Assembly: GCA_903895695.1 (NCBI GenBank)
Contig: CAITUY010000145.1
Span: forward strand, 224-64,223
Direction of reading: 5' to 3'
DNA: 64,000 nt
Source of the DNA: an uncultured bacterium
Lineage (GTDB): Bacteria > Verrucomicrobiota > Kiritimatiellia > CAIKKV01 > CAITUY01
Part shown: positions 1 through 64,000 of the stretch, in pieces
Layout of the letters: the number at the start of each line of letters is the position of its first letter
Numbering within the stretch: position 1 is the stretch's first letter
The notes under the pieces: model-generated
Databases searched by the model: none
Told to the model about the DNA's origin: nothing
The model's input: the letters and a program-made list of their open reading frames with translations, nothing else
Translations under genes and position numbers: made by a program

Positions 1-2
1 AC

Positions 3-872
3 GAACGTCTGAGTGCCGTGATGGCTACTCAGCCCGAGGCCCTTGAATTGCTCCTGGTGGACGATGGCAGCACCGATGGATCCGCCGAGTGGGCTGCCGC
101 GAAGGCGAAGGAAGACCCCCGGGTACGGCTGCTTCGACTTTCCCGAAATTTCGGGCATCAGATCGCGATCACGGCTGGAATGGATCACGCCGGGGGCGAT
201 GCCGTCGTCATTATGGACGCGGATCTCCAGGATCCGCCTGAGGTCATCCCTGACCTGTTGGCCAAGTGGCGTGAGGGCTTCGAGGTCGTTTACGCCGTCC
301 GGCGCAGCCGCGAAGGCGAGACCTGGATGAAGAAGTTTTTGGCCGCGTCTTTCTATCGTGTGTTCCGCGCGATGGCCAAGGTCAATGTTCCCATGGACGC
401 CGGGGATTTTCGACTGGTCGATCGGAAAGTCGTGGAGGCGCTTCGGGAGGTGCGGGAACTGCACCGTTTTATGCGCGGGCTGACGTGTTGGGTGGGTTTC
501 CGGCAGACGGCCGTGAGTTACGACCGTGCCGCCAGGCATGGCGGCGAAACCAAGTATCCGGTCTGGAAATCGGCGCGTCTGGCGGTGGATGCAATCACGG
601 CGTTTTCCGCCTCCCCGCTACGGTGGACGGTGGGCGTCGGGTTGGTCGCCTGCCTGGTCGGGCTGCTGTGGTCCCTGGAACTCGTCGTGGCCCACTTCAC
701 GAATCCCGGTGGTTACGAACGCGGGTGGGTTTCGGTTATCGCTGCCATTGTATTTATGGGCGGCGTGCAACTGGTCTCCATCGGTATGTTGGGCCAGTAT
801 GTCAGTCGGATCTTCGAGGAAACCAAGCGACGGCCGCTCTATTTCCTCAGGGACCAACCGCCCACCCGGTGA
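3..872 (+). CDS. GT2 polyprenol-phosphate glycosyltransferase (GtrB/ArnC/YkcC-like), probably 5'-truncated by the window edge
   Basis: VDDGSTDGS, LSRNFGHQIAITAG, MDADLQDPPE and GDFRLVDRKV motifs; two C-terminal TM helices ending in EETKRRPLY; frame is open from position 3. Confidence 0.9.
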   Translation, partial: ERLSAVMATQPEALELLLVDDGSTDGSAEWAAAKAKEDPRVRLLRLSRNFGHQIAITAGMDHAGGDAVVIMDADLQDPPEVIPDLLAKWREGFEVVYAVRRSREGETWMKKFLAASFYRVFRAMAKVNVPMDAGDFRLVDRKVVEALREVRELHRFMRGLTCWVGFRQTAVSYDRAARHGGETKYPVWKSARLAVDAITAFSASPLRWTVGVGLVACLVGLLWSLELVVAHFTNPGGYERGWVSVIAAIVFMGGVQLVSIGMLGQYVSRIFEETKRRPLYFLRDQPPTR

Positions 873-875
873 ATC

Positions 876-2027
876 ATGGCGACGACCCCGGCTCCCGCAA
901 GCAAGAATGACTACGGGTTCGTCCGCTTCCTCGATCACGCGGTCGGCGCGTGCGCGCTGCGGATTTTGGGCTCGTGCCGTCTCCGCCGTCACGCTCCTCC
1001 CGCGGATGTTCGTTCCATTCTCCTGATGAAGTTCGATGGCCTGGGCGACCTGGTTCTGGTGACAGGCATTGCGGACGATCTTCGCAGGAGGTATCCCGGT
1101 GCGTCGATAACACTGCTGTGCGGGCCCTTCAACTATCCGCTGGCGAGCATTCTGGCCGCCTTTGACCGGTGCGTTTGCCTGGAGTTGCACGCCCCTTGGC
1201 GCACGGTCGGCGAGTTGCGGCGATTGAACGTGGACCTTTGCATCGACCTCGGCGAATGGTCACGGATTGAAGCCCTGCTGACCCGCCTGAGCGGAGCGAA
1301 GTATACCACAGGGTTCCGTACGCGGGGTCAGCACCGGCACTACGCGTACGACCGCGTCGGTGACCTGCGGTTTGACCGCCACGAGATCGAGAACTACCGG
1401 GCTTTGCTGCGTCAGCTCGACATCCCGGCCGGTGCACCGCCAACACTGGCATTGGTGCCGGGAGCGTCTTCCGCGTCGCCCGTGACGCTGCCGGGCGCAC
1501 GCTATGCCGTTATTCATATGTGGTCCGGCAGTGCGAGATGGGCTCACCTCAAGGAATGGCCTGAAGATAATTGGGTTCGCCTCATCCAATGGCTGACGGC
1601 CCAGGGATTGACCGTCTACGTAACGGGGTCTTCGGGCGACCAAGCCCGGTTCGACGCCTTCGGCCAGAGGTGTCGCTCGCAAGGGGTGTCAGTCCAGTCC
1701 GCCATCGGGTTTCGTTTTCCAGCATTGATGGCGTTTCTTCGGGAGGCAGAGGTGGTTGTGTCGATTGACACCAGTATCGCGCACTTGAGCGGGGCCTTGG
1801 GCGTGCCGACGGTAGGTTTGCACGGCCCGACCAGTTCGAAGCGGTGGGGCGCCGTGGGCAAGCGCGTGGTGGCGATCGACTCACCGACTGCCGGGTGCGG
1901 GTATATGAACTGGGGCGCCGATAGCGACCGGAAACGCGCAAGCCTGAAGTGTATGGAGGCCATCGATGCAAGGGTGGTGTTGGATGAAGCGGCACGACTG
2001 ATGAGTCTGCAGGAAGGCGAGCCATGA
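876..2027 (+). CDS. GT9 family glycosyltransferase (heptosyltransferase-like)
   Basis: FDGLGDLVL, KEWPEDNW and VVSIDTSIAHLSGALGVPTVGLHGPT motifs. Confidence 0.85.
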   Translation: MATTPAPASKNDYGFVRFLDHAVGACALRILGSCRLRRHAPPADVRSILLMKFDGLGDLVLVTGIADDLRRRYPGASITLLCGPFNYPLASILAAFDRCVCLELHAPWRTVGELRRLNVDLCIDLGEWSRIEALLTRLSGAKYTTGFRTRGQHRHYAYDRVGDLRFDRHEIENYRALLRQLDIPAGAPPTLALVPGASSASPVTLPGARYAVIHMWSGSARWAHLKEWPEDNWVRLIQWLTAQGLTVYVTGSSGDQARFDAFGQRCRSQGVSVQSAIGFRFPALMAFLREAEVVVSIDTSIAHLSGALGVPTVGLHGPTSSKRWGAVGKRVVAIDSPTAGCGYMNWGADSDRKRASLKCMEAIDARVVLDEAARLMSLQEGEP

Positions 2028-2581
2028 ACCGGTTGAATTACGGATGCGGGCGTGACTACCGCGAAGGTTGGGTCAACGTCGACGTTAACCCGGCGGTCAG
2101 GGCTGATGTGCACATTGCTATGGGCGCCCGCCTGCCGTTCCCTGACGGCATGTTTCAGGAAGTTCTGCTGGACAACGTGCTGGAGCACGTCAGCAAGGAC
2201 CACGTGTTCGCATTCCTGGATGAAATCTATCGCGTGTGCTCGGATGCCGCCCGCGTGCGAATCTATGTGCCCCATTTCACAAGCGTTTTTGCGTGGGGCA
2301 ACCTTTCGCATCAGTCCACGTTCGCGATCGGGGCTTTCGATTGTTGCAGTCCCGAAGGCGGCATCGGCTCAGGGGAACGCTATGGAGCTGGCGTGTTCAA
2401 GGTCCGACAGCAGCGCCTGCTGTTGATCGGCCACAATCCCGTGCGGTTCCCGTGGCTGGGACGGTTGCCGATAAACGGGATCTTCAACCTGGGCTGGCTT
2501 TGGCAGAAATGCATGGAGCGGTTCCAGGTCTTCGGTTTTGACGAGGTATACTTTGAGCTGGAGGTGGTAAAGCACCCATGA
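2024..2581 (+). CDS. Class I SAM-dependent methyltransferase (type 11-like)
   Basis: LNYGCGRD...GWVNVD, LPFPDG, VLEHV; ATGA overlap with the upstream gene. Confidence 0.8.
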   Translation: MNRLNYGCGRDYREGWVNVDVNPAVRADVHIAMGARLPFPDGMFQEVLLDNVLEHVSKDHVFAFLDEIYRVCSDAARVRIYVPHFTSVFAWGNLSHQSTFAIGAFDCCSPEGGIGSGERYGAGVFKVRQQRLLLIGHNPVRFPWLGRLPINGIFNLGWLWQKCMERFQVFGFDEVYFELEVVKHP

Positions 2582-3966
2582 AACGAATTCTATTAGTGAG
2601 CCCTTGTGAGAACGACGGCCTTAAAGGCCTGGACACCTATCCCTCCGGGGCGCTGGTGCTCATGGGCACCATGCTGGTCAATAAGGGACATGAGGTCAAG
2701 ATTGTCCACATGACGAGCGACAGGACGGACGTGGACGGTATTCAGGCGATCGTGCGATCCTTCCGGCCGGACATCGTGGGCGTCACGGTCAACACGTTTC
2801 AGACCAAGGCGGCCAAGCGGGTCACGGCTGGCGTGAAAGCCGTTAGCCCGGACACCATGGTCGTCATCGGGGGGCCCCACCCGTCGGCGTTGGGCCTGGC
2901 CATTTTCCGCGATTTTTCCCATGTGGATGTGGCCGTGATCGGCGAGGGCGAGCACGCCTTCATGGAACTCGTTGACGGCACGAATCCGCGGGACGTTCGC
3001 GGCGTATGTTACCAGGGGGTCTTCACGGGCCCGGCTGAACTGGCGCATGACCTGAGTTTTATCCCGCTCCCCAATCTGGGTTTGGTCGATCTCCATCGGT
3101 TTTCGGGCGCGGACCCGTTGGGCGCGTATCCCAGCATGTTCATCATGGCCTCGCGCGGGTGCCCGTTCGGCTGCACGTTTTGCAATAAGTCCATTTTCGG
3201 GCGGACGGCGAGATTCCGGACGCCGGAGGCCGTGGTGGCCGAGGTCGAATGGCTGCACCGGCAATACGGGATCCGGGAGATCTATTTCCAGGACGACACG
3301 TTCAACCTGAACCGCGCCTGGGCGACTCGGGTCCTGCAGTTGATCATCGATTCCGGCCTGAACAAGCGGATTGTCTATAAGACATCCTTCCGGGCGAACC
3401 GAAACCTGATCGACGAAGACCTGCTGCAGTTGGCCAAGAAAGCGGGCGTTTGGTTGGTATTCTACGGCGTCGAGAGTGGGAATCAGGCGATGCTCGACCG
3501 AATGCAGAAAGGGCTCACCCTCGATGAGATCCGGCGCGCCTTCGCGCTCACTCATCGCGCCGGGTTGAAGACGATCGGGGCTTTCATTGTGGGGTTGCCC
3601 GGCGAGACGGAAGCCACGTTTGAGGATACCCTGAAGCTCTGGGCCGAAATCCGGCCGCATTTCATCGGTTGCGGCGCGGCCATTCCGTTTCCTGGTACAG
3701 AACTGGATGAGGAAGTCACGCGCAAGGGTCACAAGGTCATCTCGGACTACGATGAGTATTCCCTGAGCAAGGTGGTGGTTCGAACCGACGCGCTCACGGT
3801 CGACCAGTTGCGGAACATGCTCCTGCGATTCCGGCGCCTTTTCATGCGCAACCTGGTGATGGACATTTTGCGATTCCGTACCACGGGCTTTCTGCTCATG
3901 GTGTTGCGCTCGCCCCAATACTTCTGGTACATGTTGCGACGAGTCGTTACGTATTTTCGCGTCTGA
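2578..3966 (+). CDS. B12-binding radical SAM protein
   Basis: N-terminal cobalamin-binding domain (VIGGPHPS, GEGE); SRGCPFGCTFC CxxxCxxC; GVESG; FIVGLPGET. Confidence 0.9.
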   Translation: MKRILLVSPCENDGLKGLDTYPSGALVLMGTMLVNKGHEVKIVHMTSDRTDVDGIQAIVRSFRPDIVGVTVNTFQTKAAKRVTAGVKAVSPDTMVVIGGPHPSALGLAIFRDFSHVDVAVIGEGEHAFMELVDGTNPRDVRGVCYQGVFTGPAELAHDLSFIPLPNLGLVDLHRFSGADPLGAYPSMFIMASRGCPFGCTFCNKSIFGRTARFRTPEAVVAEVEWLHRQYGIREIYFQDDTFNLNRAWATRVLQLIIDSGLNKRIVYKTSFRANRNLIDEDLLQLAKKAGVWLVFYGVESGNQAMLDRMQKGLTLDEIRRAFALTHRAGLKTIGAFIVGLPGETEATFEDTLKLWAEIRPHFIGCGAAIPFPGTELDEEVTRKGHKVISDYDEYSLSKVVVRTDALTVDQLRNMLLRFRRLFMRNLVMDILRFRTTGFLLMVLRSPQYFWYMLRRVVTYFRV

Positions 3967-4046
3967 GGCGGTCCAAGGGTGGTTGGCTTGGACCCCTCCC
4001 TTTGCGGGCGGCTGGCCGGTTGACCGACGGCAATCGGAGGAAGATC

Positions 4047-6086
4047 ATGACGATGGCAAAGTCGGTAAGTCCGGCGGTACGTCGCGGGACAGTTTGGGTC
4101 GCCTTGGGATGTCTAATCCTGCTTGGCGCCTATTTCAGACTGGCGCGCCTGGGAGTGCCGTCGCTCTACATGGACAACCAGGATTTCCTGCTGCCCTGCC
4201 AGCAGGGCGTTTCCTTCGTGGATGTGTTCACCCACTGGCAGGAACTGCCGACGGGCAAGAATCACCTGCCGTTCCCCGTGGCGGTTACCGCCGGGGTGCT
4301 GCAAACCTTTCATCTGCCGGTAACCTTCGCAAATCTTATTCTGCCGTCGGCGCTTTGGGGCGTGCTGGTGATTCCCGTGGCCTTCGCGATTGGGCGCGAA
4401 TTGAGGGGGCCGCGCCTGGGGTTGGTGCTGGCCGGGATCGTGGCGCTGAATCCGATCTGCATCCAGTTGTCCCGCTTGGCGTATTACTACAGCCCGGCCT
4501 TGTTGGGCTGTTTCCTGTCGCTATGGGCCGTCCTGCTTTTCTTTAGGCCGTCCAAGACCGCGGCGTTGCCCCGGGAATTCCACGTCGTGGGTCCGCTGTC
4601 CGCGTTCATGATGGGGTACTCCGATGCCAGCGTGTGGCCTTACGGTGGGACGGTCGTGCTGCTGTTCCTGGGCGTTCTCGGCTATCGCTTCCTTCGTCAC
4701 CGCCAGGGAGGTCGTGACCTGCTTCTTGCGGTGATTCTGTTTGGTGCCGTGGGACTTCCCGTGCTCCTTTCGTCTTGGGGGCTCAGGGGCGTGGTGAAGG
4801 GGGTCATGGGAATGACCGCCGAGGAGAATGCCTACTGGAGACTTGTCTTCTGGCATATGGGTTCTCCCTGGCTGAAGCTCTGGCCGGCTCTGAAGTCCTA
4901 TGCATGGGGAACGACGGCTGCACGGACGCTGTTCTCGACAGTGGTTCTGGGAATGGGCCTTGCTTGCGCGGTCCTCGGCGCGCGGCGGGACCGTCGGCAT
5001 GGCGTGCTCCTCGGACTGGGGGGCGTGGCGCTTACGGTGACGCTGCTGGTCCTCATCCAGACGCCGGCCGCGTTCACACCTGCGCGACTCATGTCGGCGG
5101 TTCCGATGTACCTGACGCTGCTGTCATTGGGACTGATGTGGCCCGCCGAGGCGGCCGAGCGGTGGCACCGGGTTGCCCGCGCCGGTTGGTTCGCCTCGGG
5201 GGTGTTGATCGTGGCGGCCGCACTGTTGGCCGTGTGGCCGGCCTGGCTTTGCACGCGCGTGCTGGGGCGTCCCATGCCATTTAAGGCTACGGTGGCGTGG
5301 CTGGATGCGCACCTGCCGGCCGATACGCCGATTCTCACGGAACGGTTCTTTGACGCGTACAACGAGTTCCACGTTCATCCGGCAACAAACGTGATCTTCA
5401 TGTCAACGGTCCGGAACCAGGTGCCCCCCGAATACCTGGGAAATCATTTCCGCGACCGGTCCGAGGCCTTTCTTTCCAATAATCCCGTCTCGGGTGTCTT
5501 CCTGAGGCACCTGCTGTGGGATCGTCCGGAGGTCGGGCCCTGGACGTGGCCGGAGCGGTTCTTCGCGCGGAGCATCGTGATTACGAACGAGGCCAGCCTG
5601 GCGCTGCATCGCCTGGGGCTGAATAACGACACGCCGGCGGACGATCCGTCGGGCGACGCCGAATGCACGATGACCGTGCTGTACAATCTGCCTGAGGACG
5701 TCGTCGAACGGGCGCGACGTGAAGGCAAGTCGGTCGTCGGGTTCTTCGGGCCCGGTTGGAAGTATGTGAAGACGCAGGATTACCGCGACTGGCGTGTGTT
5801 GGGCGAATCGGCTTCCGTCGACGTGTACAACCTGGAGACCAACGCGGTATCGTGTCAGCTTGCGGTGCGCGGGGTTGCGGTCAACGGCACGAAGAACGTA
5901 GTGTTGTCGTCAGGCGGCAAGACGCGTCTCGATAATGGCGTGTTGGGCGAACACTCGCTGGGAACGCTTATGCTCTCCCCGGGGCATACCCGCTTGACGG
6001 CGCGTGATCCGAACTGGCAGGGAAGACAGATCCCGCTGCTCGTGGAGAGCATCGAATGCCGGAAGGCCGATCAAGCGGGCCAATGA
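4047..6086 (+). CDS. Polytopic membrane glycosyltransferase, GT-C (ArnT/PMT-like), with C-terminal soluble domain
   Basis: First TM followed by RL..LG.PSLYMDN loop; about 11 hydrophobic segments; hydrophilic C-terminus; start chosen at MTMAKS. Confidence 0.65.
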   Translation: MTMAKSVSPAVRRGTVWVALGCLILLGAYFRLARLGVPSLYMDNQDFLLPCQQGVSFVDVFTHWQELPTGKNHLPFPVAVTAGVLQTFHLPVTFANLILPSALWGVLVIPVAFAIGRELRGPRLGLVLAGIVALNPICIQLSRLAYYYSPALLGCFLSLWAVLLFFRPSKTAALPREFHVVGPLSAFMMGYSDASVWPYGGTVVLLFLGVLGYRFLRHRQGGRDLLLAVILFGAVGLPVLLSSWGLRGVVKGVMGMTAEENAYWRLVFWHMGSPWLKLWPALKSYAWGTTAARTLFSTVVLGMGLACAVLGARRDRRHGVLLGLGGVALTVTLLVLIQTPAAFTPARLMSAVPMYLTLLSLGLMWPAEAAERWHRVARAGWFASGVLIVAAALLAVWPAWLCTRVLGRPMPFKATVAWLDAHLPADTPILTERFFDAYNEFHVHPATNVIFMSTVRNQVPPEYLGNHFRDRSEAFLSNNPVSGVFLRHLLWDRPEVGPWTWPERFFARSIVITNEASLALHRLGLNNDTPADDPSGDAECTMTVLYNLPEDVVERARREGKSVVGFFGPGWKYVKTQDYRDWRVLGESASVDVYNLETNAVSCQLAVRGVAVNGTKNVVLSSGGKTRLDNGVLGEHSLGTLMLSPGHTRLTARDPNWQGRQIPLLVESIECRKADQAGQ

Positions 6087-6239
6087 CACACAGCGCCGCT
6101 CAAGTGCCTTGTACCTGTTGAGTCTTCCCGTCTGCCTCTTGTGGAGCGGCGCGGCTTCCCGCGCCGGCCTGCCCTGAGCGCCATCGAAGGGCCGGAGCCG
6201 GAAGCGGCGCCGCTCCCTGTGGCAGGGGGCGGATAGGCT

Positions 6240-7631
6240 TTAATTCCGCTTGTTCGACTTTGCCTTCGGCATCGGCTGTGTGGGTCTTCTGGTCTCGGCT
6301 GTGGGGCTGTCCGCGCCGTCGCTGAATAAAGCCGGCCACCGGCGCGCCCGGGCAAAGTCGAACAACTGGAGCAGCGTGATCGCCGCGCAGCATCCCATCA
6401 GCATGTACAGGAACAGCATGTAGGGGATGTAGAAAACCACCGCGGCCTGGTGAAGGTGGTGCCACATGTGTCCCTTCATCATAAAGGCCCACGACAGGCT
6501 GGCGCCGAGGCTGTAGATCGTCGCCGCGCTTAGAGATACCAGCAGTTTTCGGTTCGCCTCGAAACGCGGGAACCGTCGCCCATCCAGCAAGGACATAAGC
6601 GAGAACGGGACGACCGCCACCAGGAAGGCATAGAACGATAGATAGATGTGATAGCCGGGGAATTTGTTCTGGTAAAAGGGCAAACTCATCATGGGCTGAG
6701 TCAGGTACTGTTCGAAGATTTGGAAGACTGAAATCTCGGGCGGGGCGCCCCAATCCACGGAGGCGAAGCGCGCCTCATGCCCGTACATCCGGTTGAAGGC
6801 CGCGTGAAAGACGGTCATCGCCTTGTCGGCGTTGCCGAAGAAGAGATAGCCCTGTACAGCCGTGGCTATCATGCTGATCCCGACCGCCGCCGTGCCCACG
6901 GCGATGGCGGCGAGAGTCCACTTGGCGATGCGCCGGAATGGAACTCGATGCAACACGCCCCAGAAGACGGGGCCGACCCCGATGCCGAACACGACATTGG
7001 TTATGAAGGGGTTGCTGCACAGGCAGAGAAATATCATGGCGGCCCCGATGATCAGGAGGAACTGCCAGAACTTCAGCCGTCCGCCGGTGACGACATGCCG
7101 GAACAACATGAAGGAAAGCAGGGAGGGCAGCAGCCGCAGGCAGAACAACAGATCGATGTTGCGGGCGATAAAGACCAGCCAGTCGGAAAGACATGTCAGG
7201 GCGGCAAGCGTAATGGCGGCGCCCCAGCCGATGTGCCGCCGCACAAAGAGCACGAAGGCGGCCAGCATGACGGCAAAGCAGCCCGAGACGACCCACTCTG
7301 TCCGCTCCACGAATGTGGCGGAGTCCAATGCCGTGTGGCTGAAGATCCAGCCGTATATCTTCACGTGAAGAGCAAAGGCGCGGTCATAGACATCGGTCTC
7401 CTTGGGATAGCCATAGATGAACCCGCCGGCCGGCCAGTGGCCGTCGCGGCGGGTCATGTCAATCGTTTGCTCGATGGCCTTGTAGGTGTCGATCTGGAAC
7501 GTCTCGAAGACCCGGGGGCGCCACTGCTTGGGGTCGCAGGGGTCCCCGATCTGGAAGGGATTCCTCATGAAGGTGACCGTGAACAGACACGCGAGTGCGA
7601 GGAAGATGACGATTTCTGGTATGCGTCTCAT
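6240..7631 (-). CDS. Polytopic membrane protein, probable GT-C-type glycosyltransferase
   Basis: 463-aa ORF: N-terminal TM, acidic loop (FETFQIDTY), then many TM segments; located in glycan locus. Confidence 0.55.
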   Translation of the reverse strand: MRRIPEIVIFLALACLFTVTFMRNPFQIGDPCDPKQWRPRVFETFQIDTYKAIEQTIDMTRRDGHWPAGGFIYGYPKETDVYDRAFALHVKIYGWIFSHTALDSATFVERTEWVVSGCFAVMLAAFVLFVRRHIGWGAAITLAALTCLSDWLVFIARNIDLLFCLRLLPSLLSFMLFRHVVTGGRLKFWQFLLIIGAAMIFLCLCSNPFITNVVFGIGVGPVFWGVLHRVPFRRIAKWTLAAIAVGTAAVGISMIATAVQGYLFFGNADKAMTVFHAAFNRMYGHEARFASVDWGAPPEISVFQIFEQYLTQPMMSLPFYQNKFPGYHIYLSFYAFLVAVVPFSLMSLLDGRRFPRFEANRKLLVSLSAATIYSLGASLSWAFMMKGHMWHHLHQAAVVFYIPYMLFLYMLMGCCAAITLLQLFDFARARRWPALFSDGADSPTAETRRPTQPMPKAKSNKRN

Positions 7632-7895
7632 GGGCGGATTTCTCCTCTATCCGGAGGGCGTGTGTTCGGTCCGGTTTGTTCGTGGCGGGAAAGATAGTCT
7701 GTGTGCGTGTCGGGTCAATCCCGAAAATCAGTCGCCAGGCGCCGGCGATTTGTCTCCTTGCGGTGCCGACCGTCTTTTTGGGATACTTTCGGGCTGAGAA
7801 CCGAAACGTGAATCGGCGGGTGGGATCGGCGGGCGGCCCAGACGGACAGGTGCCGCCTGCGCAGGCGGTGGACCATACGGAAAGGCGAAGTGTGA

Positions 7896-9305
7896 ATGAA
7901 CGTGTTGATCTGCACGCCGACTAAGTTCAAGTCGTCTGCCTCCATTCAAGCGATCGACGAGGTTTTCAGTTATTCCGAGCACCTTGGGATAGCCTATCTG
8001 GCGGCGGTCCTCCGCGAGAGCGGGTATCCGGTGCAAGTGCTTCACAGTGAAGCCGAGAACCTGGACGTGGACGGCCTGCGCGATTGGATGCAGGGCAAGC
8101 ACTTCGATCTCATTGGGCTCAACACCGATACGCCCTCGTGGCAAACGGCACGGCAGGACTTGCGCGAAATCCGCCAGGCCTTTCCCGAGGCCGTGATTGT
8201 CGTAGGCGGGCCTCACGCGAATGCGCTCCACAAGGTTGACCGGCTCGGCGATATGTTCCGGGAGTCCGGCGATTTCGACCTGGCGGCCTTTGGTGAAGGC
8301 GAGTACACGCTGCTCGAGATCGCGCAACGGCAGGCCGCAGGCCAGGAGTTGTTGACAGTGCTGGGCACCGCCTCAAGGTCGGGGACCGAGGTCAAGGTCA
8401 ACCCTGCCCGGCCGCTTGTCGAAAACATTGACACTATTCCCTTCCCCGCGATCGATTTGCTTCCTCTCCATAAGTATTCCCGGACGCCCTCCAGTTACCG
8501 TCGCGAACCAGTAAGGTCGATCTTGGCGGCCCGTGGGTGTCCATTCTCATGCCTCTTCTGCGATCGGGGAGCTTTCGGCAGAACGGTGCGCCTGCGTTCC
8601 GTGGACAACTTGATGGCGGAAGTCGATCTCCTGGTAACGAAATATGGAGCGCGCGAACTGCGGTTCTGGGATGACGTGCTGACCATCAATGAGGCCCGCA
8701 CCTTGCAGGTGTGCGAGGCGCTGTCGAAGTACGACTTGACGTGGAGCTGCAACGGGCGCGTCAAGATGCTGACCGACCGGATGCTGGCGGCGATGAAGAA
8801 GGCAGGGTGTTGGGAGATCGATCTGGGCATCGAGGCCGGCAACGACACCGTGCTGCGGACCATACATAAGGGGTTCACCGCCGTTCAGGCGCAGGAGACC
8901 ATTAAGAAAGTCTCGGACCACGGAATCGAGGTTCGCTGCTTCTTCATTCTGGGTTTTCCCGGGGAGACCCGTGAGACGGTAGCCGATACCATCAACTTCG
9001 CCTTGAACAATCCCATTGACTACGCGACGTTCTACCTGCCGCAGGCCTATCCCGGCACGGAACTCTACGAGATAGCCGTCCGCGAAGGGGCGCTGGGCGC
9101 GGATTACTCCAACTACCTCATCACGGGCTCCATTCCATCCTATACGAATCCCAACATCCCGCCCGGGGAACTGGCCGACATGCAGCGGTCCGCCTATCGC
9201 CGATTCTACCGCCGGCCCTCGTACATTTGGAAGAGACTCAAGGCAATCCGCAGCGTCGAGGACATTCGGAGATACTGGAAGGCGCTGGCTGTCTTGAAAA
9301 TGTGA
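7896..9305 (+). CDS. B12-binding radical SAM protein
   Basis: HLGIAYLAAVL, VVGGPHA, GEGE, ARGCPFSCLFC, FILGFPGET. Confidence 0.9.
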   Translation: MNVLICTPTKFKSSASIQAIDEVFSYSEHLGIAYLAAVLRESGYPVQVLHSEAENLDVDGLRDWMQGKHFDLIGLNTDTPSWQTARQDLREIRQAFPEAVIVVGGPHANALHKVDRLGDMFRESGDFDLAAFGEGEYTLLEIAQRQAAGQELLTVLGTASRSGTEVKVNPARPLVENIDTIPFPAIDLLPLHKYSRTPSSYRREPVRSILAARGCPFSCLFCDRGAFGRTVRLRSVDNLMAEVDLLVTKYGARELRFWDDVLTINEARTLQVCEALSKYDLTWSCNGRVKMLTDRMLAAMKKAGCWEIDLGIEAGNDTVLRTIHKGFTAVQAQETIKKVSDHGIEVRCFFILGFPGETRETVADTINFALNNPIDYATFYLPQAYPGTELYEIAVREGALGADYSNYLITGSIPSYTNPNIPPGELADMQRSAYRRFYRRPSYIWKRLKAIRSVEDIRRYWKALAVLKM

Positions 9306-9345
9306 TACGGGCGGGTGGCGATTGGCCGAAGCGAAAGGTGATTCC

Positions 9346-10062
9346 ATGGCGGATGAGAAGCGAGATTCGGTTACGGTCCTTGTCTGCGCCAAGAACGAGG
9401 CCGGGGGGATCGGTCAGATTGTCGAGCAGCTCAAGGCGTATGCCGATGAAGTGCTGGTTGTCGATGGGCATTCCACCGACGATACGCGTGCCATTGCCGA
9501 GCGGGCTGGCGCCCGTGTGTGTCTCGATCATGGCACGGGCAAGGGGGATGCCTATAGGGTCGGGGTGCAAGCCGCGTCATGCGATATCATTGTGTTCATC
9601 GATGGCGACGGCTCCCACGAGCCCGCCGATATCCCTGCGCTCATTGCCCCTATCGTGCAAGGCAAGGCGGAACTGGTGATCGCCTCCCGGCACAGAGGGG
9701 GCAGCGACGAGTGGGGCGGCGATCTGACGACGTGGCTTCGGGCGATGGGCGGCGGCTTGCTTAGCGTCTTGATCAATGCGCGGTTCAAGACCAACCTCAC
9801 GGACGTTCTGAACGGGTTCCGGGCAGCCAGGCGCGACGCGGCGCTTCAGGTGCCCATGCGGGCGAACGACTTTGACATTGAGCAGCACATGATTGTGCAG
9901 TTTCTGAAATGTGGATTCAAGGTTGCCGAGGTGCAAAGCCACGAGTACTGCCGGAAGTGGGGGCATTCGAAGCTGCCCACTTACCGTAAAGCGTATCTTT
10001 TCTTCTGGCGTCTGTTTCTGGACCTGCTGAGGCGAACGGAGCGACGCAATCCTGGCTGTTGA
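9346..10062 (+). CDS. GT2 DPM1-like polyprenol-phosphate glycosyltransferase
   Basis: AKNEAG, VVDGHSTDDT, GKGDA, FIDGDGSHEP, TDVLNGFRA. Confidence 0.85.
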   Translation: MADEKRDSVTVLVCAKNEAGGIGQIVEQLKAYADEVLVVDGHSTDDTRAIAERAGARVCLDHGTGKGDAYRVGVQAASCDIIVFIDGDGSHEPADIPALIAPIVQGKAELVIASRHRGGSDEWGGDLTTWLRAMGGGLLSVLINARFKTNLTDVLNGFRAARRDAALQVPMRANDFDIEQHMIVQFLKCGFKVAEVQSHEYCRKWGHSKLPTYRKAYLFFWRLFLDLLRRTERRNPGC

Positions 10063-10138
10063 CCGTGAGGTCTGGCGTGGCTCAATGACTTGGTAATACA
10101 GGGTGGATGTCAGATAATCTGCGACGAGAGGAGAGACC

Positions 10139-11035
10139 ATGAAAGTGTTCGTTACCGGATCGGAGAGTTTTGTCGGCAGGGAATTGGTCAAGCACTGCCG
10201 TCAGCACGGCGTGGAATTCACGGGGATCGACGTGGTCGCCGGTGAGCACACCCACTCGTGCGACATTCAGTCGCCGGAAGTGGCCGACGTCATCCCTGAA
10301 GGGACTGATGCGATCATCCATCTTGCCGCCATATCGCGCGATCAGGACTGCCGGAGGGACCCTGTGACCGCGTTCAATGTGAACGTCGGCGGAACGCTGA
10401 ATCTGGCCCGGGCGGCCCAGGCCCGAAAGGTGAAGCAGTTCGTGTTTGCGTCCAGCGAGTGGGTCTATGGCGGCGTGGCGCCGGGCGTACTGCAGAAGGA
10501 GGACGACCCGATCGACATCACGCGGATGGCCTCTGAGTATGCGATCACGAAGATCGTCGGGGAGCGGTTGCTGGCGCTGGGGCATCAGCGTGGATTGTGC
10601 CCGGTCACGGCGCTGCGATTCGGTATCATCTACGGGCCGCGTGCGAAGCCCGGGAATTTCCTGGAGGGGTTGTTTAACGAAGTGCGCACGTTGGACACCA
10701 TCGAGGTGAAGGGCTCGCTCGGCTCGGGGCGCCGTTTCGTCCACGTTTCCGATATCGCGGAAGGCATTCTGGCGTCGTTGGGGCAGCAGGGATTCCAGGT
10801 GGTCAACTTGACGGGTGACACGGTCGTCACCATGCGCGACATCATCCAAACGAGTGCCCGGCTGCTGGGGCGGAACCCGCGGGTGATTGAAACGGACCCG
10901 GCCGCGATCAACCTGCGCAACCCCGATAACCGCAGGGCTCGCGAGTTGCTGCATTGGAGCCCGCGGATCGGGCTGGAAGAAGGGCTGGGGACGTTGCGCG
11001 CGTTTCACGCAGAGGGAGGTGAACGCCGTGTTTGA
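10139..11035 (+). CDS. NAD-dependent epimerase/dehydratase (extended SDR)
   Basis: VTGSESFVG, HLAA, ASSEWVYG, YAITK (YxxxK); GGAGA RBS. Confidence 0.85.
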   Translation: MKVFVTGSESFVGRELVKHCRQHGVEFTGIDVVAGEHTHSCDIQSPEVADVIPEGTDAIIHLAAISRDQDCRRDPVTAFNVNVGGTLNLARAAQARKVKQFVFASSEWVYGGVAPGVLQKEDDPIDITRMASEYAITKIVGERLLALGHQRGLCPVTALRFGIIYGPRAKPGNFLEGLFNEVRTLDTIEVKGSLGSGRRFVHVSDIAEGILASLGQQGFQVVNLTGDTVVTMRDIIQTSARLLGRNPRVIETDPAAINLRNPDNRRARELLHWSPRIGLEEGLGTLRAFHAEGGERRV

Positions 11036-11930
11036 TCGACTCGATATTGCCCAACGGCATCTGGCCGTCAAGGTCTTGCAGGTACGCCATTGGCAACACG
11101 TGGTCAATGAGGCCCTCAAGAAGAACGTCTTTCCCGTTCCCGTGCATGTCGCCTTCGGCCACGAGGCGGCTGCCGTGGCGATCGGCGCGATGATGCAGGC
11201 GGAGGACAGCCTCGTGCTCACTCACCGGAACATCGCCTACAATCTGGCGCGGGCGGGCGCCTTGCAGCCCGTGTACGACGAGTACATGCGGTTGCCGAGT
11301 GGCGCGGGTGCGGGGCGGCTTGGATCCATGAACCTTTCGAACCCCGGCCATGGAGTGGTGTACACGTCCAGCATCCTGGGCAATAATTTCGGGGTGGCGT
11401 GCGGTGTCGCATTGGCGAACCGGTTGGCGGGGCGGGCTGGCTTGGTTTCCGTCCTGACGGGCGACGGCGCCATGGAAGAGGGGACGTTCTACGAGAGCGT
11501 GGCGTTGGCGCAGTCGCACGGATTGCGGTGCCTGTTTGTGGTTGAGAACAACAATCACGCTCTGGCGTCAACCATCGATCAACGACGATGCCCCATTGAC
11601 TTGGCGAAGCTTTGCGGGGGTGTGGGGGTTCCGTTCCTGCGGTTGTCGGGAAATGATGTCTTTGCCTATGCATCGGCGTTCGCCGAGGTAAGGAACACGG
11701 TGATGTCAGCCTCGGCACCGGCTTGCGTGGAGATCGACGTGACGACCATGAACCGGCATGCCGGCGCCACGCCCGGGTGGCCTACCGACCCGATGAATGT
11801 CGACTTCCAGCGCGGACTGGTGATCGCGGAGCGGACGATCGATCCGGTATTCGTCCTGAAACAGGTTCTGGCGCCGGCGCTCTACGCGGAACTGGAACGC
11901 GAGGTCCTCATGCACCCCGGGAGCCCCTGA
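11028..11930 (+). CDS. TPP-dependent enzyme, E1 alpha-like subunit
   Basis: VHVAFGHEA, THRN, GDGAMEEG...ENN TPP-binding motif; GGAGG RBS before GTG at 11028. Confidence 0.85.
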   Translation: MFDRLDIAQRHLAVKVLQVRHWQHVVNEALKKNVFPVPVHVAFGHEAAAVAIGAMMQAEDSLVLTHRNIAYNLARAGALQPVYDEYMRLPSGAGAGRLGSMNLSNPGHGVVYTSSILGNNFGVACGVALANRLAGRAGLVSVLTGDGAMEEGTFYESVALAQSHGLRCLFVVENNNHALASTIDQRRCPIDLAKLCGGVGVPFLRLSGNDVFAYASAFAEVRNTVMSASAPACVEIDVTTMNRHAGATPGWPTDPMNVDFQRGLVIAERTIDPVFVLKQVLAPALYAELEREVLMHPGSP

Positions 11931-11931
11931 C

Positions 11932-12873
11932 ATGCCTAATTACATCACAGCCCTCAACCAGAAGATCACGGCGACGGTAGCCGCCACGCCGGGTATCTGC
12001 GTGTTCGGGCAGAACATCAACACGGGAACGTTCATCACCGGTCTCACCAAGAATCTCGCTGTGCCGCCGGACGGCCGGATTATCAACACGCAGAACAGCG
12101 AGAACTCGCTGTGCGGCATGGGGTTCGGAATGATGCTGTCGGGGGCGCGGTGCATCTACTTTGCCAAGCAGCTCGATTTCATGCTGCTGGGGGTGGACCA
12201 CTTCGTCAACACCTACAACTTCATCCGGTGCAGTCGGCCGACGGCGACTCTCGGGAGTTTTTCCATCCTGGCCCTCGTGTGTGACCAGGGTCTGCAGGGG
12301 CCGCAGTCCAGCTTCAACAGTTTCGGGGACTTTTGCTCGATAGCGCGGATCCCTTGTTACTCCGTGACCAACAGCCAGGACGCGGCCCGGATCATCGGGA
12401 CGGAACTGGTCGCGCCGGGGTTTCGCATGATCGGTTTGAGCAGCCGTCTCTTCAAGACGGAGTTTCTGGAGCTTCCGCTGGTACATGCGGCCGGTGACGG
12501 GTCGGTGTTTCAGTACACCGAGGGCGGGGATGCCACGATCGCTTGTTTCAACTTCTCCCTGCCGCACGGCCGTGCGCTGCAGCAGGCGCTGGCGGCCAAG
12601 GGCCGTCAGGCGAGTCTGTTTTCCGTGAACTATGTGCCGCAGCCGGATTGGAGCCCGATCCGCGACAGCGTGGCGAAGACCGGGAAGCTCATCGTATTCG
12701 ACGACAGTAAGAGCGTTCATCTGCCGGCCTATCGTTTGCTTGACGAGGTTGCACAGGCCGGCCGGCCTTTCCGTCGGTGGACCGTGACCCGGGGTGAGGA
12801 CGTGGATTTCGGCATGTCAACCGACGAATTCCGCGTGGATATCGGCGCGCTTGTGAGCCAAGTGCTGGCGTAG
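11932..12873 (+). CDS. TPP-dependent enzyme, E1 beta/transketolase C-terminal-like subunit (divergent)
   Basis: VFGQNI, RIINTQNSENSLCGMGFGMMLSG, GGDATI, KTGKLIVFDD; directly follows the alpha subunit. Confidence 0.75.
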   Translation: MPNYITALNQKITATVAATPGICVFGQNINTGTFITGLTKNLAVPPDGRIINTQNSENSLCGMGFGMMLSGARCIYFAKQLDFMLLGVDHFVNTYNFIRCSRPTATLGSFSILALVCDQGLQGPQSSFNSFGDFCSIARIPCYSVTNSQDAARIIGTELVAPGFRMIGLSSRLFKTEFLELPLVHAAGDGSVFQYTEGGDATIACFNFSLPHGRALQQALAAKGRQASLFSVNYVPQPDWSPIRDSVAKTGKLIVFDDSKSVHLPAYRLLDEVAQAGRPFRRWTVTRGEDVDFGMSTDEFRVDIGALVSQVLA

Positions 12874-12895
12874 CCGGGCCGGGGGCATCTGCGAA

Positions 12896-12985
12896 CCTTG
12901 GCACCCGAACTGTAGCCGCGCACGTTGGGCGCGGAGAGACTGGCGCGTAAGCGGGACAACGCGGTCAACGCCCGCGTCTACAGAA
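12896..12985 (+). repeat. 90-bp dispersed repeat, copy 1 (REP-like GTAG...CTAC doublet)
   Basis: Matches the reverse complement of 37676-37765 with 6 mismatches in 90 nt by manual alignment. Confidence 0.9.
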
Positions 12986-12999
12986 AGAGGCTAGCGAAT

Positions 13000-14727
13000 A
13001 TGATGTCCTTCTTGCTCTGGCTGGACGCAGACCCGAGTCGATACTGGAACGCTGCGTTCGGCGCGCTGATTGCCGTGTTTCTGGTCTCGCTGTTGTCTCT
13101 GGCGGCCCTCTTCTACCCGCAACTGACTCGATCCAGAGTGATCCGCTGGCTTCTCCATCCGCTGGTGTTTTGCGCGCTCGTTGGACTGGCGCTTTTTGCC
13201 TTTCGCTGGCCCGCGTTTTTTTATCCCAGGGACCTCAACCCCGACGAGAGCGCCTTCATCGCCCAGGCCATGAGGTATCAGATCGCCCCTATCCCATGGA
13301 GGGATGTGGATGCAGGCACGAGCGGGCCGCTCAACCAATATAGCTTGCTTTTAGGCCCTTGTTTGGGACTGCCACTCGGGTACCTGTCGGCGCGAATTAT
13401 CGGGGCGCTGTGCGTGGTGGGGATCATCATTGCCACCTACCTCACGCTCCGGCGTTTCTACGCGGATGCCTGGTCGCGACTCGCTGTGTGTCCCCTCCTG
13501 TGTTTCTTTGCGCTGACCATGCATGGCGACCTCGTTCACTATTCCAGTGAGCATGTGCCCATCCTGCTCCTCTCGGTCGCCACCTGCCTGCTGGCTGCGG
13601 CGCTGGGAGGCTCGGAGGTGCGCAGACGCACGTTATTTCTGGCCGGGGTGGTGTTGGGGGCGGCGCCGCTGGCGAAATTGCAGGCTGTGGGGCCGGCCGT
13701 TCCGTTGTTCGCGGCTGGAACGGTCGCCGTAGTCTGGCGGGCCCGCACCTGGCTCAAGGCATTGCAGTCACTCGGCATCTATATTGCCGGGGGAATGGTT
13801 GTTCCGTTCGTCGTCATGGCCATGGTCGCGGCAGGAGGGGCTCTCCCGGATTTCTGGCAATCTTTTGTCGTGGGCAACCTCAACTACTCACACCCGAACC
13901 CGATTCCCCTATGGTGGTTCTTCAATTACTCATACATTGTCCAGGACTTCGATTCGTTTCTGAAGGGGATTCTGGCGTTTCTGTTCGCGGGCACGATAAT
14001 CCTTTTCGTTTGCTCCCAGTGGATCAAGGCGCGTTTCAGGCGATTGGCCCTTATCAGCCTGCTGTATCTCTTCGGTTCGGTGTACGCGGTGCTGAAGCCC
14101 GGCGCGACGCCCGGCCACTACCTCCTGTTCGTTGTTCATCCGTTGGCTCTGCTCGCCGGCCTCTTCCTTGCGCACCTGGGTTCTGAACTCAAGGCCGACG
14201 CGTCGCAAACACGCAAGGTCTTGTGGGCCGGATTGCTGGCACTGCTGTACTTCTCCCTTACGACCGGCCTCCAGTTTTCTCGGAGCGAAAGGGCGAAGCA
14301 AGACGAGGCGATGTTCGTTGGGCAGTTGCGTACCTTTCTGTCCGCGCCTCTTACGGAGCAATCCCAAATTGTCCTAAGCGTGGCCAAACCGGGGGATCGC
14401 GCGATGATTTGGGGTGACATGCCCGGCATCTACGTCGAGACGCATCTCCCTCCTGCTACGCGCGACGTCTCGTCTGTCTACGAGATTCTGGATAATCCTT
14501 CGATAGGGTACTATCGGCGGCGTCTTCTTGAGGACATGCTCGCAAGCAAACCGGACCTCTTTGTGGATGCTACGGTTCCCGGCGCATCGTCTTTTCAGGA
14601 TCGCCGTCGTTACGGCCACGAGACCCTCCCGGAACTCAGGAAGATCGTGGACGAATCGTACGTCCTGGTCGCGGAAGACCATCGCAAAACGGGAGAGGGA
14701 ATACGGGTCTACCGTCGGAAGGAGTAG
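13000..14727 (+). CDS. Polytopic membrane glycosyltransferase, GT-C-like
   Basis: LNPDES acidic motif after early TMs, PWRDVD..SGPL, many TM segments, C-terminal soluble domain (KPDLFVD). Confidence 0.65.
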   Translation: MMSFLLWLDADPSRYWNAAFGALIAVFLVSLLSLAALFYPQLTRSRVIRWLLHPLVFCALVGLALFAFRWPAFFYPRDLNPDESAFIAQAMRYQIAPIPWRDVDAGTSGPLNQYSLLLGPCLGLPLGYLSARIIGALCVVGIIIATYLTLRRFYADAWSRLAVCPLLCFFALTMHGDLVHYSSEHVPILLLSVATCLLAAALGGSEVRRRTLFLAGVVLGAAPLAKLQAVGPAVPLFAAGTVAVVWRARTWLKALQSLGIYIAGGMVVPFVVMAMVAAGGALPDFWQSFVVGNLNYSHPNPIPLWWFFNYSYIVQDFDSFLKGILAFLFAGTIILFVCSQWIKARFRRLALISLLYLFGSVYAVLKPGATPGHYLLFVVHPLALLAGLFLAHLGSELKADASQTRKVLWAGLLALLYFSLTTGLQFSRSERAKQDEAMFVGQLRTFLSAPLTEQSQIVLSVAKPGDRAMIWGDMPGIYVETHLPPATRDVSSVYEILDNPSIGYYRRRLLEDMLASKPDLFVDATVPGASSFQDRRRYGHETLPELRKIVDESYVLVAEDHRKTGEGIRVYRRKE

Positions 14728-14748
14728 GGCCGCACGCCGCAGCGGGTC

Positions 14749-15156
14749 CTATGGGCACTCCGTAGCCTTGGTCTGCGGCAATGCCCGGAATACGAGACGC
14801 TTCTGGCAAATGAAGGCCACTATCGCCATGACGCAGGTGGTATAGAAGCCGCCCAGATAGAGGTTCGTGGTCACGAACGTAAAGCACTTGAGCACACCTA
14901 CATTGACAAAATAGAGCACGGCATACAGCGCGATAAATCGTACGACGAGACGATTGTCCCGGTTCTTGAAGACGATTCTGCCGGTCGTGAGGAAATTGAA
15001 GAAGGGGCAGATCAATGTCGCGAGCAGAAGCGCCATGGGGTAGTTGAACCCCAGGTAGATAAACATCGCGTACATGAGATAGCCAAAGCCGGTATTGATC
15101 CCTCCGACCAGCAGGAAGAGGATAAACTGCTTCGTCACTACGTTTCGCCAATCCAT
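14749..15156 (-). CDS. GtrA family lipid-linked sugar flippase
   Basis: 135 aa, 4 TM; QFILFLLVGGINT...NF...IVFK...QKRLVFR pattern. Confidence 0.85.
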   Translation of the reverse strand: MDWRNVVTKQFILFLLVGGINTGFGYLMYAMFIYLGFNYPMALLLATLICPFFNFLTTGRIVFKNRDNRLVVRFIALYAVLYFVNVGVLKCFTFVTTNLYLGGFYTTCVMAIVAFICQKRLVFRALPQTKATECP

Positions 15157-15209
15157 GACAGTGTCGTCTCCTTAAGCCACGCCGTCGGCAACCCAATTCC
15201 GTGTGCCCT

Positions 15210-15749
15210 TTAGACTACCGTCTCGCGTGGCCGCTTGCCCAGAATGATATACCGTACGGCATCCTCGACGAGGATGAAGCTTCGAATGTGTTGCTTGCCA
15301 GGATAGTAGCGACCGTCCTTCAAGATCAACTGTCCGGCACGGACCAGCCGGTCGAGCCGGATGTCGAGCATGTCGCGGGCGCTGTAATGCTGCAGAAGCT
15401 CCGTCAAGGTCAATCCCTTTCCGGCATCCCGCAATTCCAATAGAATGCGCGTACTCACGGACGATACTCCTGACTGGATGATCGCAAAGTATCCGTAGTT
15501 GTAGGCGGCGTAGATCAGCAGATTGGCGAGGGTGAGACCCAAGCCCTCGGTTCGCGAGCCATCGGGCAGCGAAATCAGCATGACCACTTGAGCCGCGACC
15601 ATGCCCATGCCCCCGCACGCGAATCCCGTCAGCCAAGCCATGACATAGCCGACGCGCCTGACCAGATGCGTGCAGATCATCTGCACAGCGAAACAGAGAA
15701 GAAACGCGGCAAACAGCACGGCGAGAAAAGCCAGGTCCCATCCCAACAC
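15210..15749 (-). CDS. Small membrane protein with C-terminal winged-helix-like domain (paralog A)
   Basis: 3 TM then SSVSTRILLEL...GLTLTELLQHY...RLDRLVRAGQLILKDGRY. Confidence 0.6.
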   Translation of the reverse strand: MLGWDLAFLAVLFAAFLLCFAVQMICTHLVRRVGYVMAWLTGFACGGMGMVAAQVVMLISLPDGSRTEGLGLTLANLLIYAAYNYGYFAIIQSGVSSVSTRILLELRDAGKGLTLTELLQHYSARDMLDIRLDRLVRAGQLILKDGRYYPGKQHIRSFILVEDAVRYIILGKRPRETVV

Positions 15750-15753
15750 GGTG

Positions 15754-16263
15754 TCATCCCACCTTTCCAGGGAGCCGGTACAATTGCCGAACGAATGTCG
15801 CCGCCTTCAGCAGTCGGAGCCCGGTCACCCCCAGGACATAGTGGCCATCCTTCACGACAAGGAACCCGGCCGCCTCGAGTTGTTTCAATCGGGGCAAAAT
15901 GAAGTCCTTATCGTTGTAGAAACAAGCCAGGTCGTCGCGCGAAAGCCCGCGAAGTCCACTGCGACCCACTTCCTGGACGGCAATCCGAGCCGGACTGCGG
16001 GTGGTCGCCCCTACGTAGAACAGCAGATAAGGGCCTGCAAACGCCGCGTAGAGCAGTGCAGCGTGGAACATTGTGACGGCGATCTTCGCAGCCACTTCCA
16101 TGCGCAAGTACCAGGCCAGTCCGCCTGCGCCCACCACGAAAGCCGCCCCGAATAGGCCGGCGGTATTGGCCGCCGAGTGCCGCCGTGGGAAGAAACGACA
16201 GAAGACGATGTGCAGTGCGAATGTCGGCAGGAACCACAACAAACTCGACAACAACACGTTCAT
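15754..16263 (-). CDS. Small membrane protein with C-terminal winged-helix-like domain (paralog B)
   Basis: 3 TM then RSPARIAVQEV...GLSRDDLACFY...RLKQLEAAGFLVVKDGHY. Confidence 0.6.
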   Translation of the reverse strand: MNVLLSSLLWFLPTFALHIVFCRFFPRRHSAANTAGLFGAAFVVGAGGLAWYLRMEVAAKIAVTMFHAALLYAAFAGPYLLFYVGATTRSPARIAVQEVGRSGLRGLSRDDLACFYNDKDFILPRLKQLEAAGFLVVKDGHYVLGVTGLRLLKAATFVRQLYRLPGKVG

Positions 16264-16569
16264 TCGTCGGCTCGCAAAGGGTTTTCGACGCTACCTGTCT
16301 GGAATGCCTCAAGACCCGTCCGGGGTTGTTTGCACCCGGTCATTCAATATCACAGCGCGATCCGGCCATCAATGACACATCCGTACGCCGCTCGCGAAGC
16401 GGGCGCCACGGCGCCCAGAGTCCTGGCCCGGCCTGGCACGGCATCACAGTTGCGCCGGCAGGGCCTATCTGTTTTACTGACCTGCATGTCTGACTCAAGC
16501 CAACGTTCCCCTTCGGGGCAGGGCCAGCCGATACTGCGCGCGGCCGCCGCACGCACCGGGCCTGGAACG

Positions 16570-17775
16570 ATGGATCGGGACACCAATGATGCCTGCGAGA
16601 TGGTCAACGCGACGTGCCTGCTCTGTGGCGCCCCGGCTCTGCGTCTGCTCGGAACGGTGGCTAATCGCCGCTTCCGCTTCACGCCCGAGCTTGGCGACCT
16701 GCCGGCTCAGTCGGCCATCTTCGAATGCCCTGCCTGCGGCCATATCCAGAAACGTCACGACGGATCCGACGTCGCCATCATGGAAGCGCTCTACGCGAAC
16801 TACAACGCCGGCAATTTTTCCCCGCGCATCAGCCAGGCCGTGTTTAACCAGGCCGGAGCGATCAATCGCGAACAACACGTGCTGGCACGGTGCGCCGACG
16901 CCCTCGGGACATGCCGTGACCTGCTGGATATTGGCTGCGGGCCGGGCACTTTCCTGAGATGGGCGGGGCTGGCGCTTCCAGGCGCGAACTTGCACGGATT
17001 CGATGTCACGGACATTCACCGCGCTGAGATCATGGAGTTGCCTCACGTGGCGAGCTTCGTCTGCGGCCGCCTGGCCGCGCTTCAGGATCGGCGCTTCGAC
17101 TGCATTGTGTTGTGGCATTCATTGGAACACATGCCCGATCCCCGTCACGATCTGGCGCTTGTGCGGGGCATGCTGCGGGACCACGGGAAGGTGCTGATTC
17201 AGGTACCCGACGTCGAGCAGATGCCGTTCGATCTGGCCATGTTCGAGCACTACTCGCACTTCACGACAGCCACGCTAATCGCTCTCGCCGAGCAGGCAGG
17301 CTTCAGCGTGATTCTCAACGGTAGAGGATGGGTCCATAACTGCATCACGCTGCTCCTGGAAATGACCGGAGACTTGGCAGCGACGCACTTGCGACCGACC
17401 CCAACACGCCCGGCCCGCACGGGGGATGATGGAAGACGACGTGTTGCGTGGCTCAACGCCGCCGGACGGCATCTTACTGATGCAGTGGCGGAGTGGACTG
17501 GTGATTTTGTTATCTTCGGCATCGGAACGGCGGCCGGGTGGCTCCACGGCCAACTGTCCGGAATACCACGGGCTTTCGTTGAGGAGGACCCGTCACGGAT
17601 CGGGATTTTGGTGGATACCATTCCCACAATTTCCGCCGAAGCTATTCTCGATGGTGACCTTGTCATCCTCCCTTTCTGCCCCGAAATCGCCAAGTCCATA
17701 GTTGCGCGGCTGCGCAAGGCACATAAGCGACTTCCCGTAAGCCAGATCGTGTTTCCCTCGCTGCGCTATGACTGA
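16570..17775 (+). CDS. Class I SAM methyltransferase with N-terminal Zn-binding domain (sugar C-methyltransferase-like architecture)
   Basis: CLLCG and CPACGHIQ Cys pairs, LLDIGCGPG, HSLEHM, EHYSHFT, C-terminal IFGIG Rossmann-like segment; start uncertain. Confidence 0.7.
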   Translation: MDRDTNDACEMVNATCLLCGAPALRLLGTVANRRFRFTPELGDLPAQSAIFECPACGHIQKRHDGSDVAIMEALYANYNAGNFSPRISQAVFNQAGAINREQHVLARCADALGTCRDLLDIGCGPGTFLRWAGLALPGANLHGFDVTDIHRAEIMELPHVASFVCGRLAALQDRRFDCIVLWHSLEHMPDPRHDLALVRGMLRDHGKVLIQVPDVEQMPFDLAMFEHYSHFTTATLIALAEQAGFSVILNGRGWVHNCITLLLEMTGDLAATHLRPTPTRPARTGDDGRRRVAWLNAAGRHLTDAVAEWTGDFVIFGIGTAAGWLHGQLSGIPRAFVEEDPSRIGILVDTIPTISAEAILDGDLVILPFCPEIAKSIVARLRKAHKRLPVSQIVFPSLRYD

Positions 17776-17841
17776 CGGAACTGAGCGGCGATTATTGGAT
17801 GAAGTCTCAGCGATGAATGCCAGACAAGGAGATAGTAGCCA

Positions 17842-18531
17842 ATGAGTGACTTTGCAGGCTCAGCATCTTCCGATGACATCAAGCAACGGTATTTGAGCTC
17901 ACTAGGCGAGGATTATGGAGAATTCGTTCTTGGGAAAAACACAACGCGCATCCTGCACGAGGACCCTAAGCTCCTGCTCTTTACGCTCGCCCGATACAAG
18001 TTCGTATCCAAGATGCTGAATGGGTGCGGAGCTGTTCTCGAAGTCGGTTGCCAGGAGGGCTTCGGCGCCATGTTGGTGAGCAAGGTTGTCAAGCGACTCC
18101 ATGCCGTTGATTTCTACGTCCCCTACATAGCCAGTTGCAACCGCCGAATCAGGGCGACCAATATCGTGTTCGAGGCACGCGACATGTTGGACGGTCCGAT
18201 TGATGGTCCGTTTGACGGCGCCTATGCGTTGGATGTTCTTGAACATATCCAGCCTCAGGCCGAGGATCTGTTCATGGGAAACATCGTCCGGTCTATGGGC
18301 ACGTATGGCACCCTCATCCTTGGCATGCCCAGCCGCGAATCCCAATGCTATGCGTCTGAAGCCTCACGGGCAGGGCATGTGAACTGCAAGAGCGGACCGG
18401 AACTGGCTTCCTTTGCAGGCAAGTATTTCTTGAACGTGTTCTCGTTTTCGATGAATGACGAGGTCCTGCACACGGGGTTCTATGCCATGTCGCACTATCT
18501 CTTCGTTGTGTGCAGCAACCGAAGGGAATAG
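17842..18531 (+). CDS. Class I SAM-dependent methyltransferase
   Basis: LARYKFVSKM, VLEVGCQEGFG, LDVLEHI; AGGAG RBS. Confidence 0.85.
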   Translation: MSDFAGSASSDDIKQRYLSSLGEDYGEFVLGKNTTRILHEDPKLLLFTLARYKFVSKMLNGCGAVLEVGCQEGFGAMLVSKVVKRLHAVDFYVPYIASCNRRIRATNIVFEARDMLDGPIDGPFDGAYALDVLEHIQPQAEDLFMGNIVRSMGTYGTLILGMPSRESQCYASEASRAGHVNCKSGPELASFAGKYFLNVFSFSMNDEVLHTGFYAMSHYLFVVCSNRRE

Positions 18532-18593
18532 CGGTGGCGCTCCCGCCCGTCTTTTGGGGCCAGGAAGGGCGCGCATCGCAACACCGTGATGGC

Positions 18594-19331
18594 CTAGGTG
18601 CGCCGCCAGCATCGCCCGTGCAGCTTGTCACGCCAGATACGTCGTGCCATGCTAAGCACGTCGCGAAACGTACGCCAGCAGACCACCTTGCTGCTTCCCC
18701 GTTCCTCGGGGTTTTGCGGAACCGGCACGTTGCGCACGACCATCGGACGACGCAGCAGTCGAAGCAGGATTTCCACTGCGTAGGTGTTCCCGGTTGGCAA
18801 CGGGACGAGCTCTCGGACGCGTTCGACCGGCCAGATGAACATTCCAGTCCAGTCCCTGACGCGGAATCCGAACTGGAGAGAGACGAACAGGCGGAACCCG
18901 ATCGATATCATTTGGCGTGCGAGCGGGCGCCTCAGCCGCGTGCGGTAACCCACCACGAGATCCGCCGACCCAACGGATTCGAATAATTGCTGAAGTCCCT
19001 CGGTGGTGTTGGCACGATCCCCCGCCACCATCGTGAGGTTCGCATAACGCGTTGACAGGATGAAGTCCCGAAACATCGCACCAATGCCTTCCGGCTTGGC
19101 GTGGTGCTCGACACGGATTTCCGGCGCCTCCAACGCCAGTTCGTCCATGATGGCGCCCGTTCGGTCGGTGCTGCCGTCATCCACAAGGATAACCTCGAAC
19201 TCGTCGAGGGTGCGGCGCGCGATCGGGATCAACTCTCGCACGGTCAGCCCGATCAGGCGCTCTTCATTGAGAGCCGGAACAACGATCGTCAACGATCGCG
19301 GCCTCACGCTAGTTGCTTCGGTTGTCGACAT
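18594..19331 (-). CDS. GT2 DPM1-like glycosyltransferase
   Basis: IVVPALNEE, LVDDGSTDRTG, ADLVVGYR. Confidence 0.8.
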   Translation of the reverse strand: MSTTEATSVRPRSLTIVVPALNEERLIGLTVRELIPIARRTLDEFEVILVDDGSTDRTGAIMDELALEAPEIRVEHHAKPEGIGAMFRDFILSTRYANLTMVAGDRANTTEGLQQLFESVGSADLVVGYRTRLRRPLARQMISIGFRLFVSLQFGFRVRDWTGMFIWPVERVRELVPLPTGNTYAVEILLRLLRRPMVVRNVPVPQNPEERGSSKVVCWRTFRDVLSMARRIWRDKLHGRCWRRT

Positions 19332-19447
19332 GCATGCCTTTCCCTGTGCCTTCTGCCAGGCAGGGACCCGCGTTTGCCCGACGGCTTTCTACCAGTGCGT
19401 AGCGCCTGTGAGCAAGGACGAATGCGTTTGGCCGCCCGCCACGGTTG

Positions 19448-20704
19448 TCAAAAGTTGTCAGCCTGATAGACGAACGGCCAGCAACGCGGAAAGAGAATCG
19501 ACAAGGGTCCAATCAGGGCGGCGGGGATTCGCACGCCGGGGTCCTGCCGCAGGTCGCCGGGAGTGTAGTACCCGGTCAGCAACCCCGGCAGCCAGCGCTC
19601 GGAGATGAACGCTACGGGGGCCCGGACGCCCTGCGTCACCGTGCCGCCGGCTGCCGAAAGGCGCAGGCCAACCTGGCAGCCCTCGGTCGCCAGCGTGAAC
19701 TCCAGCACACGGGTGACTTGGCAGGCGCGAAGCCTCGCCGCCAGTAGATCCATCATGCCCACCATGACCTGAGGCAGGTCCAGGATGCACAGTAATGCCC
19801 CGCCGATGGGATTGCAGTACTCGTGGAAGACACCGCCGACATGCTGCCGACAGAAGGTCACCAATGCATCGTCACGCGGCACCTTGAGTTCGACCTGTTC
19901 GACCTTCTTCCGTCGCGCTGCCTTGTAGACGGCGCCTAGGGCGGCCTGGCAGGCGGCGGGCCGCTGCGCCACGACGATCTCCCTGAGATGAAAGGCATCG
20001 ACAGGGTCAAACGTCACATAGCCGACAAGGCGGTCGCGCGCGTCACGAATCGTATGTGGCTTGTGGAAGAAGAATGCAGATCGCCCCGGTCCGGCCAGCC
20101 ATTGCCAGACGCGGTCATCGCGTCGCGCCGCGCACAGGCGATCTCGGGTGGCGCGGTCATACAGACGGCCCACCTCACCAAGGTCCGATGGCCTCATCGG
20201 CACCAGACGACCGTACGTCGCGCAGAATTGCATGTTGTCCCGCGCCACTACGATCTTGCTCTTCGCAAGGAAGGGAAAGAAGCCGAGGCGCCCGTAGAAG
20301 CCGCGTACTCCTTGCAGATAAGCCAGCGGGATGCCCCGAGTCCGCATGTAGGCCTGGGCGTCTCGAAAGAGGGCGGAGGCAAAGCCGTGCCCCTCGAACT
20401 CGGGATGCGTGGCGACGGGACCGATCGTCATGGCCGGTATGGTGCAGTGCCCGAAACGTATGCGCCGAAAGCCCAGAAACGCCACACTCACCACGCGTCC
20501 GTCGGCGACGACGACACGGGTGTGCTCGGGATGGTACGCCGGTGGTTTCCAGAGGGCCTCAGTGACGTGTCGTTCCCAGACGTTGGTGCGGAATGCGCGC
20601 GTCAGTGTATCGAGAACCTCCCCGCGTTCACGCTCCTCGCGCAAGGAGCCCACGCGCTGTAACACGTACCGTTTCCGGCGCACAACGTTCACGTTGCCCG
20701 TCAA
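19448..20704 (-). CDS. GNAT N-acyltransferase, Eis-like (tandem GNAT plus SCP2-like C-terminus)
   Basis: IGPVATHPEFEGHGFASAL and FYGRLGF motifs; 418 aa; overlaps the aminotransferase stop. Confidence 0.75.
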   Translation of the reverse strand: MTGNVNVVRRKRYVLQRVGSLREERERGEVLDTLTRAFRTNVWERHVTEALWKPPAYHPEHTRVVVADGRVVSVAFLGFRRIRFGHCTIPAMTIGPVATHPEFEGHGFASALFRDAQAYMRTRGIPLAYLQGVRGFYGRLGFFPFLAKSKIVVARDNMQFCATYGRLVPMRPSDLGEVGRLYDRATRDRLCAARRDDRVWQWLAGPGRSAFFFHKPHTIRDARDRLVGYVTFDPVDAFHLREIVVAQRPAACQAALGAVYKAARRKKVEQVELKVPRDDALVTFCRQHVGGVFHEYCNPIGGALLCILDLPQVMVGMMDLLAARLRACQVTRVLEFTLATEGCQVGLRLSAAGGTVTQGVRAPVAFISERWLPGLLTGYYTPGDLRQDPGVRIPAALIGPLSILFPRCWPFVYQADNF

Positions 20705-21888
20705 CGCGCCTGCTCCTTGGCTATGGCGGCAAACGCTGCGGCAGCCTGGCGCATGTGGGACGCGTCAATCGGCGGGTGTACGGGCAGTTCCAGGACCCGC
20801 CGATCACAGTAATCCTCGATAACTGGGAAACTTAGATCCGCGTAGTGGGCAGGCATCCGGTCACGTCCCTCGTATAGCGACCACTTCCACGGGCATCCGC
20901 GCGCCGGCTCCACGGTTGGGTTGAAAAGGGGATGCCGATGCAGGGGTTGCCAGGTGCGTTCAGCCGGCACGCCGGCATCTCGCAGGCGCGCGGCAAAATC
21001 CGCCGCCGTGCCCACCCGATCCGGGTCGCACTCGACGAGCACGCGGTAGTATACGCCTTTCGTGTTCGGCAGGGGTTTGCGGACCCGCACGCCGGGTATG
21101 GCGTCAAGAAGCGTGCCCAACCGTTCGGCATTCCGGATCCGCACGTCATTGTCCGCATCCAGACGGCGGAGCCGAACCCGTCCGATCGCCGCCGCCAACT
21201 CGGTCATACGATAGTTGTAACTCAATTCGGTATGGCCAAAAGAACGCAGCCGAAAAAGGGCGGACGCAATATCCGCGTCATCGGTGACCAGGATCCCGCC
21301 GTCGCCCACGCAAAGGGCCTTGCGCTGGTGCAAACTGAAGACGCCCACGTCTCCGAAGGTGCCGATCATGCGGCCCTTGTACGAGGCGCCGTGTGCATGA
21401 GAGGCATCCTCGATCAGGCGTAGGCCGCGTCGCCGACACAGGGCCACAATCGGGTCCAAGTCCGCGGGATAGCCGAACATGTGCACGAGAATGACTGCTT
21501 TGGTGCGATTTGTGATCTTCGCCTCGATCGTCTCGGCCGACAGTGCGAGAGTGGCCGCATCGCAGTCGGCGAATACCGGCACGCCGTTTTGCATGACCAC
21601 GCACGACGCCGACGAAATCCACGTGTACGGCGGCACGATGACCTCATCGTTGACGCCGATATTCAGCGCCGCCAAGGCCAGGTGCAGTCCTTCTGTGGCA
21701 TTCCCGACGCCGCGCGCGAACCGGGCACCCACGTAGTCTGCATACTCCCCCTCGAATGCCGCTACCTCACCGGCGGCAAAGAGCTGGTTGGATGCGATGA
21801 CCCGTACGACGGCCTCCTTCTCCGCCTCGCCGAGGATGGGCCACGGCGGCCAAGGTTGGGAATTGACTGGAATCGGGGAGTTGCTCAT
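20701..21888 (-). CDS. DegT/DnrJ/EryC1/StrS sugar aminotransferase
   Basis: NATEGLHLAL, VHMFG, IEDASHAHGA, FSLHQRKAL (catalytic Lys), NYRMTELAAA. Confidence 0.9.
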   Translation of the reverse strand: MSNSPIPVNSQPWPPWPILGEAEKEAVVRVIASNQLFAAGEVAAFEGEYADYVGARFARGVGNATEGLHLALAALNIGVNDEVIVPPYTWISSASCVVMQNGVPVFADCDAATLALSAETIEAKITNRTKAVILVHMFGYPADLDPIVALCRRRGLRLIEDASHAHGASYKGRMIGTFGDVGVFSLHQRKALCVGDGGILVTDDADIASALFRLRSFGHTELSYNYRMTELAAAIGRVRLRRLDADNDVRIRNAERLGTLLDAIPGVRVRKPLPNTKGVYYRVLVECDPDRVGTAADFAARLRDAGVPAERTWQPLHRHPLFNPTVEPARGCPWKWSLYEGRDRMPAHYADLSFPVIEDYCDRRVLELPVHPPIDASHMRQAAAAFAAIAKEQAR

Positions 21889-21927
21889 TTGGCTCCAGGC
21901 CTTTCTTTGGCAGTTCGAATGTGGACG

Positions 21928-23004
21928 TCAGGGGACGGACCGACCGGGATGAGCGGCGCCGACCCCGTCGTGCATGCGGATCATACACCGGCCCGCAACA
22001 GTGCCGGCCCGCATGGCATCCAGCGCGCCGTTGATATTGCCCAACGCATACCGGTTGGTGATGAGCCGGCCTGCGGCGAGAACGCCGGCTTTGGTCAGGC
22101 GGACATAGCGGGGGATATCTTCGGTCGGATTCGCTTCGCCGCCATGGGATCCCGTGAGCACCTTGCCGAAATGCAGCGGGAGCGAGTAGATGGAAATGTT
22201 TTGGCCTTTGCGCGGCACGCCGACCAACACCACGCGCCCTTGCGGTCCGGCGACCTCGTACGCGAGTTCGATCATGCCCGTGTTGCCGGTCGTCTCAACG
22301 ACGACATCGGCCCCGCGCGTGCCCAGAATTCCCGCGATCGCGTCCCTGACGACGGTAGTTCGCGCGTTGATGGTGTGGGTGGCACCGACCTCACGCGCCA
22401 AGGCGAGCCGCTCCTCGACGAGGTCGACCGCGACGATGGGATGGGCGGACGTCAACGCGGCCCCTTGCACGACGTTCAGACCCACGCCACCCGTGCCCAG
22501 TACAACGATCGATTCCCCAAGGGACAACTTCGCGTTGTTGACGATCACGCCCAGGCCGGTTGTGACGGCACAACCCATCAACGCCGCAATCTCCGGGTCC
22601 ACATCGGCGGGCACCGCCGTCAGGCGATTCTCGGACACGACCGCATATTCGTTGAACGTCGTGACCCACCCCGCATTGACCGTCTTGCCGTCCCACCGGT
22701 ACTTAGGGGGATCGGCCTCGATCCCGACACCCTTGCGCCAGTGCAGCACAACGCGGTCATCCTGGCGCACCGCCTTGACGCCCGGCCCCGTCTCCAGGAC
22801 GATCCCGCCGCCCTCATGCCCGAGCAAATGCGGCAGGAACCGGTCCGGTCCCTTGGCGCCGTCGATCTCGCCCAACTGCGAACCACAGATGCCGCTGCAC
22901 AGCACCTTGACCAGAACCTGCCCGACACCCAGCGTCGGGAGCTCAATCTCGTCGACAACCAAGGGTTGTTTCAACTCGACCAGGATCGCGGCGCGACTCT
23001 TCAT
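21928..23004 (-). CDS. Zn-dependent alcohol dehydrogenase (MDR)
   Basis: SGICGSQ, LGHEGGG, GCAVTTG, GTGGVG; lacks the four-Cys structural Zn loop. Confidence 0.9.
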   Translation of the reverse strand: MKSRAAILVELKQPLVVDEIELPTLGVGQVLVKVLCSGICGSQLGEIDGAKGPDRFLPHLLGHEGGGIVLETGPGVKAVRQDDRVVLHWRKGVGIEADPPKYRWDGKTVNAGWVTTFNEYAVVSENRLTAVPADVDPEIAALMGCAVTTGLGVIVNNAKLSLGESIVVLGTGGVGLNVVQGAALTSAHPIVAVDLVEERLALAREVGATHTINARTTVVRDAIAGILGTRGADVVVETTGNTGMIELAYEVAGPQGRVVLVGVPRKGQNISIYSLPLHFGKVLTGSHGGEANPTEDIPRYVRLTKAGVLAAGRLITNRYALGNINGALDAMRAGTVAGRCMIRMHDGVGAAHPGRSVP

Positions 23005-23019
23005 GGTGCGGTCCCCAAA

Positions 23020-23152
23020 CGAAGGGCGGAGGGCGTGGAGCCAAGAGCAGAGGGCAAAGAGCCAAGAGCAGAGGGCAAAGAGCCAAGAGCAGAGGGCGAA
23101 GAGCGATGAGCGGAGGGCGAAGAGCCAAGGGCGAAGAGCGGAGGGCGGAGGG
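23020..23152. repeat. Array of 19 degenerate heptamers (consensus about CNRAGRG) abutting the stop codon of the four-helix-bundle gene
   Basis: cgaaggg cggaggg cgtggag ccaagag cagaggg caaagag ccaagag cagaggg caaagag ccaagag cagaggg cgaagag cgatgag cggaggg cgaagag ccaaggg cgaagag cggaggg cggaggg; 7-nt phase kept throughout. Confidence 0.92.
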
Positions 23153-23518
23153 TCATGTTGGCCTCAGGGTGCGGGAGAAACTGGTCAGCATCCGGCTCAG
23201 TTGATCGCAGTCGTCGAGCAGCGTGTCAACCTGCCCGGCATCCCACAGTCCCATGGCCTCGAATACAAGTAGCATGGATGCGTTTTCGAACAGTGAGCGC
23301 CGGGCAATGTTGAGAAATTGCTGAAATTCCTTCTTGTGCATACTGCCGGAACCCTCCGCAATGTTGTTCGGCACCGACAACGCAGCCGCTCTCAACTGCT
23401 CTGCATACCGGTAGAGTCTCTTGGCCTCCAATTGCTCTGCCAGACGGTGCAGGGCCACCGCCATCTGCCTCGCCTTTCGCCAGACATCAAGATCCTCAAA
23501 CCGAAAATGCGCCCTCAT
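23153..23518 (-). CDS. Four helix bundle protein (so-called 23S rRNA intervening sequence protein family)
   Basis: FRFEDLDVW, QLRAAALSVPNNIAEGS, FLNIARRSLFE signature; 121 aa; GAGGGG RBS. Confidence 0.92.
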   Translation of the reverse strand: MRAHFRFEDLDVWRKARQMAVALHRLAEQLEAKRLYRYAEQLRAAALSVPNNIAEGSGSMHKKEFQQFLNIARRSLFENASMLLVFEAMGLWDAGQVDTLLDDCDQLSRMLTSFSRTLRPT

Positions 23519-23523
23519 ATCCC

Positions 23524-23565
23524 CTCTTACCTCTTCGCTCCTTGCTCTTTGCTCTTCGCTCCTTA
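23524..23565. repeat. Array of 6 heptamers (CTCYTYG-like), reverse complement of the 23020-23152 array
   Basis: ctcttac ctcttcg ctccttg ctctttg ctcttcg ctcctta. Confidence 0.85.
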
Positions 23566-24225
23566 CTCGAAGTAGATGAAGGAGTGATCGCCCGAATAGC
23601 CTGTCAGTTTGAACCACCACTCCCATTCCTCTGGCGTACAGAACATCTCGCAGGTGAACTGCCAGTACATCAGGTTAACCTTCTCCTCCTCAGTGCGATA
23701 CGATTCGACGCAGATGTACTTGTTCTTCCGACCCACGCGTTCGATTTCTTTGAGCGCCGCAAAACAGTCAAAGGCGTACAAATTATGAATTGTGTTGATG
23801 GACACGACAAGGTCAAAACTCCCGTCCGCAAAGGGCAGTCTATTGGCATTGCACACAGAAACGCGGTCCTTGATCTCTTCTTTGGCGTGTTCGATGGCAT
23901 ACCGTGAGATGTCGATCCCGGTGACCTCGACGCCCGGCACCACCTGCGTGAAGTCGTACAGCAGGAAACCCTTGCCGCAGCCCACGTCGAGAATTCGGTC
24001 CCCCGCCTTGAGCCCGTAGTGGTCCGCCATCGCTTTGGCGACTTTCTGCCAGCGCCCGTCGTAACGATAGCCCCCGTAGCCGGTCGTTCGATCGCCGTCC
24101 CAGTATTCCACGTCGAACTTCTTCGCGATCTTCGCCACTTCGGCCTTGGGTCGTTCCAGGACCCGGGCCACATAGTCGCGCTTGGTGCTCTTATGCACAG
24201 TCGATAGAAAATCAATGTAGGCCAT
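23563..24225 (-). CDS. Class I SAM-dependent methyltransferase
   Basis: YWDGDRTTGYGGYRYDGRW, ILDVGCGKGFL, LPFADGSFDLV; GGAG RBS. Confidence 0.88.
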   Translation of the reverse strand: MAYIDFLSTVHKSTKRDYVARVLERPKAEVAKIAKKFDVEYWDGDRTTGYGGYRYDGRWQKVAKAMADHYGLKAGDRILDVGCGKGFLLYDFTQVVPGVEVTGIDISRYAIEHAKEEIKDRVSVCNANRLPFADGSFDLVVSINTIHNLYAFDCFAALKEIERVGRKNKYICVESYRTEEEKVNLMYWQFTCEMFCTPEEWEWWFKLTGYSGDHSFIYFE

Positions 24226-24250
24226 GGAACGGTCTCCTTCAGTTTCAACC

Positions 24251-25279
24251 CTAATGCTGCTCCAACGCCTGCGCCAGTGCGGCCCGAGCCTTCTGCAGTT
24301 GGCTCGCCTTGCGCTCCTCGGCAGCGACTCCCTTGCGGGCAAAATGGCGCCGCCGTCCACCGACCGGAAGAAAGTCGTTCAACATGATACAGCACCATTT
24401 CAACCTGTACACAGGCATGAGTACCTCGACGCGCCGACGGCACTTAGCTGCCCCGTGGGCGGCGTCCGCGACCCCATCCAGAAAGGCGCCCAGAAACGTC
24501 CGGGGAACCGGCACGGCGGGCTGGCAGAAGAAGTCACACACCGCTTTGGCGGGATCGTCCCACCCGGCATACTCGAAGTCGATGAAACGCCAGTCCCCGG
24601 TCCCGACCACGATGGCGTTGTGATAGCCGAAATCGGAGGGCGAAATGCAGCGTTCGGCCGCGGCGAGCGGGCGATCCAAGGCCAGGCCCAACTCGCCAGC
24701 CTGCCGCCTGGCATTCTCGATGATGCGCGCCGCGCCGCCGCTCAAGGCGCTGATCACGAAACCACGGGCTTCGGCTTGAATGCCCGCCCCGCCTTCCATC
24801 GCTTGCAAGATGCCGACCCGTCGTTCGAGGCATCGCAGGTGCTCCTCCAGCGTGAAGCAGGCTTCGGACGCGGTCGGCAGCAAGCTGGCCTCGCAGGCAT
24901 CCCGATGAGCGTTTAGGCCTTGCCAGAAGCGCAGCGCCGCTTCGATGGCCGGGGCCCCGATGTCGTCAGTCGTCGGCGCCCGACCACGCAGGTAGCCGTA
25001 AAGTCCCAGCGCGTTCGCGGCGTCACACCCTAACGGTTCCGGGATGCACCGTACCCCCTGGCTCCAGGCGAAACGCGAAAACGCGAATTCCGCGCCGAGG
25101 CGGTCGCGCGTATCGCCGGGGTGCCGGAAGTATTCCTTCAGCAGCCACGTATCGACGCCGTTTTCGATGCGAAAGACCCTGTTGTTGCCGCCGCTGGCCA
25201 GGACGTGCACCTGAACGCCGACCCGACCTGTGGCCTGGCGGACCAGTTCAACCATGGCAGGGGTGGCGGCCGGCCTCAC
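24251..25279 (-). CDS. Aminoglycoside phosphotransferase/choline kinase family protein
   Basis: GGNNRVF, LLKEY, SPSDFGYHNA, FIDFEYAGWDDP; start is GTG at 25279 or ATG at 25255. Confidence 0.85.
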   Translation of the reverse strand: MRPAATPAMVELVRQATGRVGVQVHVLASGGNNRVFRIENGVDTWLLKEYFRHPGDTRDRLGAEFAFSRFAWSQGVRCIPEPLGCDAANALGLYGYLRGRAPTTDDIGAPAIEAALRFWQGLNAHRDACEASLLPTASEACFTLEEHLRCLERRVGILQAMEGGAGIQAEARGFVISALSGGAARIIENARRQAGELGLALDRPLAAAERCISPSDFGYHNAIVVGTGDWRFIDFEYAGWDDPAKAVCDFFCQPAVPVPRTFLGAFLDGVADAAHGAAKCRRRVEVLMPVYRLKWCCIMLNDFLPVGGRRRHFARKGVAAEERKASQLQKARAALAQALEQH

Positions 25280-25899
25280 ACAGATTCCTCCGCCTGCAGG
25301 ACGAAACGCTCCAGTTCCTGCCACGACGAGAACCGCTCGCCGACGCCGTGCTGCAGCCGATGCTCGCGGGCGGGGTCGAACAGCAGTTTCGTAACCCCTG
25401 CCGGGAAGGCCGGTTCGGCCAGGAACTCCGGCAGGTCGTCGATGAAATGCGTGCACGCGGTTTCGGCGATGCGCCGCAGCTTCTCGGCTTTGGTCAGCTC
25501 GAAGCGCACGTGCTCACGCGGCAACCCGACCCGTGCCGGATCGAAGAACCCTTCCTGCTCCAGCCAGCCATAGGCCGCCGCATGCAGGTCGTAAGCGGGG
25601 CCCAGGTAGGGCACGCGGGTCTTGTGGCTGATGATATGAACATCGATGCCGCGGCGCAGCCAGTGGGCCAGACAGTCGCAGACTCCCTCAAACGCCGCGG
25701 CATCCGCCATGCGCGCGCCATAGACGTAGCCCTGCAATTCGGTCCAGGCGTCCTCGCGGCCGATCGCCCGCAGGTGGTCGCGTACGGCCTGTTTGTGGAC
25801 GGGGAGCGTGTCGGGGATCAGGCCCTTCTCGACGGCAACGCGGTGGAAGACACGATCGTAGCTGACAATGGTGTTGTCGAAATCAACGCCGATCAACAT
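25276..25899 (-). CDS. HAD-superfamily hydrolase
   Basis: IGVDFDNT motif I, SHKT, FIDDL motif IV. Confidence 0.85.
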   Translation of the reverse strand: MLIGVDFDNTIVSYDRVFHRVAVEKGLIPDTLPVHKQAVRDHLRAIGREDAWTELQGYVYGARMADAAAFEGVCDCLAHWLRRGIDVHIISHKTRVPYLGPAYDLHAAAYGWLEQEGFFDPARVGLPREHVRFELTKAEKLRRIAETACTHFIDDLPEFLAEPAFPAGVTKLLFDPAREHRLQHGVGERFSSWQELERFVLQAEESV

Positions 25900-26830
25900 G
25901 AGCCTCACCCGTCTCCATCATCGCCAGCGTTTGCGCCACGATGCCCCCGGGCGTCAGCCCAAAATACGCGCGCGCATCGTCTTGGCTTCCGGCCTCGTGC
26001 AGGAATCGATCCCCCGTCCCGATCCGGCATAGACGGCCTGCTGTCACCGGATGATCCGAGAGCCACTCGGCGACACTTCCGCCCAAGCCGCCCAGACGAC
26101 TGTGCTCTTCAATCGTCACCACGATCCTGAAGGACCGGAAGGCTTCAGCGAGCAGGGCCTCGTCCAGCGGCTTGACCGTATGCAAGCTGACCACCTGGGC
26201 GGAGAGTCCTTTTTCCGTGAAGCGGTCGGCGGCCTGCATGACCACCGGCAGGATGGTGCCTGCACTGAGCAGGCATACGTCACGCCCGGGTCTGATCACG
26301 ATGCCCTTGCCAATCTCGAACGGCGGGGGGCTCGCATGCACGATCGGTTCCCCCTTCTTGCCGAGGCGGATGTAGACCGGCCCCGGATGCTGCAGGGCCG
26401 CCCGCAGCGCCAACCGCACCTCCACGGCATCGCCCGGGCAGATGACGGTCATATTGGGCAGGACCCGCAAGAACGCGATATCCTCGCAGGAATGGTGCGT
26501 CGTGCCGAGGCTTGCGTAGGACAGTCCGCTGCCGGTGCCGACGATGATCACCGGCACATTCTGGTAGCAGATGTCCACCCGGATTTGTTCCAGGCAACGG
26601 GTGGTGACGAACGGGGTAATCGTATAAGTGATCGGCCGCAGCCCGCACAAGGCCATGCCGGCGGCCACACCGGTCATATTGGCTTCAGCCACGCCGCAGT
26701 TCAGGAAGCGGCCCGGCGCGGTTGCCTTCAGTTTGTCGAACAGCCGGTTGCCGATGTCGCCCGAGAGCAGGACCACCCGCTTGTCAGCCGCCGCGAGCGC
26801 CGTTACTTCTGAGGCAAAGGCGTTCCTCAT
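25883..26830 (-). CDS. Transketolase, C-terminal subunit
   Basis: MRNAF, NCGVAEANM, EQIRVD, GTTHHSCED, YIRLGK, IEEH. Confidence 0.92.
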   Translation of the reverse strand: MRNAFASEVTALAAADKRVVLLSGDIGNRLFDKLKATAPGRFLNCGVAEANMTGVAAGMALCGLRPITYTITPFVTTRCLEQIRVDICYQNVPVIIVGTGSGLSYASLGTTHHSCEDIAFLRVLPNMTVICPGDAVEVRLALRAALQHPGPVYIRLGKKGEPIVHASPPPFEIGKGIVIRPGRDVCLLSAGTILPVVMQAADRFTEKGLSAQVVSLHTVKPLDEALLAEAFRSFRIVVTIEEHSRLGGLGGSVAEWLSDHPVTAGRLCRIGTGDRFLHEAGSQDDARAYFGLTPGGIVAQTLAMMETGEAHVDRR

Positions 26831-27642
26831 GACAGGCCCAGCTCCTTGCGCGCCGCGGATAGTTCGTCGGCTGTGGGCACCCGGTAATGCCAGTTGTTGT
26901 CATCCTCCATGAAGGACACGCCCTTGCCCTTGACCGTATTGGCGATGATGGCGACCGGCTTTCCTGAACCATCCGGCACTCGTTGCATCAGCTCGGCCAG
27001 AGCCTTCACATCGTGTCCATCGACTTCGGTGGCGCTCCAACCGAACGCTTGCCACTTCTCCCTGAGCGGACAGAGCGCCATCACCTCGCAACTGCGGCCG
27101 GTGGCCTGCCAGCGGTTGAAATCCACAATGGCGCACAGATTCACAACCCCCTGGGCTGGCGCCATCATGGCGGCTTCCCAAGAAGATCCCTCGTTGCACT
27201 CGCCGTCGCTCATCGTGACATAGACCCGATACGGGCGCTCTTGTATCCGACTGGCCAACGCCATGCCAAGGCCGAGGGGAAGTCCATGTCCCAGCGATCC
27301 GGTGGCTGCCTCGACGCCCGGAACGCAGTTCGGCGTCGGGTGCTCCTCAAGTCGACTGCCGTGGGAAGCGTAGGTGTCCAACAAGCTCTCGGGAAAAAAT
27401 CCATGAAAGGCGAGTGCCGCATACAGAGCGGTGGCCGCATGGCCTTTGCTCAGGATGAACCGATCCCGCCCGGGGTCAGCCGGTGCGCCCGGGTCAATCC
27501 GGAGAACGGACCCGTACGCCGCCGTGAGAATGTCCACGCAGGAAAGCGCAGACCCCAGATGCGGCGTCTCGGCCCGGTGGCTCATTTCGATGACCTTGCC
27601 GCGTATCCGCCGCGCCATGCCTTCTAGGTCTTTGCCGCGCAT
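26827..27642 (-). CDS. Transketolase, N-terminal TPP-binding subunit
   Basis: HLGSALS, DRFILSKGHA, TGSLGHG, SDGECNEG, NTVKGKGVSFME. Confidence 0.92.
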   Translation of the reverse strand: MRGKDLEGMARRIRGKVIEMSHRAETPHLGSALSCVDILTAAYGSVLRIDPGAPADPGRDRFILSKGHAATALYAALAFHGFFPESLLDTYASHGSRLEEHPTPNCVPGVEAATGSLGHGLPLGLGMALASRIQERPYRVYVTMSDGECNEGSSWEAAMMAPAQGVVNLCAIVDFNRWQATGRSCEVMALCPLREKWQAFGWSATEVDGHDVKALAELMQRVPDGSGKPVAIIANTVKGKGVSFMEDDNNWHYRVPTADELSAARKELGLS

Positions 27643-28589
27643 GCCCACCCCAGGTTCCCGATCGTCTTCATCGTCTTGATGTTGTAACAACCGTCCTCAT
27701 TCTTCAGCCGGCCTTCGCGAAAGGCCGCAATGATCTCCTGGATGGCGTCGTTGACGCCGTAACGCGGCCGAAAACCCGTGGCCAGCAGTTTGTCCGAATT
27801 GAGCCGGTACGAGCGCGGGTCGTTCGACGGCGTTACAACGATCTCGGCCGGCACATATTCCGTGACCCGGCGTGCGATATCGAGGATGGAGATGTTTTCG
27901 AAGCCGGCATTGTAGACGCCAGACATCCGTTCACGCTGTTCAAGAAGGTGCAGGTAGACACCCACCATGTCCCGTATATGGATGTTCGGCCGCGTCTGGT
28001 CTCCCCCGAATACCGTGATCCGCCCGTTGGCCAGCGCTTGAACGGCCAGCATGTTCACCGATAGGTCCAAGCGCATGCGCGGCGAATAGCCGCAGACCGT
28101 GGCCGGCCGGACACACTGGATCAGGATTTTGTCCCGGTAGCTTAACAGCACGCGCTCACTGACCATCTTGGTCTTGTTGTAGTCCGAGATCGGCACCAGC
28201 GGCAGATCCTCGGTAACCTGCGGCTCATCCTTCACCCCGTACACGCTTCCGGAACTGGCATAGACGAACTGCCGCACACCGTGGCGAATCGCGCGTTCCA
28301 CGAGTTGCATGGACGCCAGGACGTTTACCTCCCAGGAAAGCTTCGCGTCCAGTTCACTGCAGGGATCGTTAGCAACATTTGCCAGGTGAAGAACCGCCTC
28401 CACGCCGGCCATGGGAATGCGTTCGACGTCCCGGGTGTCTTGCCGGATCACCGTAAGGTTCGCGTGGGCCGGCAACCGATTGCCAAACCACATGACATCA
28501 ACGACCGTCACTTTGTGCCCCTGCCCGAGGAGCGCCTCCGTGAGCATCGTCCCGATATAGCCGCAACCGCCCGTCAAAAGAATGTTCAT
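27624..28589 (-). CDS. NAD-dependent epimerase/dehydratase
   Basis: LTGGCGYIG, ASSGSVYG, YNKTK, RPATVCGYSPRMRLDL. Confidence 0.88.
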   Translation of the reverse strand: MNILLTGGCGYIGTMLTEALLGQGHKVTVVDVMWFGNRLPAHANLTVIRQDTRDVERIPMAGVEAVLHLANVANDPCSELDAKLSWEVNVLASMQLVERAIRHGVRQFVYASSGSVYGVKDEPQVTEDLPLVPISDYNKTKMVSERVLLSYRDKILIQCVRPATVCGYSPRMRLDLSVNMLAVQALANGRITVFGGDQTRPNIHIRDMVGVYLHLLEQRERMSGVYNAGFENISILDIARRVTEYVPAEIVVTPSNDPRSYRLNSDKLLATGFRPRYGVNDAIQEIIAAFREGRLKNEDGCYNIKTMKTIGNLGWACAAKT

Positions 28590-28609
28590 GCAGGACCCCC
28601 GTATCGAGT

Positions 28610-30151
28610 TCAAAACGACAGCATGGCCTCGCTGCCCTTGAGTAGTTTCGCTTTCCGGATCGGTTCGGAGTTGCCGACAATCCGTACGGCCTGGGCACCC
28701 GCGAGTTGCCCCAGGAAAGTGGCCGCCAGCACGGGTGCCCCCCTTGCAGCCGCGAGCGACGCCACGGCATAGAATGCATCCCCGGCGCCAACGGTATCGA
28801 CAATGTTCTGCTCCAGCGCCGGGCAGGAGCAGGACTTATCGCCCCTCTTCAAGCCGATAGTCTCAGTTGCACCCCGGGTCAGCCAAGCGTACTGAGCCCC
28901 CAGATGCTGCTGGAGGTTGGCCAGTTCCTGGGCATAGTCAATGTCCCGCCGTCCGCATGCGAGAAGGAGTTCAGACTGGTCGAGGCAGAAACTGTCGGCC
29001 CGGTGGTACCGGCGGTTGATGATATTGAACCCGTGGTTGTTGCTGTTGGTCTGGCAGTTAACCGCCAGGAAAGGCGCTTGTTCCTGGACCATCTTCCGGA
29101 TCGGATCGCCCATCAACCCGTGGCCGAAATCCATGGCCAGAACCACGTCGTAGTTCTTGATCTGCCGTCCGAGTCGGTCCACCACGAACTTCAACACATC
29201 CGGGCCCGGGTGCTGTGCGTCGATGTAGTTGACGGCAAAGAGCTTGATCAGTTCCTTCCCTTCGTTCAACGGCTCCACGAAGCGCTGTTTGACGATGGTG
29301 GTGAACCCGGGTATCCGCAGGATTTCGTCCTCATCGGGGTGAACGTATCGCGACAGTTCGCCTTCGACCCACGATTCCGTGCCCACCAGGCTCAGCAGTT
29401 TCACGGAGGACGTGAATTCGCGCACATGACGGAAGACTGCCAAGGCGCCCCCGGCCTGCATCTCGTCCCGCATGAACCGGCCCGACAAGATCCGGTTCTT
29501 GGATGTCAACCCCTGGACCCCCACGGTCGTGTACCGGTCAAAGATGATATCGCCCACCACGAGGACCTTCAAATCGCCAAAGCCACTCACAATCTGCCGG
29601 AAGTCACGCACGGAACACGTGGCCGCCAGGTGCCGGCAGAACTCTCTTACTTCGGGCGAATAGGTTCCGAAATGGCGGTTCAGAAGCTTCGTGGAGCTGA
29701 ATACAATCGACCCCACATACCGCACCTTGCCGCCCAGGCGTTCGACGGTCTTGATATCGTCGTGAATATTGCCGGTGGCATCCGTCTCGGTGTCTTGATA
29801 CTCGCGGCCTTTGCAGTACACGTCGGGATGGACGCATTCGATGGCCTCCATGGCCGCGGGGTAGGGCACGACGATCACGTAGTCAATGAACTCGATCGCC
29901 GTCAATGACTTCACGCGCATCTGGTCGTTGAAGAACGGGCGGCCGGGGCCCTTGTTGACATATTTTTCCCCGGTCACGGTCACGACCAATAGGTCGCCCA
30001 GGGCCCTGGCTTCTTCGAAATGAACGATATGCCCCGGATGAAGCAGATCGAACGTGCCGTGGCACTGTACGATCCGCTTCCCTTCGGCGCGCAGGTGGGC
30101 GAATACGGCCGGAGCTTCTTCAAATGAAAGCTGTTTGCTGGCTGTGATCAT
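28610..30151 (-). CDS. Bifunctional nucleotidyltransferase / PfkB kinase (HldE-like, reversed domain order)
   Basis: N-terminal HGTFDLLHPGH and NKGPGRP; C-terminal LVVGDIIFD and DTVGAGDAF. Confidence 0.85.
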   Translation of the reverse strand: MITASKQLSFEEAPAVFAHLRAEGKRIVQCHGTFDLLHPGHIVHFEEARALGDLLVVTVTGEKYVNKGPGRPFFNDQMRVKSLTAIEFIDYVIVVPYPAAMEAIECVHPDVYCKGREYQDTETDATGNIHDDIKTVERLGGKVRYVGSIVFSSTKLLNRHFGTYSPEVREFCRHLAATCSVRDFRQIVSGFGDLKVLVVGDIIFDRYTTVGVQGLTSKNRILSGRFMRDEMQAGGALAVFRHVREFTSSVKLLSLVGTESWVEGELSRYVHPDEDEILRIPGFTTIVKQRFVEPLNEGKELIKLFAVNYIDAQHPGPDVLKFVVDRLGRQIKNYDVVLAMDFGHGLMGDPIRKMVQEQAPFLAVNCQTNSNNHGFNIINRRYHRADSFCLDQSELLLACGRRDIDYAQELANLQQHLGAQYAWLTRGATETIGLKRGDKSCSCPALEQNIVDTVGAGDAFYAVASLAAARGAPVLAATFLGQLAGAQAVRIVGNSEPIRKAKLLKGSEAMLSF

Positions 30152-31137
30152 GGCTTATGAACATAGTCCCACGGCTGCTGTTTCAGGACGTCAAGATGGT
30201 CGCGCACCCACCGGACGGTATCGTCGATCCCTTCTTCGAGCGACTTGGCATCGCGCCACCCGAGTTCCACACGCGCTTTCGTGCTGTCCAGCTTGTACGC
30301 CGCATCCTTGCCCAGGCGATCGCCCACGATTTCGACGCCGTCCTCGAACGGGACGCCGACACGCGCTGCGATCAGTTCGACCAGCGCCCGGATCGTGATC
30401 ATGCGCGGCGTGGAGAAGTGGTAGATCGAGCCAGCCGGCGCCGTCCGGGCCACCCGCAGAGTGCCGTCCGCCACGTCGCCGATATGGATGAACGAACGGA
30501 CCGAAAGCCCCCCCCCTTGCAGCGCCAGTTTTTTGCCGGTGAGGAAGCAGAGAATACTGCGCGGGATGATGCGGTAGAGTTGCTGGCCGGGTCCATAGAC
30601 ATTGGCCGAGCGGGTGAAGACAACCGGGAACCGGTACGCCCGGAAGAAACTCATCAGGCTCATATCCGCGGCCGCACGCGACACGGCATATGGCGTGCTG
30701 GGATTGTAGGAGGTGTTCTCCACGACAACGCCCTCGCACGATCCGTAAACTTCCGGCGTCGACACGTGGACATACTTCTTGAGGAAGTCGCACTTGCGCA
30801 GTCGATCGTGCAGCTTCACGTTCGCCACGACATTCGTCTGGAACCAATCCTCGGGGCGCTGCCAGCTCTGCGCCACCATGCCCTGAGCGGCAAAATTCAC
30901 GACGTACTCGGGCTTGCAGTCCTCGATCACCTCCATGATGCGTCCCAAGTCTCTGTTCAAGTCCAACTGAGCGAAACGGAACCGGCCTGTGGAGCGGGCC
31001 TTGTAAGGCAGGAAGGCCGGGTCCGGTTCGGCCGATCGGCTGATGCCCGTCACGTCGTCACCTTCGGCGAGCAACCGGTCGACGAAATGCGCCCCCGAGA
31101 AGGAGTTACTGCCGATCACGACCACCCGCTCGCTCAC
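30148..31137 (-). CDS. NDP-sugar 4,6-dehydratase-like SDR
   Basis: VIGSNSFSG, NFAAQ, STPEVYG, PSTPYAVSRAA, NVYGPGQ. Confidence 0.82.
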   Translation of the reverse strand: MSERVVVIGSNSFSGAHFVDRLLAEGDDVTGISRSAEPDPAFLPYKARSTGRFRFAQLDLNRDLGRIMEVIEDCKPEYVVNFAAQGMVAQSWQRPEDWFQTNVVANVKLHDRLRKCDFLKKYVHVSTPEVYGSCEGVVVENTSYNPSTPYAVSRAAADMSLMSFFRAYRFPVVFTRSANVYGPGQQLYRIIPRSILCFLTGKKLALQGGGLSVRSFIHIGDVADGTLRVARTAPAGSIYHFSTPRMITIRALVELIAARVGVPFEDGVEIVGDRLGKDAAYKLDSTKARVELGWRDAKSLEEGIDDTVRWVRDHLDVLKQQPWDYVHKP

Positions 31138-31745
31138 CGCACGACCCTCCGCGTCCGCCTTGCGCGTCCGTCGGCCGCGACATCCACGAGATCCATCCAG
31201 TGATGCAGCACGGCGGCATGGCACGTCTCGGCACACCCGTAGGTGCGGGCGGGGACATAGAAGCTCAGTGTCCCGGCGGACCGGAGCGGGTTGTCCGGAT
31301 CCATCGCCGACAATGTGACGATCGTCAGCGCCTTCCGTCGAGCCGCAGTCACGGCGCTGAGCACGTTCGGCGACCGGCCTGAACTGCTGATAGCCACGAG
31401 CATGTCCCCGGCGCGGGCACGACGGGATAACGGCTCGGAAAACACGCGCTCGTAACCCAAGTCGTTGGAAATCGCGGTAATGAGCGAGAGGTCGGAAAAC
31501 ACCTCGGTGTGGATGTGTCCATTCTTGGCCAGATCCGCCGCCATATGGCTCGCCATGGACGCACTGGCCCCATTTCCGATCAGATAGAGGGTTCGCCCCT
31601 TGTCGCGGAGGTGGAGTGTCGCCTCCTTCCACTGCATAAACCCTTTTTCAGGGCCTATTTCATGGCGGCCACGACGGCGACAGGACACACCGGCCAGCAG
31701 GCGATGCATTTCCTCAATGTGCTCGTACCAGGAATGACCCGTCAT
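31134..31745 (-). CDS. gmhA: SIS-domain phosphoheptose isomerase (GmhA-like)
   Basis: IGNGASASMASH, TAISNDLGYERVF, AISSSGRSPNV. Confidence 0.75.
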   Translation of the reverse strand: MTGHSWYEHIEEMHRLLAGVSCRRRGRHEIGPEKGFMQWKEATLHLRDKGRTLYLIGNGASASMASHMAADLAKNGHIHTEVFSDLSLITAISNDLGYERVFSEPLSRRARAGDMLVAISSSGRSPNVLSAVTAARRKALTIVTLSAMDPDNPLRSAGTLSFYVPARTYGCAETCHAAVLHHWMDLVDVAADGRARRTRRVVR

Positions 31746-31859
31746 AGCGTCCGCAATTGCCTTTCCGATCGGCGTCGAGGCCCCTTAGATTCTCGATGCT
31801 TTGACGATACACTATCCATCGCGCGGTTGGAACCGAATTCCGCAGCAAAGCGTTGACCG

Positions 31860-31888
31860 TTGACATCGCTTAGAGCCCGGAGCAGCAT
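31860..31888 (+). promoter_or_regulatory. Possible sigma70 promoter upstream of the mutase-like gene
   Basis: TTGACA at 31860 with a weak -10 (CAGCAT) 17 nt downstream, in a divergent intergenic region. Confidence 0.3.
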
Positions 31889-32017
31889 ACGGTGCGTGGC
31901 ACGACGCTCAGTGTTTCGGCCTGCTGCCGGAACAGGAATGCAGTCAGATCACATGAGCGGCGTGGCTCAAAGCGGTCAGGCGGCAGACACGTATTGGCGA
32001 CCAAGAGGCGGGCAAAG

Positions 32018-33382
32018 ATGAGATTCGTCATCCTGGGTGCAGGTCCGGCAGGATTGGGTGCTGCTTGGGCGCTTCAACAGTCCGGCGCGTCGTGGACTTT
32101 GCTTGAGAAGAACGACCGGCCTGGTGGGTTGGCGGCAAGCTTCGTCGTTGATGGCTTCACCTGGGACATCGGGGGGCACATCCTGTTCTCCCACTACCCT
32201 GCTTTTGACCAAGTGCTTGACGGGGTTATTCCGCGCGATGAATGGCATAACCACGAGCGCCGTGCATTTATCCGGATGCACGACGCCTGGATCCCCTATC
32301 CGTTCCAGTACAACATTCGACATCTGCCGTCAGACGAGCAGCGGCAATGCCTGGAGGGCGTCAGCGAGGCCAACTCGAACCGAAGGGCTGACCTCCCTGC
32401 GAATTTTGAAGAATGGATTTACCGGTCCATGGGAAAAGGGGTGTCGGACCTCTTCATGATGCCGTACAATCGGAAAGTGTGGGCGGGGCCGCCGTCAGAG
32501 ATGTCAGCGCAATGGGTGGGGGATCGTGTAGCAGTCCCCGACCTGGCGAGAATGATGCGCCACCTGACAACGTCGAAGGACGACGTGTCGTGGGGGCCGA
32601 ATAACCTGTTCCGATTCCCGAAGAGCGGCGGAACCGGCTTCATATGGCGGCGGGTAACCGACGCGCTGCCCCCGGAGCGGATGCTGTTCAATGCCCCCGT
32701 CGTGACCATTGGGGCCGATAGGCGCGCCGTCGTCACGAATGACGGCAGAAGTTTTCCATACGACGTTCTGATCAGCACCATTCCGATCGATCAGGCCGTT
32801 GGCATGACCGGCCTGGATCGTGGGATGAGGGCGGCAAGGGGGTTGGTTCGCACGAGCACATGGGTCGTGGGCCTCGGCCTGCGCGGTCCTTTGCCTCACG
32901 CTGCACGGGAAAAGTGCTGGATGTACTTCCCGGAGTCTGAGTATCCATTCTACCGCGTGACTGTGTTCAGCCACTATAGTCCGCGGAACGCTCCAGAAGG
33001 GTGCTATTCGCTCATGGCTGAAGTGGCATTTCGTCCTGGCGGGTGCCTGCCGGGGCGAGATGCCCTTGTGCAAGCCTGTGTGCAGGGCTTAAGACGGTGC
33101 GGGCTATTGGATGAAGAGGCCGAACCGATCCATGTCTGGACCCACATGGCCGAATACGGGTACCCGGTCCCATCCTTGGGCCGCGATGCGATTCTTGATG
33201 AGGTCTTGCCGGCGCTGGAGAAGCTGGGCATCTACTCGCGTGGACGGTTTGGCGCCTGGAAATACGAAGTCGGGAATATGGATCACACGTTTATGCAGGG
33301 CATGGAGATTGCCGGTCGATTGCTCACGGGGACGGCCGAAGATACGCTATTGCGCCCTGAATGGGTCAATAGGCAGAGATAG
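32018..33382 (+). CDS. FAD-dependent UDP-galactopyranose mutase-like protein of the eukaryotic (fungal/trypanosomatid) type
   Basis: GAGPAGL, WDIGGHILFSHY, YNRKVWA, WGPNNLFRFPKSGGTGFIW, YGYPVPSLGRD, SRGRFGAWKYEVGNMDH. Confidence 0.75.
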   Translation: MRFVILGAGPAGLGAAWALQQSGASWTLLEKNDRPGGLAASFVVDGFTWDIGGHILFSHYPAFDQVLDGVIPRDEWHNHERRAFIRMHDAWIPYPFQYNIRHLPSDEQRQCLEGVSEANSNRRADLPANFEEWIYRSMGKGVSDLFMMPYNRKVWAGPPSEMSAQWVGDRVAVPDLARMMRHLTTSKDDVSWGPNNLFRFPKSGGTGFIWRRVTDALPPERMLFNAPVVTIGADRRAVVTNDGRSFPYDVLISTIPIDQAVGMTGLDRGMRAARGLVRTSTWVVGLGLRGPLPHAAREKCWMYFPESEYPFYRVTVFSHYSPRNAPEGCYSLMAEVAFRPGGCLPGRDALVQACVQGLRRCGLLDEEAEPIHVWTHMAEYGYPVPSLGRDAILDEVLPALEKLGIYSRGRFGAWKYEVGNMDHTFMQGMEIAGRLLTGTAEDTLLRPEWVNRQR

Positions 33383-33384
33383 CC

Positions 33385-34884
33385 CTAAGGCGTTCCCGTT
33401 GGCCGAGCAGGGGGATTGCCGTCGGGTGAAATCTTCTTCTTCTCGAAAATGATCTTCCGCCAGCGAAGCGTTGCCGATTCCGGATAGCGAGATGCGGCCG
33501 GAATTTCGCCGACGGGCGTATAGGCTGCGTTCAACCGTTCATAGAGGAACCAACTGCTCATCTCCGTCGGTATATCGATGACCACCATGTCGAACGGATC
33601 GCTGCCGAAGTAGTCGCGCAACTCATTGGGGTATCGCGACTTATCGCAGACCCCGTTGATCCAGCAGCCCCGCGGTCCTTCTACACCGCGAAACGGCTGC
33701 CTTCCCACCAAGATCTTCTCGAACTCATAACTGACCGTGTAAACACTCCTGCCCGGCGTGGCAAGAAGCGAGAGCACTTTCGAGAACCGGTCGTCGTCCT
33801 CGGCCGTGATGAAGTCTGCGCGCAGATCCTGCACAAGGGCGCCGCCCTGCACAAGGATCAAGGCCGTCGCCAGGCCCGCGTAGAGGACGCCGCGTTGCAT
33901 AAGTCTATGCAGATACGACAGTCCGACGGCCAGCAGCATCGCGTTGAAGACCAGCGCCTGTGAGGGTCCCGAACCGTACTTGAGCCGGGCGAAAACACCC
34001 ACGACGGCGGAGGCGCCAAGAAACACCACGGTGGGCGAGCGGATATACTCTCGGATGCGGAATCGTTCGAACACAAATGCCGCTACCAGTGCGATCATGA
34101 TGCCGAAACGGCCGAGGTTCTCGGGGAACAATACGGGCGTAAGGAACCAGTCCCAAACCAGAACGTGTGCGATGAACTGTTTGACGAGAACGAGATAGAC
34201 AAAGTCAGAGCCTGGTTGCATGGCATAGTACAGCGTGCCCGCTCCCGCAAGAGATGCCATGACGACCAGGGCCACCAGTCCTTTCTTAACGCTGTGCACC
34301 AACATGTAGAAAACGCTTGCCGCCATGTAAATATAACCCGTCTGCTTCGACCAGAAGCCGGCGAAGAAGGCGAACGAGGCGAGCAACACGGTGCTCCAGC
34401 GGAGTTTCTCGTCACGAACCAGGAAGTAGATGCCAAGCAACGTAAAGAAGACGTGGTAGGGGTTGGGCCCGACTTCCAGGTACCAGGCACCTGCCGGCGC
34501 CGCAATCATCAGCGCCCCGGCCACGAATCCCATGAATTTGTTTTTGCACAAAGTCCACGTAATGGCGCCAACGAGGAAGGCGGCCCCGAGTGCGAAGAGG
34601 AAGGTCGTGAATCGGAAGACGCGTATGTCGACGCCGAACAAGCGTGCGGCGGCGCCCATGATGTCGAACCCCAGGGGCGTGTACCACAAATCCAGTAAAT
34701 GTGGATCGGCGACCTTGTTGAACATGAGGTGCCCTTGACTAATTTGGTAGACGAACTGCGCATGGAGCGCCTCTGAGCCGGCAATGATCGTCGTGTGGGC
34801 CATGTAGTTGGTCAGCAATGCTCCGGCATAGAGGAGGTGGCCGAGCACGAGGACTGCAACCAACAGTTTTTCGAGCTTGCTCAT
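33385..34884 (-). CDS. Polytopic membrane glycosyltransferase, GT-C-like
   Basis: TM followed by a GSE loop and YTPL, WSKQTG motif, about 11 TM, soluble C-terminus. Confidence 0.65.
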   Translation of the reverse strand: MSKLEKLLVAVLVLGHLLYAGALLTNYMAHTTIIAGSEALHAQFVYQISQGHLMFNKVADPHLLDLWYTPLGFDIMGAAARLFGVDIRVFRFTTFLFALGAAFLVGAITWTLCKNKFMGFVAGALMIAAPAGAWYLEVGPNPYHVFFTLLGIYFLVRDEKLRWSTVLLASFAFFAGFWSKQTGYIYMAASVFYMLVHSVKKGLVALVVMASLAGAGTLYYAMQPGSDFVYLVLVKQFIAHVLVWDWFLTPVLFPENLGRFGIMIALVAAFVFERFRIREYIRSPTVVFLGASAVVGVFARLKYGSGPSQALVFNAMLLAVGLSYLHRLMQRGVLYAGLATALILVQGGALVQDLRADFITAEDDDRFSKVLSLLATPGRSVYTVSYEFEKILVGRQPFRGVEGPRGCWINGVCDKSRYPNELRDYFGSDPFDMVVIDIPTEMSSWFLYERLNAAYTPVGEIPAASRYPESATLRWRKIIFEKKKISPDGNPPARPTGTP

Positions 34885-34898
34885 TCAGTCGTCCTTCT

Positions 34899-35891
34899 TC
34901 ATCCCTGGGCGGGCGCCAGGAACACGATTTCGCTGCCTCGCGAGTCAAAAGCAAAGCCGACTTCCCGCAACTTGGCCAGCTTCGCCCGGATTGAACCCGC
35001 GTGCTCCGGCTTCGCGAACACCAGGAGGAACCCCCGTCCGCCGCCCCCAAGCAGTTTGCCGCCCAGTGCGCCCGCGGCTCGCGCCGCGGCGTAGGCCTGA
35101 TCAATGGCGCCGTTCGAAATGCCGCGTGATAGGCTCTTCTTCAGTTGCCACGATTCGTCCAGGAGACGCCCGAAGTCATCGATATCGCGCCCGCCAACCA
35201 GGATGTCCTGGGCCGTGTGGACCATGTGGGCCATCTGCAAGAGCGCTTTCGTGTTGTGCTTCGTCCTGCGCTGCTGCTCACGGACGACCCCATCCGCCGA
35301 CTGCTCACGACCGGTGTAGAATAGCATCAAGTGGCTCTCCAACTCCTTGATGCGCGAAGCGCTGATGCCCAAATGATGCACGGTCACGCCGTGAGATCCC
35401 GAGAAATCGATCCTGACGAATCCGCCGTAGGCGGCCGCGTACTGGTCCTGGTGCCCCCCGGCGTCGCCCACGCGTTCGCGTTCTATAACGATCGCTTCCC
35501 GGGCCAGATCTTCCTCGGTCACCCGGTCCCCGCGGAGGGTGTGCAACGCATGCAGCAGCCCCACCGTGAACGACGACGAGGTGCCCAAGCCCGTGCGCGC
35601 CGGCAGATCGGATACGTGCGCGATCTCGAGATTGTCCTGGATGTCCAAATAGAGCAGGCACTCCCGTATCAAGGGGTGGACAAATTCGCTGGGATTCTGA
35701 ACCAATTCCGTCTTGGCGTAACTGGCGCGGAAACGATACTTGAAGAATTGGCTGATCCTGTGAATGGAGAGGTAGCAATACTGGTTGATCGTAGTGAGCA
35801 GAACCGATCCTCCGTGCTCACGGTAGAATTCGGGATAGTCCGTCCCCCCGCCGAGGAAACTGATTCGAAAGGGCGTTCGCGCAATGATCAT
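34899..35891 (-). CDS. hddA: GHMP sugar kinase (D-glycero-alpha-D-manno-heptose-7-phosphate kinase-like)
   Basis: MIIARTPFRISFLGGGTD, DLPARTGLGTSSSF, GHQDQYAAAYGG, GGKLLGGGGRGF. Confidence 0.85.
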   Translation of the reverse strand: MIIARTPFRISFLGGGTDYPEFYREHGGSVLLTTINQYCYLSIHRISQFFKYRFRASYAKTELVQNPSEFVHPLIRECLLYLDIQDNLEIAHVSDLPARTGLGTSSSFTVGLLHALHTLRGDRVTEEDLAREAIVIERERVGDAGGHQDQYAAAYGGFVRIDFSGSHGVTVHHLGISASRIKELESHLMLFYTGREQSADGVVREQQRRTKHNTKALLQMAHMVHTAQDILVGGRDIDDFGRLLDESWQLKKSLSRGISNGAIDQAYAAARAAGALGGKLLGGGGRGFLLVFAKPEHAGSIRAKLAKLREVGFAFDSRGSEIVFLAPAQG

Positions 35892-36634
35892 GGTCCCTCC
35901 GGGGTAGTCAACTCCTTGCGCAGGGCAAGCAGCCCGCGAAATGCTTTCCATGCTTTGCCAACCAATCTATGGGGCGGAACGCCTGTCGATACCGAGTTTG
36001 CAGTCCGTTTGCGATGCCGCACGCGGATCTGTTGCAGGCGGCACCCTGCGTAGATGCAGCGCATCATGAGTTCTGCCGTGTAAATCTCGCCCAATTTTCC
36101 GCATTTGGGCGCCAGGCGCTGGGCAACGCTCGTGCGCATAAGCTTCAGCCCGAAGTTGATGTCACGAACGCTGATGCCCAGAAAGATATCCGTCACGAGG
36201 TCGAAGCAACGCGAGACGATGATGCGGAAGGTGGGGTCGCAGCGGGGAAACTTTTCGCCGCTCACGATGTCGTAGTCCATGGACGCTCGCAGCAGGATCC
36301 AGATATCCTCCGGTTCAATCTGTCCGTCGCCGTCCAGTATCAGGATCCAGTCCTTCTTCGCCATCGCGATACCGCGTGTGATCGAGGCCGCATAGCCGAT
36401 CCTTCGCGGATCCGTTACGGCCTTGAGGTTGGGGTAGGCTGTCTCGCACACCTTCAACACCGCGGCGGTATCGTCCTTCGACCCATCCTCGAGCATGAGC
36501 ACTTCGAAGTCCGATAGTCGATTCAGGCACTTGGCGTACAATTCGTCCAGAACGCCCCGAATGATCCGGGCCTCATTGTAAACCGGGATCAGGATGCTCA
36601 CTGAACGAGAAGCGTTGTCGTCGTTGGCTTCCAT
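35888..36634 (-). CDS. GT2 DPM1-like glycosyltransferase
   Basis: ILIPVYNEA, EDGSKDDT, ILDGDGQ, RDINFGLKL. Confidence 0.85.
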   Translation of the reverse strand: MEANDDNASRSVSILIPVYNEARIIRGVLDELYAKCLNRLSDFEVLMLEDGSKDDTAAVLKVCETAYPNLKAVTDPRRIGYAASITRGIAMAKKDWILILDGDGQIEPEDIWILLRASMDYDIVSGEKFPRCDPTFRIIVSRCFDLVTDIFLGISVRDINFGLKLMRTSVAQRLAPKCGKLGEIYTAELMMRCIYAGCRLQQIRVRHRKRTANSVSTGVPPHRLVGKAWKAFRGLLALRKELTTPEGP

Positions 36635-36637
36635 ACA

Positions 36638-37591
36638 CTATCCCTGCTGCGTCTGCGGCGTGGCCGCCGGCCCGCGGCGCAAGGCGGCGATGGTTTGATC
36701 GATGCCCGCCTCGATGGATGGCGACGGCGCCCAGCCGGTCAGGTTGCGTAACCGGTCCAGACTCGCGTAGCTGAGCGGCTGCTCCGGTTCGCCGGCTCGC
36801 ATGGGCAGGGCGCCGAAGTCCATATCCCCGGGGTCGCCCCCCAGGTGCGACCAGAACAGCGTCGCGAATTCCCGCACCCGAATGGCGTGCCCGCTGCCCA
36901 GGTTCACGATCGCCGACTGCGTCACCTCGCAAAGACGGCGGATTCCCTCGGCGGCCTCGCGCACAAAGATGTAGTCGCGGTAGTGCTCGCAGGGGCCCAG
37001 TGCGGGTCGCTGACCATCCGAGAAGCAGCGGTACAGTTTATTGGTCAGCGCGCCGGGCCGTTGTCCGGGACCGAAGGTGTAGAACAGGCGTATGGACAGG
37101 AAGGCACGGCCAAGGCTTGCCGCCCGCGCGAGCCCATACTGCGAGACAGCAGTCTTCGCCTCGGCGTAATGCGTCAGGCGGCCCTCCGGGGGCATGGATT
37201 CCTCCAGAAGACCCGTTCGGCCGCCGTACTCGTTCACTGAGCTGAGGAATACAAAGCGCTTCAATCCGCACGCATACAGGGTATCAATCAGGTTCCGCGA
37301 AGCCGAGACATTGGCCCCCAGATGCTCGGGAGATCCGGGGTCTTCCATGGCTCCCCAGCCCATGTGGAGGACTATATCCGGCACCCCGTACTGACCGACG
37401 GCGCGCCGCACGTCGTCGTGACTCCGGAAATCCAAGTGGTGCCGCCGCTGGCCGCCGGGTCCACGCGTCTCTTCCCCCCTGTTGTCGTGGGTAAAACAGA
37501 GCAACTGAGAGTGCGCCGTCACCAGTTCGGGAATGACGTGCGTTCCGATGAACCCGCCTGCTCCCGTCACCCAGATCGCCTGATTAGTCAT
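36638..37591 (-). CDS. NAD-dependent epimerase/reductase
   Basis: WVTGAGGFIG, SSVNEYG, YAEAK, RLFYTFGPGQ, RDYIFV. Confidence 0.85.
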   Translation of the reverse strand: MTNQAIWVTGAGGFIGTHVIPELVTAHSQLLCFTHDNRGEETRGPGGQRRHHLDFRSHDDVRRAVGQYGVPDIVLHMGWGAMEDPGSPEHLGANVSASRNLIDTLYACGLKRFVFLSSVNEYGGRTGLLEESMPPEGRLTHYAEAKTAVSQYGLARAASLGRAFLSIRLFYTFGPGQRPGALTNKLYRCFSDGQRPALGPCEHYRDYIFVREAAEGIRRLCEVTQSAIVNLGSGHAIRVREFATLFWSHLGGDPGDMDFGALPMRAGEPEQPLSYASLDRLRNLTGWAPSPSIEAGIDQTIAALRRGPAATPQTQQG

Positions 37592-37675
37592 TGTGCAACA
37601 CGCATTTCCCACCCGCTTCCCGAAAGCGCTGCCATAGTAGCACCCGGCATAGGCTGCGGACAAACACGTTTTTTC

Positions 37676-37765
37676 TTCTGTAGGCGCGGGCGTTGACCGC
37701 GCTGTCCCGTTTACGCGCCCGTCTCTCCGCGCCCAACGTGCGCGGCCACAGTTCGTGTGCCAAGG
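37676..37765 (-). repeat. 90-bp dispersed repeat, copy 2 (inverted relative to 12896-12985)
   Basis: Reverse complement reads ccttggcacacgaactgtggccgcgcacgttgggcgcggagagacgggcgcgtaaacgggacagcgcggtcaacgcccgcgcctacagaa. Confidence 0.9.
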
Positions 37766-37979
37766 ACGCTACCCCCGCAGAATTGCCACAGGCTATGGCG
37801 TAACACAATCTGGGAAAACGAGCGAAGAAAAGCATGGGAATATTTGGTCAATACTGTACTCTATCCACCCTTAATCCGTCTCATGGGGGGCTCATGGGCG
37901 CGGCCTCGGATGCGTCATACTGCGGGGGAGGCCGAGGGGTGCGCAATGAGGGTGTGAGCAGTACTTCGGAGGTGCATGC

Positions 37980-39545
37980 ATGCGACGGACCGCCAACACA
38001 ACGAAGACCGGCCTGCCGAGTGTCGGTCAGGTGAAGCCGCCGCGAGACTCGGTCTTTGCGAAGCTCGTTAGAGCGCTGCCCTGGCTGTTGATCTCGGCTC
38101 TTTCCGCCCAGGCCATATGCATGACGCTGGTTGGGGGGGTCACTCCTGATGAGTTCGCGCACATTCATTACATGTGGCTTGTCCATCGACTGTTCAATGC
38201 GAATGTAGATTTCCTGTGTCCCTATCCGACCGTGTTCTACAGGCTCTTTGGATTCCTGCTGGACGTGTTTCCCCAGAACGCCGTGTTCATTCTGTATGCC
38301 AGGCTGGTGGCGCTGCTGTTCCTGGGTACCATGGCGTTTCTCATGGGGCGGATTTGCAGGGAGGCGTGCGGCGTGTCCTGGCCGGGTGTACTGGTCATCC
38401 TCTTGCCCGTGGCGGGATCTCTCGCGACTTTCCACGAGTTTCGCCCGGATAATTGTGCCTACGCGCTGTTCCTGGCTGGCTTACTGCTGCTGTGTCGTTG
38501 GCCGAAGAGCCGCTTGGCTATCAGTTCCGCTGCCTTTCTGACGGTATTCTCCCTGTGCATTATGCCGAAACATGTGCTGCTGGCGGCCGGCGCCGCGCTC
38601 GGATTCCTGACTATGGGATGTGTCACGAAATCAATCACTATGCGGGGAAGTCTGCCATGGGCTTTCCTTGGACTGCTGGCGGCCCTGATAGGGGTCACTG
38701 TCACCATACGGCCTGAGTTGGGCGTGTTTCCTGAATTTGTGAAATTGGCGCAAAGGAATGCGCTGGCCGAAAAGGGACTCGTGCGGGCCTTCTTCTTGCA
38801 GCTGTGCAGCGCCGTGCATTGGCCGTCCGCCGTCGTGTTGCTATCCGCCCCGCTGTTTGCGATCCTTGGCTTCGTGACGCAGAGGATCCGGATCCTCAGG
38901 CGGAACCCCATGCCTTGGCAGTGCAAAGGCATCATGCTTGGAGTGCTGTGTGGTGGGATTGCTCACGCTTCCCTGAGTCCCTGTCCCTATTCACAGAACC
39001 AGTCTGTCTTGTACATGGCGATGGCCATTGGTATTCCTTTGACCGCTGGTGTTCTTTCTCTGGTTCCCTGGGCGATCCTGTCAGTGGCCCTGGGCGGCAT
39101 CTATCTGGTCAATCTGTGGCCGGCGACCCGGCACGCCCTGGACACAGCGCCAACGCTGTGGAACGTCGAAGTGAACTCGTACCTGCTGAAGATCATTCCG
39201 GAGAATGAGTACGTTGTCGCGCCAACGTATACAGGGCCGGTGTTCCGGAATGAACCGACTTATCACTACTGCAGCGACAATCCCGCGTATAGAGAGGCGG
39301 TTCCCGCCGAGAAAAAGCGTTTGTTCACGGCGGACTATTTCTACCAGCGGCTGTGCAGCACAAGGCCGGCGTATTTCTGCTTCGCCTATATGAGCCATCA
39401 GCCCCCGGAGTACTTCGCGGCCTGCCAAAGATATCTTTCGGAGAACGGAGGCGCATACGCGGTCGTGTCCTATGCCTCCTACGAACCTGGCGCCGGGGGA
39501 CTCGAAATGCTGGTGCGAAGCGATCTTTTGGGCCTCAAGAAGTAA
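37980..39545 (+). CDS. Polytopic membrane glycosyltransferase, GT-C-like
   Basis: TPDEFAHIH after the first TM, EFRPD motif, many TM segments, soluble C-terminus. Confidence 0.65.
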   Translation: MRRTANTTKTGLPSVGQVKPPRDSVFAKLVRALPWLLISALSAQAICMTLVGGVTPDEFAHIHYMWLVHRLFNANVDFLCPYPTVFYRLFGFLLDVFPQNAVFILYARLVALLFLGTMAFLMGRICREACGVSWPGVLVILLPVAGSLATFHEFRPDNCAYALFLAGLLLLCRWPKSRLAISSAAFLTVFSLCIMPKHVLLAAGAALGFLTMGCVTKSITMRGSLPWAFLGLLAALIGVTVTIRPELGVFPEFVKLAQRNALAEKGLVRAFFLQLCSAVHWPSAVVLLSAPLFAILGFVTQRIRILRRNPMPWQCKGIMLGVLCGGIAHASLSPCPYSQNQSVLYMAMAIGIPLTAGVLSLVPWAILSVALGGIYLVNLWPATRHALDTAPTLWNVEVNSYLLKIIPENEYVVAPTYTGPVFRNEPTYHYCSDNPAYREAVPAEKKRLFTADYFYQRLCSTRPAYFCFAYMSHQPPEYFAACQRYLSENGGAYAVVSYASYEPGAGGLEMLVRSDLLGLKK

Positions 39546-39561
39546 CTGGTGGAGGCACACT

Positions 39562-40281
39562 ATGTCGTACGATGTGGCCGTTGTGATGCCCGTCTACAAT
39601 GAGCAGGATTGCATCGATTTCGTGGTGCGGTCCTGGCTCGACGTGTTGTCAGGAACGGGTGCCAGCTTTCTCTTGATTGTGCTGAATGACGGTTCCCGCG
39701 ATGGCACGGAGAAGGTGTTGGCCGGATTCAGAGACCATCCTCGTTGTCGCATCGTCAACAAACCCAACAGCGGTCATGGTCCCACCATTCTGGCGGGCTA
39801 CGCCATCGCGGTCCAGGAGGCTGAATGGGTCTTTCAGTGCGATAGCGATGACGAAGTGGAGGCGCGCCATTTCGTTGACCTATGGGAGGCGCGCAAGGAC
39901 TATGACGCGCTTTTCGGCACGCGCTGCGACCGGCATCAGGGGGCGGGGCGTGCGCTGATCAGTGCGGTTTCGCGCGCCACTGTTCGACTGGCATTCGGTC
40001 GGGGGGTGACCGATGTCAACACGCCATTCCGGCTGATGCGCAGTGCCCTGCTGGCCCCGATCATCAGCCAGATTCCGGCCGGGACGTTTGCGCCCAATGT
40101 GCTCATTTCGGGCGCGCTGGCGGGTGGCGGGGCCCGCATCTGCAATCTACCCGTGCCTCACCGCGGTCGTCGCACAGGGACCGCATCGATCGTCAAGTGG
40201 AAGCTGGTCAAAAGCGCGTCCCGGGCTTTCCTGCAAACGCTCTGCTGCCGACCACGGTTGCCTGCGAGGACCGACGACTGA
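39562..40281 (+). CDS. GT2 DPM1-like glycosyltransferase
   Basis: VVMPVYNEQ, LNDGSRDGT, NSGHG, FQCDSDDE, DVNTPFRLM; GGAGG RBS. Confidence 0.88.
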   Translation: MSYDVAVVMPVYNEQDCIDFVVRSWLDVLSGTGASFLLIVLNDGSRDGTEKVLAGFRDHPRCRIVNKPNSGHGPTILAGYAIAVQEAEWVFQCDSDDEVEARHFVDLWEARKDYDALFGTRCDRHQGAGRALISAVSRATVRLAFGRGVTDVNTPFRLMRSALLAPIISQIPAGTFAPNVLISGALAGGGARICNLPVPHRGRRTGTASIVKWKLVKSASRAFLQTLCCRPRLPARTDD

Positions 40282-40372
40282 GCTTCCCGTCCGGAGGATC
40301 TCGGGCTTTTGTGATTGAGCCGAGTCGAGCGGACGGGTATCCTTGAAGCTCATTCTGAAAGCAGGTGGCTTT

Positions 40373-41557
40373 ATGGGGAACACATTCAAGAGCAGCCGAC
40401 TTGACTTGGCCGTGGATACGATCAGCCGCGACGACATTGAGGAGTTGATCGGCTGGTTGCGCGAGTACCCCCGGTTGACGATGGCCGACGAAACGAAGCG
40501 CTTCGAACAGGCTTGGTCCGACTGGCTCGGCGTCCGGTACAGCGTCATGTGCAACTCGGGATCGTCGGCCAACCTGCTGATGTGCGCGGCCCTCGATCGC
40601 GCCCCGTCAGCCAAGGTACGGAAGATTGTGGTGCCGGCCACGGGCTGGGCGACGACCCTGATGCCGGCCATCCAACTGGGGTGGCAGCCGCTCATGTGCG
40701 AGTCGGATTCCCGGACTTACGGCATGGACCTGGCGCGCCTGGAAGAGCTGCTGAAACGCGAGCGGCCCGAGGCGGTCATGTTGGTCCAGGTCCTGGGCGT
40801 CCCGAATGACATGACCCGTATTCTCGCGCTGCAACGCCAGTACGGGTTCGACCTTGTGGAAGATTGCTGCGCGAGTCATGGGTCCACGCACCAGGGCCGC
40901 AAGGTAGGGACGTTCGGGCTGATGTCGTCATTTTCCTTCTATTACGGGCATCACATGTCGACCGTGGAAGGCGGCGTCGTATGCACGAACGAAGAAGACG
41001 TGTATCACCGGTTGCTCATGCTGCGAAGCCATGGCTGGCTCAAAGACCTGCCGCCAGCCAAGGCGAAGGTTGTAATGGACAAGTACGGCGTGGACGGCTT
41101 CCACGCGCCCTTCACCTTCACGCTCTCCGGGTATAATCTCAGGCCGACGGATATCAACGCCAGGCTGGGCCTGATCCAGTTGCGCCGCCTGGACGACACG
41201 ATTCGGATCCGGGTGGCCAATCACCTGGCCTACCAGGCGGCACTCCGCGGTTGCGTGGATTTCGCGGAGTGCATCCCGGGTGATACGATCAGCAGCATTT
41301 CCTTCTGCGCCGTCGCCAAGTCGACCGCGGAGCGCCGGCGCGTCGTCGAGGCGCTCGAACGGAACACGATCGATACCCGGATATTCACGGCGGGCAATCT
41401 GGGCCGGCACCCCTTCTGGATCGATCGCTATGGCGAGTTCCGCGCACCCGTGGCCGACAGGCTCTACGAATGCGGGTTCTTCCTGCCCAACAACCAATCA
41501 TTGGGTGTGAAAGATGTCGGGATGGTCTGTGACGTCGTGAAGAAGGCGCTTCAGTAG
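40373..41557 (+). CDS. PLP-dependent NDP-4-keto-6-deoxy-sugar 3-dehydratase (ColD/RfbH-like)
   Basis: NSGSSANLL, EDCCASHG, SFSFYYGHHMSTVEGG (His at the usual catalytic Lys position), LRSHGW, GYNLRP. Confidence 0.82.
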   Translation: MGNTFKSSRLDLAVDTISRDDIEELIGWLREYPRLTMADETKRFEQAWSDWLGVRYSVMCNSGSSANLLMCAALDRAPSAKVRKIVVPATGWATTLMPAIQLGWQPLMCESDSRTYGMDLARLEELLKRERPEAVMLVQVLGVPNDMTRILALQRQYGFDLVEDCCASHGSTHQGRKVGTFGLMSSFSFYYGHHMSTVEGGVVCTNEEDVYHRLLMLRSHGWLKDLPPAKAKVVMDKYGVDGFHAPFTFTLSGYNLRPTDINARLGLIQLRRLDDTIRIRVANHLAYQAALRGCVDFAECIPGDTISSISFCAVAKSTAERRRVVEALERNTIDTRIFTAGNLGRHPFWIDRYGEFRAPVADRLYECGFFLPNNQSLGVKDVGMVCDVVKKALQ

Positions 41558-41598
41558 CGCGCAACAGGACCGCACCTGCGCGTTTCCCGGTACTGTAA

Positions 41599-41698
41599 CT
41601 GTCGCGTGCTACAGGGGTAGCACGCCCACACACAGGGGACTGGAGACGACATGTCTATTCTTGATGAGGTGGGCGCGCTGCTCCGTAGCGCGCGACAG
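41599..41698. repeat. REP doublet (REPIN-like), copy A1
   Basis: ctgtcgcgtgctacaggggtagcacgcccac-spacer-gtgggcgcgctgctccgtagcgcgcgacag; each arm is GTGG plus a hairpin. Confidence 0.88.
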
Positions 41699-41800
41699 GG
41701 CTGCAACTGGAGGGCCGTAATCGGACTGTCCTATTGTAAGGCCAAGATCGCTGTGGCAGAATAGCGGTTCCTCGTGACCTTGAAACGGAAGGATGCCAGA

Positions 41801-42649
41801 GTGGTTCATCCCAATCTCTCGACCGAAAAACATCTGCTTCTGCGGAAGAAAGCGGACTGGGTGTGGACGGAGACACTCCGCATACACGCTCGTTCTCCGG
41901 AGACGCGCGTGGCCTCGTCTCTTTCACCGATTGAGATGCTCGTATGCTTGTACTATGGGGGGTTGCTCGCGTTTGATCCCCGGAATCCCCGTTGGGAGGC
42001 CCGTGATCGCCTCATCATCAGTAAAGGCCACGGGTCGATTTGCATGTACCCAATCCTCGCCGACCTTGGGTACTTTGCGATGAGCGAGCTCGAGCGGGTC
42101 TGCAAACTTGACAGTTTCCTTGGGGGCATCCCCGATCCCGTGATTCCCGGCTACGAAACAGTCAACGGTTCGTTGGGACATGGTCCCGGTGTTGCCTGTG
42201 GAATGGCGGTGGCCCTGAAGAGAAAGCAGTCACGAAACAAGGTGTTCGTGATGGTGGGTGACGGCGAACTGGATGAAGGCGCCGTCTGGGAGGCGATCAT
42301 GTTCGCCGGGCACCATCGGCTGGATAACTTGGTCATGCTGGTTGACAGCAACGCCAAGTGCATGCTCGGGCACTCGCGTGAGATCATGAATGTCTTTCCC
42401 TTGGAACCGAAGTTCGAGGCATTCGGTTGGCTCACCATGACGGTCGACGGCCACGATATCCCGGCTGTTTACGCGGCGCTGGCGGAATGCGCAGCCAGCG
42501 GCCCGGCCCAGCCCCGGGTGCTTATCGCCAACACCGTGAAGGGCAGAGGGGTGCCGTCGCTGGAGCGCGACCCGTTGTGCCACATCCGGACCCTCGGTCA
42601 GCAGGAGATTGCCGAACTGATAGGAGGTGGCTGTGGCCCCCGCGTCTAG
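41801..42649 (+). CDS. Transketolase, N-terminal TPP-binding subunit
   Basis: DRLIISKGHG, NGSLGHG, GDGELDEG, NTVKGRGV. Confidence 0.9.
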   Translation: MVHPNLSTEKHLLLRKKADWVWTETLRIHARSPETRVASSLSPIEMLVCLYYGGLLAFDPRNPRWEARDRLIISKGHGSICMYPILADLGYFAMSELERVCKLDSFLGGIPDPVIPGYETVNGSLGHGPGVACGMAVALKRKQSRNKVFVMVGDGELDEGAVWEAIMFAGHHRLDNLVMLVDSNAKCMLGHSREIMNVFPLEPKFEAFGWLTMTVDGHDIPAVYAALAECAASGPAQPRVLIANTVKGRGVPSLERDPLCHIRTLGQQEIAELIGGGCGPRV

Positions 42650-43589
42650 CAGGATGAGAGACGTCTTCCTCGCCTCCGTGCTGGCGCGGATGAAGACTGA
42701 CCGCCGATTGTTCTTTCTATCCGCCGATTTCGGATCGCCTGTGCTCGATGTCGTTGCCCGCGATTACCCGGATCGTTTCATCAACGTGGGCATTGCCGAA
42801 CAGAATCTGATCAACGTCGCCACGGGCCTGGCGTTGGAGGGATTCGTCGTTGTCGCCTATGCTATTGCGCCGTTCCTTTCCATGCGGTGCTATGAACAGA
42901 TACGGGTGAACCTGGGCATCCTCTCGCAGGTGCGGCCACTCAACGTCAACATGGTCGGCGTGGGGGCCGGCCTCAGCTACGACGTGTCGGGGCCTACGCA
43001 TCAGGCGCTCGAGGACCTGTCCATCATGCGCACGCTTCCCAATGTGGAGGTGCTGTCGCCGGCAGATGGCGCCAGTGCCGGCGCGATTGCCGAGTATTGC
43101 CTGGAGCATAGCGGGCCCAAGTATGTCCGGTTGGATGGCAAGCCGCTGGCCTCACTTTATGAGACTGGGGCGGCGGTCAACGTCGAGATGGGCTTCCACG
43201 AATGGCGCCGCGGAACGGATGTGTGTCTTGTGGCTACGGGGTATATGGTGCACACGGCGCTGAAGGCCGCGCAGATCCTGGAGGCCGAGAACCTGAGCGT
43301 TGGGGTCGTCGACATGTTCGCGTTGAGCAAGTACAAGGCGTCCGAGCTCTCGGATGTGCTTGGGCACTACCAGACCGTGATTACGATCGAGGAGGGGTTC
43401 GTCGGCAAGGGCGGCCTCGATGCGTGCCTGAACGAAGCTCTCGGGGCGCGCGGCGGCCAGCGTGTGCATGCTCTCGGGCTGCCGAGCCGCTACAGTTTCC
43501 GCGTTGGCGATCGGGACGAAATGTTGCGCGACTCAGGCCTGGGAGAGGTGAGCATCGCGGCAAAGGCCCGTGAGTGCCTGCGACGTTGA
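42627..43589 (+). CDS. Transketolase, C-terminal subunit
   Basis: MRDVF, NVGIAEQN, EQIRVN, GPTHQALED, YVRLD, TIEEG. Confidence 0.9.
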   Translation: MAVAPASSRMRDVFLASVLARMKTDRRLFFLSADFGSPVLDVVARDYPDRFINVGIAEQNLINVATGLALEGFVVVAYAIAPFLSMRCYEQIRVNLGILSQVRPLNVNMVGVGAGLSYDVSGPTHQALEDLSIMRTLPNVEVLSPADGASAGAIAEYCLEHSGPKYVRLDGKPLASLYETGAAVNVEMGFHEWRRGTDVCLVATGYMVHTALKAAQILEAENLSVGVVDMFALSKYKASELSDVLGHYQTVITIEEGFVGKGGLDACLNEALGARGGQRVHALGLPSRYSFRVGDRDEMLRDSGLGEVSIAAKARECLRR

Positions 43590-43611
43590 CGTGAGTCTGG
43601 CCAGGACTTTG

Positions 43612-43706
43612 CCTGTCGCTTGCTACGGGGTAGCACGCCCACAGAGAGAGAGCCAGCCCGCATGTCTTGAATGAGGTGGGCGCGCTACTCCGTAGCGCGC
43701 GACAGG
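43612..43706. repeat. REP doublet (REPIN-like), copy A2
   Basis: cctgtcgcttgctacggggtagcacgcccac-spacer-gtgggcgcgctactccgtagcgcgcgacagg. Confidence 0.88.
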
Positions 43707-43723
43707 GTTGCGCCCGAGTTCGG

Positions 43724-46042
43724 CTACTGGCCGGCCGTCGGCATCGTGAAAGACTTGCGATATACCACGATCCCTTCTTTCGATCCCGGCCATTCCTGCA
43801 TGGGGCGTAACCCGATCGCCTTGGATTGCATATCGACAAAGGGGTCGGGGAATACCCAGACGTAGGGTTCCTCGGGCGGTCCCTTGACTCCCGTTCCGCC
43901 CACAGCCTGCCAACCACTGTCGTCATAGTCCAAGCCCTTCCAGTTGCCGGAAGGGTTGAAGGCCGTCTTCCATGTGGGGTCGGTGGTTACATCGCCGTGT
44001 TGCGTTCTCAGGCAAAGCTGAACCCAGTCCGGGTACGCCTTGTACCGTGCCGCCAGCGCAAGCACATGGCGACCCGGCGCCAGTTGGAGCTTCCAGATCA
44101 TCATTTGCTCGGGGTTTTCGGCTGAGCCCATATCTCGCCCGTCGATATACGCGTGCGTCCGGGTGTCGCAGTAGACCCCCATCAGAGCGTTCGAGGTGCT
44201 TTCGTGAGCCCACAAGAGCGTCTCGGTATATTGCCGGACGACGGCATTCGTCGAGGTCTGGAGCGTGCCCTCATAGAGCGGCCGAGCCGCGTCAAATCCC
44301 TTCATCTTTTCAACGTAGGCAACTTGGCGCAGCCGCAGCAGGTCTACGAACGGGAACGCCGGATAGATGGCGATGAAACCATCGATATACTCCGACGCGC
44401 CGGCGTAGTCGTGCAGCCGTTCGTAGTTCCAGATGTCGGTCATGACGGTCGCCTGCTCCATCGGGTCGCGGGGGGCAACCCTGTCTTGGGCGGTGCCCAA
44501 ACGACTGAACGCGGGGGTGGGCTGGGCCATATAGTAGAACGCCGTGCTTTCCATCCATCCGTGGCTCTGTTGGTTCGGTCCTCGCTCAAAGACCATGTCG
44601 AACGACTGGTCGAACAAGGAGGGATCCATCAGGTGCACGCGGTACTGCACGGTACGGAAGGGAGCTTTGATCGGCACGCCGTGTGTTGGCTCGGCCAACA
44701 CATTTTGATAGTACCAGCCGCCGTTAAAGTAGTCCTCAAGGCCCGTCCCGTACCAAGCCTGCGTGGTCTCCGCATCTTTGCGGATCGATTCGTTTCCCTC
44801 CAATAGCCAGAAAGTGCGATCGGCGCAGACCACACCCAGAATGCACCCCACATACTTGCCTTTCCCTGTGGCATGCAGAATGGGGTGCGGCGAGCCCACA
44901 TCGCCGGGCGACGTGCGATACCATCCGGCATGGAAATAGCCCAGGCGGGCATCCCAGGTCGGGAGCGGCTCCGCCTCGACGCTCAGGGTCACACGGACCG
45001 GTGTAGTGCCTTGATTCTCAAGGCCGATCGCCGCCGCGGTCTTGAAGGGCATGGGGAACCGGCAGGAGAATGTGGAATTGCTGAGACCAAAGAACATGGA
45101 CTCGTACCGTGTTCGCCGCCACACACTGCCAAAGAAGTCCCCCAGGGGCACCTGGACGCTCGCGGCGGTCGAGCCATCCCAGCGGATGCTGAGCAGCATA
45201 TCCCGGAGCACTCGTTCGCGCTCTGCCACAGTCTCCAACCCATCGAAATCAGGTTGGATCTGAACCGATCTGATAACGGCCGGGCCCGACAGTTGGATTA
45301 TGTTCGAAGCGTTGCTGCCGGGAGCGAGGACGAGTTGCGTTGAGGTGGCCGGCGGTAAGCCCGGGGGCAACAGCAGACCGTCCGTCCACGTCTTGCGAAC
45401 CTGTTCGACGGCGGAGAGTTCGTCCGGCGTCAACGTGACGGGAAAGCTTAGCGTTGTGCGTCCTCCGGTCAGAGTTCGGTAGGCAATCTGGTAGAAGAGC
45501 CGTGTCTGACCGCTGGCTTTGAGCTCTCCCTCCTGCATCTCGATGCGTATCGACTTGGCGTAGGGCAGCGGCACAAAACTGTAGAAGCAGTAATTCTTGT
45601 ACTCAGCCAGCGGGGGCAGGAACGGTGCCATTCCCCCGCACAGGGTGCCCACGGTCGTGTCGATGCGGGCCTTGCGCTCGCCATCGAAGAATATCCGGAC
45701 GCGGTGGGACGATTCTCCGCCGGTGAACCAGAACCGCGAGACATAGCCCGGCCCTCGCAACTCCGCGAGCACAACCCATCCCGTGGGGCCTTTGCGCAAG
45801 AAGTTGTTGTAGTCAGTGTTGCCGCCCGTTCGGTCGCCTGAACTGACCAGTCGCGTGTCGGCGCAATCCAGTCGGGCCAGTTCCACGGTGTTGGTCAGGT
45901 CCCGCAGGAAGTCTGCGAAGCCGAGGGGCGGTTGCGACGAGCGTGGCGCGCAGCCCACGAGCGCGGCGCAGGCCATGCCCGCGGCTACCCCCACCATGGC
46001 AAGCGTAAAGCCCGCCCTGCTTCTGCATAGCTGTTCAACCAT
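43724..46042 (-). CDS. DUF2961 (GH172-like) glycoside hydrolase, probable lipoprotein with C-terminal extension
   Basis: Lipobox-like ALVGC; SSGDRTGGNTD, GPGYVSRFWFT, VPLGDFFG, GKYVG, GTGLEDYFNGGWY. Confidence 0.78.
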   Translation of the reverse strand: MVEQLCRSRAGFTLAMVGVAAGMACAALVGCAPRSSQPPLGFADFLRDLTNTVELARLDCADTRLVSSGDRTGGNTDYNNFLRKGPTGWVVLAELRGPGYVSRFWFTGGESSHRVRIFFDGERKARIDTTVGTLCGGMAPFLPPLAEYKNYCFYSFVPLPYAKSIRIEMQEGELKASGQTRLFYQIAYRTLTGGRTTLSFPVTLTPDELSAVEQVRKTWTDGLLLPPGLPPATSTQLVLAPGSNASNIIQLSGPAVIRSVQIQPDFDGLETVAERERVLRDMLLSIRWDGSTAASVQVPLGDFFGSVWRRTRYESMFFGLSNSTFSCRFPMPFKTAAAIGLENQGTTPVRVTLSVEAEPLPTWDARLGYFHAGWYRTSPGDVGSPHPILHATGKGKYVGCILGVVCADRTFWLLEGNESIRKDAETTQAWYGTGLEDYFNGGWYYQNVLAEPTHGVPIKAPFRTVQYRVHLMDPSLFDQSFDMVFERGPNQQSHGWMESTAFYYMAQPTPAFSRLGTAQDRVAPRDPMEQATVMTDIWNYERLHDYAGASEYIDGFIAIYPAFPFVDLLRLRQVAYVEKMKGFDAARPLYEGTLQTSTNAVVRQYTETLLWAHESTSNALMGVYCDTRTHAYIDGRDMGSAENPEQMMIWKLQLAPGRHVLALAARYKAYPDWVQLCLRTQHGDVTTDPTWKTAFNPSGNWKGLDYDDSGWQAVGGTGVKGPPEEPYVWVFPDPFVDMQSKAIGLRPMQEWPGSKEGIVVYRKSFTMPTAGQ

Positions 46043-47306
46043 TGGCATCCCCTCCCACGTGATCTGTGCCCAGCACCTCGTCAATTAACGCACAATGCTT
46101 GGCCGCCGCGACTTCGGGGTCGAAGCACTGTTTCGCGCGCTCGCGTCCCGCTTGGCCTGCTATCGTCGCTTCCTGGGGGTGTTTGGACACGAATTCGAGG
46201 ACCTGGCGGAAGGACTCAAAACTATCCGGCTCAAACAAATAACCATCCACACCGTGGTGGATGATCTCGGCCATGCCGGGCAAGCCGGTCGCGACCGTAG
46301 GTTTGCCTGTGGCCATGCTGTTGAATAATGCGCTGGGGATGATGCCCTCATTGTCTTCTGAATTCCGTCGGATCACCAGAAGGCAATCCCCGGCATTCAG
46401 GTAACCGTTTACGTCTTGCTTCGTCGGCAACCAGCCTGTCATGACCACGCTTCCGCCTATCCCGAGGTCGGCAATCTGCTGGCGACACCACGATTCGCCG
46501 CCCGCGCCACCGATGATCAGCAACCGCCATGGCGGATGTATCACATTCAACTGCCGCCACCACTCGAGAAGCTGGCCATACCCCTTTCCGGGTCGAATGA
46601 TACCATGGATCGCGACCACCCAGTGCTGCGACGTGAATCCGCACTTGGTTCGCTCGACATCTCCTGCGGCCGGTCCAAAGACGCTCGGCGCGCTGGGCGC
46701 GTTAATGACTCTGACACGCTCGGGCGACATTCCTTTTCTGACAACAACCCTCGCTTCGGCCTGGGTCGTAGAGACCACCCACGCCTTTGTCATCTTGTTC
46801 CACCGCGTCACTTCCGACCGCTCCAACCGCCCGGCCACTTTGCGTCCCCAGGTCGTACCGCCCAACAAGATGGACCACCACCAGTCGCTCGTGGCGATCA
46901 GCATCGGAACGCCGAGTCGCCCCACGACGCACGGGACAAAAGGCAGGGTTTCCTTGCAGATGATGAAAGCGGGGGCCTCCCGCCTCAACTGCCGCATGGC
47001 CCAGGGCAGAAAGAGGTAATACAAGATCGTCTTGGCCCATTTATCGATCGCGTTTCGCTGGTCCACGCTGAATGGGAACTGGATCGTGCGCACGCCTTGG
47101 CGAAGTGTGCTGTCGACCTTCCCGGGAGTGCGCATGCTGAAATAGATCACGTCGTACCTGGTCAGGAGATTATCCAGCATGCGGCGCAAGGCGGGGTACT
47201 GCACCGTCTCCGTCTCCGGCGGATAGCGATGGAAATAGACCACTAACGGGCGGGACTGGCCGCGCGTCGGCGCTTCAGCGGATGGATCGGTTGCCGGACT
47301 GGTCAC
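46035..47306 (-). CDS. GT4 (GT-B) glycosyltransferase
   Basis: GIIRPGKG, MTGWLP, EGIIPSALFNSMATGKPTVATGLPGMAEIIHHGVDGYL. Confidence 0.85.
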   Translation of the reverse strand: MTSPATDPSAEAPTRGQSRPLVVYFHRYPPETETVQYPALRRMLDNLLTRYDVIYFSMRTPGKVDSTLRQGVRTIQFPFSVDQRNAIDKWAKTILYYLFLPWAMRQLRREAPAFIICKETLPFVPCVVGRLGVPMLIATSDWWWSILLGGTTWGRKVAGRLERSEVTRWNKMTKAWVVSTTQAEARVVVRKGMSPERVRVINAPSAPSVFGPAAGDVERTKCGFTSQHWVVAIHGIIRPGKGYGQLLEWWRQLNVIHPPWRLLIIGGAGGESWCRQQIADLGIGGSVVMTGWLPTKQDVNGYLNAGDCLLVIRRNSEDNEGIIPSALFNSMATGKPTVATGLPGMAEIIHHGVDGYLFEPDSFESFRQVLEFVSKHPQEATIAGQAGRERAKQCFDPEVAAAKHCALIDEVLGTDHVGGDANG

Positions 47307-47446
47307 GCTATCTCCTTGGACTCCACGGAGTAAAGTCAGACGATCACATGTGCAAACGGTGTGTTCAAGATCAAAACGGCCAGATCAACAGCCTTGGCCG
47401 GTCTACCTTGACTTTCCAGGATGATCCCGGCATCTTTTTCCTGCTG

Positions 47447-48400
47447 ATGGAATCTTCGCCCACACACAGCAAGAGCCAGTCCCAAGCCCGGATCTCCTTG
47501 ATGGCAAAGTTCCGCGAGTGGGCCCTTATCTTTCGCGGCGATCTCCGTGCCGCACGATCGACTCCCGACAGTTCCGATATCTTCACGCGAGTCGAGGAAT
47601 ACAGGCAGTTGCTCGACAGGTACACGGGCAAGAAACTGATGCAGGCCAGCCTTTTTGATATTGGCTATGGTCCCAGGCCTTATGCCCTCCTGGCCCTGAT
47701 CGGTTTGGGCATTGACGCGCGCGGCATCGACATGGATGCGCCCGTTCTCCGGGGGCGACCGTCGGAGTTCTGGCGGATACTGAAGACCAATGGACTGGAG
47801 CGGGCCGTCAAATCGGCGGTCATCTTTTTCTGTTTCAGCGCGCCGAAACTGCGGTCGCTGCAGCGTGAACTGCGACGGCGTGGCGGGGCCCTGGTCACGC
47901 CGCCTGGCCGACTTCTGGTTGGCGATGCAGGTCAACTCGACCTGCCTGCCGGATCCCTCGACCTGATCGTATCCGAGGATGTATTCGAGCATATCTCCCA
48001 GCCATCGCTCGAGGCTGTGGTGGCGAGGATGGCGCGCTGGTTGAAGCCGGATGGCCTGGCGCTTGTCCGCCCGTGCATCTATACCGGTCTGTGGGGCGGG
48101 CATCTTGCCGAGTGGTGCATGACGGACCTGGACGACCCGCGGATTGTGCGCAGGAGCCAGCCTTGGGATCATCTCCGGCAGCGACAATTCCGTCCGAACA
48201 CTTACCTCAATGAGCTGTCGCGCGCGGATTTTCGAGACTTGTTCAGACGGCATTTCGAGATTCAGGAGGAGACGGTCCGGAACACGGATCTGGGCCGTCG
48301 ATTCATGACGCCGGAGATAAGAGCCGAACTCGGTCGGTACCCCGACGAGGAGCTTTTCAGCAACCAAGTGCTCTTCGTGCTTAGGCCGAAACGCTCATAA
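47447..48400 (+). CDS. Class I SAM-dependent methyltransferase
   Basis: FDIGYG, SLDLIVSEDVFEHI, RWLKPDG, YLNEL; start uncertain (47447 or 47501). Confidence 0.75.
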   Translation: MESSPTHSKSQSQARISLMAKFREWALIFRGDLRAARSTPDSSDIFTRVEEYRQLLDRYTGKKLMQASLFDIGYGPRPYALLALIGLGIDARGIDMDAPVLRGRPSEFWRILKTNGLERAVKSAVIFFCFSAPKLRSLQRELRRRGGALVTPPGRLLVGDAGQLDLPAGSLDLIVSEDVFEHISQPSLEAVVARMARWLKPDGLALVRPCIYTGLWGGHLAEWCMTDLDDPRIVRRSQPWDHLRQRQFRPNTYLNELSRADFRDLFRRHFEIQEETVRNTDLGRRFMTPEIRAELGRYPDEELFSNQVLFVLRPKRS

Positions 48401-48571
48401 CGGGTATCGCTTGGCTGGGGGACGCGCCTTGGTTTGCCTCCTATGGCCTTGTAGGGCGCGTATGGTTGTGGCAACGTGAGTCACCAGTGCCGTTGGGGCG
48501 GGCACGACACGATAGGCGTCGCACCGGCCCACCATGTCGCGTGGATTGACCTGCAGGAGGGGAGCCGGATC

Positions 48572-49831
48572 ATGATCAGCATGTTCAGAACGGATCGGGC
48601 GATGGACCGCTGGGCGTGGTTTGTCATGGTCGCGGGCATAGTCGGCATGGCGGTATGGATGTTCCAAGGCGTGCTGGCACACGATGTCATCCTGTTCAGC
48701 ACGGATAACAACATCGGCGGCATCGACTACGTCAAGGAGCAGCTCCCCGGGGCCTATGCCGGGCTCTGGTTGAATTTTCCTCTTTTGGGGGGTGGCGATC
48801 CGGTCGCGCTCAATTGCACAACCGCTTTGTCCTGGTTGCTGCCTTTGAACACCTATATGGACTGGATCCACGCCGTCCATCTTGGCCTGGCCTCTGTCTT
48901 CCTGGTCTGTTTTCTTCGTCTCCACCGTTTGTCCTGGCTGGCATGCGCGATGGCGTGGCTCACGGCCTATTGGGTGGGCACGAACTTCACACTTGTATAT
49001 GCGGGCCACACCGGGAAGTTCGGGGTGGTCATGTTTGCGACCGCCGCCCTGTGGTGTATCCGCCAATTGGCGCTGAGCTCTTCGTGGGCCTGGTCCCTTT
49101 TGGCAGGCGCCTGCCTGGGCGGCATGCTTCTGGAACAGCAGGATGTGACTGTCTTCGTCGGCCTGTTCGTCGGCGCCTACGCGGTGTTTGCGGTCGGGCG
49201 CAGCGTGGGATGGCGGGTCAGGCCGGTCTTGATGCGCGTGGTCCCGATTCCCGCTGTCGCGCTGTTGCTGGCGGGCGGCACCATGCTTAAAGCGTACGCC
49301 GTGAACGTGGCAGGCGTCGCCGTGATGGAGGAAGACTCCGGTGCAAAGTGGGAGTTCTGTACGCAGTGGAGTGTGCCGCCGGATGAGTCGATCGAATTCG
49401 TGGCCCCCGGCTACATGGGCTGGCGATCCGGGGAGCCGGAAGGGCCTTACTGGGGTCGCACCGGTCGTTCCGCCGGCTGGGAACAGACGGGTCAGGGGTT
49501 CATGAATTTCCGGCTCGAGGGCATCTATGTCGGCGCGATCCCGGTGGCGCTGGCGCTGTTCGCCGTGGCGGCGGCCGTGTGGGGCGGGCGGTCCGATCGC
49601 CGCGCCGAGATCTTTTTTTGGGGTGGCGCAGCGGTGCTGGCTTTACTGCTCGCCTTCGGGAAGTTCTTCCCTCTGTATGCGCTGTTGTACAAGTTGCCGG
49701 TGCTTAACAATATCCGCAACCCGAACAAATTCCTCCACGTGTTCCAGGTTGCGCTGGGCATCCTGGCGGCCTATGGGCTGGATACGGCCGTGAGATGGCG
49801 GGGAGAGACCCGGCATCCGCAGGCGCTGTAG
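48572..49831 (+). CDS. YfhO-like membrane glycosyltransferase, N-terminal half
   Basis: LWLNFPLLGG, YAGHTGKF, TQWSVPPDE, YWGR, IYVGAIP, IRNPNKF...ILAAYGLD, then a stop; lacks the C-terminal YfhO region. Confidence 0.75.
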   Translation: MISMFRTDRAMDRWAWFVMVAGIVGMAVWMFQGVLAHDVILFSTDNNIGGIDYVKEQLPGAYAGLWLNFPLLGGGDPVALNCTTALSWLLPLNTYMDWIHAVHLGLASVFLVCFLRLHRLSWLACAMAWLTAYWVGTNFTLVYAGHTGKFGVVMFATAALWCIRQLALSSSWAWSLLAGACLGGMLLEQQDVTVFVGLFVGAYAVFAVGRSVGWRVRPVLMRVVPIPAVALLLAGGTMLKAYAVNVAGVAVMEEDSGAKWEFCTQWSVPPDESIEFVAPGYMGWRSGEPEGPYWGRTGRSAGWEQTGQGFMNFRLEGIYVGAIPVALALFAVAAAVWGGRSDRRAEIFFWGGAAVLALLLAFGKFFPLYALLYKLPVLNNIRNPNKFLHVFQVALGILAAYGLDTAVRWRGETRHPQAL

Positions 49832-49860
49832 CCGGGTTGACGTTGCCCCTGGGCTCAACA

Positions 49861-49953
49861 GCCGCGCGCCACGGGGTGGCGCGCCCACACAGAGCGGGAC
49901 TCGCCGCTGTTCTTTCCCGGGGTGGGCGCGCTGCCCCGTAGCGCGCGACAGGG
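49861..49953. repeat. REP doublet (REPIN-like), copy B1
   Basis: gccgcgcgccacggggtggcgcgcccac-spacer-gtgggcgcgctgccccgtagcgcgcgacaggg. Confidence 0.88.
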
Positions 49954-49972
49954 CGGACCGATGCCGCTAGCC

Positions 49973-51478
49973 TCAAGCCCCGGTCTGCACTCCCGGTATC
50001 TCGGCTTCGCCGAACTGCCTGTGCGTCCGCTGGAGTCTGTGGCGCGTCATGTCCTGAATGTGGCGCACGGTGTCGAGACCAAACAGGCGCTGTATCTTCG
50101 CGAGATAGCGAGGGTTCTCATAGTAGGCATGGAAAGCGTAATCCCGGAAACTGAGGACTTCGCCTGCCGTCAGATGCCGCGTTGGCAACGGGAGTGAGTC
50201 GCGCGCATAGGGCGAGTATCCGGACCACGATGCCGGGAGCGCCCACCCCTGCGCTATGGCCTGGTCATGGAGCCGCGTGCCTGGATAGGCCACGGCCGCG
50301 TAGATATTCAGCCACTCGGCATTGATGTCCATGGCCATGTTGAGCGTTTGCTGCATGCTGTCGAAATCGTCTTCCGGGAGTCCGAAGATAAAGTTCGACA
50401 GGACGTACAGTCCCTCTTGGTAAGTCATGTCCACGATCTTCATCGTTGTGGACGCGTCGTAACGTTTGTCGACGTCTTTCAGGACGCGTTCGTTCGCAGA
50501 CTCGAATCCGTAGGCCACCCAATGGATGCCGGCTTTCTTCATGCGGGCCAGCATCCGCGGCGTGACGGTATTGACGCGAGCATAGGCCCACATGTTGAGG
50601 TCGTACCCGCGTTCTATGATCCGGTCGCAGAGGTCGATTACCCGATCCTCGTTGAGCGCAAAGAGTTCATCGATGATCTTGATATTCCGGATGCCATAGC
50701 GGGTGACGAGCCCGTCGAGGTCCTCGATCACTCGTTCCGGGCTCCGCAGTCGGATCCCGGGTTTGCCGAACATGGTGTTGATGCAGCAAAAGCTGCAGTT
50801 GAAAGGACACCCGAGACTTGTATAGAGCACGCCGTAGGGTTGGCGGTCCTGAATGTGGCCGAAACAATGCCAGTTGTGCGCCCGGTAGCGAGTCATGGGC
50901 AGCAAGTCCCAGGCGGGCTGCGGCAGGGCGTCGAGGTCGGCGCACACCGGCGCCCGCGGGTTTGCGCAGACGCGCCCGTTCTCGCGATACCACAGGCCGG
51001 GTATCCGGAAGCCAGGCGCCGGCGACTGGAGCGCCTCGACCAAATCCACCAGGGCTTGGAAGCCCTCCCCCTCGAAGGCGAACTCCACATGCTCCTCGTC
51101 CATCGTGCGTGCCGGGAGGGCCGAGACGTGCAGTCCGTGGATGGCTGTCTTGATTTCCGGCGCGATGTCCCTGAGATTGCGCAGGACGTGGCCTGCGCCG
51201 ATCATGTTCATGGTAGAGGCTGATGGATTGCTGCCGGAAACGGAAATCACGGCCAGCAGCGGGTTCAACGCCTTGATCCGTGCGGCGGTCTCGGCGCCAT
51301 CCCATCCCTCGACTTCCGCGTCGAGCAGTTCCACCGCATGGCCGTGCGAGCGCAGGTAACCCCCGAGCAGGGCCGCCCAAAGCGGGGGCTCGACCGCCGT
51401 AAGGGAGAACTCGCTCAAGGCTCCATATAAGCGCTTCTGGTCGCCAGGTTTAACGATTACGACCGTCGGTGAATTCAT
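49973..51478 (-). CDS. B12-binding radical SAM protein
   Basis: AVEPPLWAALL, GLHVSALP, GEG, YRAHNWH, SLGCPFNCSFC, FIFGLPED, AYPGT. Confidence 0.9.
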   Translation of the reverse strand: MNSPTVVIVKPGDQKRLYGALSEFSLTAVEPPLWAALLGGYLRSHGHAVELLDAEVEGWDGAETAARIKALNPLLAVISVSGSNPSASTMNMIGAGHVLRNLRDIAPEIKTAIHGLHVSALPARTMDEEHVEFAFEGEGFQALVDLVEALQSPAPGFRIPGLWYRENGRVCANPRAPVCADLDALPQPAWDLLPMTRYRAHNWHCFGHIQDRQPYGVLYTSLGCPFNCSFCCINTMFGKPGIRLRSPERVIEDLDGLVTRYGIRNIKIIDELFALNEDRVIDLCDRIIERGYDLNMWAYARVNTVTPRMLARMKKAGIHWVAYGFESANERVLKDVDKRYDASTTMKIVDMTYQEGLYVLSNFIFGLPEDDFDSMQQTLNMAMDINAEWLNIYAAVAYPGTRLHDQAIAQGWALPASWSGYSPYARDSLPLPTRHLTAGEVLSFRDYAFHAYYENPRYLAKIQRLFGLDTVRHIQDMTRHRLQRTHRQFGEAEIPGVQTGA

Positions 51479-51587
51479 GCCGCTTGATTCTCGTGATGGA
51501 CGCTTGGAAGGCAAGCCGATTTGTGACCGCGCACCGAGGGAACGACGGAGCGATGGTGGGGCCGCTGGCGGTCTGGTGGCCTTGACG

Positions 51588-51662
51588 GTCGCGCGCCACA
51601 GGGGTGGCGCGTCCACACAGAGGGTGTCCCAAGGTGGGCGCGCTACCCCCGTAGCGCGCGAC
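51588..51662. repeat. REP doublet (REPIN-like), copy B2
   Basis: gtcgcgcgccacaggggtggcgcgtccac-spacer-gtgggcgcgctacccccgtagcgcgcgac. Confidence 0.88.
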
Positions 51663-51767
51663 GGGGCTGTGGCCGGAAGATGGCGACGGATTATCTTTCA
51701 TCTTTGCATTTCTCCCCCTTTTCCTTCAGCCTACAGCGCACAGACTAAACCACGGTCGGCAACAACT

Positions 51768-53225
51768 ATGAGCAAAGATAAGAAGAAGCCAGCGACACGA
51801 GGCGCCTCCGTCAATTCCCGCGACGAAGCCGCATCCCCGCGGCCGAGCGCAGTTTCCCCTCTGTGGGCTCGCGTGTTCGTGTGGTGCGTCCTGGGTGCTG
51901 CCGGCCTCTTGGCACTGTGGGCGCTGGTAGTGACAACCAACCAGGCGGCCGAAATACGCCGGTTCTCGGAGCAGGGCTGGGGCCAGCATGCGAGCGCGAT
52001 CGTCGGCAATCAAGTGCGGGCCCTTTGGCACGCCGCTTTCATGATGGCGGTCGCAGGAGTCGCTTTGTGGTGGATTATTGGGAAAAGAGGGTCGAGGGTT
52101 GAGGGTCGAGGGGCAGGGGTCCGAAATGGTGCGGCAGCAGCAGTCCGAAGTCCGCGGTTCGTTGTCCCTGTCCTTTTGGTGCTGATTGTGGCGTTCGACG
52201 CCGTGTGGTTTTCGCGGAATTACGTGAAGACTTTGCCCCTGTCGGGCTTCGAGGCAAACCCGGTGATTGCGATATTGAAGAAGGACACGCCGGAGCACCG
52301 CGTCGCGTTGGTATCCCAGGACGGCTTCTATAATTGGTGGCTGACCTATCTGTTTCCCTACCACGGGATCTTGACCGTCAACATCACGCAGATGCCTCGC
52401 ATGCCGGCCGATTACAAGGCCTTCCTGGGCGCGATGGGACGTAACCCTCTGCGGATGTGGCAGCTCTCGGCGGTGGGATATGTGCTGGCGCCGGCCCCGG
52501 TGTGGCGGCAGATCCAGCACGACCCGGCCTGGAGCAACGCCTTCGAACTGGTCTGCGGGTACAATGTGGCGCCGGCTGAGGCGGGTGTGACCGTGGTGCC
52601 GGTGTGGGAGCGCGCAAGCCTGGAATCAGGAGACAGAAGTCAGAAGCCAGAAATCGGAGCGTCGGCTGTTCCTCCTAAAGACGTCGGTGAGCACGTTGTC
52701 CTGCGTTTGCTTCGACCCGCCCCTCGCTTCGCTTTGATCGGCGCCGTGCGTCAGGTGGATGATGAGGAGGCATTGAAACTGCTGGGTTCACCTGCCTACG
52801 AATTGTTTCAGGAGGTGCTCGTTCCGCCTGTAGCCGCGGGCGCCGACCCCGGGCGTGCGGCTGCTGAAGCGGCGCTGACCAATGCCGGATTCATGGGCAC
52901 CTGCACGTTGAGCCATTATCGCCCCGGCCGTATGGAGGTCGAGGTCAAGGCGACCAAGCCGGGTATCCTCCGGGTGAGCGAGAAATACGATAGGGACTGG
53001 AAGGCGACCGTGGACGGCACGCCCGAGCCCGTGCAGCGAGTCGATTTCATCATGCAGGGCGTGCTGGTGCCGGCAGGCGAACACAGGATTGTGCTGCGGT
53101 ATGCACCCTCCATCTGGCCTCTCTACGTACAGGGCGTGGGGATGCTGATCGTGCTCGGCGCCGTGGGGTGGCTGGTTGGCGCGAAGATCCGCGCGCGCAA
53201 GTCGCAAACAATGATCAGCAAATAG
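51768..53225 (+). CDS. YfhO-like membrane protein, C-terminal half
   Basis: TM segments, then LRVSEKYDRDWKATVDG...VQRVDFIMQGVLVPAGEHRIVLRYAP and a terminal TM, the typical YfhO C-terminus. Confidence 0.78.
   Translation: MSKDKKKPATRGASVNSRDEAASPRPSAVSPLWARVFVWCVLGAAGLLALWALVVTTNQAAEIRRFSEQGWGQHASAIVGNQVRALWHAAFMMAVAGVALWWIIGKRGSRVEGRGAGVRNGAAAAVRSPRFVVPVLLVLIVAFDAVWFSRNYVKTLPLSGFEANPVIAILKKDTPEHRVALVSQDGFYNWWLTYLFPYHGILTVNITQMPRMPADYKAFLGAMGRNPLRMWQLSAVGYVLAPAPVWRQIQHDPAWSNAFELVCGYNVAPAEAGVTVVPVWERASLESGDRSQKPEIGASAVPPKDVGEHVVLRLLRPAPRFALIGAVRQVDDEEALKLLGSPAYELFQEVLVPPVAAGADPGRAAAEAALTNAGFMGTCTLSHYRPGRMEVEVKATKPGILRVSEKYDRDWKATVDGTPEPVQRVDFIMQGVLVPAGEHRIVLRYAPSIWPLYVQGVGMLIVLGAVGWLVGAKIRARKSQTMISK
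52087..52161 (+). repeat. In-frame heptamer array inside the YfhO C-half
   Basis: gagggtc gagggtt gagggtc gaggggc aggggtc ... cagtccg aagtccg cggttcg, encoding RGSRVEGRGAGVRNGAAAAVRSPR. Confidence 0.65.
52622..52656 (+). repeat. In-frame heptamer array inside the YfhO C-half
   Basis: ggaatca ggagaca gaagtca gaagcca gaaatcg, encoding ESGDRSQKPEI. Confidence 0.65.
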
Positions 53226-53235
53226 TGATTCGGCA

Positions 53236-54264
53236 GTGACAGAACCCCACAATATCAAGCTCTCCGTCGTCATCCCTACTTTGGGACGGCCGATCTTGAT
53301 CGACACGCTGAAGTCCCTGCTGGCCGCCCAGGGAGTCGACGACATTGAAATCATAGTGGCGGGGCGAATCGCGGATGTAGCGGTAGCCGCTCGGGTGAAG
53401 GACCTTGTCGGGCGCTACCCGCGCATCAGGCATCTGGAAGTGGCCTTTCCTTCCGGCGACTCGAGCCGCAAGAAGAACGCCGGTGCCGAGATAAGCCGGG
53501 CGGATCTCGTTGCGTTCATCGACGACGATGTGATCGTGGCGTCGGACTGGCCGCTGCGCATTGTCGAACCTTTTGCCGATCCAGCGGTCGGCCTCGTTAG
53601 CGGTCCCAGCCTTGTCCCGGACGATCTGCCGCTCATGGCGCGGCTGGCGGGCGTGACGCTGGCCTCAAAAGCGGCAGGTTATGTTGCCCAGAGGTACCTG
53701 CAGGGCGACCCGCATCCGCGCGAAGTTCGCTGGTCCTTCCTGATCGGTTGCAACATGGCGTTCAGGAAGACCGTGTTGAACGAACTGGGTGGCTTTGACC
53801 CGGCCTTCTGGCCCGGCGAAGAGATGATCGCCTCTTCCAGGGCCACGCGCGCAGGCCACAAACTGATCTTCCACCCGCACGCGTTCCTCTATCACTATCC
53901 CCGTTCCTCATTGCTTCGGTATCTCAAACAGATCTACGGCTATGGCGCGACTCGAATCCGGCTGCTAAGGGCAGGCGTGGAATTCGAGGCCACGACATTG
54001 CTCCCTGCTCTATGGGTGCTATCGCTGTTGGTGCTCGGAATTACGGCCCCGTTCTGTCAATGGTGTCTGTGGCTGCTTGTGGCAGATATTGCCCTGTACC
54101 TGGTCGGCGCGCTCGCCATTACCGCTCAGAAGGTCGGTGAGACCCGTCATTGGAAGGACGTACTGATGTTTCCGCTCGTGCCTCTGACGCATCTGAGCTA
54201 TGGGATCGCCGAATGGGTTGAGGTGTTTATGCCCGGTCGCGATCTAAGCGTGAAGAAGGGATAG
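53236..54264 (+). CDS. GT2 glycosyltransferase with C-terminal TM helices
   Basis: LSVVIPTLGR, KNAGA, AFIDDD, GCNMAFRK, GGFDP. Confidence 0.88.
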   Translation: MTEPHNIKLSVVIPTLGRPILIDTLKSLLAAQGVDDIEIIVAGRIADVAVAARVKDLVGRYPRIRHLEVAFPSGDSSRKKNAGAEISRADLVAFIDDDVIVASDWPLRIVEPFADPAVGLVSGPSLVPDDLPLMARLAGVTLASKAAGYVAQRYLQGDPHPREVRWSFLIGCNMAFRKTVLNELGGFDPAFWPGEEMIASSRATRAGHKLIFHPHAFLYHYPRSSLLRYLKQIYGYGATRIRLLRAGVEFEATTLLPALWVLSLLVLGITAPFCQWCLWLLVADIALYLVGALAITAQKVGETRHWKDVLMFPLVPLTHLSYGIAEWVEVFMPGRDLSVKKG

Positions 54265-54313
54265 CCCTGCAGCGGGCGCCCGACCCCGAGGAGACGAGCC
54301 CCGCCGAGGCCGG

Positions 54314-55087
54314 CTACTGCCTTTTGAGAAACGCTTCCATTGCCGCAATGCCCTCAGGTGTCCCCATGTCCAGCAGGGGCGGCGGGAGGGGACAGGCGCG
54401 GACCAAGCCGCGACGCACGAGATCCGGAAAGATATCGATCTCAATAGACACGTTGCGATCAGCGGGGATGGACTGCAGGATGGCGCGATCGATCAGGTAC
54501 AGGCCTGCGTTGATCCAGCCGGACTCTCGCGGCGCCTTCTCCCGGAAGGCGGTCACTCGCGCCGCCTCATCGAATTCAACGGTGCCGTAGCGGCCAGCCT
54601 CGCCGATTTGCGTCACGGCGATGGTGACCGAACCGCGGTGTGCAGCCGTCAGAGACTTGAAATCCAAGTTCGGCGACAGGCTGTCGCCGTTGAGCACCAG
54701 GAACGGATCACTCCTCACCCACGGCTCGACAAATCTGAGCCCACCGCCCGTTCCAAGGGGAGACGGCTCGGAAGAGAGCGACACGTGGAAGGTGAAAGGT
54801 GGAAGGCATATGGTCAGCGGCGAAGCGTGAGCCGTTAAGCCCATAACGGCGCGCTCACTCTGACTTCTGACCTCTGACCGCTGACTCCTGGCTCCCAACC
54901 ACTCGGCAAGCACCTCGGCCTTGTAGCCGGCGGCCAAGTGAATGTCCGTAATGCCCGCTTTGCCGAGCCACTCGAACTGCCATTCCAGGAATGGGCGGCC
55001 GGCGATCGGCACCAATATCTTGGGACGATCCGAGTAGAGGGCGCTGAGGCGTGTGCCCTTGCCGCCGCAGAGGATGATGGCTTGCAT
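54314..55087 (-). CDS. hddC: Sugar-1-phosphate nucleotidyltransferase (HddC-like), with an internal repeat-derived insertion
   Basis: ILCGGKGTRL...PKIL, PLGTGGGL, VLNGDS, RYGTV, FREK, INAGLY, DMGTPE. Confidence 0.78.
   Translation of the reverse strand: MQAIILCGGKGTRLSALYSDRPKILVPIAGRPFLEWQFEWLGKAGITDIHLAAGYKAEVLAEWLGARSQRSEVRSQSERAVMGLTAHASPLTICLPPFTFHVSLSSEPSPLGTGGGLRFVEPWVRSDPFLVLNGDSLSPNLDFKSLTAAHRGSVTIAVTQIGEAGRYGTVEFDEAARVTAFREKAPRESGWINAGLYLIDRAILQSIPADRNVSIEIDIFPDLVRRGLVRACPLPPPLLDMGTPEGIAAMEAFLKRQ
54785..54894. repeat. Paired opposing heptamer arrays in frame within the nucleotidyltransferase gene
   Basis: gtggaag gtgaaag gtggaag gcatatg gtcagcg gcgaagc gtgagcc gttaagc, a 19-nt spacer, then ctgactt ctgacct ctgaccg ctgactc ctggctc. 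Confidence 0.7.
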
Positions 55088-55111
55088 GGTTGTCGCCTGG
55101 ATGGGTGTCGT

Positions 55112-55909
55112 TCAGGGCCTGTGTCCGGCCGACGCCGCCTTCAGGAAAGCGGTGAGGGCGTCTTCCGTGCGCGGTAACGGGCATAGGCGTCCGAGCTTCT
55201 CCACGTTCATCTCATATCGTTCGCGGGGGAGCGTCTCCCACGCAGCGTCCAGCCGGCACTGGGGAATCATTCTGGCCACCTGGCGCAACGAGATTAGACC
55301 GCGACCGGCTATGTTGAACACCTGCTGCGTAGCCCCCGTCTCCGCCACCGCAAGAATGGCCCGGGCCAGATCGTCAGTATGCAGGTACTGGTACTCGGAA
55401 TCAGGATGCACGCGAAGCGGCTGGCCGTTGAGCAGGTCGAAAATGGAATTCTTCCAGAGTCCTGGCCCGACAGAACCGGCCATCCGGAAGATCAGCCAGC
55501 GGCCCGCATACCGTCGCACGATTTGCTCGGACAGGTACTTGTGAAAGCCGTAAGGCGATTGGCGCGTGCTGTCGATCGCCACATCTTCGTGGTTGAGCGC
55601 CGGGTCGGAGACATCCGGGTAGACGTCCATCGTGGACAGGTACACGTACAAGCCGACCTTGAAATCACACATCGATTTCAGCACGGAACGTACGGAAAGA
55701 TCGAACTCCAGCGCGGGATTCTCCCGTCCCAGGAACTTCTTCGAGTTGCCGTTCGCATTGATCAGCAAATCGCATGCGCTCCCGACCCACTGATCGTAAT
55801 CTTCCCGGCCGACAACCCGCACGGAATAGCCGCGCTCGCGTGCCTGCCGCACGATGGCCGACCCCACGAATCCTTTGCCACCCAGGACGATGCAGTCCCT
55901 GCCGATCAC
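55112..55909 (-). CDS. NAD-dependent epimerase/dehydratase family protein
   Basis: VLGGKGFVG, LSTMDVY, PYGFHK. Confidence 0.8.
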   Translation of the reverse strand: MIGRDCIVLGGKGFVGSAIVRQARERGYSVRVVGREDYDQWVGSACDLLINANGNSKKFLGRENPALEFDLSVRSVLKSMCDFKVGLYVYLSTMDVYPDVSDPALNHEDVAIDSTRQSPYGFHKYLSEQIVRRYAGRWLIFRMAGSVGPGLWKNSIFDLLNGQPLRVHPDSEYQYLHTDDLARAILAVAETGATQQVFNIAGRGLISLRQVARMIPQCRLDAAWETLPRERYEMNVEKLGRLCPLPRTEDALTAFLKAASAGHRP

Positions 55910-56859
55910 AGTTTTACCTCACCTTTGTCCCGGGCCTGCACGAACCAGGCCAGGGTGCGGCGCAGGCCTGCCTCCAGGGGCGTTGAGCACGTAAGCCCCA
56001 GCGAGTGGAGGCGTGTCACGTCGAAGATCTTGTCCATCTGCCCGTCCGGTTGAGTCGTATCCCACGCAATGCGCCCGGGGAAGCCTGTAACGTTCCGGAT
56101 GGCTTCGGCCAGTTCCTTGATCGAGATGCGCGTGCCTGACGAAATGTTGACAGGGTCGCTGGAGTCGTAATGGGCCAGAAACCACGGGACCGTGGCGGCC
56201 ACGTCGCCGGCATAGACGAAGTCCCGCGTGGGACGCCCCGTGCCGAAGGCCTTGATTTCGGCTTGGCCGCGTTCTTTTGCTTCCTGGTACTTGCGAAGCA
56301 GGGCGGCGATGACGTGGGCCTGGGTAAGGTTGAAGTTGTCCCACTCGCCATAGACATTTCCCGGCACGAGCACGACGGAGTTGAACCCGTATTGCTTGCG
56401 GTAGGCCCACGATTGCATCAACAGCATTTTCTTGGCAACCGAATAGCCCGCGCTATCAATCTGCGGGAGCCCATTCCACATTTGGTCTTCGCCAATGGGC
56501 GACACGGCCGTGGCCGGATAGGAGCACCCGCCCATGAACGTCACGAGCTTCTTCACGCCGGCCTTGTAGGCCTCGTGCAGTACAACCGTGTTCATGGCGA
56601 GGTTGTTGTAGAAGTAGTCGGCCGGACGCTGCCTATTGTCGAGAATGCCACCGGATTTGGCCGCCATGTGCACGACCGCATCGGGCTGAATGTCGCGGAA
56701 CATACGCGCCGGCACGCCCGGGTCGAGCAGTTCGTAGTCCTTGCGCCCTACCGCCACCAGTTCGGCCTCAGGAAATGCCGCACGCAACTGCGGGAGCACG
56801 TGATGCCCGAGAAACCCGTGGGCGCCGGTGATCAAGATCCTGGAGAACGGGCTAGACAT
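55906..56859 (-). CDS. GDP-L-fucose synthase-like 3,5-epimerase/4-reductase (Fcl/ColC-like)
   Basis: ITGAHGFLG, AAKSGGI, CSYP, YSVAK, PGNVYGEWDNF, HVIAAL, GTGRPTRDF, WDTTQPDGQ. Confidence 0.85.
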   Translation of the reverse strand: MSSPFSRILITGAHGFLGHHVLPQLRAAFPEAELVAVGRKDYELLDPGVPARMFRDIQPDAVVHMAAKSGGILDNRQRPADYFYNNLAMNTVVLHEAYKAGVKKLVTFMGGCSYPATAVSPIGEDQMWNGLPQIDSAGYSVAKKMLLMQSWAYRKQYGFNSVVLVPGNVYGEWDNFNLTQAHVIAALLRKYQEAKERGQAEIKAFGTGRPTRDFVYAGDVAATVPWFLAHYDSSDPVNISSGTRISIKELAEAIRNVTGFPGRIAWDTTQPDGQMDKIFDVTRLHSLGLTCSTPLEAGLRRTLAWFVQARDKGEVKL

Positions 56860-57784
56860 TGGAATACTGGTTTCTGCGGATCACCTGGTACCCTTTGATC
56901 AGCTCGGCGATACCCACGGGTAGGGTTACCTGGGCCTTGAACCCTGTCTTCTCGATCTTGTCGTTACTGACAATGTAGTTGCGCTGGTCCGGGTCCTTGC
57001 CGATCGCCGATTCCAGGATCGTGAACTCCGGGATCTGCTTCTTGATTTCCAGGCAAAGCTCCATCTTGGAGAGATTGGCCTCGCTGAGCCCGACATTGTA
57101 GGGCTCGTTCTTCATCCGGTCGAAATTGTCGATGGCGTGGATGAACGCCCGCGCAATGTCGCGGACGTGCACGTAGTTGCGCTTGAAGTGCGCCTCAAAC
57201 AGGATCACGAAACGGTCCGTGACGGCGCGGTAGGTAAAATCGTTGACGAGCAGGTCGAGCCGCATGCGCGGGCTGATGCCGAACGCCGTGGCCAGGCGCA
57301 ACGTGACGGCCCGGCCGGAATCGAGAAGGGCCTTTTCGATATCGGCCTTGAGGACGCCGTACAGCGAGATGGGATGCAGGGGTGTCTCTTCGGTGCAGAA
57401 GATGCCGTCCTGGCCGACGCCATAGCCGCTGTTCGTCGTGGGGAACACGATGCGCTGCTGGCGGCTGCCCAGATCAATCAGCATCCTCACAGCCTCATAG
57501 TTGATCGTGCGGGCCTCAACGGGCTTCTGCTGGCAGAGCGGAGCCCCCACCAGGCAGGCCAACGGCAGGATAACGTCGGCCTTGGGCAAGAGCTTCTTGA
57601 GCAGGGCCTCGTCACGGACGTCGCCCCGTACGATCGACAGGTTCTCGTCGTGACAGCAGTCCAGCAAGGATGACTGGCCGTACATGAAGCTGTCGAGGAC
57701 GGTGACGCGGAAGCCCCTCCTGAGGAGCGCGGGTACGGTGACGGAGCCGAGGTAGCCTGCGCCGCCGGTTACAAGTACGTTCAT
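56852..57784 (-). CDS. NAD-dependent epimerase/dehydratase
   Basis: VTGGAGYLGS, LACLVGAPLC, PISLYG, RLATAFGISPRMRLDLLVNDF, DPDQRNY. Confidence 0.88.
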   Translation of the reverse strand: MNVLVTGGAGYLGSVTVPALLRRGFRVTVLDSFMYGQSSLLDCCHDENLSIVRGDVRDEALLKKLLPKADVILPLACLVGAPLCQQKPVEARTINYEAVRMLIDLGSRQQRIVFPTTNSGYGVGQDGIFCTEETPLHPISLYGVLKADIEKALLDSGRAVTLRLATAFGISPRMRLDLLVNDFTYRAVTDRFVILFEAHFKRNYVHVRDIARAFIHAIDNFDRMKNEPYNVGLSEANLSKMELCLEIKKQIPEFTILESAIGKDPDQRNYIVSNDKIEKTGFKAQVTLPVGIAELIKGYQVIRRNQYSNV

Positions 57785-57974
57785 GGCCATCCTTTCGGGT
57801 AAATGAATGGTAGCTACCGTAACACATTGCATTGAAATGTTCCAGTTCCAGTTGGCTGTGGTTCGCGCGGATGGGGCATGCGACTCGCATCGCGGCAGGG
57901 GTAACCCCGCCGCAGCATATTTCGGACGTTGGCAAGGGCGCGACTCCGTGGCATAACTCGGCTTGAGGTGACCC

Positions 57975-59078
57975 ATGCCCTATCCGCAACTGGACCGCCA
58001 TGCCTTGAAGATCAAGCCGCTAAAGGCGCGCCATAGCACGCTGAGCGTGGACCGGGATCTCGTCGCGCCAGATCGGCCGCCGGCCCGGTTGGGGGCGGAG
58101 GCCAGCGCGGCCACACTTGAGATCGCGGCGCGCGTCCGTGCCGCCCGTCAGGCCGGCCGACCGGTCATGCTGGCGTTCGGCGCTCACACCATCAAGAACG
58201 GCCTGGCACCCGTGTTGATCCGGCTCATGGAGAAGGGGTGGGTGACGCACCTGGCTACCAACGGTGCCGGCATCATTCACGACTGGGAGTTCGCCTATCA
58301 GGGGATGAGCAGCGAGGACGTGCGAGCCGGCGTGCCGCGCGGCGAGTTCGGCATCTGGCAGGAGACCGGGTTCTTCATCAACCTGGCGCTCGTCGTGGGG
58401 GCATATGAGGGTCTCGGGTACGGTGAGTCGGTCGGCGCCCTGATTGAGCGGGAAGGCCTGCGTATTCCGGCTGAGCACGAACTGGCAGAATCAGTCGCCC
58501 ACCTTCCACCCGCCACCCTCGATCACGCCGCCGCGGCTCTCGATCTGCTGGACGTGATCCGGTGCTTCGACCTCAAGCCGGGCTGGTTGGCGGTTCCGCA
58601 CCCGCACAAGCGCCTTAGCGTGCAGGCGACGGCCTACCGGCTTGGAATCCCGTTCACGGGGCATCCCATGTTTGGGCACGATATCATCTACAACCATCCG
58701 ATGAACCACGGCGCGGCCATCGGCCGCACGGCCCAACGGGACTTCCTGGCCTTTGCTCACTCGATCAGCCAATTGCAGGACGGCGTCTATATGTCCGTCG
58801 GGTCAGCCGTCATGTCGCCGATGATTTTCGAGAAGGCCCTGTCGATGGCCCAGAACCTCAGCCTGCAGAAGGGCCAACGGATCGACCGGCATTTCATCGC
58901 GGTGGTCGATCTCGCCGAGTCGCGTTGGGACTGGGCGCAGAGCGGCGAGCCACCCATGGATAACCCGGCCTACTACCTGCGTTACTGCAAGACATTCAGC
59001 CGGATGGGCGGCGCTATGCGCTACGTCTGCGCTGACAACCGCGATTTCTTGCTGGGGCTGAGTCAGGCGTTGGACTGA
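57975..59078 (+). CDS. Conserved hypothetical protein with deoxyhypusine-synthase-like fold
   Basis: FGAHTIKNG, HLATNGAGIIHDWE, GSAVMSPMIFEKALSMA; GAGGTG RBS. Confidence 0.6.
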   Translation: MPYPQLDRHALKIKPLKARHSTLSVDRDLVAPDRPPARLGAEASAATLEIAARVRAARQAGRPVMLAFGAHTIKNGLAPVLIRLMEKGWVTHLATNGAGIIHDWEFAYQGMSSEDVRAGVPRGEFGIWQETGFFINLALVVGAYEGLGYGESVGALIEREGLRIPAEHELAESVAHLPPATLDHAAAALDLLDVIRCFDLKPGWLAVPHPHKRLSVQATAYRLGIPFTGHPMFGHDIIYNHPMNHGAAIGRTAQRDFLAFAHSISQLQDGVYMSVGSAVMSPMIFEKALSMAQNLSLQKGQRIDRHFIAVVDLAESRWDWAQSGEPPMDNPAYYLRYCKTFSRMGGAMRYVCADNRDFLLGLSQALD

Positions 59079-59080
59079 CA

Positions 59081-59347
59081 TCAGTCGTGGCTGAAGACCA
59101 TCTTCTTGGCCTCGATGCCGCGAATGGCCGCGAGCTTCTTCAGGATCGTCAGGCACTGGCGTTCGCCGCCGACCATCTCGAGGATGATAATCCCGTTGGG
59201 CGACGAGAACGCGTCGCCGATGTCGTGCAACCCGAGACGTGTCTTTATGTGCGTTCCGTATTCCGTAAGCACCTTCTGGATGGCCCCTGCGTGCTTGGCC
59301 CGGTCTGTGACGTGAATGCCAACGATAATGTGACTGTGTTCCTTCAT
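59081..59347 (-). CDS. TM1266-like ACT-fold protein (iron-only hydrogenase system regulator family)
   Basis: GIHVTDR...QKVLTEYG..IKTRLGLH; GGAGG RBS. Confidence 0.75.
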   Translation of the reverse strand: MKEHSHIIVGIHVTDRAKHAGAIQKVLTEYGTHIKTRLGLHDIGDAFSSPNGIIILEMVGGERQCLTILKKLAAIRGIEAKKMVFSHD

Positions 59348-59451
59348 GGCCGCCTCCTATTTGCAGGCCAGTCTAGCACGATACCCGGCTTGGGGAAGCG
59401 GCAAGAAGGGGCGATTGCCGGGTGGCGGCGCCTTGTGTTAGCATCCCGCTC

Positions 59452-60063
59452 ATGCCCAACGAACCCGAAAACATCCTCGTCGTTGAACGGAGTCTGATCG
59501 AGCGCATCGGCATGTTCCAGGGCCTGATGCTGGACACCGGCCGCTATCTGCCGACGCTGCTCGAGCCCCGCAATTACCGCTTTGTGCCCCGGCCGGCCGC
59601 CGAGCAGAACGATACGCTCAAGCAGTTGATTCCCTATTTTCTCATCGTGAACGACGGCAGGATCTGGTGTTACGTGCGCGGCAAGAAGTCGGGCGAGTCA
59701 CGCCTCGTGGCCAAGGCTTCGATGGGCATCGGTGGGCACATCAACAACGACGATCTGGACCTGTTCGGCGACGTCTATACGACCGCGGCACTGCGTGAAC
59801 TCAACGAGGAGGTCGTGATCGGCGCCCCGTACACCCAGAAGATCGTGGCGCTCCTCAACGACGATGCCACGCCCGTCGGACGCGTGCATCTCGGTGTCAT
59901 CCATATACTGCGTGTCGCGGCGCCGGACGTTGCCAAGCGCGAAGGCGTGATCACCGAGGCGGGGTTTCGCACGCTCGACGAACTCCGCGCCATGCACGAC
60001 CGCATGGAGACCTGGTCGCAGATCTGCCTGGACCAGATAGATGCCCTGCTGGCGAAAGGGTAG
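59452..60063 (+). CDS. Predicted NUDIX-like phosphoesterase
   Basis: KQLIPY, SMGIGGHIN, LRELNEEV, NDD..VGRVHLG, ETWSQI. Confidence 0.8.
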   Translation: MPNEPENILVVERSLIERIGMFQGLMLDTGRYLPTLLEPRNYRFVPRPAAEQNDTLKQLIPYFLIVNDGRIWCYVRGKKSGESRLVAKASMGIGGHINNDDLDLFGDVYTTAALRELNEEVVIGAPYTQKIVALLNDDATPVGRVHLGVIHILRVAAPDVAKREGVITEAGFRTLDELRAMHDRMETWSQICLDQIDALLAKG

Positions 60064-60065
60064 GG

Positions 60066-60102
60066 CGACGGCTGCCTGCCCGCCCGTGGCGGGTCCTAGC
60101 CG
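60066..60102. terminator. GC-rich hairpin between convergent genes
   Basis: acggct..cccgcc-cgt-ggcggg..agccgt nested inverted repeat; no U-tract. Confidence 0.3.
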
Positions 60103-60107
60103 TGCCG

Positions 60108-61076
60108 CTATTCCTTCGCGTACCCTTTGCGTTTCAAGGCCGCCGCAATGCGCGCTTCGACCGGTCCGTCGGTCACTTCGAACGTCCGTCCGGTCACCGT
60201 TTCGTAGGCCTGGATGTAACGGCGCGCCGCTTCCAGTCTCACGGCATCCGGTAAGGCGGGCGGCGTGCCATCGCCGCGAAAGCCTTGCGAAACGAGCCAC
60301 TCGCGCACGTATTCCTTGTCGATCTTGCGCTGGTCTTTGCCGGCCTTGAAAAGCTCGGCGTACGTGTCGGCGAACCAGTAGCGCGACGAGTCGGGCGTGT
60401 GGATCTCATCCGAGAAAACAAGCTTTCCGTTGAGCCGGCCGATCTCGTACTTGGTGTCGACGAGGATCAGGCCCCGGCCGGCCGCGTGTTTGACGCCGGC
60501 CTCAAAGAGCCGGAAACAGAGCCGGGCGGCTTCGTCGAACGTCTGGGCGTCGATCAGCCCTTCGCGGATCGCTTCGTCCCGCGAAATAGGCCGGTCGTGC
60601 ACTTCGTGTTTGGTGGTCGGCGTAAGGATGGGCCGCTCGAGCTTCTGGTCCTTCTGCAGGCCTTCCGGCAGGTCGTTACCGCAGAAGTGACGCACGCCTC
60701 GCTCGTAGTTATACCACGCCGACGTTTTGGTTACGCCGGTGATGTACCCGCGCACGATGAACTCCAGCGGAAGTTGTTCGCATTCGTGCACGACCATGAC
60801 GTTGGGGTCGGGGAGATCGATAACGTGGTTGGGGGCGATCGCCCGGGTCGTCTCAAACCAGAAGCCGGCCAACTGGTTCAGTACCTGGCCCTTGAAAGGG
60901 ATGGTGCCGATGATGCAGTCGAATGCCGACACCCGGTCGGTTGTAACGAGGATGCGTCGTTTGTCCTGCAAGTAACTCTCGCGCACCTTGCCTTGTTGGC
61001 GTTCGCCCAAGCCGGCAAAGTGCGTCTCATTGAGGGTGCGGTTCAGTTCGGTCCGGAGGCGGGATTCGGAGATCAT
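60108..61076 (-). CDS. purC: SAICAR synthase
   Basis: GKVRESY, TDRVSAFD, KGQVLNQL, LEFIVRGY, TPTTK, ILVDTKYEIG, DEIHTPDSSRYW, DKEYVR. Confidence 0.95.
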   Translation of the reverse strand: MISESRLRTELNRTLNETHFAGLGERQQGKVRESYLQDKRRILVTTDRVSAFDCIIGTIPFKGQVLNQLAGFWFETTRAIAPNHVIDLPDPNVMVVHECEQLPLEFIVRGYITGVTKTSAWYNYERGVRHFCGNDLPEGLQKDQKLERPILTPTTKHEVHDRPISRDEAIREGLIDAQTFDEAARLCFRLFEAGVKHAAGRGLILVDTKYEIGRLNGKLVFSDEIHTPDSSRYWFADTYAELFKAGKDQRKIDKEYVREWLVSQGFRGDGTPPALPDAVRLEAARRYIQAYETVTGRTFEVTDGPVEARIAAALKRKGYAKE

Positions 61077-61093
61077 AAGTTCCTCGTTAGTCG

Positions 61094-61744
61094 TTACGTC
61101 TGGCGAAGCTGGGCGACGTAGGGATAGAGGCGGCCGCCCGGGCAGATGGTGGGGCTCAGATCGCGGTGGCCGTAGATACGCGAGGCGCGAATCCGGTACT
61201 GGTGGCGCAGCAAGGCCACCAGGTTCGCCTGGGTGGCAAGCTGGGCCGCCGAAGGCTCCTGTTTCTCGAAGTTGCCCAACAACATGACGCCGATGTTGCC
61301 TTCGTTGGCGTTCAGGGTGTGGGCGCCTTCGTAGGCGAGGGAGCGCCCTTCCCACACGCGGCCGGCATAGTCGACGATCAGGTGGTACGCGATGTCGCCG
61401 TAGTGCAGGGCAAGATGAGCCCCCTGGACATTGCTGATCTCCTGCGCCACGAGATGGGGGGATGTCATGCGGAGCGCCTGGTTCCCCGTGTGGTGCAGAG
61501 TGATGCGGGTGTAGGGGCTTGCGGCCCGCAAGCGCGCGTAGTTGATCGGCGTCCTGATCCAGGCGGATCGGCGGATGATGCCGATTTGTGTGCCAAGCAG
61601 GTCGATCACGGTGCGGGGTGCCATGGAGCGCGCCGGTGCGGCGGCTGCCGGCAGTCCGAGCCAGGCACTGATCGCGCCAAACGCGCCCAAGCGCAGAAAC
61701 GCGCGCCTGTCGAGCATCCCGTTTGGATTCGCTGTCTCGCTCAT
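61094..61744 (-). CDS. N-acetylmuramoyl-L-alanine amidase (Amidase_2/PGRP-like) with Tat signal
   Basis: DRRAFL twin-arginine signal, ITLHHT, DIAYH, WEGR..GAH, YGHRD...CPG. Confidence 0.88.
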   Translation of the reverse strand: MSETANPNGMLDRRAFLRLGAFGAISAWLGLPAAAAPARSMAPRTVIDLLGTQIGIIRRSAWIRTPINYARLRAASPYTRITLHHTGNQALRMTSPHLVAQEISNVQGAHLALHYGDIAYHLIVDYAGRVWEGRSLAYEGAHTLNANEGNIGVMLLGNFEKQEPSAAQLATQANLVALLRHQYRIRASRIYGHRDLSPTICPGGRLYPYVAQLRQT

Positions 61745-61752
61745 CGTCTCAC

Positions 61753-62382
61753 TCAGGAATGAAGGCACATTACCAATGGTGTCCCCAGCCACGCCCTCCG
61801 CGTTCGCATGATCTCAAGCCGGTCGGCGCAGAATTGCTGGATCGTGTCTGCCATCGTCGTGAGGCGATTGTTTCGGGCCCGCGCGCCGACCAGGCGGCGC
61901 ACGGCACCGCGCAGGTCGCGCAATCCGAGGATCCCGCGGCCCTGCGGGCCGTCCCACACGTCGCCGAACGATTCGAGTGTCAACCGCAGGCGCTCAAAGA
62001 AAAGGATCTCCATGCCGCTTTCGCCTGGTCCGATCAACCGGCCGACATTCAGGATCCACACCGGTTGGCCGGGCGCCGCGTGCCATTGCCCGGCATACAC
62101 GACCGCGTCGCCAAAGGACCGGATGCGGCAGGCCAGTACGTTGTCGCCGTTGGCCTCGAGGGCGGCCGCCAGGAGGGCGCACATGCGCGTTGTGTCGATG
62201 GGCGCGTCCGATGCGACGGCCGGGTCCGTCAGGTAAGCCGCCACGCCGCTGGCCGCTTCGGCCACCCGGAATTGCGAGGCCAGCGTGGCATGAGCGCACA
62301 GGCGGGGCACCGTCTCGAGGATGCGGGCCGTTAGGACGGTTTGCGCGGATGCGGGCGTCTTCGAAGGCGTCTGCCAGATCAC
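61753..62382 (-). CDS. Hypothetical protein cotranscribed with nrdR
   Basis: 209-aa ORF with GTGA overlap with the nrdR stop, filling the gap to the amidase. Confidence 0.55.
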   Translation of the reverse strand: MIWQTPSKTPASAQTVLTARILETVPRLCAHATLASQFRVAEAASGVAAYLTDPAVASDAPIDTTRMCALLAAALEANGDNVLACRIRSFGDAVVYAGQWHAAPGQPVWILNVGRLIGPGESGMEILFFERLRLTLESFGDVWDGPQGRGILGLRDLRGAVRRLVGARARNNRLTTMADTIQQFCADRLEIMRTRRAWLGTPLVMCLHS

Positions 62383-62831
62383 TTGGTTACCATCCCCTGG
62401 ATTGCGTTCAGGAATTGGTTCACGTCCTTGAAGCGCCGGTAAACTGAGGCGAACCGGACGTAGGCCACCTCGTCCAGCTTTTCGAGTTTCTCCATGACCT
62501 TCTCGCCGATGACTTCGCTGGGAACCTCGCGTTCGTACTCATTTTCGATCTCGGCGATGATTCCGTCCACAAGGCTCTCGAGTTGCTCAGCGCCGATCGG
62601 CCGTTTCATGCAGGCGCGCAGGAGGCCGTTGAGGAGCTTTTCGCGGGACAGTTCCTCGTGCCGGCCGTCCCGTTTGGTCACGTGGAGTTCGGCCTTGAGG
62701 ACTTCCTCGCGGGTCGTGTAGCGGTGACTGCAGTTGACACACGACCTCCGCCGCCGGATTACGTCCCCGGACCGGGACGTCCGGCTGTCGATGACCTTGT
62801 CTTCCAGATGACCGCATCGCGGACAACGCAT
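62379..62831 (-). CDS. nrdR: Transcriptional repressor NrdR
   Basis: MRCPRC...DKVIDSR...IRRRRSC..C..RYTT, ATP cone, LDEVAYVRFASVYR. Confidence 0.97.
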   Translation of the reverse strand: MRCPRCGHLEDKVIDSRTSRSGDVIRRRRSCVNCSHRYTTREEVLKAELHVTKRDGRHEELSREKLLNGLLRACMKRPIGAEQLESLVDGIIAEIENEYEREVPSEVIGEKVMEKLEKLDEVAYVRFASVYRRFKDVNQFLNAIQGMVTK

Positions 62832-62973
62832 AGCACCCCTCGTTTCTACGGCAGCAGACAGGATACGCGAAATCGGGGCTGCGGGTCAACTCGGTGCGCA
62901 GGCAGGTTTGGGATTGAGTTCGGCTGTCCCGGCGATAGAGTAGGGGGGTATCCAACGAAAGCGAGGTAAGCCC

Positions 62974-64000
62974 GTGGCACGTATCTTCAATTTCAACGCC
63001 GGTCCGTCCGCTTTGCCGCTCGAGGTGCTGGAGGAGGCCCAGCGCGAACTCGTCGATTACAAGGGTGCCGGGATGTCCATCATGGAGTGCAGCCACCGCG
63101 GCAAGGAATACGATGCCGTGCACCTGGAAGCCGTGGAAAATCTCAAAAAGCTGCTGGCTCTCACCGATGACTATGCGGTCCTGTTCATCCAGGGAGGCGC
63201 CAGCCTCCAGTTCGCCATGGTGCCCATGAATCTGCTGGGACCGGGCCAGACCGCCGACTACATCAATTCCGGCGCCTGGGCCGACAAAGCGCTGAAGGAA
63301 GCCAAGCTTCTCGGTGGCCAGGTCAATGCCGCAGGGAACACCGCCAAGGATATTCCCACCCGCATGCCGGCGATCGAGAGCCTGAAGCTGACCAAGGGCG
63401 CTGCTTACGTGCACATCACGTCCAACGAGACCATCGCCGGCGCCCAGTACAAGGTCTTCCCGAAGACCGAGGCGCCGCTCGTGGCCGATATGTCGTCCGA
63501 TATCCTGTCCCGCCCGATCGATGCCCAACAGTTCGGCCTGATCTATGCCGGCGCCCAGAAGAACCTCGGGCCCTCCGGCGTGGCCGTGGTCGTGATCCGC
63601 AAGGATCTGGCCGAAAAGGCGGCGGCGACCGTGCCGACGATGCTCCGGTATAAGACCTACGTCGAGGAGAACTCGCTGTACAATACGCCCCCGACTTTCG
63701 GCATCTACATGATCGCCCTCGTGACCCGCTGGATTCTCAGGATGGGCCCCGAGGCGCTGTATCGGCAGAACGCTGAAAAGGCGGGCAAGATATATGCGGC
63801 GATCGATGGCAACCCGTTCTACAGGGCCACGGCGGTCAAAGAGTACCGGTCCGATATGAACCTCACGTTTCGCCTGCCGTCGGAGGAACTCGAGGAAGCG
63901 TTCGTCAAGGAGGCCTCCAAGCTTGGCATGAAGGGCCTGAAGGGGCACCGGTCGGTCGGCGGGATCCGCGCGTCGATCTACAATGCGTTCCCCGTCGCCG
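62974..64000 (+). CDS. serC: Phosphoserine aminotransferase (3'-truncated by the window edge; absent from the ORF track)
   Basis: Manual translation from GTG at 62974: MARIFNFNAGPSALP...SHRGKEY...QGGASLQF...NETIAG...DMSSD...YAGAQKNLGPSG...NSLYNTPP...GHRSVGGIRASIYNA. Confidence 0.95.
   Translation, partial: MARIFNFNAGPSALPLEVLEEAQRELVDYKGAGMSIMECSHRGKEYDAVHLEAVENLKKLLALTDDYAVLFIQGGASLQFAMVPMNLLGPGQTADYINSGAWADKALKEAKLLGGQVNAAGNTAKDIPTRMPAIESLKLTKGAAYVHITSNETIAGAQYKVFPKTEAPLVADMSSDILSRPIDAQQFGLIYAGAQKNLGPSGVAVVVIRKDLAEKAAATVPTMLRYKTYVEENSLYNTPPTFGIYMIALVTRWILRMGPEALYRQNAEKAGKIYAAIDGNPFYRATAVKEYRSDMNLTFRLPSEELEEAFVKEASKLGMKGLKGHRSVGGIRASIYNAFPVA

Follow-up and report, generated by a model that had tools for sequence, protein, structure and literature searches.

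A PF05635 gene framed by complementary heptamer arrays, a probable travelling cassette, at an operon junction of an uncultured bacterium

Closest described systems

The 23S rRNA genes of Coxiella burnetii and Leptospira carry intervening sequences (IVSs) that encode a protein of the PF05635 family, with the ORF lying within terminal inverted repeats that form a stem. These ORF-bearing IVSs are viewed as selfish elements. The Coxiella IVS has a terminal stem of 28 bp that is cleaved by RNase III in vitro and, just 5′ of its S23p ORF, heptameric direct repeats whose number varies between strains, as described in PMC4990558. The unit studied here, which lies in a window of 64,000 nucleotides (the whole stretch of DNA that was analyzed), shares with these IVSs the PF05635 protein, the position of the ORF between inverted repeats, and the heptamers directly upstream of the ORF. 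It differs from them in its location, between two protein-coding cistrons (methyltransferase and dehydrogenase) and outside an rRNA gene, and in its arms, which are arrays of 6 and 19 heptamers instead of a 28-bp repeat.

The encoded 121-aa protein had been placed in the first-pass annotation, from the letters alone, among the four-helix-bundle proteins of rRNA IVSs. Profile searches confirmed this assignment, with 104.7 bits for PF05635 (cut-off 33.8; E 3.8e-30; profile positions 1–106) and 99.9 bits for TIGR02436 (cut-off 24). An AF2 model (pLDDT 96.1) has helices at residues 11–32, 36–57, 62–88, and 94–117, and Foldseek aligned it with 2gsc_B (TM 0.90/0.93) and 2rld_E (TM 0.82/0.92). The matches to 4dwl_D (TM 0.76/0.85, rmsd 2.1) and 8ub7_E (TM 0.72/0.79) bear out another earlier suggestion, a structural relationship to Avd, which accompanies diversity-generating retroelements (DGRs) as their accessory protein. 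Avd shares the four-helix-bundle fold, and a preprint describes it, in the DGR ribonucleoprotein, as a positively charged pentamer that touches RNA duplexes and works with an RNA whose distant segments pair (bioRxiv 10.1101/2023.10.23.563531). In contrast to a DGR, the protein gave no match to the NCBIfam Avd model (NF033474, E ≤ 0.01), and the locus has no reverse transcriptase among the 10 ORFs scanned in 19448–30151. The two reverse transcriptase genes of the genome lie on other contigs only (C155 and C122). One of them stands beside a sub-threshold PF05635 match that has no heptamer arms, and this pair is probably the true DGR of the genome.

Short tandemly repeated heptamers, known as STRRs, occur in heterocystous cyanobacteria. 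Like the arrays in the genome of the cassette, they are tandem heptamers with a wide variety of units and mostly intergenic; no tie of STRRs to a protein gene or to inverted pairing was found in the literature searched. Unlike STRR hosts, the genome studied here is not cyanobacterial, being a MAG of 63.6% GC with relatives labelled Kiritimatiellia/Verrucomicrobiota. In REP/REPIN systems, an IS200/IS605-type Y1 transposase gene (RAYT) is flanked by inverted short repeats of one sequence. The resemblance lies in the few genes found between inverted repeats and in gene-less hairpins scattered over intergenic spacers. The cassette differs in that its gene is PF05635 only, not a Y1 transposase, and in that its repeat keeps a fixed 7-nt period and not a fixed sequence, each gene copy having its own unit. 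In a literature search outside subscription journals, the heptameric repeats of the Coxiella IVS (PMC4990558) were the single mention of such repeats with PF05635, and no paper connected the family with flanking arrays of heptamers as a class. PF05635 ORFs bracketed by complementary arrays of 6–8-nt units appear, as far as searched, to be an undescribed class.

Layout of the cassette

All genes at the locus lie on the minus strand. The upstream operon gene (23563–24360) encodes a class-I SAM methyltransferase of 265 aa (Pfam Methyltransf_31, E 4.2e-23), and its TAA stop codon (23563–23565) adjoins the cassette. The 44-nt spacer that follows (23519–23562, minus strand) is the upstream, or 5′, arm, consisting of six purine-rich, Shine–Dalgarno-like heptamers of consensus RGAGCRA. 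In mRNA sense these read GGAGCGA, AGAGCAA, AGAGCAA, GGAGCGA, AGAGGTA, and AGAGGGG, followed by AT; the last unit is thus 2 nt from the ATG of the four-helix-bundle gene at 23518. The six heptamers had been noted before and are present, but they do not end ahead of the ribosome-binding site as had been thought, since this site (GAGG) lies inside the last units of the array. The four-helix-bundle gene itself occupies 23153–23518 and ends with a TGA at 23153–23155. At the very next base begins the downstream, or 3′, arm (23020–23152, minus strand), 19 heptamers of consensus CYCTYYG as defined by Tandem Repeats Finder (TRF) and column counts, in keeping with the earlier description of 19 units starting right at the stop codon. 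A 15-nt spacer, TTTGGGGACCGCACC (23005–23019, minus strand), contains a GGGGA ribosome-binding site and separates the 3′ arm from the ATG, at 23004, of the downstream operon gene. This gene (21928–23004) encodes a zinc-type alcohol/sugar dehydrogenase of 358 aa (Pfam ADH_zinc_N, E 3.7e-24; ADH_N, E 2.3e-13). A total of 558 nt (23005–23562) separates the two operon genes.

We found no promoter-like or terminator-like site in 22800–23800, no Rfam family in the window at gathering score or in 22900–23700 at E ≤ 1, and no match to the cassette among phage records. Among the sequencing runs listed, the locus is present in four DNA runs of one lake-water study and in no RNA run; it lies in contigs that span the gene and the 5′ arm and break within the long 3′ array; no contig in these runs joins across an empty site.

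The 7-nt phase is strict despite the degeneracy of the units, as had been claimed: TRF reports for the 3′ arm a period of 7 with 19.0 copies, 70% matches, and 0% indels. Columns 1, 3, and 7 are C, C, and G in all 19 units, and the self-identity of the arm is 0.71, 0.70, and 0.83 at lags of 7, 14, and 21 nt, compared with 0.23–0.39 at the other lags between 3 and 22. The middle of the arm holds a three-unit super-repeat of 21 nt (5.1 copies, 87% matches), and TRF detects periods of 7 and 21 in the 5′ arm as well (over 23524–23568). The units of the two arms are reverse complements of each other (CGAAGAG/CTCTTCG and CAAAGAG/CTCTTTG), a reading upheld by the best ungapped antiparallel match, in which 45 nt comprise 33 Watson–Crick pairs, 6 G·U, 4 A·C, and 2 other oppositions.

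Insertion, turnover, and joint transfer of gene and arms

The first-pass annotation had proposed a cassette inserted between two otherwise adjacent operon genes and not fixed in orthologous operons, and both parts of this proposal agree with what is seen in relatives. In four of the five relatives that possess the methyltransferase gene, it is separated from the dehydrogenase gene by 5–22 nt, without a cassette; the methyltransferase orthologues that adjoin the dehydrogenase are 76–79% identical. The ancestral ribosome-binding site at this empty site is GGAGCG. Because the two sugar-pathway genes stand side by side in related bacteria, the armed gene looks like a travelling cassette and, judged by these orthologous junctions, the 558-nt unit is an insertion. 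It splits a pair that is otherwise closely coupled in translation, an example of how such elements remodel operons. A second, truncated cassette of the genome, on contig C49, is missing at all 11 orthologous junctions inspected, and 73 of 75 further junctions have neither a period-7 nor a period-8 array. In the congener G001, a cupin|oxidoreductase junction lacks the gene and still has the right arm, and a different cassette (22% identity) lies one junction along in the same operon. These genome comparisons show that cassettes are gained and lost between close relatives, with gene-less arrays left behind.

In a neighboring operon, the right arm now encodes the N-terminus of a dehydrogenase. 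No orthologue of the C33 neighbor was found, and for a nucleotidyltransferase gene (54314–55087) with a candidate in-frame insert of 111 nt, the sole homologues found were 33% identical and of another subfamily.

The first heptamer of the 5′ arm, GGAGCGA, coincides with the ancestral ribosome-binding site, and the C49 unit, TAGACTG/TAGGCTG, is similar to the ancestral TAGGACTG. From these sequences, and in two cases only, microhomology at insertion is a possible lead. The idea that the unit is seeded from the target site was dropped, since across phyla the units diverge in step with the protein, those of the window and of locus L029 differing by 1.

That other members of the family have such flanks, as the earlier hypothesis demanded, was found both within and beyond this genome. 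By eye, repeat arms are seen at all six PF05635 genes of the genome, the unit being particular to each copy and, in the sixth, an octamer instead of a heptamer. An automatic period-7 detector found an array within 200 nt of five of the six genes and on both sides of three. In random segments of the genome, an array lies within 200 nt in 1.1% of cases; for arrays on both sides the figure is 0.02%, from 200,000 segments of 320 nt, so the arrangement of the cassette is beyond chance. Among 45 loci from other genomes (array score of at least 17/21), there were 13 period-7 arrays upstream and 11 downstream, and five period-8 arrays on either side, against 0 and 2 arrays in control windows 580–700 nt away. 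When compared with mismatched arms, the two arms of one cassette were more complementary than the 95th percentile of such pairs for 27 of 50 cassettes drawn from many phyla and, among relatives, for 22 of 27. Five cassettes have direct, not inverted, arms, and a CRISPR-linked clade has arrays upstream only.

The nearest proteins, 65–70% identical, are encoded in MAGs labelled Desulfatiglandales, Verrucomicrobiia, Acidobacteria, and Pseudomonadota, and the paralogues within the genome are 20–31% identical. Since the nearest proteins are found in other phyla, the gene and its arms travel together. Related loci were sought with the single 121-aa protein as query, the six paralogues being too divergent to serve as an alignment. 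The distance between units averages 1.71 at protein identities of at least 60% and approximately 3.6 below 45% (Spearman −0.48). Paired with its own 3′ arm, the 5′ arm of the cassette in the window reaches a score of 24; with the 3′ arms of its four closest relatives the score is 8.5–13. Across the loci compared, these data show joint inheritance and joint transfer of the gene and its arms and, within each cassette lineage, two arms that stay complementary as the sequence of the unit changes. We consider it very likely that the unit is an inserted, horizontally moving cassette with co-evolving arms.

Pairing of the arms and their possible roles

Folding of the sense RNA (minimum free energy [MFE] and partition function) predicts a long-range stem of 45 pairs, including 5 G·U, between a 5′ strand at 23514–23568, which spans the methyltransferase stop codon as well as the ribosome-binding site and start codon of the four-helix-bundle gene, and a 3′ strand at 23045–23094 (both minus strand), which corresponds to downstream heptamers 9–15. 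This stem would enclose the ORF, as had been proposed for an mRNA that loops out the gene. Its predicted probability is 0.83, whereas composition-matched shuffles of the downstream array give 0.71 (maximum 0.825 in 30); for downstream units 10–14, the probability of pairing with the upstream array is 0.8–1.0. The MFE is −235.8 kcal/mol (z = −2.35), and none of 100 shuffles folded equally well. Much of the predicted pairing nonetheless is owed to composition, a purine-rich arm facing a pyrimidine-rich one.

Of the explanations considered, we lean slightly toward a horizontally acquired cassette of the rRNA-IVS type, whose arms pair in the operon transcript and are cut by RNase III. Inserted at the operon junction as a promoter-less PF05635 gene with its inverted arrays of degenerate heptamers, joined to it without a spacer, the cassette would share the operon transcript. 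The arms would then pair as an imperfect stem of approximately 45 bp with the ORF looped out, and host RNase III, a gene for which is present on contig C246, would cleave the stem by analogy with the Coxiella IVS in vitro; to this cleavage step, argued from that analogy, we would give slightly less than an even chance. Cleavage would detach the cassette RNA, which would make insertion tolerable where an RNA need not stay whole, that is, between cistrons and at the tips of rRNA helices. The arrays would lengthen and shorten through slippage, as suggested by the 21-nt super-repeat and by the asymmetry of 6 versus 19 units.

Alternatively, the complementarity could act in DNA, as terminal inverted repeats that fold back or form a cruciform, with the RNA stem a by-product. 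The arms would then be used for movement, or repair between the arms or gene conversion would keep them similar. The antisense strand, with an MFE of −233.2 kcal/mol (z = −2.92), folds as well as the sense strand, as would be expected in this case. Furthermore, G·U pairs are tolerated in sense RNA and A·C oppositions only in the antisense, and transition mismatches in well-paired arms are evenly divided between the two (74 G·U vs 71 A·C, p = 0.87). A signal specific to RNA is therefore absent, and since a stem selected at the RNA level should favor G·U, this symmetry counts against the RNA step and fits action in DNA. By duplex energy the sense strand has the advantage at 28 of 45 loci (p = 0.044), but with a median of −47 kcal/mol even for mismatched arm pairs this comparison discriminates poorly. 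The gain and loss of cassettes between congeners and the slippage-prone arrays, as seen in the super-repeat, also suit a DNA-level role, as does the placement of arrays genome-wide. By crude GC3-based gene calls, which are unreliable and missed the cassette gene itself, 75 arrays lie inside genes (145 expected if uniform) and 89 are intergenic, 60 of these in co-directional spacers (50.6 expected), 12 in convergent ones (16.2), and 17 in divergent ones (22.2); this placement suggests only a mild preference. On the other hand, a profile scan found no transposase, integrase, or nuclease gene within or beside the cassette, and no convincing target-site duplication is evident at two empty sites (methyltransferase–dehydrogenase and C49). 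Cassettes mostly share the orientation of their neighbors (90 callable neighbors co-oriented vs 13, or 87%, against a genome baseline of approximately 65%, many of the loci being kin), and for the family members within rRNA genes it is the RNA that is cut (PMC4990558). We regard a role of the complementarity in DNA as rather unlikely, and the RNA-level cassette as the better explanation.

The arrays could also be binding sites, in RNA or DNA, for the Avd-like oligomer formed by the cassette’s own protein, with a role in autoregulation, in protection, or in recruiting a polymerase. They adjoin the ORF at both ends, the fold of the protein is near that of Avd, and Avd in the DGR ribonucleoprotein contacts RNA duplexes (bioRxiv 10.1101/2023.10.23.563531). 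The correlation of unit similarity with protein identity points in the same direction, but physical linkage by itself predicts such co-variation. The genome moreover has approximately 170 heptamer arrays with dozens of different units and only six PF05635 proteins, and we consider binding by the protein unlikely as the purpose of the arrays.

A further alternative takes the C-rich 3′ array as a control element within the operon, either a rut-like loading site for Rho or a spacer that sets expression of the dehydrogenase, with pairing of the arms modulating its accessibility. Sites of the rut type are C-rich and G-poor. The 133 nt of the array, untranslated and directly after the stop codon, contain 65 C, 43 U, 23 G, and 2 A as sense RNA (49% C, 17% G), and, as only units 9–15 are predicted to pair, approximately 85 nt would be free. 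Such control, which is compatible with the RNA-level cassette and no substitute for it, leaves unexplained the short arrays in relatives, the complementarity of the arms, and the presence of the gene; we judge it quite improbable. That the arrays reflect a simple-repeat habit of the organism, unrelated to the gene, is very improbable: the strict detector does find 134 period-7 arrays (0–15 for other periods), most of them distant from PF05635 genes, but five of six such genes are flanked compared with 1.1% of random segments, like flanks occur on plasmids of Nostoc and Anabaena and around relatives from many phyla, and the arms are missing at empty sites.

A wider proposal, which we hold as a somewhat improbable conjecture, is that the long-unexplained heptamer repeats of bacteria, STRRs included, are the arms and decayed footprints of a single, very widespread class of mobile one-gene cassettes with the Avd-like PF05635 protein as sole cargo, and that the rRNA IVSs are copies that landed in rRNA. 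Fold-back in DNA would keep the arms complementary, which would account for the symmetric mismatch spectrum, and the protein would act on the hairpin, copying or moving the element, much as Avd holds an RNA duplex in position for the polymerase. The PF05635 family, the ORF-bearing rRNA IVSs, and the genome-wide heptamer repeats, three puzzles at present, might then be one. If PF05635 genes are normally packaged in mobile complementary arrays that decay to gene-less hairpins, all three can be addressed by experiment.

The very large PF05635/TIGR02436 family is represented in 51 of the 61 genomes of the class that were searched, with at most nine copies per genome, and its genes occur also within CRISPR adaptation modules and in operons for sugars or type I restriction. 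Similar flanks surround relatives in many phyla, and from sequence comparison the cassette looks like one of a widespread kind of travelling gene. Cultured carriers exist: on plasmids pNPUN02 of Nostoc punctiforme PCC 73102 (NPUN_RS35280) and pANA02 of Anabaena sp. 90 (ANA_RS23230), four-helix-bundle genes are framed by tandem heptamer arrays, with the units AGTCAGG/CCTGACT and GGTGACA/TGTCACC.

Locus layout and the encoded protein

The cassette occupies the minus strand between a class-I methyltransferase gene upstream (23563-24360) and a zinc-type dehydrogenase gene downstream (21928-23004). In mRNA sense, the TAA stop codon of the methyltransferase gene is followed by the 44-nt 5' arm (23519-23562), six purine-rich heptamers reading GGAGCGA AGAGCAA AGAGCAA GGAGCGA AGAGGTA AGAGGGG plus AT, and then directly by the ATG of a 121-aa PF05635 ORF (23153-23518). 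The 3' arm (23020-23152), 19 heptamers of the form CYCTYYG, begins directly after the TGA of this ORF, and a 15-nt spacer with GGGGA separates it from the dehydrogenase ATG. Neighboring genes belong to a sugar-nucleotide pathway (DegT aminotransferase, GNAT acetyltransferase, split transketolase, epimerase, and kinase/cytidylyltransferase). The GC content is 56.6% in the cassette gene as well as in the methyltransferase gene before it (23153-24360), 65.3% in the dehydrogenase gene, and 63.6% in the whole genome (6.34 Mb).

The first-pass annotation had described complementary arrays in strict 7-nt phase framing a four-helix-bundle gene, which was confirmed by repeat detection, lag identity, and antiparallel alignment. 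For the 3' arm, Tandem Repeats Finder gave a period of 7 (19.0 copies, 70% matches, no indels) and a super-period of 21 nt (5.1 copies, 87% matches), the latter pointing to recent growth of the long array by blocks of three units. Heptamer columns 1, 3, and 7 are invariant in 19/19 units, and self-identity is 0.71, 0.70, and 0.83 at lags 7, 14, and 21, with 0.23-0.39 at other lags. The arms are mutually reverse-complementary, their best ungapped antiparallel match spanning 45 nt (33 Watson-Crick, 6 G.U, 4 A.C, and 2 other).

The protein matches PF05635 (23S_rRNA_IVP; E 3.8e-30, 104.7 bits versus a cut-off of 33.8) and TIGR02436, "four helix bundle protein" (99.9 bits versus a cut-off of 24). 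Its AlphaFold2 model (21 sequences; pLDDT 96.1) has four long helices, and Foldseek ranked Xcc0516 (2gsc; TM 0.90/0.93) first and BT_0352 (2rld; 0.82/0.92) second, followed by Avd, the accessory protein of the Bordetella phage diversity-generating retroelement (DGR) (4dwl_D, 0.76/0.85; 8ub7_E, 0.72/0.79). Hence, the earlier assignment to the family of 23S rRNA intervening sequence (IVS) proteins, with structural kinship to Avd, holds.

Flanking arrays and insertion of the cassette

The host genome contains six PF05635 matches above the cut-off. By eye, short-unit arrays flank all six genes, with a different unit for each copy (CGAATTA, CGAAGAG, the octamer GTGTGGGC, CAGTGTT, GGCTGTA, and GAACATC); the arms are inverted in five copies and direct, with an extra hairpin, in one. 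A lag-7 detector found an array within 200 nt at 5/6 genes and on both sides at 3/6, whereas random segments of the same genome carried an array in 1.1% and arrays on both sides in 0.02% of cases; with this detector, none of the five sub-threshold PF05635 matches of the genome was flanked by arrays. The paralogues are mutually 20-31% identical and are thus not recent duplicates. On another contig of this genome, a reverse transcriptase (C122:8818-10011, 58.6 bits) is found next to a sub-threshold PF05635 match (28.6 bits) without heptamer arms, and this pair is probably the genome's true DGR with its Avd.

When each species was represented by a single genome, 51 PF05635 loci were found in other genomes. 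Of these, 45 were kept, their ORF being complete and their flanks 120 nt long; the remaining six had short flanks or an ORF that was incomplete or broken. With a score threshold of 17/21, period-7 arrays were detected upstream of 13 genes and downstream of 11, period-8 arrays upstream of five and downstream of five, and period-6 arrays upstream of two and downstream of none, as compared with 0 and 2 arrays in control windows 580-700 nt away. Complementarity between a cassette's own arms was compared with that of 400 mismatched pairs, and exceeded their 95th percentile in 27/50 cassettes and their 99th in 18/50; five of the 50 have direct instead of inverted repeats. A further sample, drawn from the host's class (28 of 30 loci, the other two duplicating cassettes that had entered the count before; 27 usable), gave 22/27 and 14/27 cassettes above these percentiles. 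The expectation that other family members carry period-7 flanks was thereby borne out.

Two cultured strains, Nostoc punctiforme PCC 73102 and Anabaena sp. 90, have the same build on plasmids; on pANA02 of the latter (L191), the cassette is flanked by cas6 and cas4, with about 290 nt of GGTGACA/GGGAACA heptamers between cas6 and the gene. A clade of longer members (165-177 aa; L058-L077, from many phyla) is found directly before cas4 or cas1 and has ATCTGAA-type arrays on the upstream side only. In one relative (G010, contig C2, 99681-103815), three PF05635 genes surround a sugar nucleotidyltransferase within about 4 kb, so cassettes cluster in this glycan operon.

The methyltransferase was present in 5 of the 60 relatives searched. 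In four of them, two with a methyltransferase 76-79% identical to that in the window, the dehydrogenase adjoins with 5-22 nt from stop to start and without a four-helix-bundle gene, as opposed to 558 nt in the window; in the fifth, the gene has another context. A second host cassette with a truncated gene (contig C49) lies in a gap of about 260 nt between a 336-aa gene and coaBC, a gap that measures 11-64 nt in 11/11 relatives' loci inspected (the best 11 of 43 relatives with a match). Among 75 further loci of the 336-aa gene with enough downstream sequence, an array of period 7 or 8 followed the stop in two. Judged from gene order, the window cassette is an insertion between otherwise adjacent operon genes, as the first-pass annotation had proposed.

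The nearest proteins (65-70% identity) come from metagenome-assembled genomes labeled Desulfatiglandales, Verrucomicrobiia, Acidobacteria, and Pseudomonadota, and the host's own relatives are labeled Kiritimatiellia/Verrucomicrobiota. The cassettes of these nearest proteins also lie exactly between cistrons (e.g., ABC exporter permease and ATPase genes) and have arms with units (GGCAAGA/GGTAAGG) related to those in the window. Among 32 cassettes that have a period-7 array upstream, the distance between units was 1.71 at protein identities of at least 60% (no more than one base of difference in 27/70 pairs) and about 3.6 below 45% (1/366 pairs that close); the Spearman correlation was -0.48, with a p-value that overstates the evidence because two clades dominate the pairs. 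The window 5' arm scores 24 with its own 3' arm and 8.5-13 with those of four clade relatives, which indicates that both arms changed together. By these sequence comparisons, gene and arms move together.

Proposed RNA-level processing and related systems

Within 22800-23800, we found no sigma-70-like promoter and no intrinsic terminator. Callable neighbors of such genes were co-oriented in 90 cases and not in 13 (38 ambiguous calls excluded; baseline about 65%). The sense transcript has a minimum free energy of -235.8 kcal/mol (z = -2.35; 0/100 shuffles as good) and a predicted stem of 45 pairs (5 G.U) between 23514-23568 and 23045-23094 (downstream units 9-15), which would bury the methyltransferase stop codon and the RBS and start codon of the cassette gene. 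The cassette may be co-transcribed with the operon and its stem then cut by RNase III, a gene for which is present in the host; such cutting would render the insertion harmless wherever RNA continuity is dispensable. We favor this route on these grounds and on a published parallel: according to PMC4990558, the Coxiella IVS has a 28-bp terminal stem cut mid-stem by RNase III in vitro, and tandem heptameric repeats, varying in number between strains, before its S23p ORF.

Several results count against the RNA step. Folding is equally good for the antisense strand (-233.2 kcal/mol, z = -2.92). The mRNA pairing suggested earlier is predicted with P = 0.83, but P is still 0.71 (maximum 0.825 in 30 shuffles) when the 3' array is shuffled, so that purine-versus-pyrimidine composition accounts for most of the predicted pairing. 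A stem under selection as sense RNA should be richer in G.U, yet well-paired arms contain 74 G.U and 71 A.C (p = 0.87; 40 versus 32 in a first set, 34 versus 39 in a second). Such near-equal numbers are consistent with arms maintained as DNA, or with selection that is only weak. The sequence runs holding the locus are all DNA, with the cassette present in four samples of one study.

ORF-bearing rRNA IVSs resemble the element in build and in its proposed working; they are defined by location in rRNA, however, and the element falls outside this definition because the window contains no rRNA and no other Rfam family. REP/RAYT systems are alike in layout only. Identity as a DGR was rejected, the NCBIfam Avd model having no match to the protein. 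In the literature searched, PF05635 genes enclosed by complementary heptamer arrays are not described as a class; the family is treated there as uncharacterized, CRISPR-linked, or strain-specific.

Turnover and gene-less arrays

The congener G001, whose oxidoreductase is 90% identical to that of the host, has no cassette at the cupin-oxidoreductase junction where the host has one; the right-arm array (GAACACY units) is kept there, beside a different short hairpin. One junction further on, G001 carries another cassette that is unrelated (22% identity, with about 11 units of GGGTTTC); its right arm falls within the N-terminal coding region of the following gene, an SDR (L024, 3165-3240). Heptamer arrays at the SDR N-terminus also occur in the host (C1, L007) and in the relative G004 (L025); G010 has none. 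The SDR start codon and N-terminal extension derive from a cassette right arm, e.g., MNSQPETQNPKPETRNPP before the conserved KVALITGAG, and the SDR of a more distant relative begins directly at MSKVALVTGG.

Genome-wide, a strict detector found 134 period-7 arrays in the host versus 0-15 for periods 4-12, and a looser one 182 versus 8-33 for other periods. Adjacent arrays had inverted-complementary units in 23/122 pairs (null 6.8%). Fifteen of these 23 are gene-less hairpins with loops below 150 nt; four have loops of 150-700 nt, with a PF05635 gene inside in three.

Arrays also lie within coding sequences. In a sugar-phosphate nucleotidyltransferase ORF (54314-55087, minus strand), 111 nt (54785-54895; 37 codons, in frame) hold GTGGAAG-type and CTCTGAC-type arrays around a small hairpin, between the N-terminal motif and the GTGG motif, and may be an in-frame array insertion. 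A 582-aa membrane-protein ORF (51477-53225, plus strand) contains GAGGGTC x3.7 (52087-52112) and TCAGAAG x3.9 (52626-52652). On host contig C34, at about 12567-12700, a short-loop hairpin with GGTGTTC and GAACACT arms lies in frame within a glycosyltransferase-like ORF.

Follow-up and report, generated by a model that had tools for sequence, protein, structure and literature searches.

GTAG/GTRG-tagged REPs are described by Di Nocera et al. (2013, PMC3733652) as GC-rich stem-loops of 6-9 bp with GTAG, or a variant of it, at one end. The same authors place GTAG-type REPs in the PVC group, where most Opitutus terrae (Verrucomicrobia) elements have a GTGG head, and report them as singletons and dimers lying mostly between convergent or co-directional genes near stop codons (PMC3733652). 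REP copy number, as given by Nunvar et al. (2010, PMC2817692), usually exceeds 100 per genome. Here we describe a far smaller family of such doublets in the MAG of an uncultured bacterium (GCA_903895695.1, G000; 6.34 Mb, 94.6% complete), compared throughout with the genome of a sister species (G001; 88% complete). By the window we mean the whole stretch analysed, 64,000 nt of contig C145 (CAITUY010000145.1:224-64223), in which four doublets lie around genes that an earlier note had regarded as mobile cassettes.

The earlier note had placed four inverted-pair elements at 41599, 43612, 49861 and 51588; all were found in place, and the existence of the four doublets is confirmed (Table 1). Each consists of two inverted arms with their GTGG heads inward, and every arm, 28-29 nt long, follows one plan: GTGG, a 9-nt stem, a C-rich loop of 3-4 nt, the 9-nt stem complement and GAC. 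The left arm of A1 has an A-type stem (GCGTGCTAC/GTAGCACGC) and that of B1 a B-type stem (GCGCGCCAC/GTGGCGCGC). These are short imperfect palindromes with a GC-rich stem-loop, within the 20-40 nt expected of a REP, and GTGG, one form of the GT[AG]G end, is invariant in all 21 arms that we aligned from this genome, the sister species and metagenome contigs. The proposed REP-type architecture, a GTRG head with a hairpin, is thus borne out by GTGG-headed hairpins arranged in doublets. Folded as single-stranded DNA, every doublet, with its two inverted REPs and spacer, forms one long hairpin as a REPIN does (z of -5.7, -5.0, -4.6 and -6.3 for A1, A2, B1 and B2), and none of 200 shuffles was as stable as the native minimum-energy fold.

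As is usual for REPs, the positions are extragenic and mostly near gene 3' ends. All four doublets lie between open reading frames, three of them (A1, A2 and B1) trailing stop codons by 20-43 nt and B2 occupying a divergent gap. A1 is 43 nt past the DegT stop and 77 nt ahead of the TK_N ORF start. Convergent stops enclose both A2 (TK_C 25 nt off, the DUF2961 gene 20 nt off) and B1 (the 451-aa gene 29 nt off, the radical SAM gene 23 nt off), and from B2 it is about 109 nt to the likely radical SAM start and about 105 nt to the likely YfhO-like start.

Table 1. Doublets and genes across the split glycan-locus module, in window coordinates.
Feature	Coordinates	Strand	Details
DegT/DnrJ/EryC1-type sugar aminotransferase	40343..41557	+	Pfam 4e-65; conserved-module member
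Doublet A1	41601..41696		left arm 41601-41629(-), right arm 41669-41696(+); 39-nt spacer
Transketolase-like split pair	41774..43589	+	TK_N 41774-42649, TK_C 42627-43589; Pfam
Doublet A2	43615..43703		left arm 43615-43642(-), right arm 43676-43703(+); 33-nt spacer
Intervening 6.1-kb block	43724..49831	mixed	separates transketolase pair from radical SAM gene
Doublet B1	49861..49949		left arm 49861-49888(-), right arm 49922-49949(+); 33-nt spacer
B12-binding radical SAM gene	49973..51478	-	Pfam; likely start ATG 51478
Doublet B2	51588..51662		left arm 51588-51616(-), right arm 51634-51662(+); 17-nt spacer
YfhO-like membrane protein	51768..53225	+	first gene past B2; likely start ATG 51768

Selection on the hairpin, suggested earlier from covarying stems, is upheld by the 21-arm alignment, in which 98.3% of stem cells are paired, changes on both sides are found at three of nine pairs and the observed covariation score was reached by none of 500 shuffles. 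These compensatory changes preserve the single-arm hairpin and not the long hairpin of the doublet. The further claim that the copies flanking each unit are mutual closest relatives holds for A1 and A2 only. These two are sister copies: the A-type left stem (C-G to T-A) is seen in them alone (2/21 arms), and they also have in common a right-arm loop T and the spacer motif CATGTCT...TGAGG. They may represent a recent local duplication. The B-type left stem (CAC/GTG), conversely, extends beyond B1 and B2, 7 of 20 distinct arms having it, and the left-arm core of B1 is identical to one copy in the sister genome. A right-arm G-T variant is common to A1 and B1.

A typical REP family has many copies scattered through the genome; here a profile search with nhmmer recovered nine full arms and two half-arms (C145:1-16 and C147:1-16), all on C145 and C147, with nothing else below E=1. 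Matches of at least 30 nt by blastn-short fell only on C145 and at C147:51-83. The count is a lower bound for a MAG of this completeness whose contigs break inside arms; indeed, the reverse complement of the C145 start and the C147 start join into a perfect 28-nt arm, and the two contigs probably abut. At an equal mismatch threshold, other REP families of the same genome gave 65-128 matches on 38-78 contigs. Four of the approximately five doublet sites in 6.34 Mb fall within 10.1 kb, a clustering far above chance (about 2e-8 by our own arithmetic, n(w/L)^(n-1)).

The taxonomic range is equally narrow. The exact arm pattern occurs eight times in this genome, six times in the sister genome and in none of 39 other relatives, a reversed-pattern control giving no matches, and a profile search of the loci of 12 relatives found no arm of the doublet family. 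Among 185,579 species genomes searched, several copies were present only in the record of G001. Beyond this genome, only the sister species and three related metagenome contigs were found to have the family, and most of these copies lie in glycan loci. Such loci hold all five doublets of this genome and four of seven arms of the sister genome, in which the family is dispersed over at least five contigs. The earlier note had allowed that its proposal would be undermined by abundant, dispersed REPs together with relatives having the same genes in the same order and no repeats. This applies only by half. The first situation is not seen, the family being rare and confined to one locus; as to the second, relatives do have the genes without arms, but contiguous and in a different order.

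No Y1_Tnp match lies on C145, in agreement with the earlier statement that the window has no RAYT gene. There are five Y1_Tnp loci in this genome and 13 in the sister genome, and an arm was found near none of the 18 (best E 5.4); in control loci, seven known arms scored below 3e-7 in the same search. Because no Y1_Tnp locus carries the arm in these MAGs (94.6% and 88% complete, with contigs that break inside arms), the link that defines a REP-RAYT system, a cognate Y1_Tnp gene with the same REPs on its flanks, is missing. One 210-aa RAYT-like gene, on contig C81, is flanked by another GTGG-headed REP. No integrase or resolvase was found on C145 or C147, all 23 PF00589 matches being on other contigs.

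The content of the two bracketed intervals is as had been claimed: Transketolase_N and Transket_pyr/Transketolase_C domains were found between A1 and A2, and a single B12-binding radical SAM gene, with an open frame that extends to 51616, lies between B1 and B2. The intervening block comprises a DUF2961 gene (-), a GT4 glycosyltransferase (-), a methyltransferase (+) and a 451-aa protein (+) for which no Pfam match was found. Same-phylum genomes supply the best transketolase homologues (TK_N 56-62% identity, TK_C 48-58%), and the closest homologue of the radical SAM protein (64%) is in genome G057. GC and GC3 of the transketolase and radical SAM genes are those of their neighbours; the window has 61.4% GC versus 63.6% for the genome, a small difference that is uniform across the 64 kb.

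The view that these are separate units, inserted or removed independently, did not survive comparison with the seven loci that hold the best TK_N homologues (protein identities 48-71%). In six of the seven the radical SAM gene adjoins TK_N-TK_C co-directionally, with HSP gaps of 9-41 nt, and DegT homologues (67-71% identity) adjoin the pair in three. Since radical SAM, TK_N and TK_C constitute one tight, co-directional block in 6/7 loci, the two units of the window are fragments of a single pathway module. Here that module is split by the 6.1-kb block, and with respect to the transketolase pair the radical SAM gene is both displaced and inverted. Homologues of the DUF2961, GT4 and 451-aa genes occur within 10 kb of the relatives' pair, never between TK_C and the radical SAM gene. 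Each of the four breakpoints in the module has one of the doublets, and transcription units end at these points as well.

Signs of segment movement, as would be looked for in a composite transposon or MITE-bracketed unit, were not found. Neither unit has a second copy in this genome (best paralogues 30-42% identity), and the genomes compared, which are too distant for an empty-site test, contained no empty site. Four metagenome runs, considered as contigs, list no joint across either unit and no circle, and in contigs of two studies A1, B1 and B2 are spanned in the arrangement of the window. As a whole, the earlier interpretation is partly supported, and mobile REP-bounded cassettes are unproven.

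Taken together, our findings lead us to favor, with about even confidence, the view that a small, locally spread REPIN-like family marks rearrangement junctions, and possibly helped to make them, rather than delimiting gene-carrying cassettes. This view starts from a repeat family whose rarity, confinement to one locus, hairpin covariation and position at breakpoints and operon ends are directly observed. The doublets would be members of one small genus-restricted family, REPIN-like in that two GTGG-headed hairpins with 9-bp stems are inverted around a variable spacer, and would belong to the non-autonomous palindromic sequences on which Y1 HUH (RAYT-type) enzymes act. Spread within this genome would have been only local, with mobilisation perhaps provided by a Y1 enzyme that is encoded elsewhere or unassembled. 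They would fill non-essential gaps at transcription-unit ends of the glycan locus, and the same gaps would be the four junctions at which a usually contiguous module (B12-radical SAM, TK_N and TK_C, with DegT beside) was split by the 6-kb block. The doublets may have settled in junctions left by the rearrangement, or have been copied along with them, without carrying genes about; at the two convergent junctions, A2 and B1, they could also act in cis as RNA 3'-end hairpins. Counting against this view are the lack of the arm at all 18 Y1_Tnp loci, a copy number far under that of classical REP families and spacers that diverge strongly among copies, unlike those of young REPIN populations.

That doublets are present at all four module breakpoints is equally compatible with their having had a causal part in the rearrangement. 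It is possible, but on balance unlikely, that the doublets brought it about, recombination having broken a radical SAM-TK_N-TK_C-DegT module, inverted the radical SAM gene and admitted the 6-kb block, with the pieces not being free cassettes. Because an arm and its reverse complement are almost the same, 9+9 nt are common to any pair of copies whichever way they are oriented, and the route could be RecA-dependent, template switching at hairpins or strand transfer by a Y1 enzyme. There is no doublet at the tight TK_N|TK_C junction, the sister copies A1 and A2 flank one of the pieces, and the right-arm characters are reticulate (G-T in A1/B1, loop T in A1/A2), as expected after exchange between copies. 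In a relative with a 79%-identical flanking gene, synteny stops exactly at the orthologous doublet, and in trees the radical SAM protein groups with G057 (support 88/87) and the transketolase pair with another clade (87/88). This discordance is, however, not significant (AU p 0.094 and 0.25); the comparators are distant, at 48-71% protein identity, and vary in gene order without having the doublet family. Other new adjacencies, DUF2961|GT4 and GT4|methyltransferase, are without a doublet, the contigs of the four metagenome runs show no inversion or deletion joint, and breakpoints are inherently tolerant intergenic gaps in which REPs gather later.

Conservation of the right arm and enrichment in glycan loci could reflect selection for a locus-specific function over selfish spread. 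The doublets might be selected, locus-specific cis-regulatory or insulating elements that are not presently mobile, a reading that we judge improbable; they could serve as RNA 3'-end hairpins, or as a palindrome bound by a protein, keeping the transcription units of glycan loci separate and balanced. In keeping with this, enrichment in sugar-nucleotide and glycan loci is seen in two species, every larger transcription-unit boundary at 40-54 kb has a doublet, and one orthologous site has kept a right arm of 27/28 identity despite a flanking gene of 79% identity and a mostly diverged spacer. The maintenance of the single-arm over the long doublet hairpin and the lack of a cognate RAYT at the 18 Y1_Tnp loci point the same way. 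The position relative to genes is nevertheless inconsistent (some copies lie 3' of both neighbours, others 5' of both, and others between genes of one direction), and no Rfam family matched. Nor are the arms intrinsic terminators, in which a GC-rich hairpin precedes a T-run: they have no T-run, and 0/8 are among the 14 terminator-like sites of a consensus scan, whose sole entry within a doublet is a weak hairpin in the B1 spacer (49893-49908). Signs of mobile or exchangeable DNA also count against a fixed regulatory element. At about 6143-6216 of the window, this genome has a doublet of one of its abundant REP families, and arms of the present family occupy the corresponding place in a contig that matches it at 98.1% identity over 2,347 nt, which shows that the REP family at a given site turns over between strains of 98% identity; in the sister genome, one copy is nested in the loop of another palindromic element, with an unfilled copy 740 nt off.

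We regard as very improbable that the doublets are passengers, brought in when recombination with a related donor rich in the family supplied the glycan locus or parts of it. One-locus confinement here against the wider dispersal in the sister genome, the lower GC of the window, additional copies in related metagenome contigs, and loose ends in contigs of the four metagenome runs, which hint at arm-to-arm arrangements absent from the MAG, would suit such an origin. Neither the 185,579 species representatives nor a metagenome scan revealed a genome with the family in abundance, though; the resident abundant REP families are present in the window too, and the GC difference is slight and even.

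In IS200/IS605 peel-and-paste transposition, the Y1 transposase needs same-strand hairpins at both ends. The model of the earlier note, that the transketolase pair and the radical SAM gene are cassettes mobilised by a RAYT/IS200-IS605-type enzyme, which would excise and insert them between same-strand hairpins, or integrated Campbell-fashion at a doublet, is the least probable of all: direct, same-orientation doublets do bracket each unit, the derived characters of A1/A2 fit Campbell-type insertion, Y1_Tnp genes are present in this genome, the sister genome, at 88% completeness, yielded an orthologue of neither unit (no TK_N, and a best radical SAM match of 32% identity), and a 1.4-kb segment with toxin-antitoxin genes is enclosed there by a direct repeat of 94 nt whose end is a REP arm, but both units belong to one usually contiguous module, are single-copy and match their neighbours in composition, and contigs of two studies span A1, B1 and B2 as in the window, with neither a family-flanked RAYT locus nor a recombinase gene on C145 or C147.

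Set against known systems, the doublets resemble MITE-bracketed units, such as integron mobilisation units, in that same-orientation, non-autonomous palindromic copies bracket a gene segment; unlike these and IS200/IS605 elements, no second copy, target duplication, excision joint or cognate enzyme was found here. Integron attC arrays likewise place imperfect inverted repeats, able to form single-stranded DNA hairpins, between units of one or a few genes. However, they have R''/R' core sites and a neighbouring IntI, whereas the present arms end in GTGG and GAC without RYYYAAC/GTTRRRY cores, and the genes point both ways. The doublets also resemble the E. coli BIMEs and REP 3'-UTR elements (PMC2817692; bioRxiv 10.64898/2026.03.23.713779) in their alternating orientation and two arm subtypes (here left arms preceded by CTCTGT-like bases and right arms by GAGG) and in lying where operons end, a position from which elements of that kind influence the 3' ends of mRNA; only doublets were assembled here, and no longer arrays.

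The REPIN-RAYT systems described by Bertels and Rainey (2011, PMC3116915, PMC3337134) are, like the present family, lineage-restricted and inherited, this one occurring in the genus and not being found in 39 other relatives. They differ from a tiny population with highly divergent spacers, no single-copy cognate RAYT identified here, and compensatory changes that keep the single-arm hairpin and not the long one. Compared with the GTAG/GTRG REPs, the family has about 10 arms per genome at one locus, where those number tens to hundreds, and the search recovered no RAYT gene with flanking arms (REPtron). In their form, the arms of the window are nonetheless like GTAG/GTRG REPs: they are GTGG-headed and arranged in doublets, and for two of these, A2 and B1, either convergent stop is 20-29 nt away.

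The four elements, which lie exactly where the earlier note had placed them, are built alike. In every doublet a left arm with its GTGG head on the minus strand is followed by a spacer (39, 33, 33 and 17 nt in the four doublets) and by a right arm in plus-strand orientation. Every arm comprises GTGG, a 9-nt GC-rich stem, a C-rich loop of 3-4 nt, the complementary stem and GAC. In an alignment of 21 arms (eight from the window, one from contig C147, seven from the sister-species genome G001 and five from metagenome contigs), the GTGG head was invariant and 98.3% of the stem cells were paired. Two-sided changes affected three of the nine stem pairs, and the observed covariation score was reached by none of 500 shuffles. 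Folded as single-stranded DNA, a complete doublet makes a single long hairpin in every case (z -4.6 to -6.3), but what the compensatory changes maintain is the hairpin of the individual arm and not the pairing of left arm with right. A search of Rfam returned sub-threshold chance matches only.

Abundant copies scattered at random through the genome, the outcome that the earlier note had set against its own reading, are the opposite of what is seen, for the arm family is rare. Matches of at least 30 nt by blastn-short fell only on C145, the contig of the window, and at one place on C147. With all filters off, a profile of the 21 arms found nine full arms and two half-arms in the 6.34-Mb genome and nothing else at E<1; of 19 matches in a first regex screen, 11 lay outside C145, and among these only the one on C147 was confirmed by BLAST and profile. 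The half-arms are the first bases of C145 and of C147. Set end to end, the C147 start and the reverse-complemented C145 start make up a perfect 28-nt arm, so the two contigs are probably neighbours, broken apart at the centre of a hairpin. If they adjoin, a fifth doublet would lie between two GT2 genes. Four of about five doublet sites fall in 10.1 kb of the genome, for which our own arithmetic gives a chance of about 2e-8; ordinary abundant REP-like families in the same genome have 65-128 matches on 38-78 contigs.

Beyond this genome, the exact arm pattern was present in G001, the sole other genome of the genus (six exact arms, and at least seven by fuzzy search), and in none of 39 other relatives. 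Among species representatives several copies occurred in G001 only; six single matches in other phyla had different loops and were treated as chance GC palindromes. The metagenome collection yielded true copies on three contigs of one sample (L034, L041 and L043), together with eight further pattern matches in other phyla which, as single copies with unrelated 4-5-nt loops or stems, look like chance palindromes. In G001 the arms are mostly single, and four of the seven lie in sugar-nucleotide or glycan loci (contigs C33, C146 and C7). We conclude that the four elements constitute a new, small family of REP/REPIN type.

The copies flanking each gene block had been described as each other's closest relatives. 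This holds for A1 and A2, sister copies whose left stems alone among the 21 arms have T-A in place of C-G and whose spacers have a motif in common. It goes too far for B1 and B2, whose CAC/GTG left stem is not exclusive, being found in five other arms; the left-arm core of B1 is identical to one G001 copy, and that of B2 is one base off L034 and L041. The right arms give a reticulate picture, with A1 and B1 sharing a G-T variant and A1 and A2 a T in the loop, which suggests exchange between copies or parallel change.

Pfam matches identify a DegT aminotransferase, a split transketolase-like pair (TK_N and TK_C) and a B12-binding radical SAM enzyme (rSAM) inside a glycan locus. Their order in the window is DegT, A1, TK_N, TK_C, A2, a 6.1-kb block (DUF2961, GT4, methyltransferase and 451-aa genes), B1, rSAM in inverted orientation, B2 and a YfhO-like gene. 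TK_N was searched for over 300 genomes of the phylum and the seven best loci, 56-62% identical, were compared. In six of the seven an rSAM homologue directly adjoins TK_N-TK_C and is co-directional with it, with HSP gaps of 9-41 nt; four of these homologues precede TK_N and two follow TK_C. A DegT homologue (67-71% identity) is adjacent in three of the seven, and homologues of the DUF2961, GT4, 451-aa, nucleotidyltransferase and epimerase proteins are found within 10 kb in related loci. On this evidence of gene order, the transketolase-like pair and the rSAM gene are pieces of one conserved module and not independent accessory units, and the two separate cassettes of the earlier note are not supported. 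From this conserved linkage DegT, TK_N/TK_C and rSAM may be expected to work in a single sugar-modification pathway.

The four breakpoints of the module are the sites of all four doublets, and they are also transcription-unit boundaries. For A2 and B1 the two convergent stop codons are 20-29 nt away; A1 lies 43 nt past the DegT stop, and B2 occupies the middle of a 290-nt divergent gap. The PVC group is described in PMC3733652 as having GTAG-type REPs, with GTGG heads in Opitutus terrae, typically close against convergent stop codons. In GC and GC3 the transketolase and rSAM genes resemble their neighbours, and no close paralogue of either was found in the genome. A further transketolase-like pair, likewise split, lies on the same glycan contig and is 38-40% identical to TK_N and 33% to TK_C; two more B12-rSAM paralogues are found there as well.

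Coordinates of the features discussed
Feature	Location	Remark
Doublets A1, A2, B1, B2	window 41601..51662	
Inferred fifth doublet	~224 nt left of window start	if C145 and C147 adjoin
TK_N and TK_C	window 41774..43589	
rSAM gene	window 49973..51478	(-)
Second transketolase-like pair	window 25931-27597	(-)
B12-rSAM paralogues	window about 2656-3762; about 7983-9275	
Arm match on C147	C147:51-83	
Intergenic doublet with allele of another family	window about 6143-6216	L043:1-172
Segments of ~32 nt	window 48711-48743; 52626-52658	
3-nt deletion	window 48724	all four runs
5c entry, run X3	window 51666->49863	depth about 2.5; 11 letters between
5c entry, run X2	window 49949->49863	depth about 2.5; 30 letters between
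5c entry, run X3	window 43277->47044	depth about 2.5
Toxin-antitoxin array	L017 (G001 contig C144) 3470-5150	
REP beside RAYT-like gene	C81:21934-22170	L013:1167-1320
REP beside RAYT-like gene	C81: about 22680-22710	L013:1918-1943

The most likely history is one in which doublets spread locally into junctions made by rearrangement of the module, or were copied along with them.

In the rSAM tree the window groups with the relative G057 (support 88/87), outside the other clade (99/100), and in the transketolase tree it falls on the other side (87/88). An AU test did not reject congruent placement (p 0.094 and 0.25), and the discordance is therefore only a hint.

That the doublets themselves caused the rearrangement is a serious rival, even if we hold it to be unlikely.

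There are several signs of mobility or exchange. At one intergenic site the window carries a doublet that belongs to the genome's abundant REP families (of the GGAGCGGCGCGGCTTCCCGCGCCGGC type, with about 90-120 copies). A metagenome contig 98.1% identical to C145 over 2,347 nt has there, instead, arms of the rare family with GTGG-GCGCGCTAC, so that between these alleles one REP family has been exchanged for another. A relative at 79% nucleotide identity keeps the doublet 3' of a 676-aa GT2 gene, with 27 of 28 positions of the right arm matching and most of the spacer diverged; synteny with this relative stops at that doublet. In G001, 1.4 kb with HicB-like and PIN/RHH genes lies between copies of a 94-nt direct repeat that ends in an arm; this arm sits inside the loop of a different palindromic element, of which an unfilled copy lies nearby. 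Small toxin-antitoxin genes (HicB-like; PIN plus RHH) form an array in G001 in which composite repeated intergenic units separate them. One component of these units, a palindromic element with 18-nt arms (GACAGGATGAACAGGATT / AATCCTGTTAATCCCGTC), is found again near other REP copies of this genome.

It is tempting to speculate that a REPIN family here serves glycan loci as a dedicated device for recombination, an integron-like cassette system in which REPs replace attC and IntI, though we think this quite improbable. Near-identical doublets between functional blocks would serve as portable sites for crossover or for excision by a Y1 enzyme. Such sites would let blocks like the transketolase-like pair, the rSAM gene or a toxin-antitoxin pair be flipped, relocated or traded among strains whatever the divergence of their flanks, and surface-glycan diversity would result.

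A RAYT-type enzyme, for which the earlier note had suggested a search, was sought among PF01797 (Y1_Tnp) matches, of which there are five loci in the window's genome and 13 in G001. None of these 18 loci is on a contig bearing the arm family, and the arm profile found no arm in any of them, with control loci positive; nor was a tyrosine or serine recombinase found on C145 or C147. Neither copy number nor a flanked RAYT places the doublets in a REPIN-RAYT system, and such membership is thus not established. A 210-aa RAYT-like Y1_Tnp gene on contig C81 has on either side its own low-copy REP, GTGG-headed but different (GTGGGAGGCGCGCTCCGYCGCGCC; six copies on four contigs), and with it makes up a classical REPtron that belongs to another family; a further RAYT-like protein, of 361 aa, is encoded on C143. 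In three proteins of 332-363 aa (L011, L012 and L014, on C66, C83 and C105) Y1_Tnp is fused to a C-terminal DnaA-type helix-turn-helix, the Bac_DnaA_C match in L011 being weak; G001 has several of similar length, and these proteins represent a lineage-expanded Y1 family.

Free REP-bounded cassettes, as first proposed, are very unlikely on present evidence. Four metagenome runs from two studies, all low-depth contigs (about 2-6x), were compared with window 39000-54000 and gave no joints; rare variants escape contigs, and the result does not speak against excision. Contigs bridge A1 (run X1), B1 (X1, X2 and X3) and B2 (X3) in the arrangement of the window, among them contigs of a diverged strain sampled in the second study. 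Of three weak 5c entries, the two ending at 49863 suggest other arm-to-arm loci and not circles. At two places contigs in all or most of the four runs match segments of only ~32 nt and are unlike on both sides; they may represent short motifs, conserved or repeated, within the 451-aa and YfhO-like genes. As an empty-site comparator G001 is too distant: its DUF2961 protein is 45% identical, its YfhO-like protein is alike at the C-terminus only, its best rSAM match is 32% identical, and TK_N was not found in this 88% complete genome. Five further relatives (G025, G031, G009, G035 and G015) had only DegT or 451-aa-protein homologues in common, in non-syntenic positions.

Our literature search found no description of gene cassettes bracketed by REPs or REPINs; older work exists on REP-mediated duplications. 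Were the doublets mere passengers, the case would show the need to check gene order in relatives before inferring that "repeat-bounded cassettes" are mobile. Surface-glycan loci are well known as hypervariable, and if the doublets promote rearrangement or exchange of blocks, they would offer a simple mechanism for diversifying surface glycans and tie REP biology to that hypervariability. REPs and REPINs are commonly portrayed as abundant, dispersed and vertically inherited; in contrast, the present family is small and is hardly found outside the glycan loci of an uncultured PVC lineage from fresh water.
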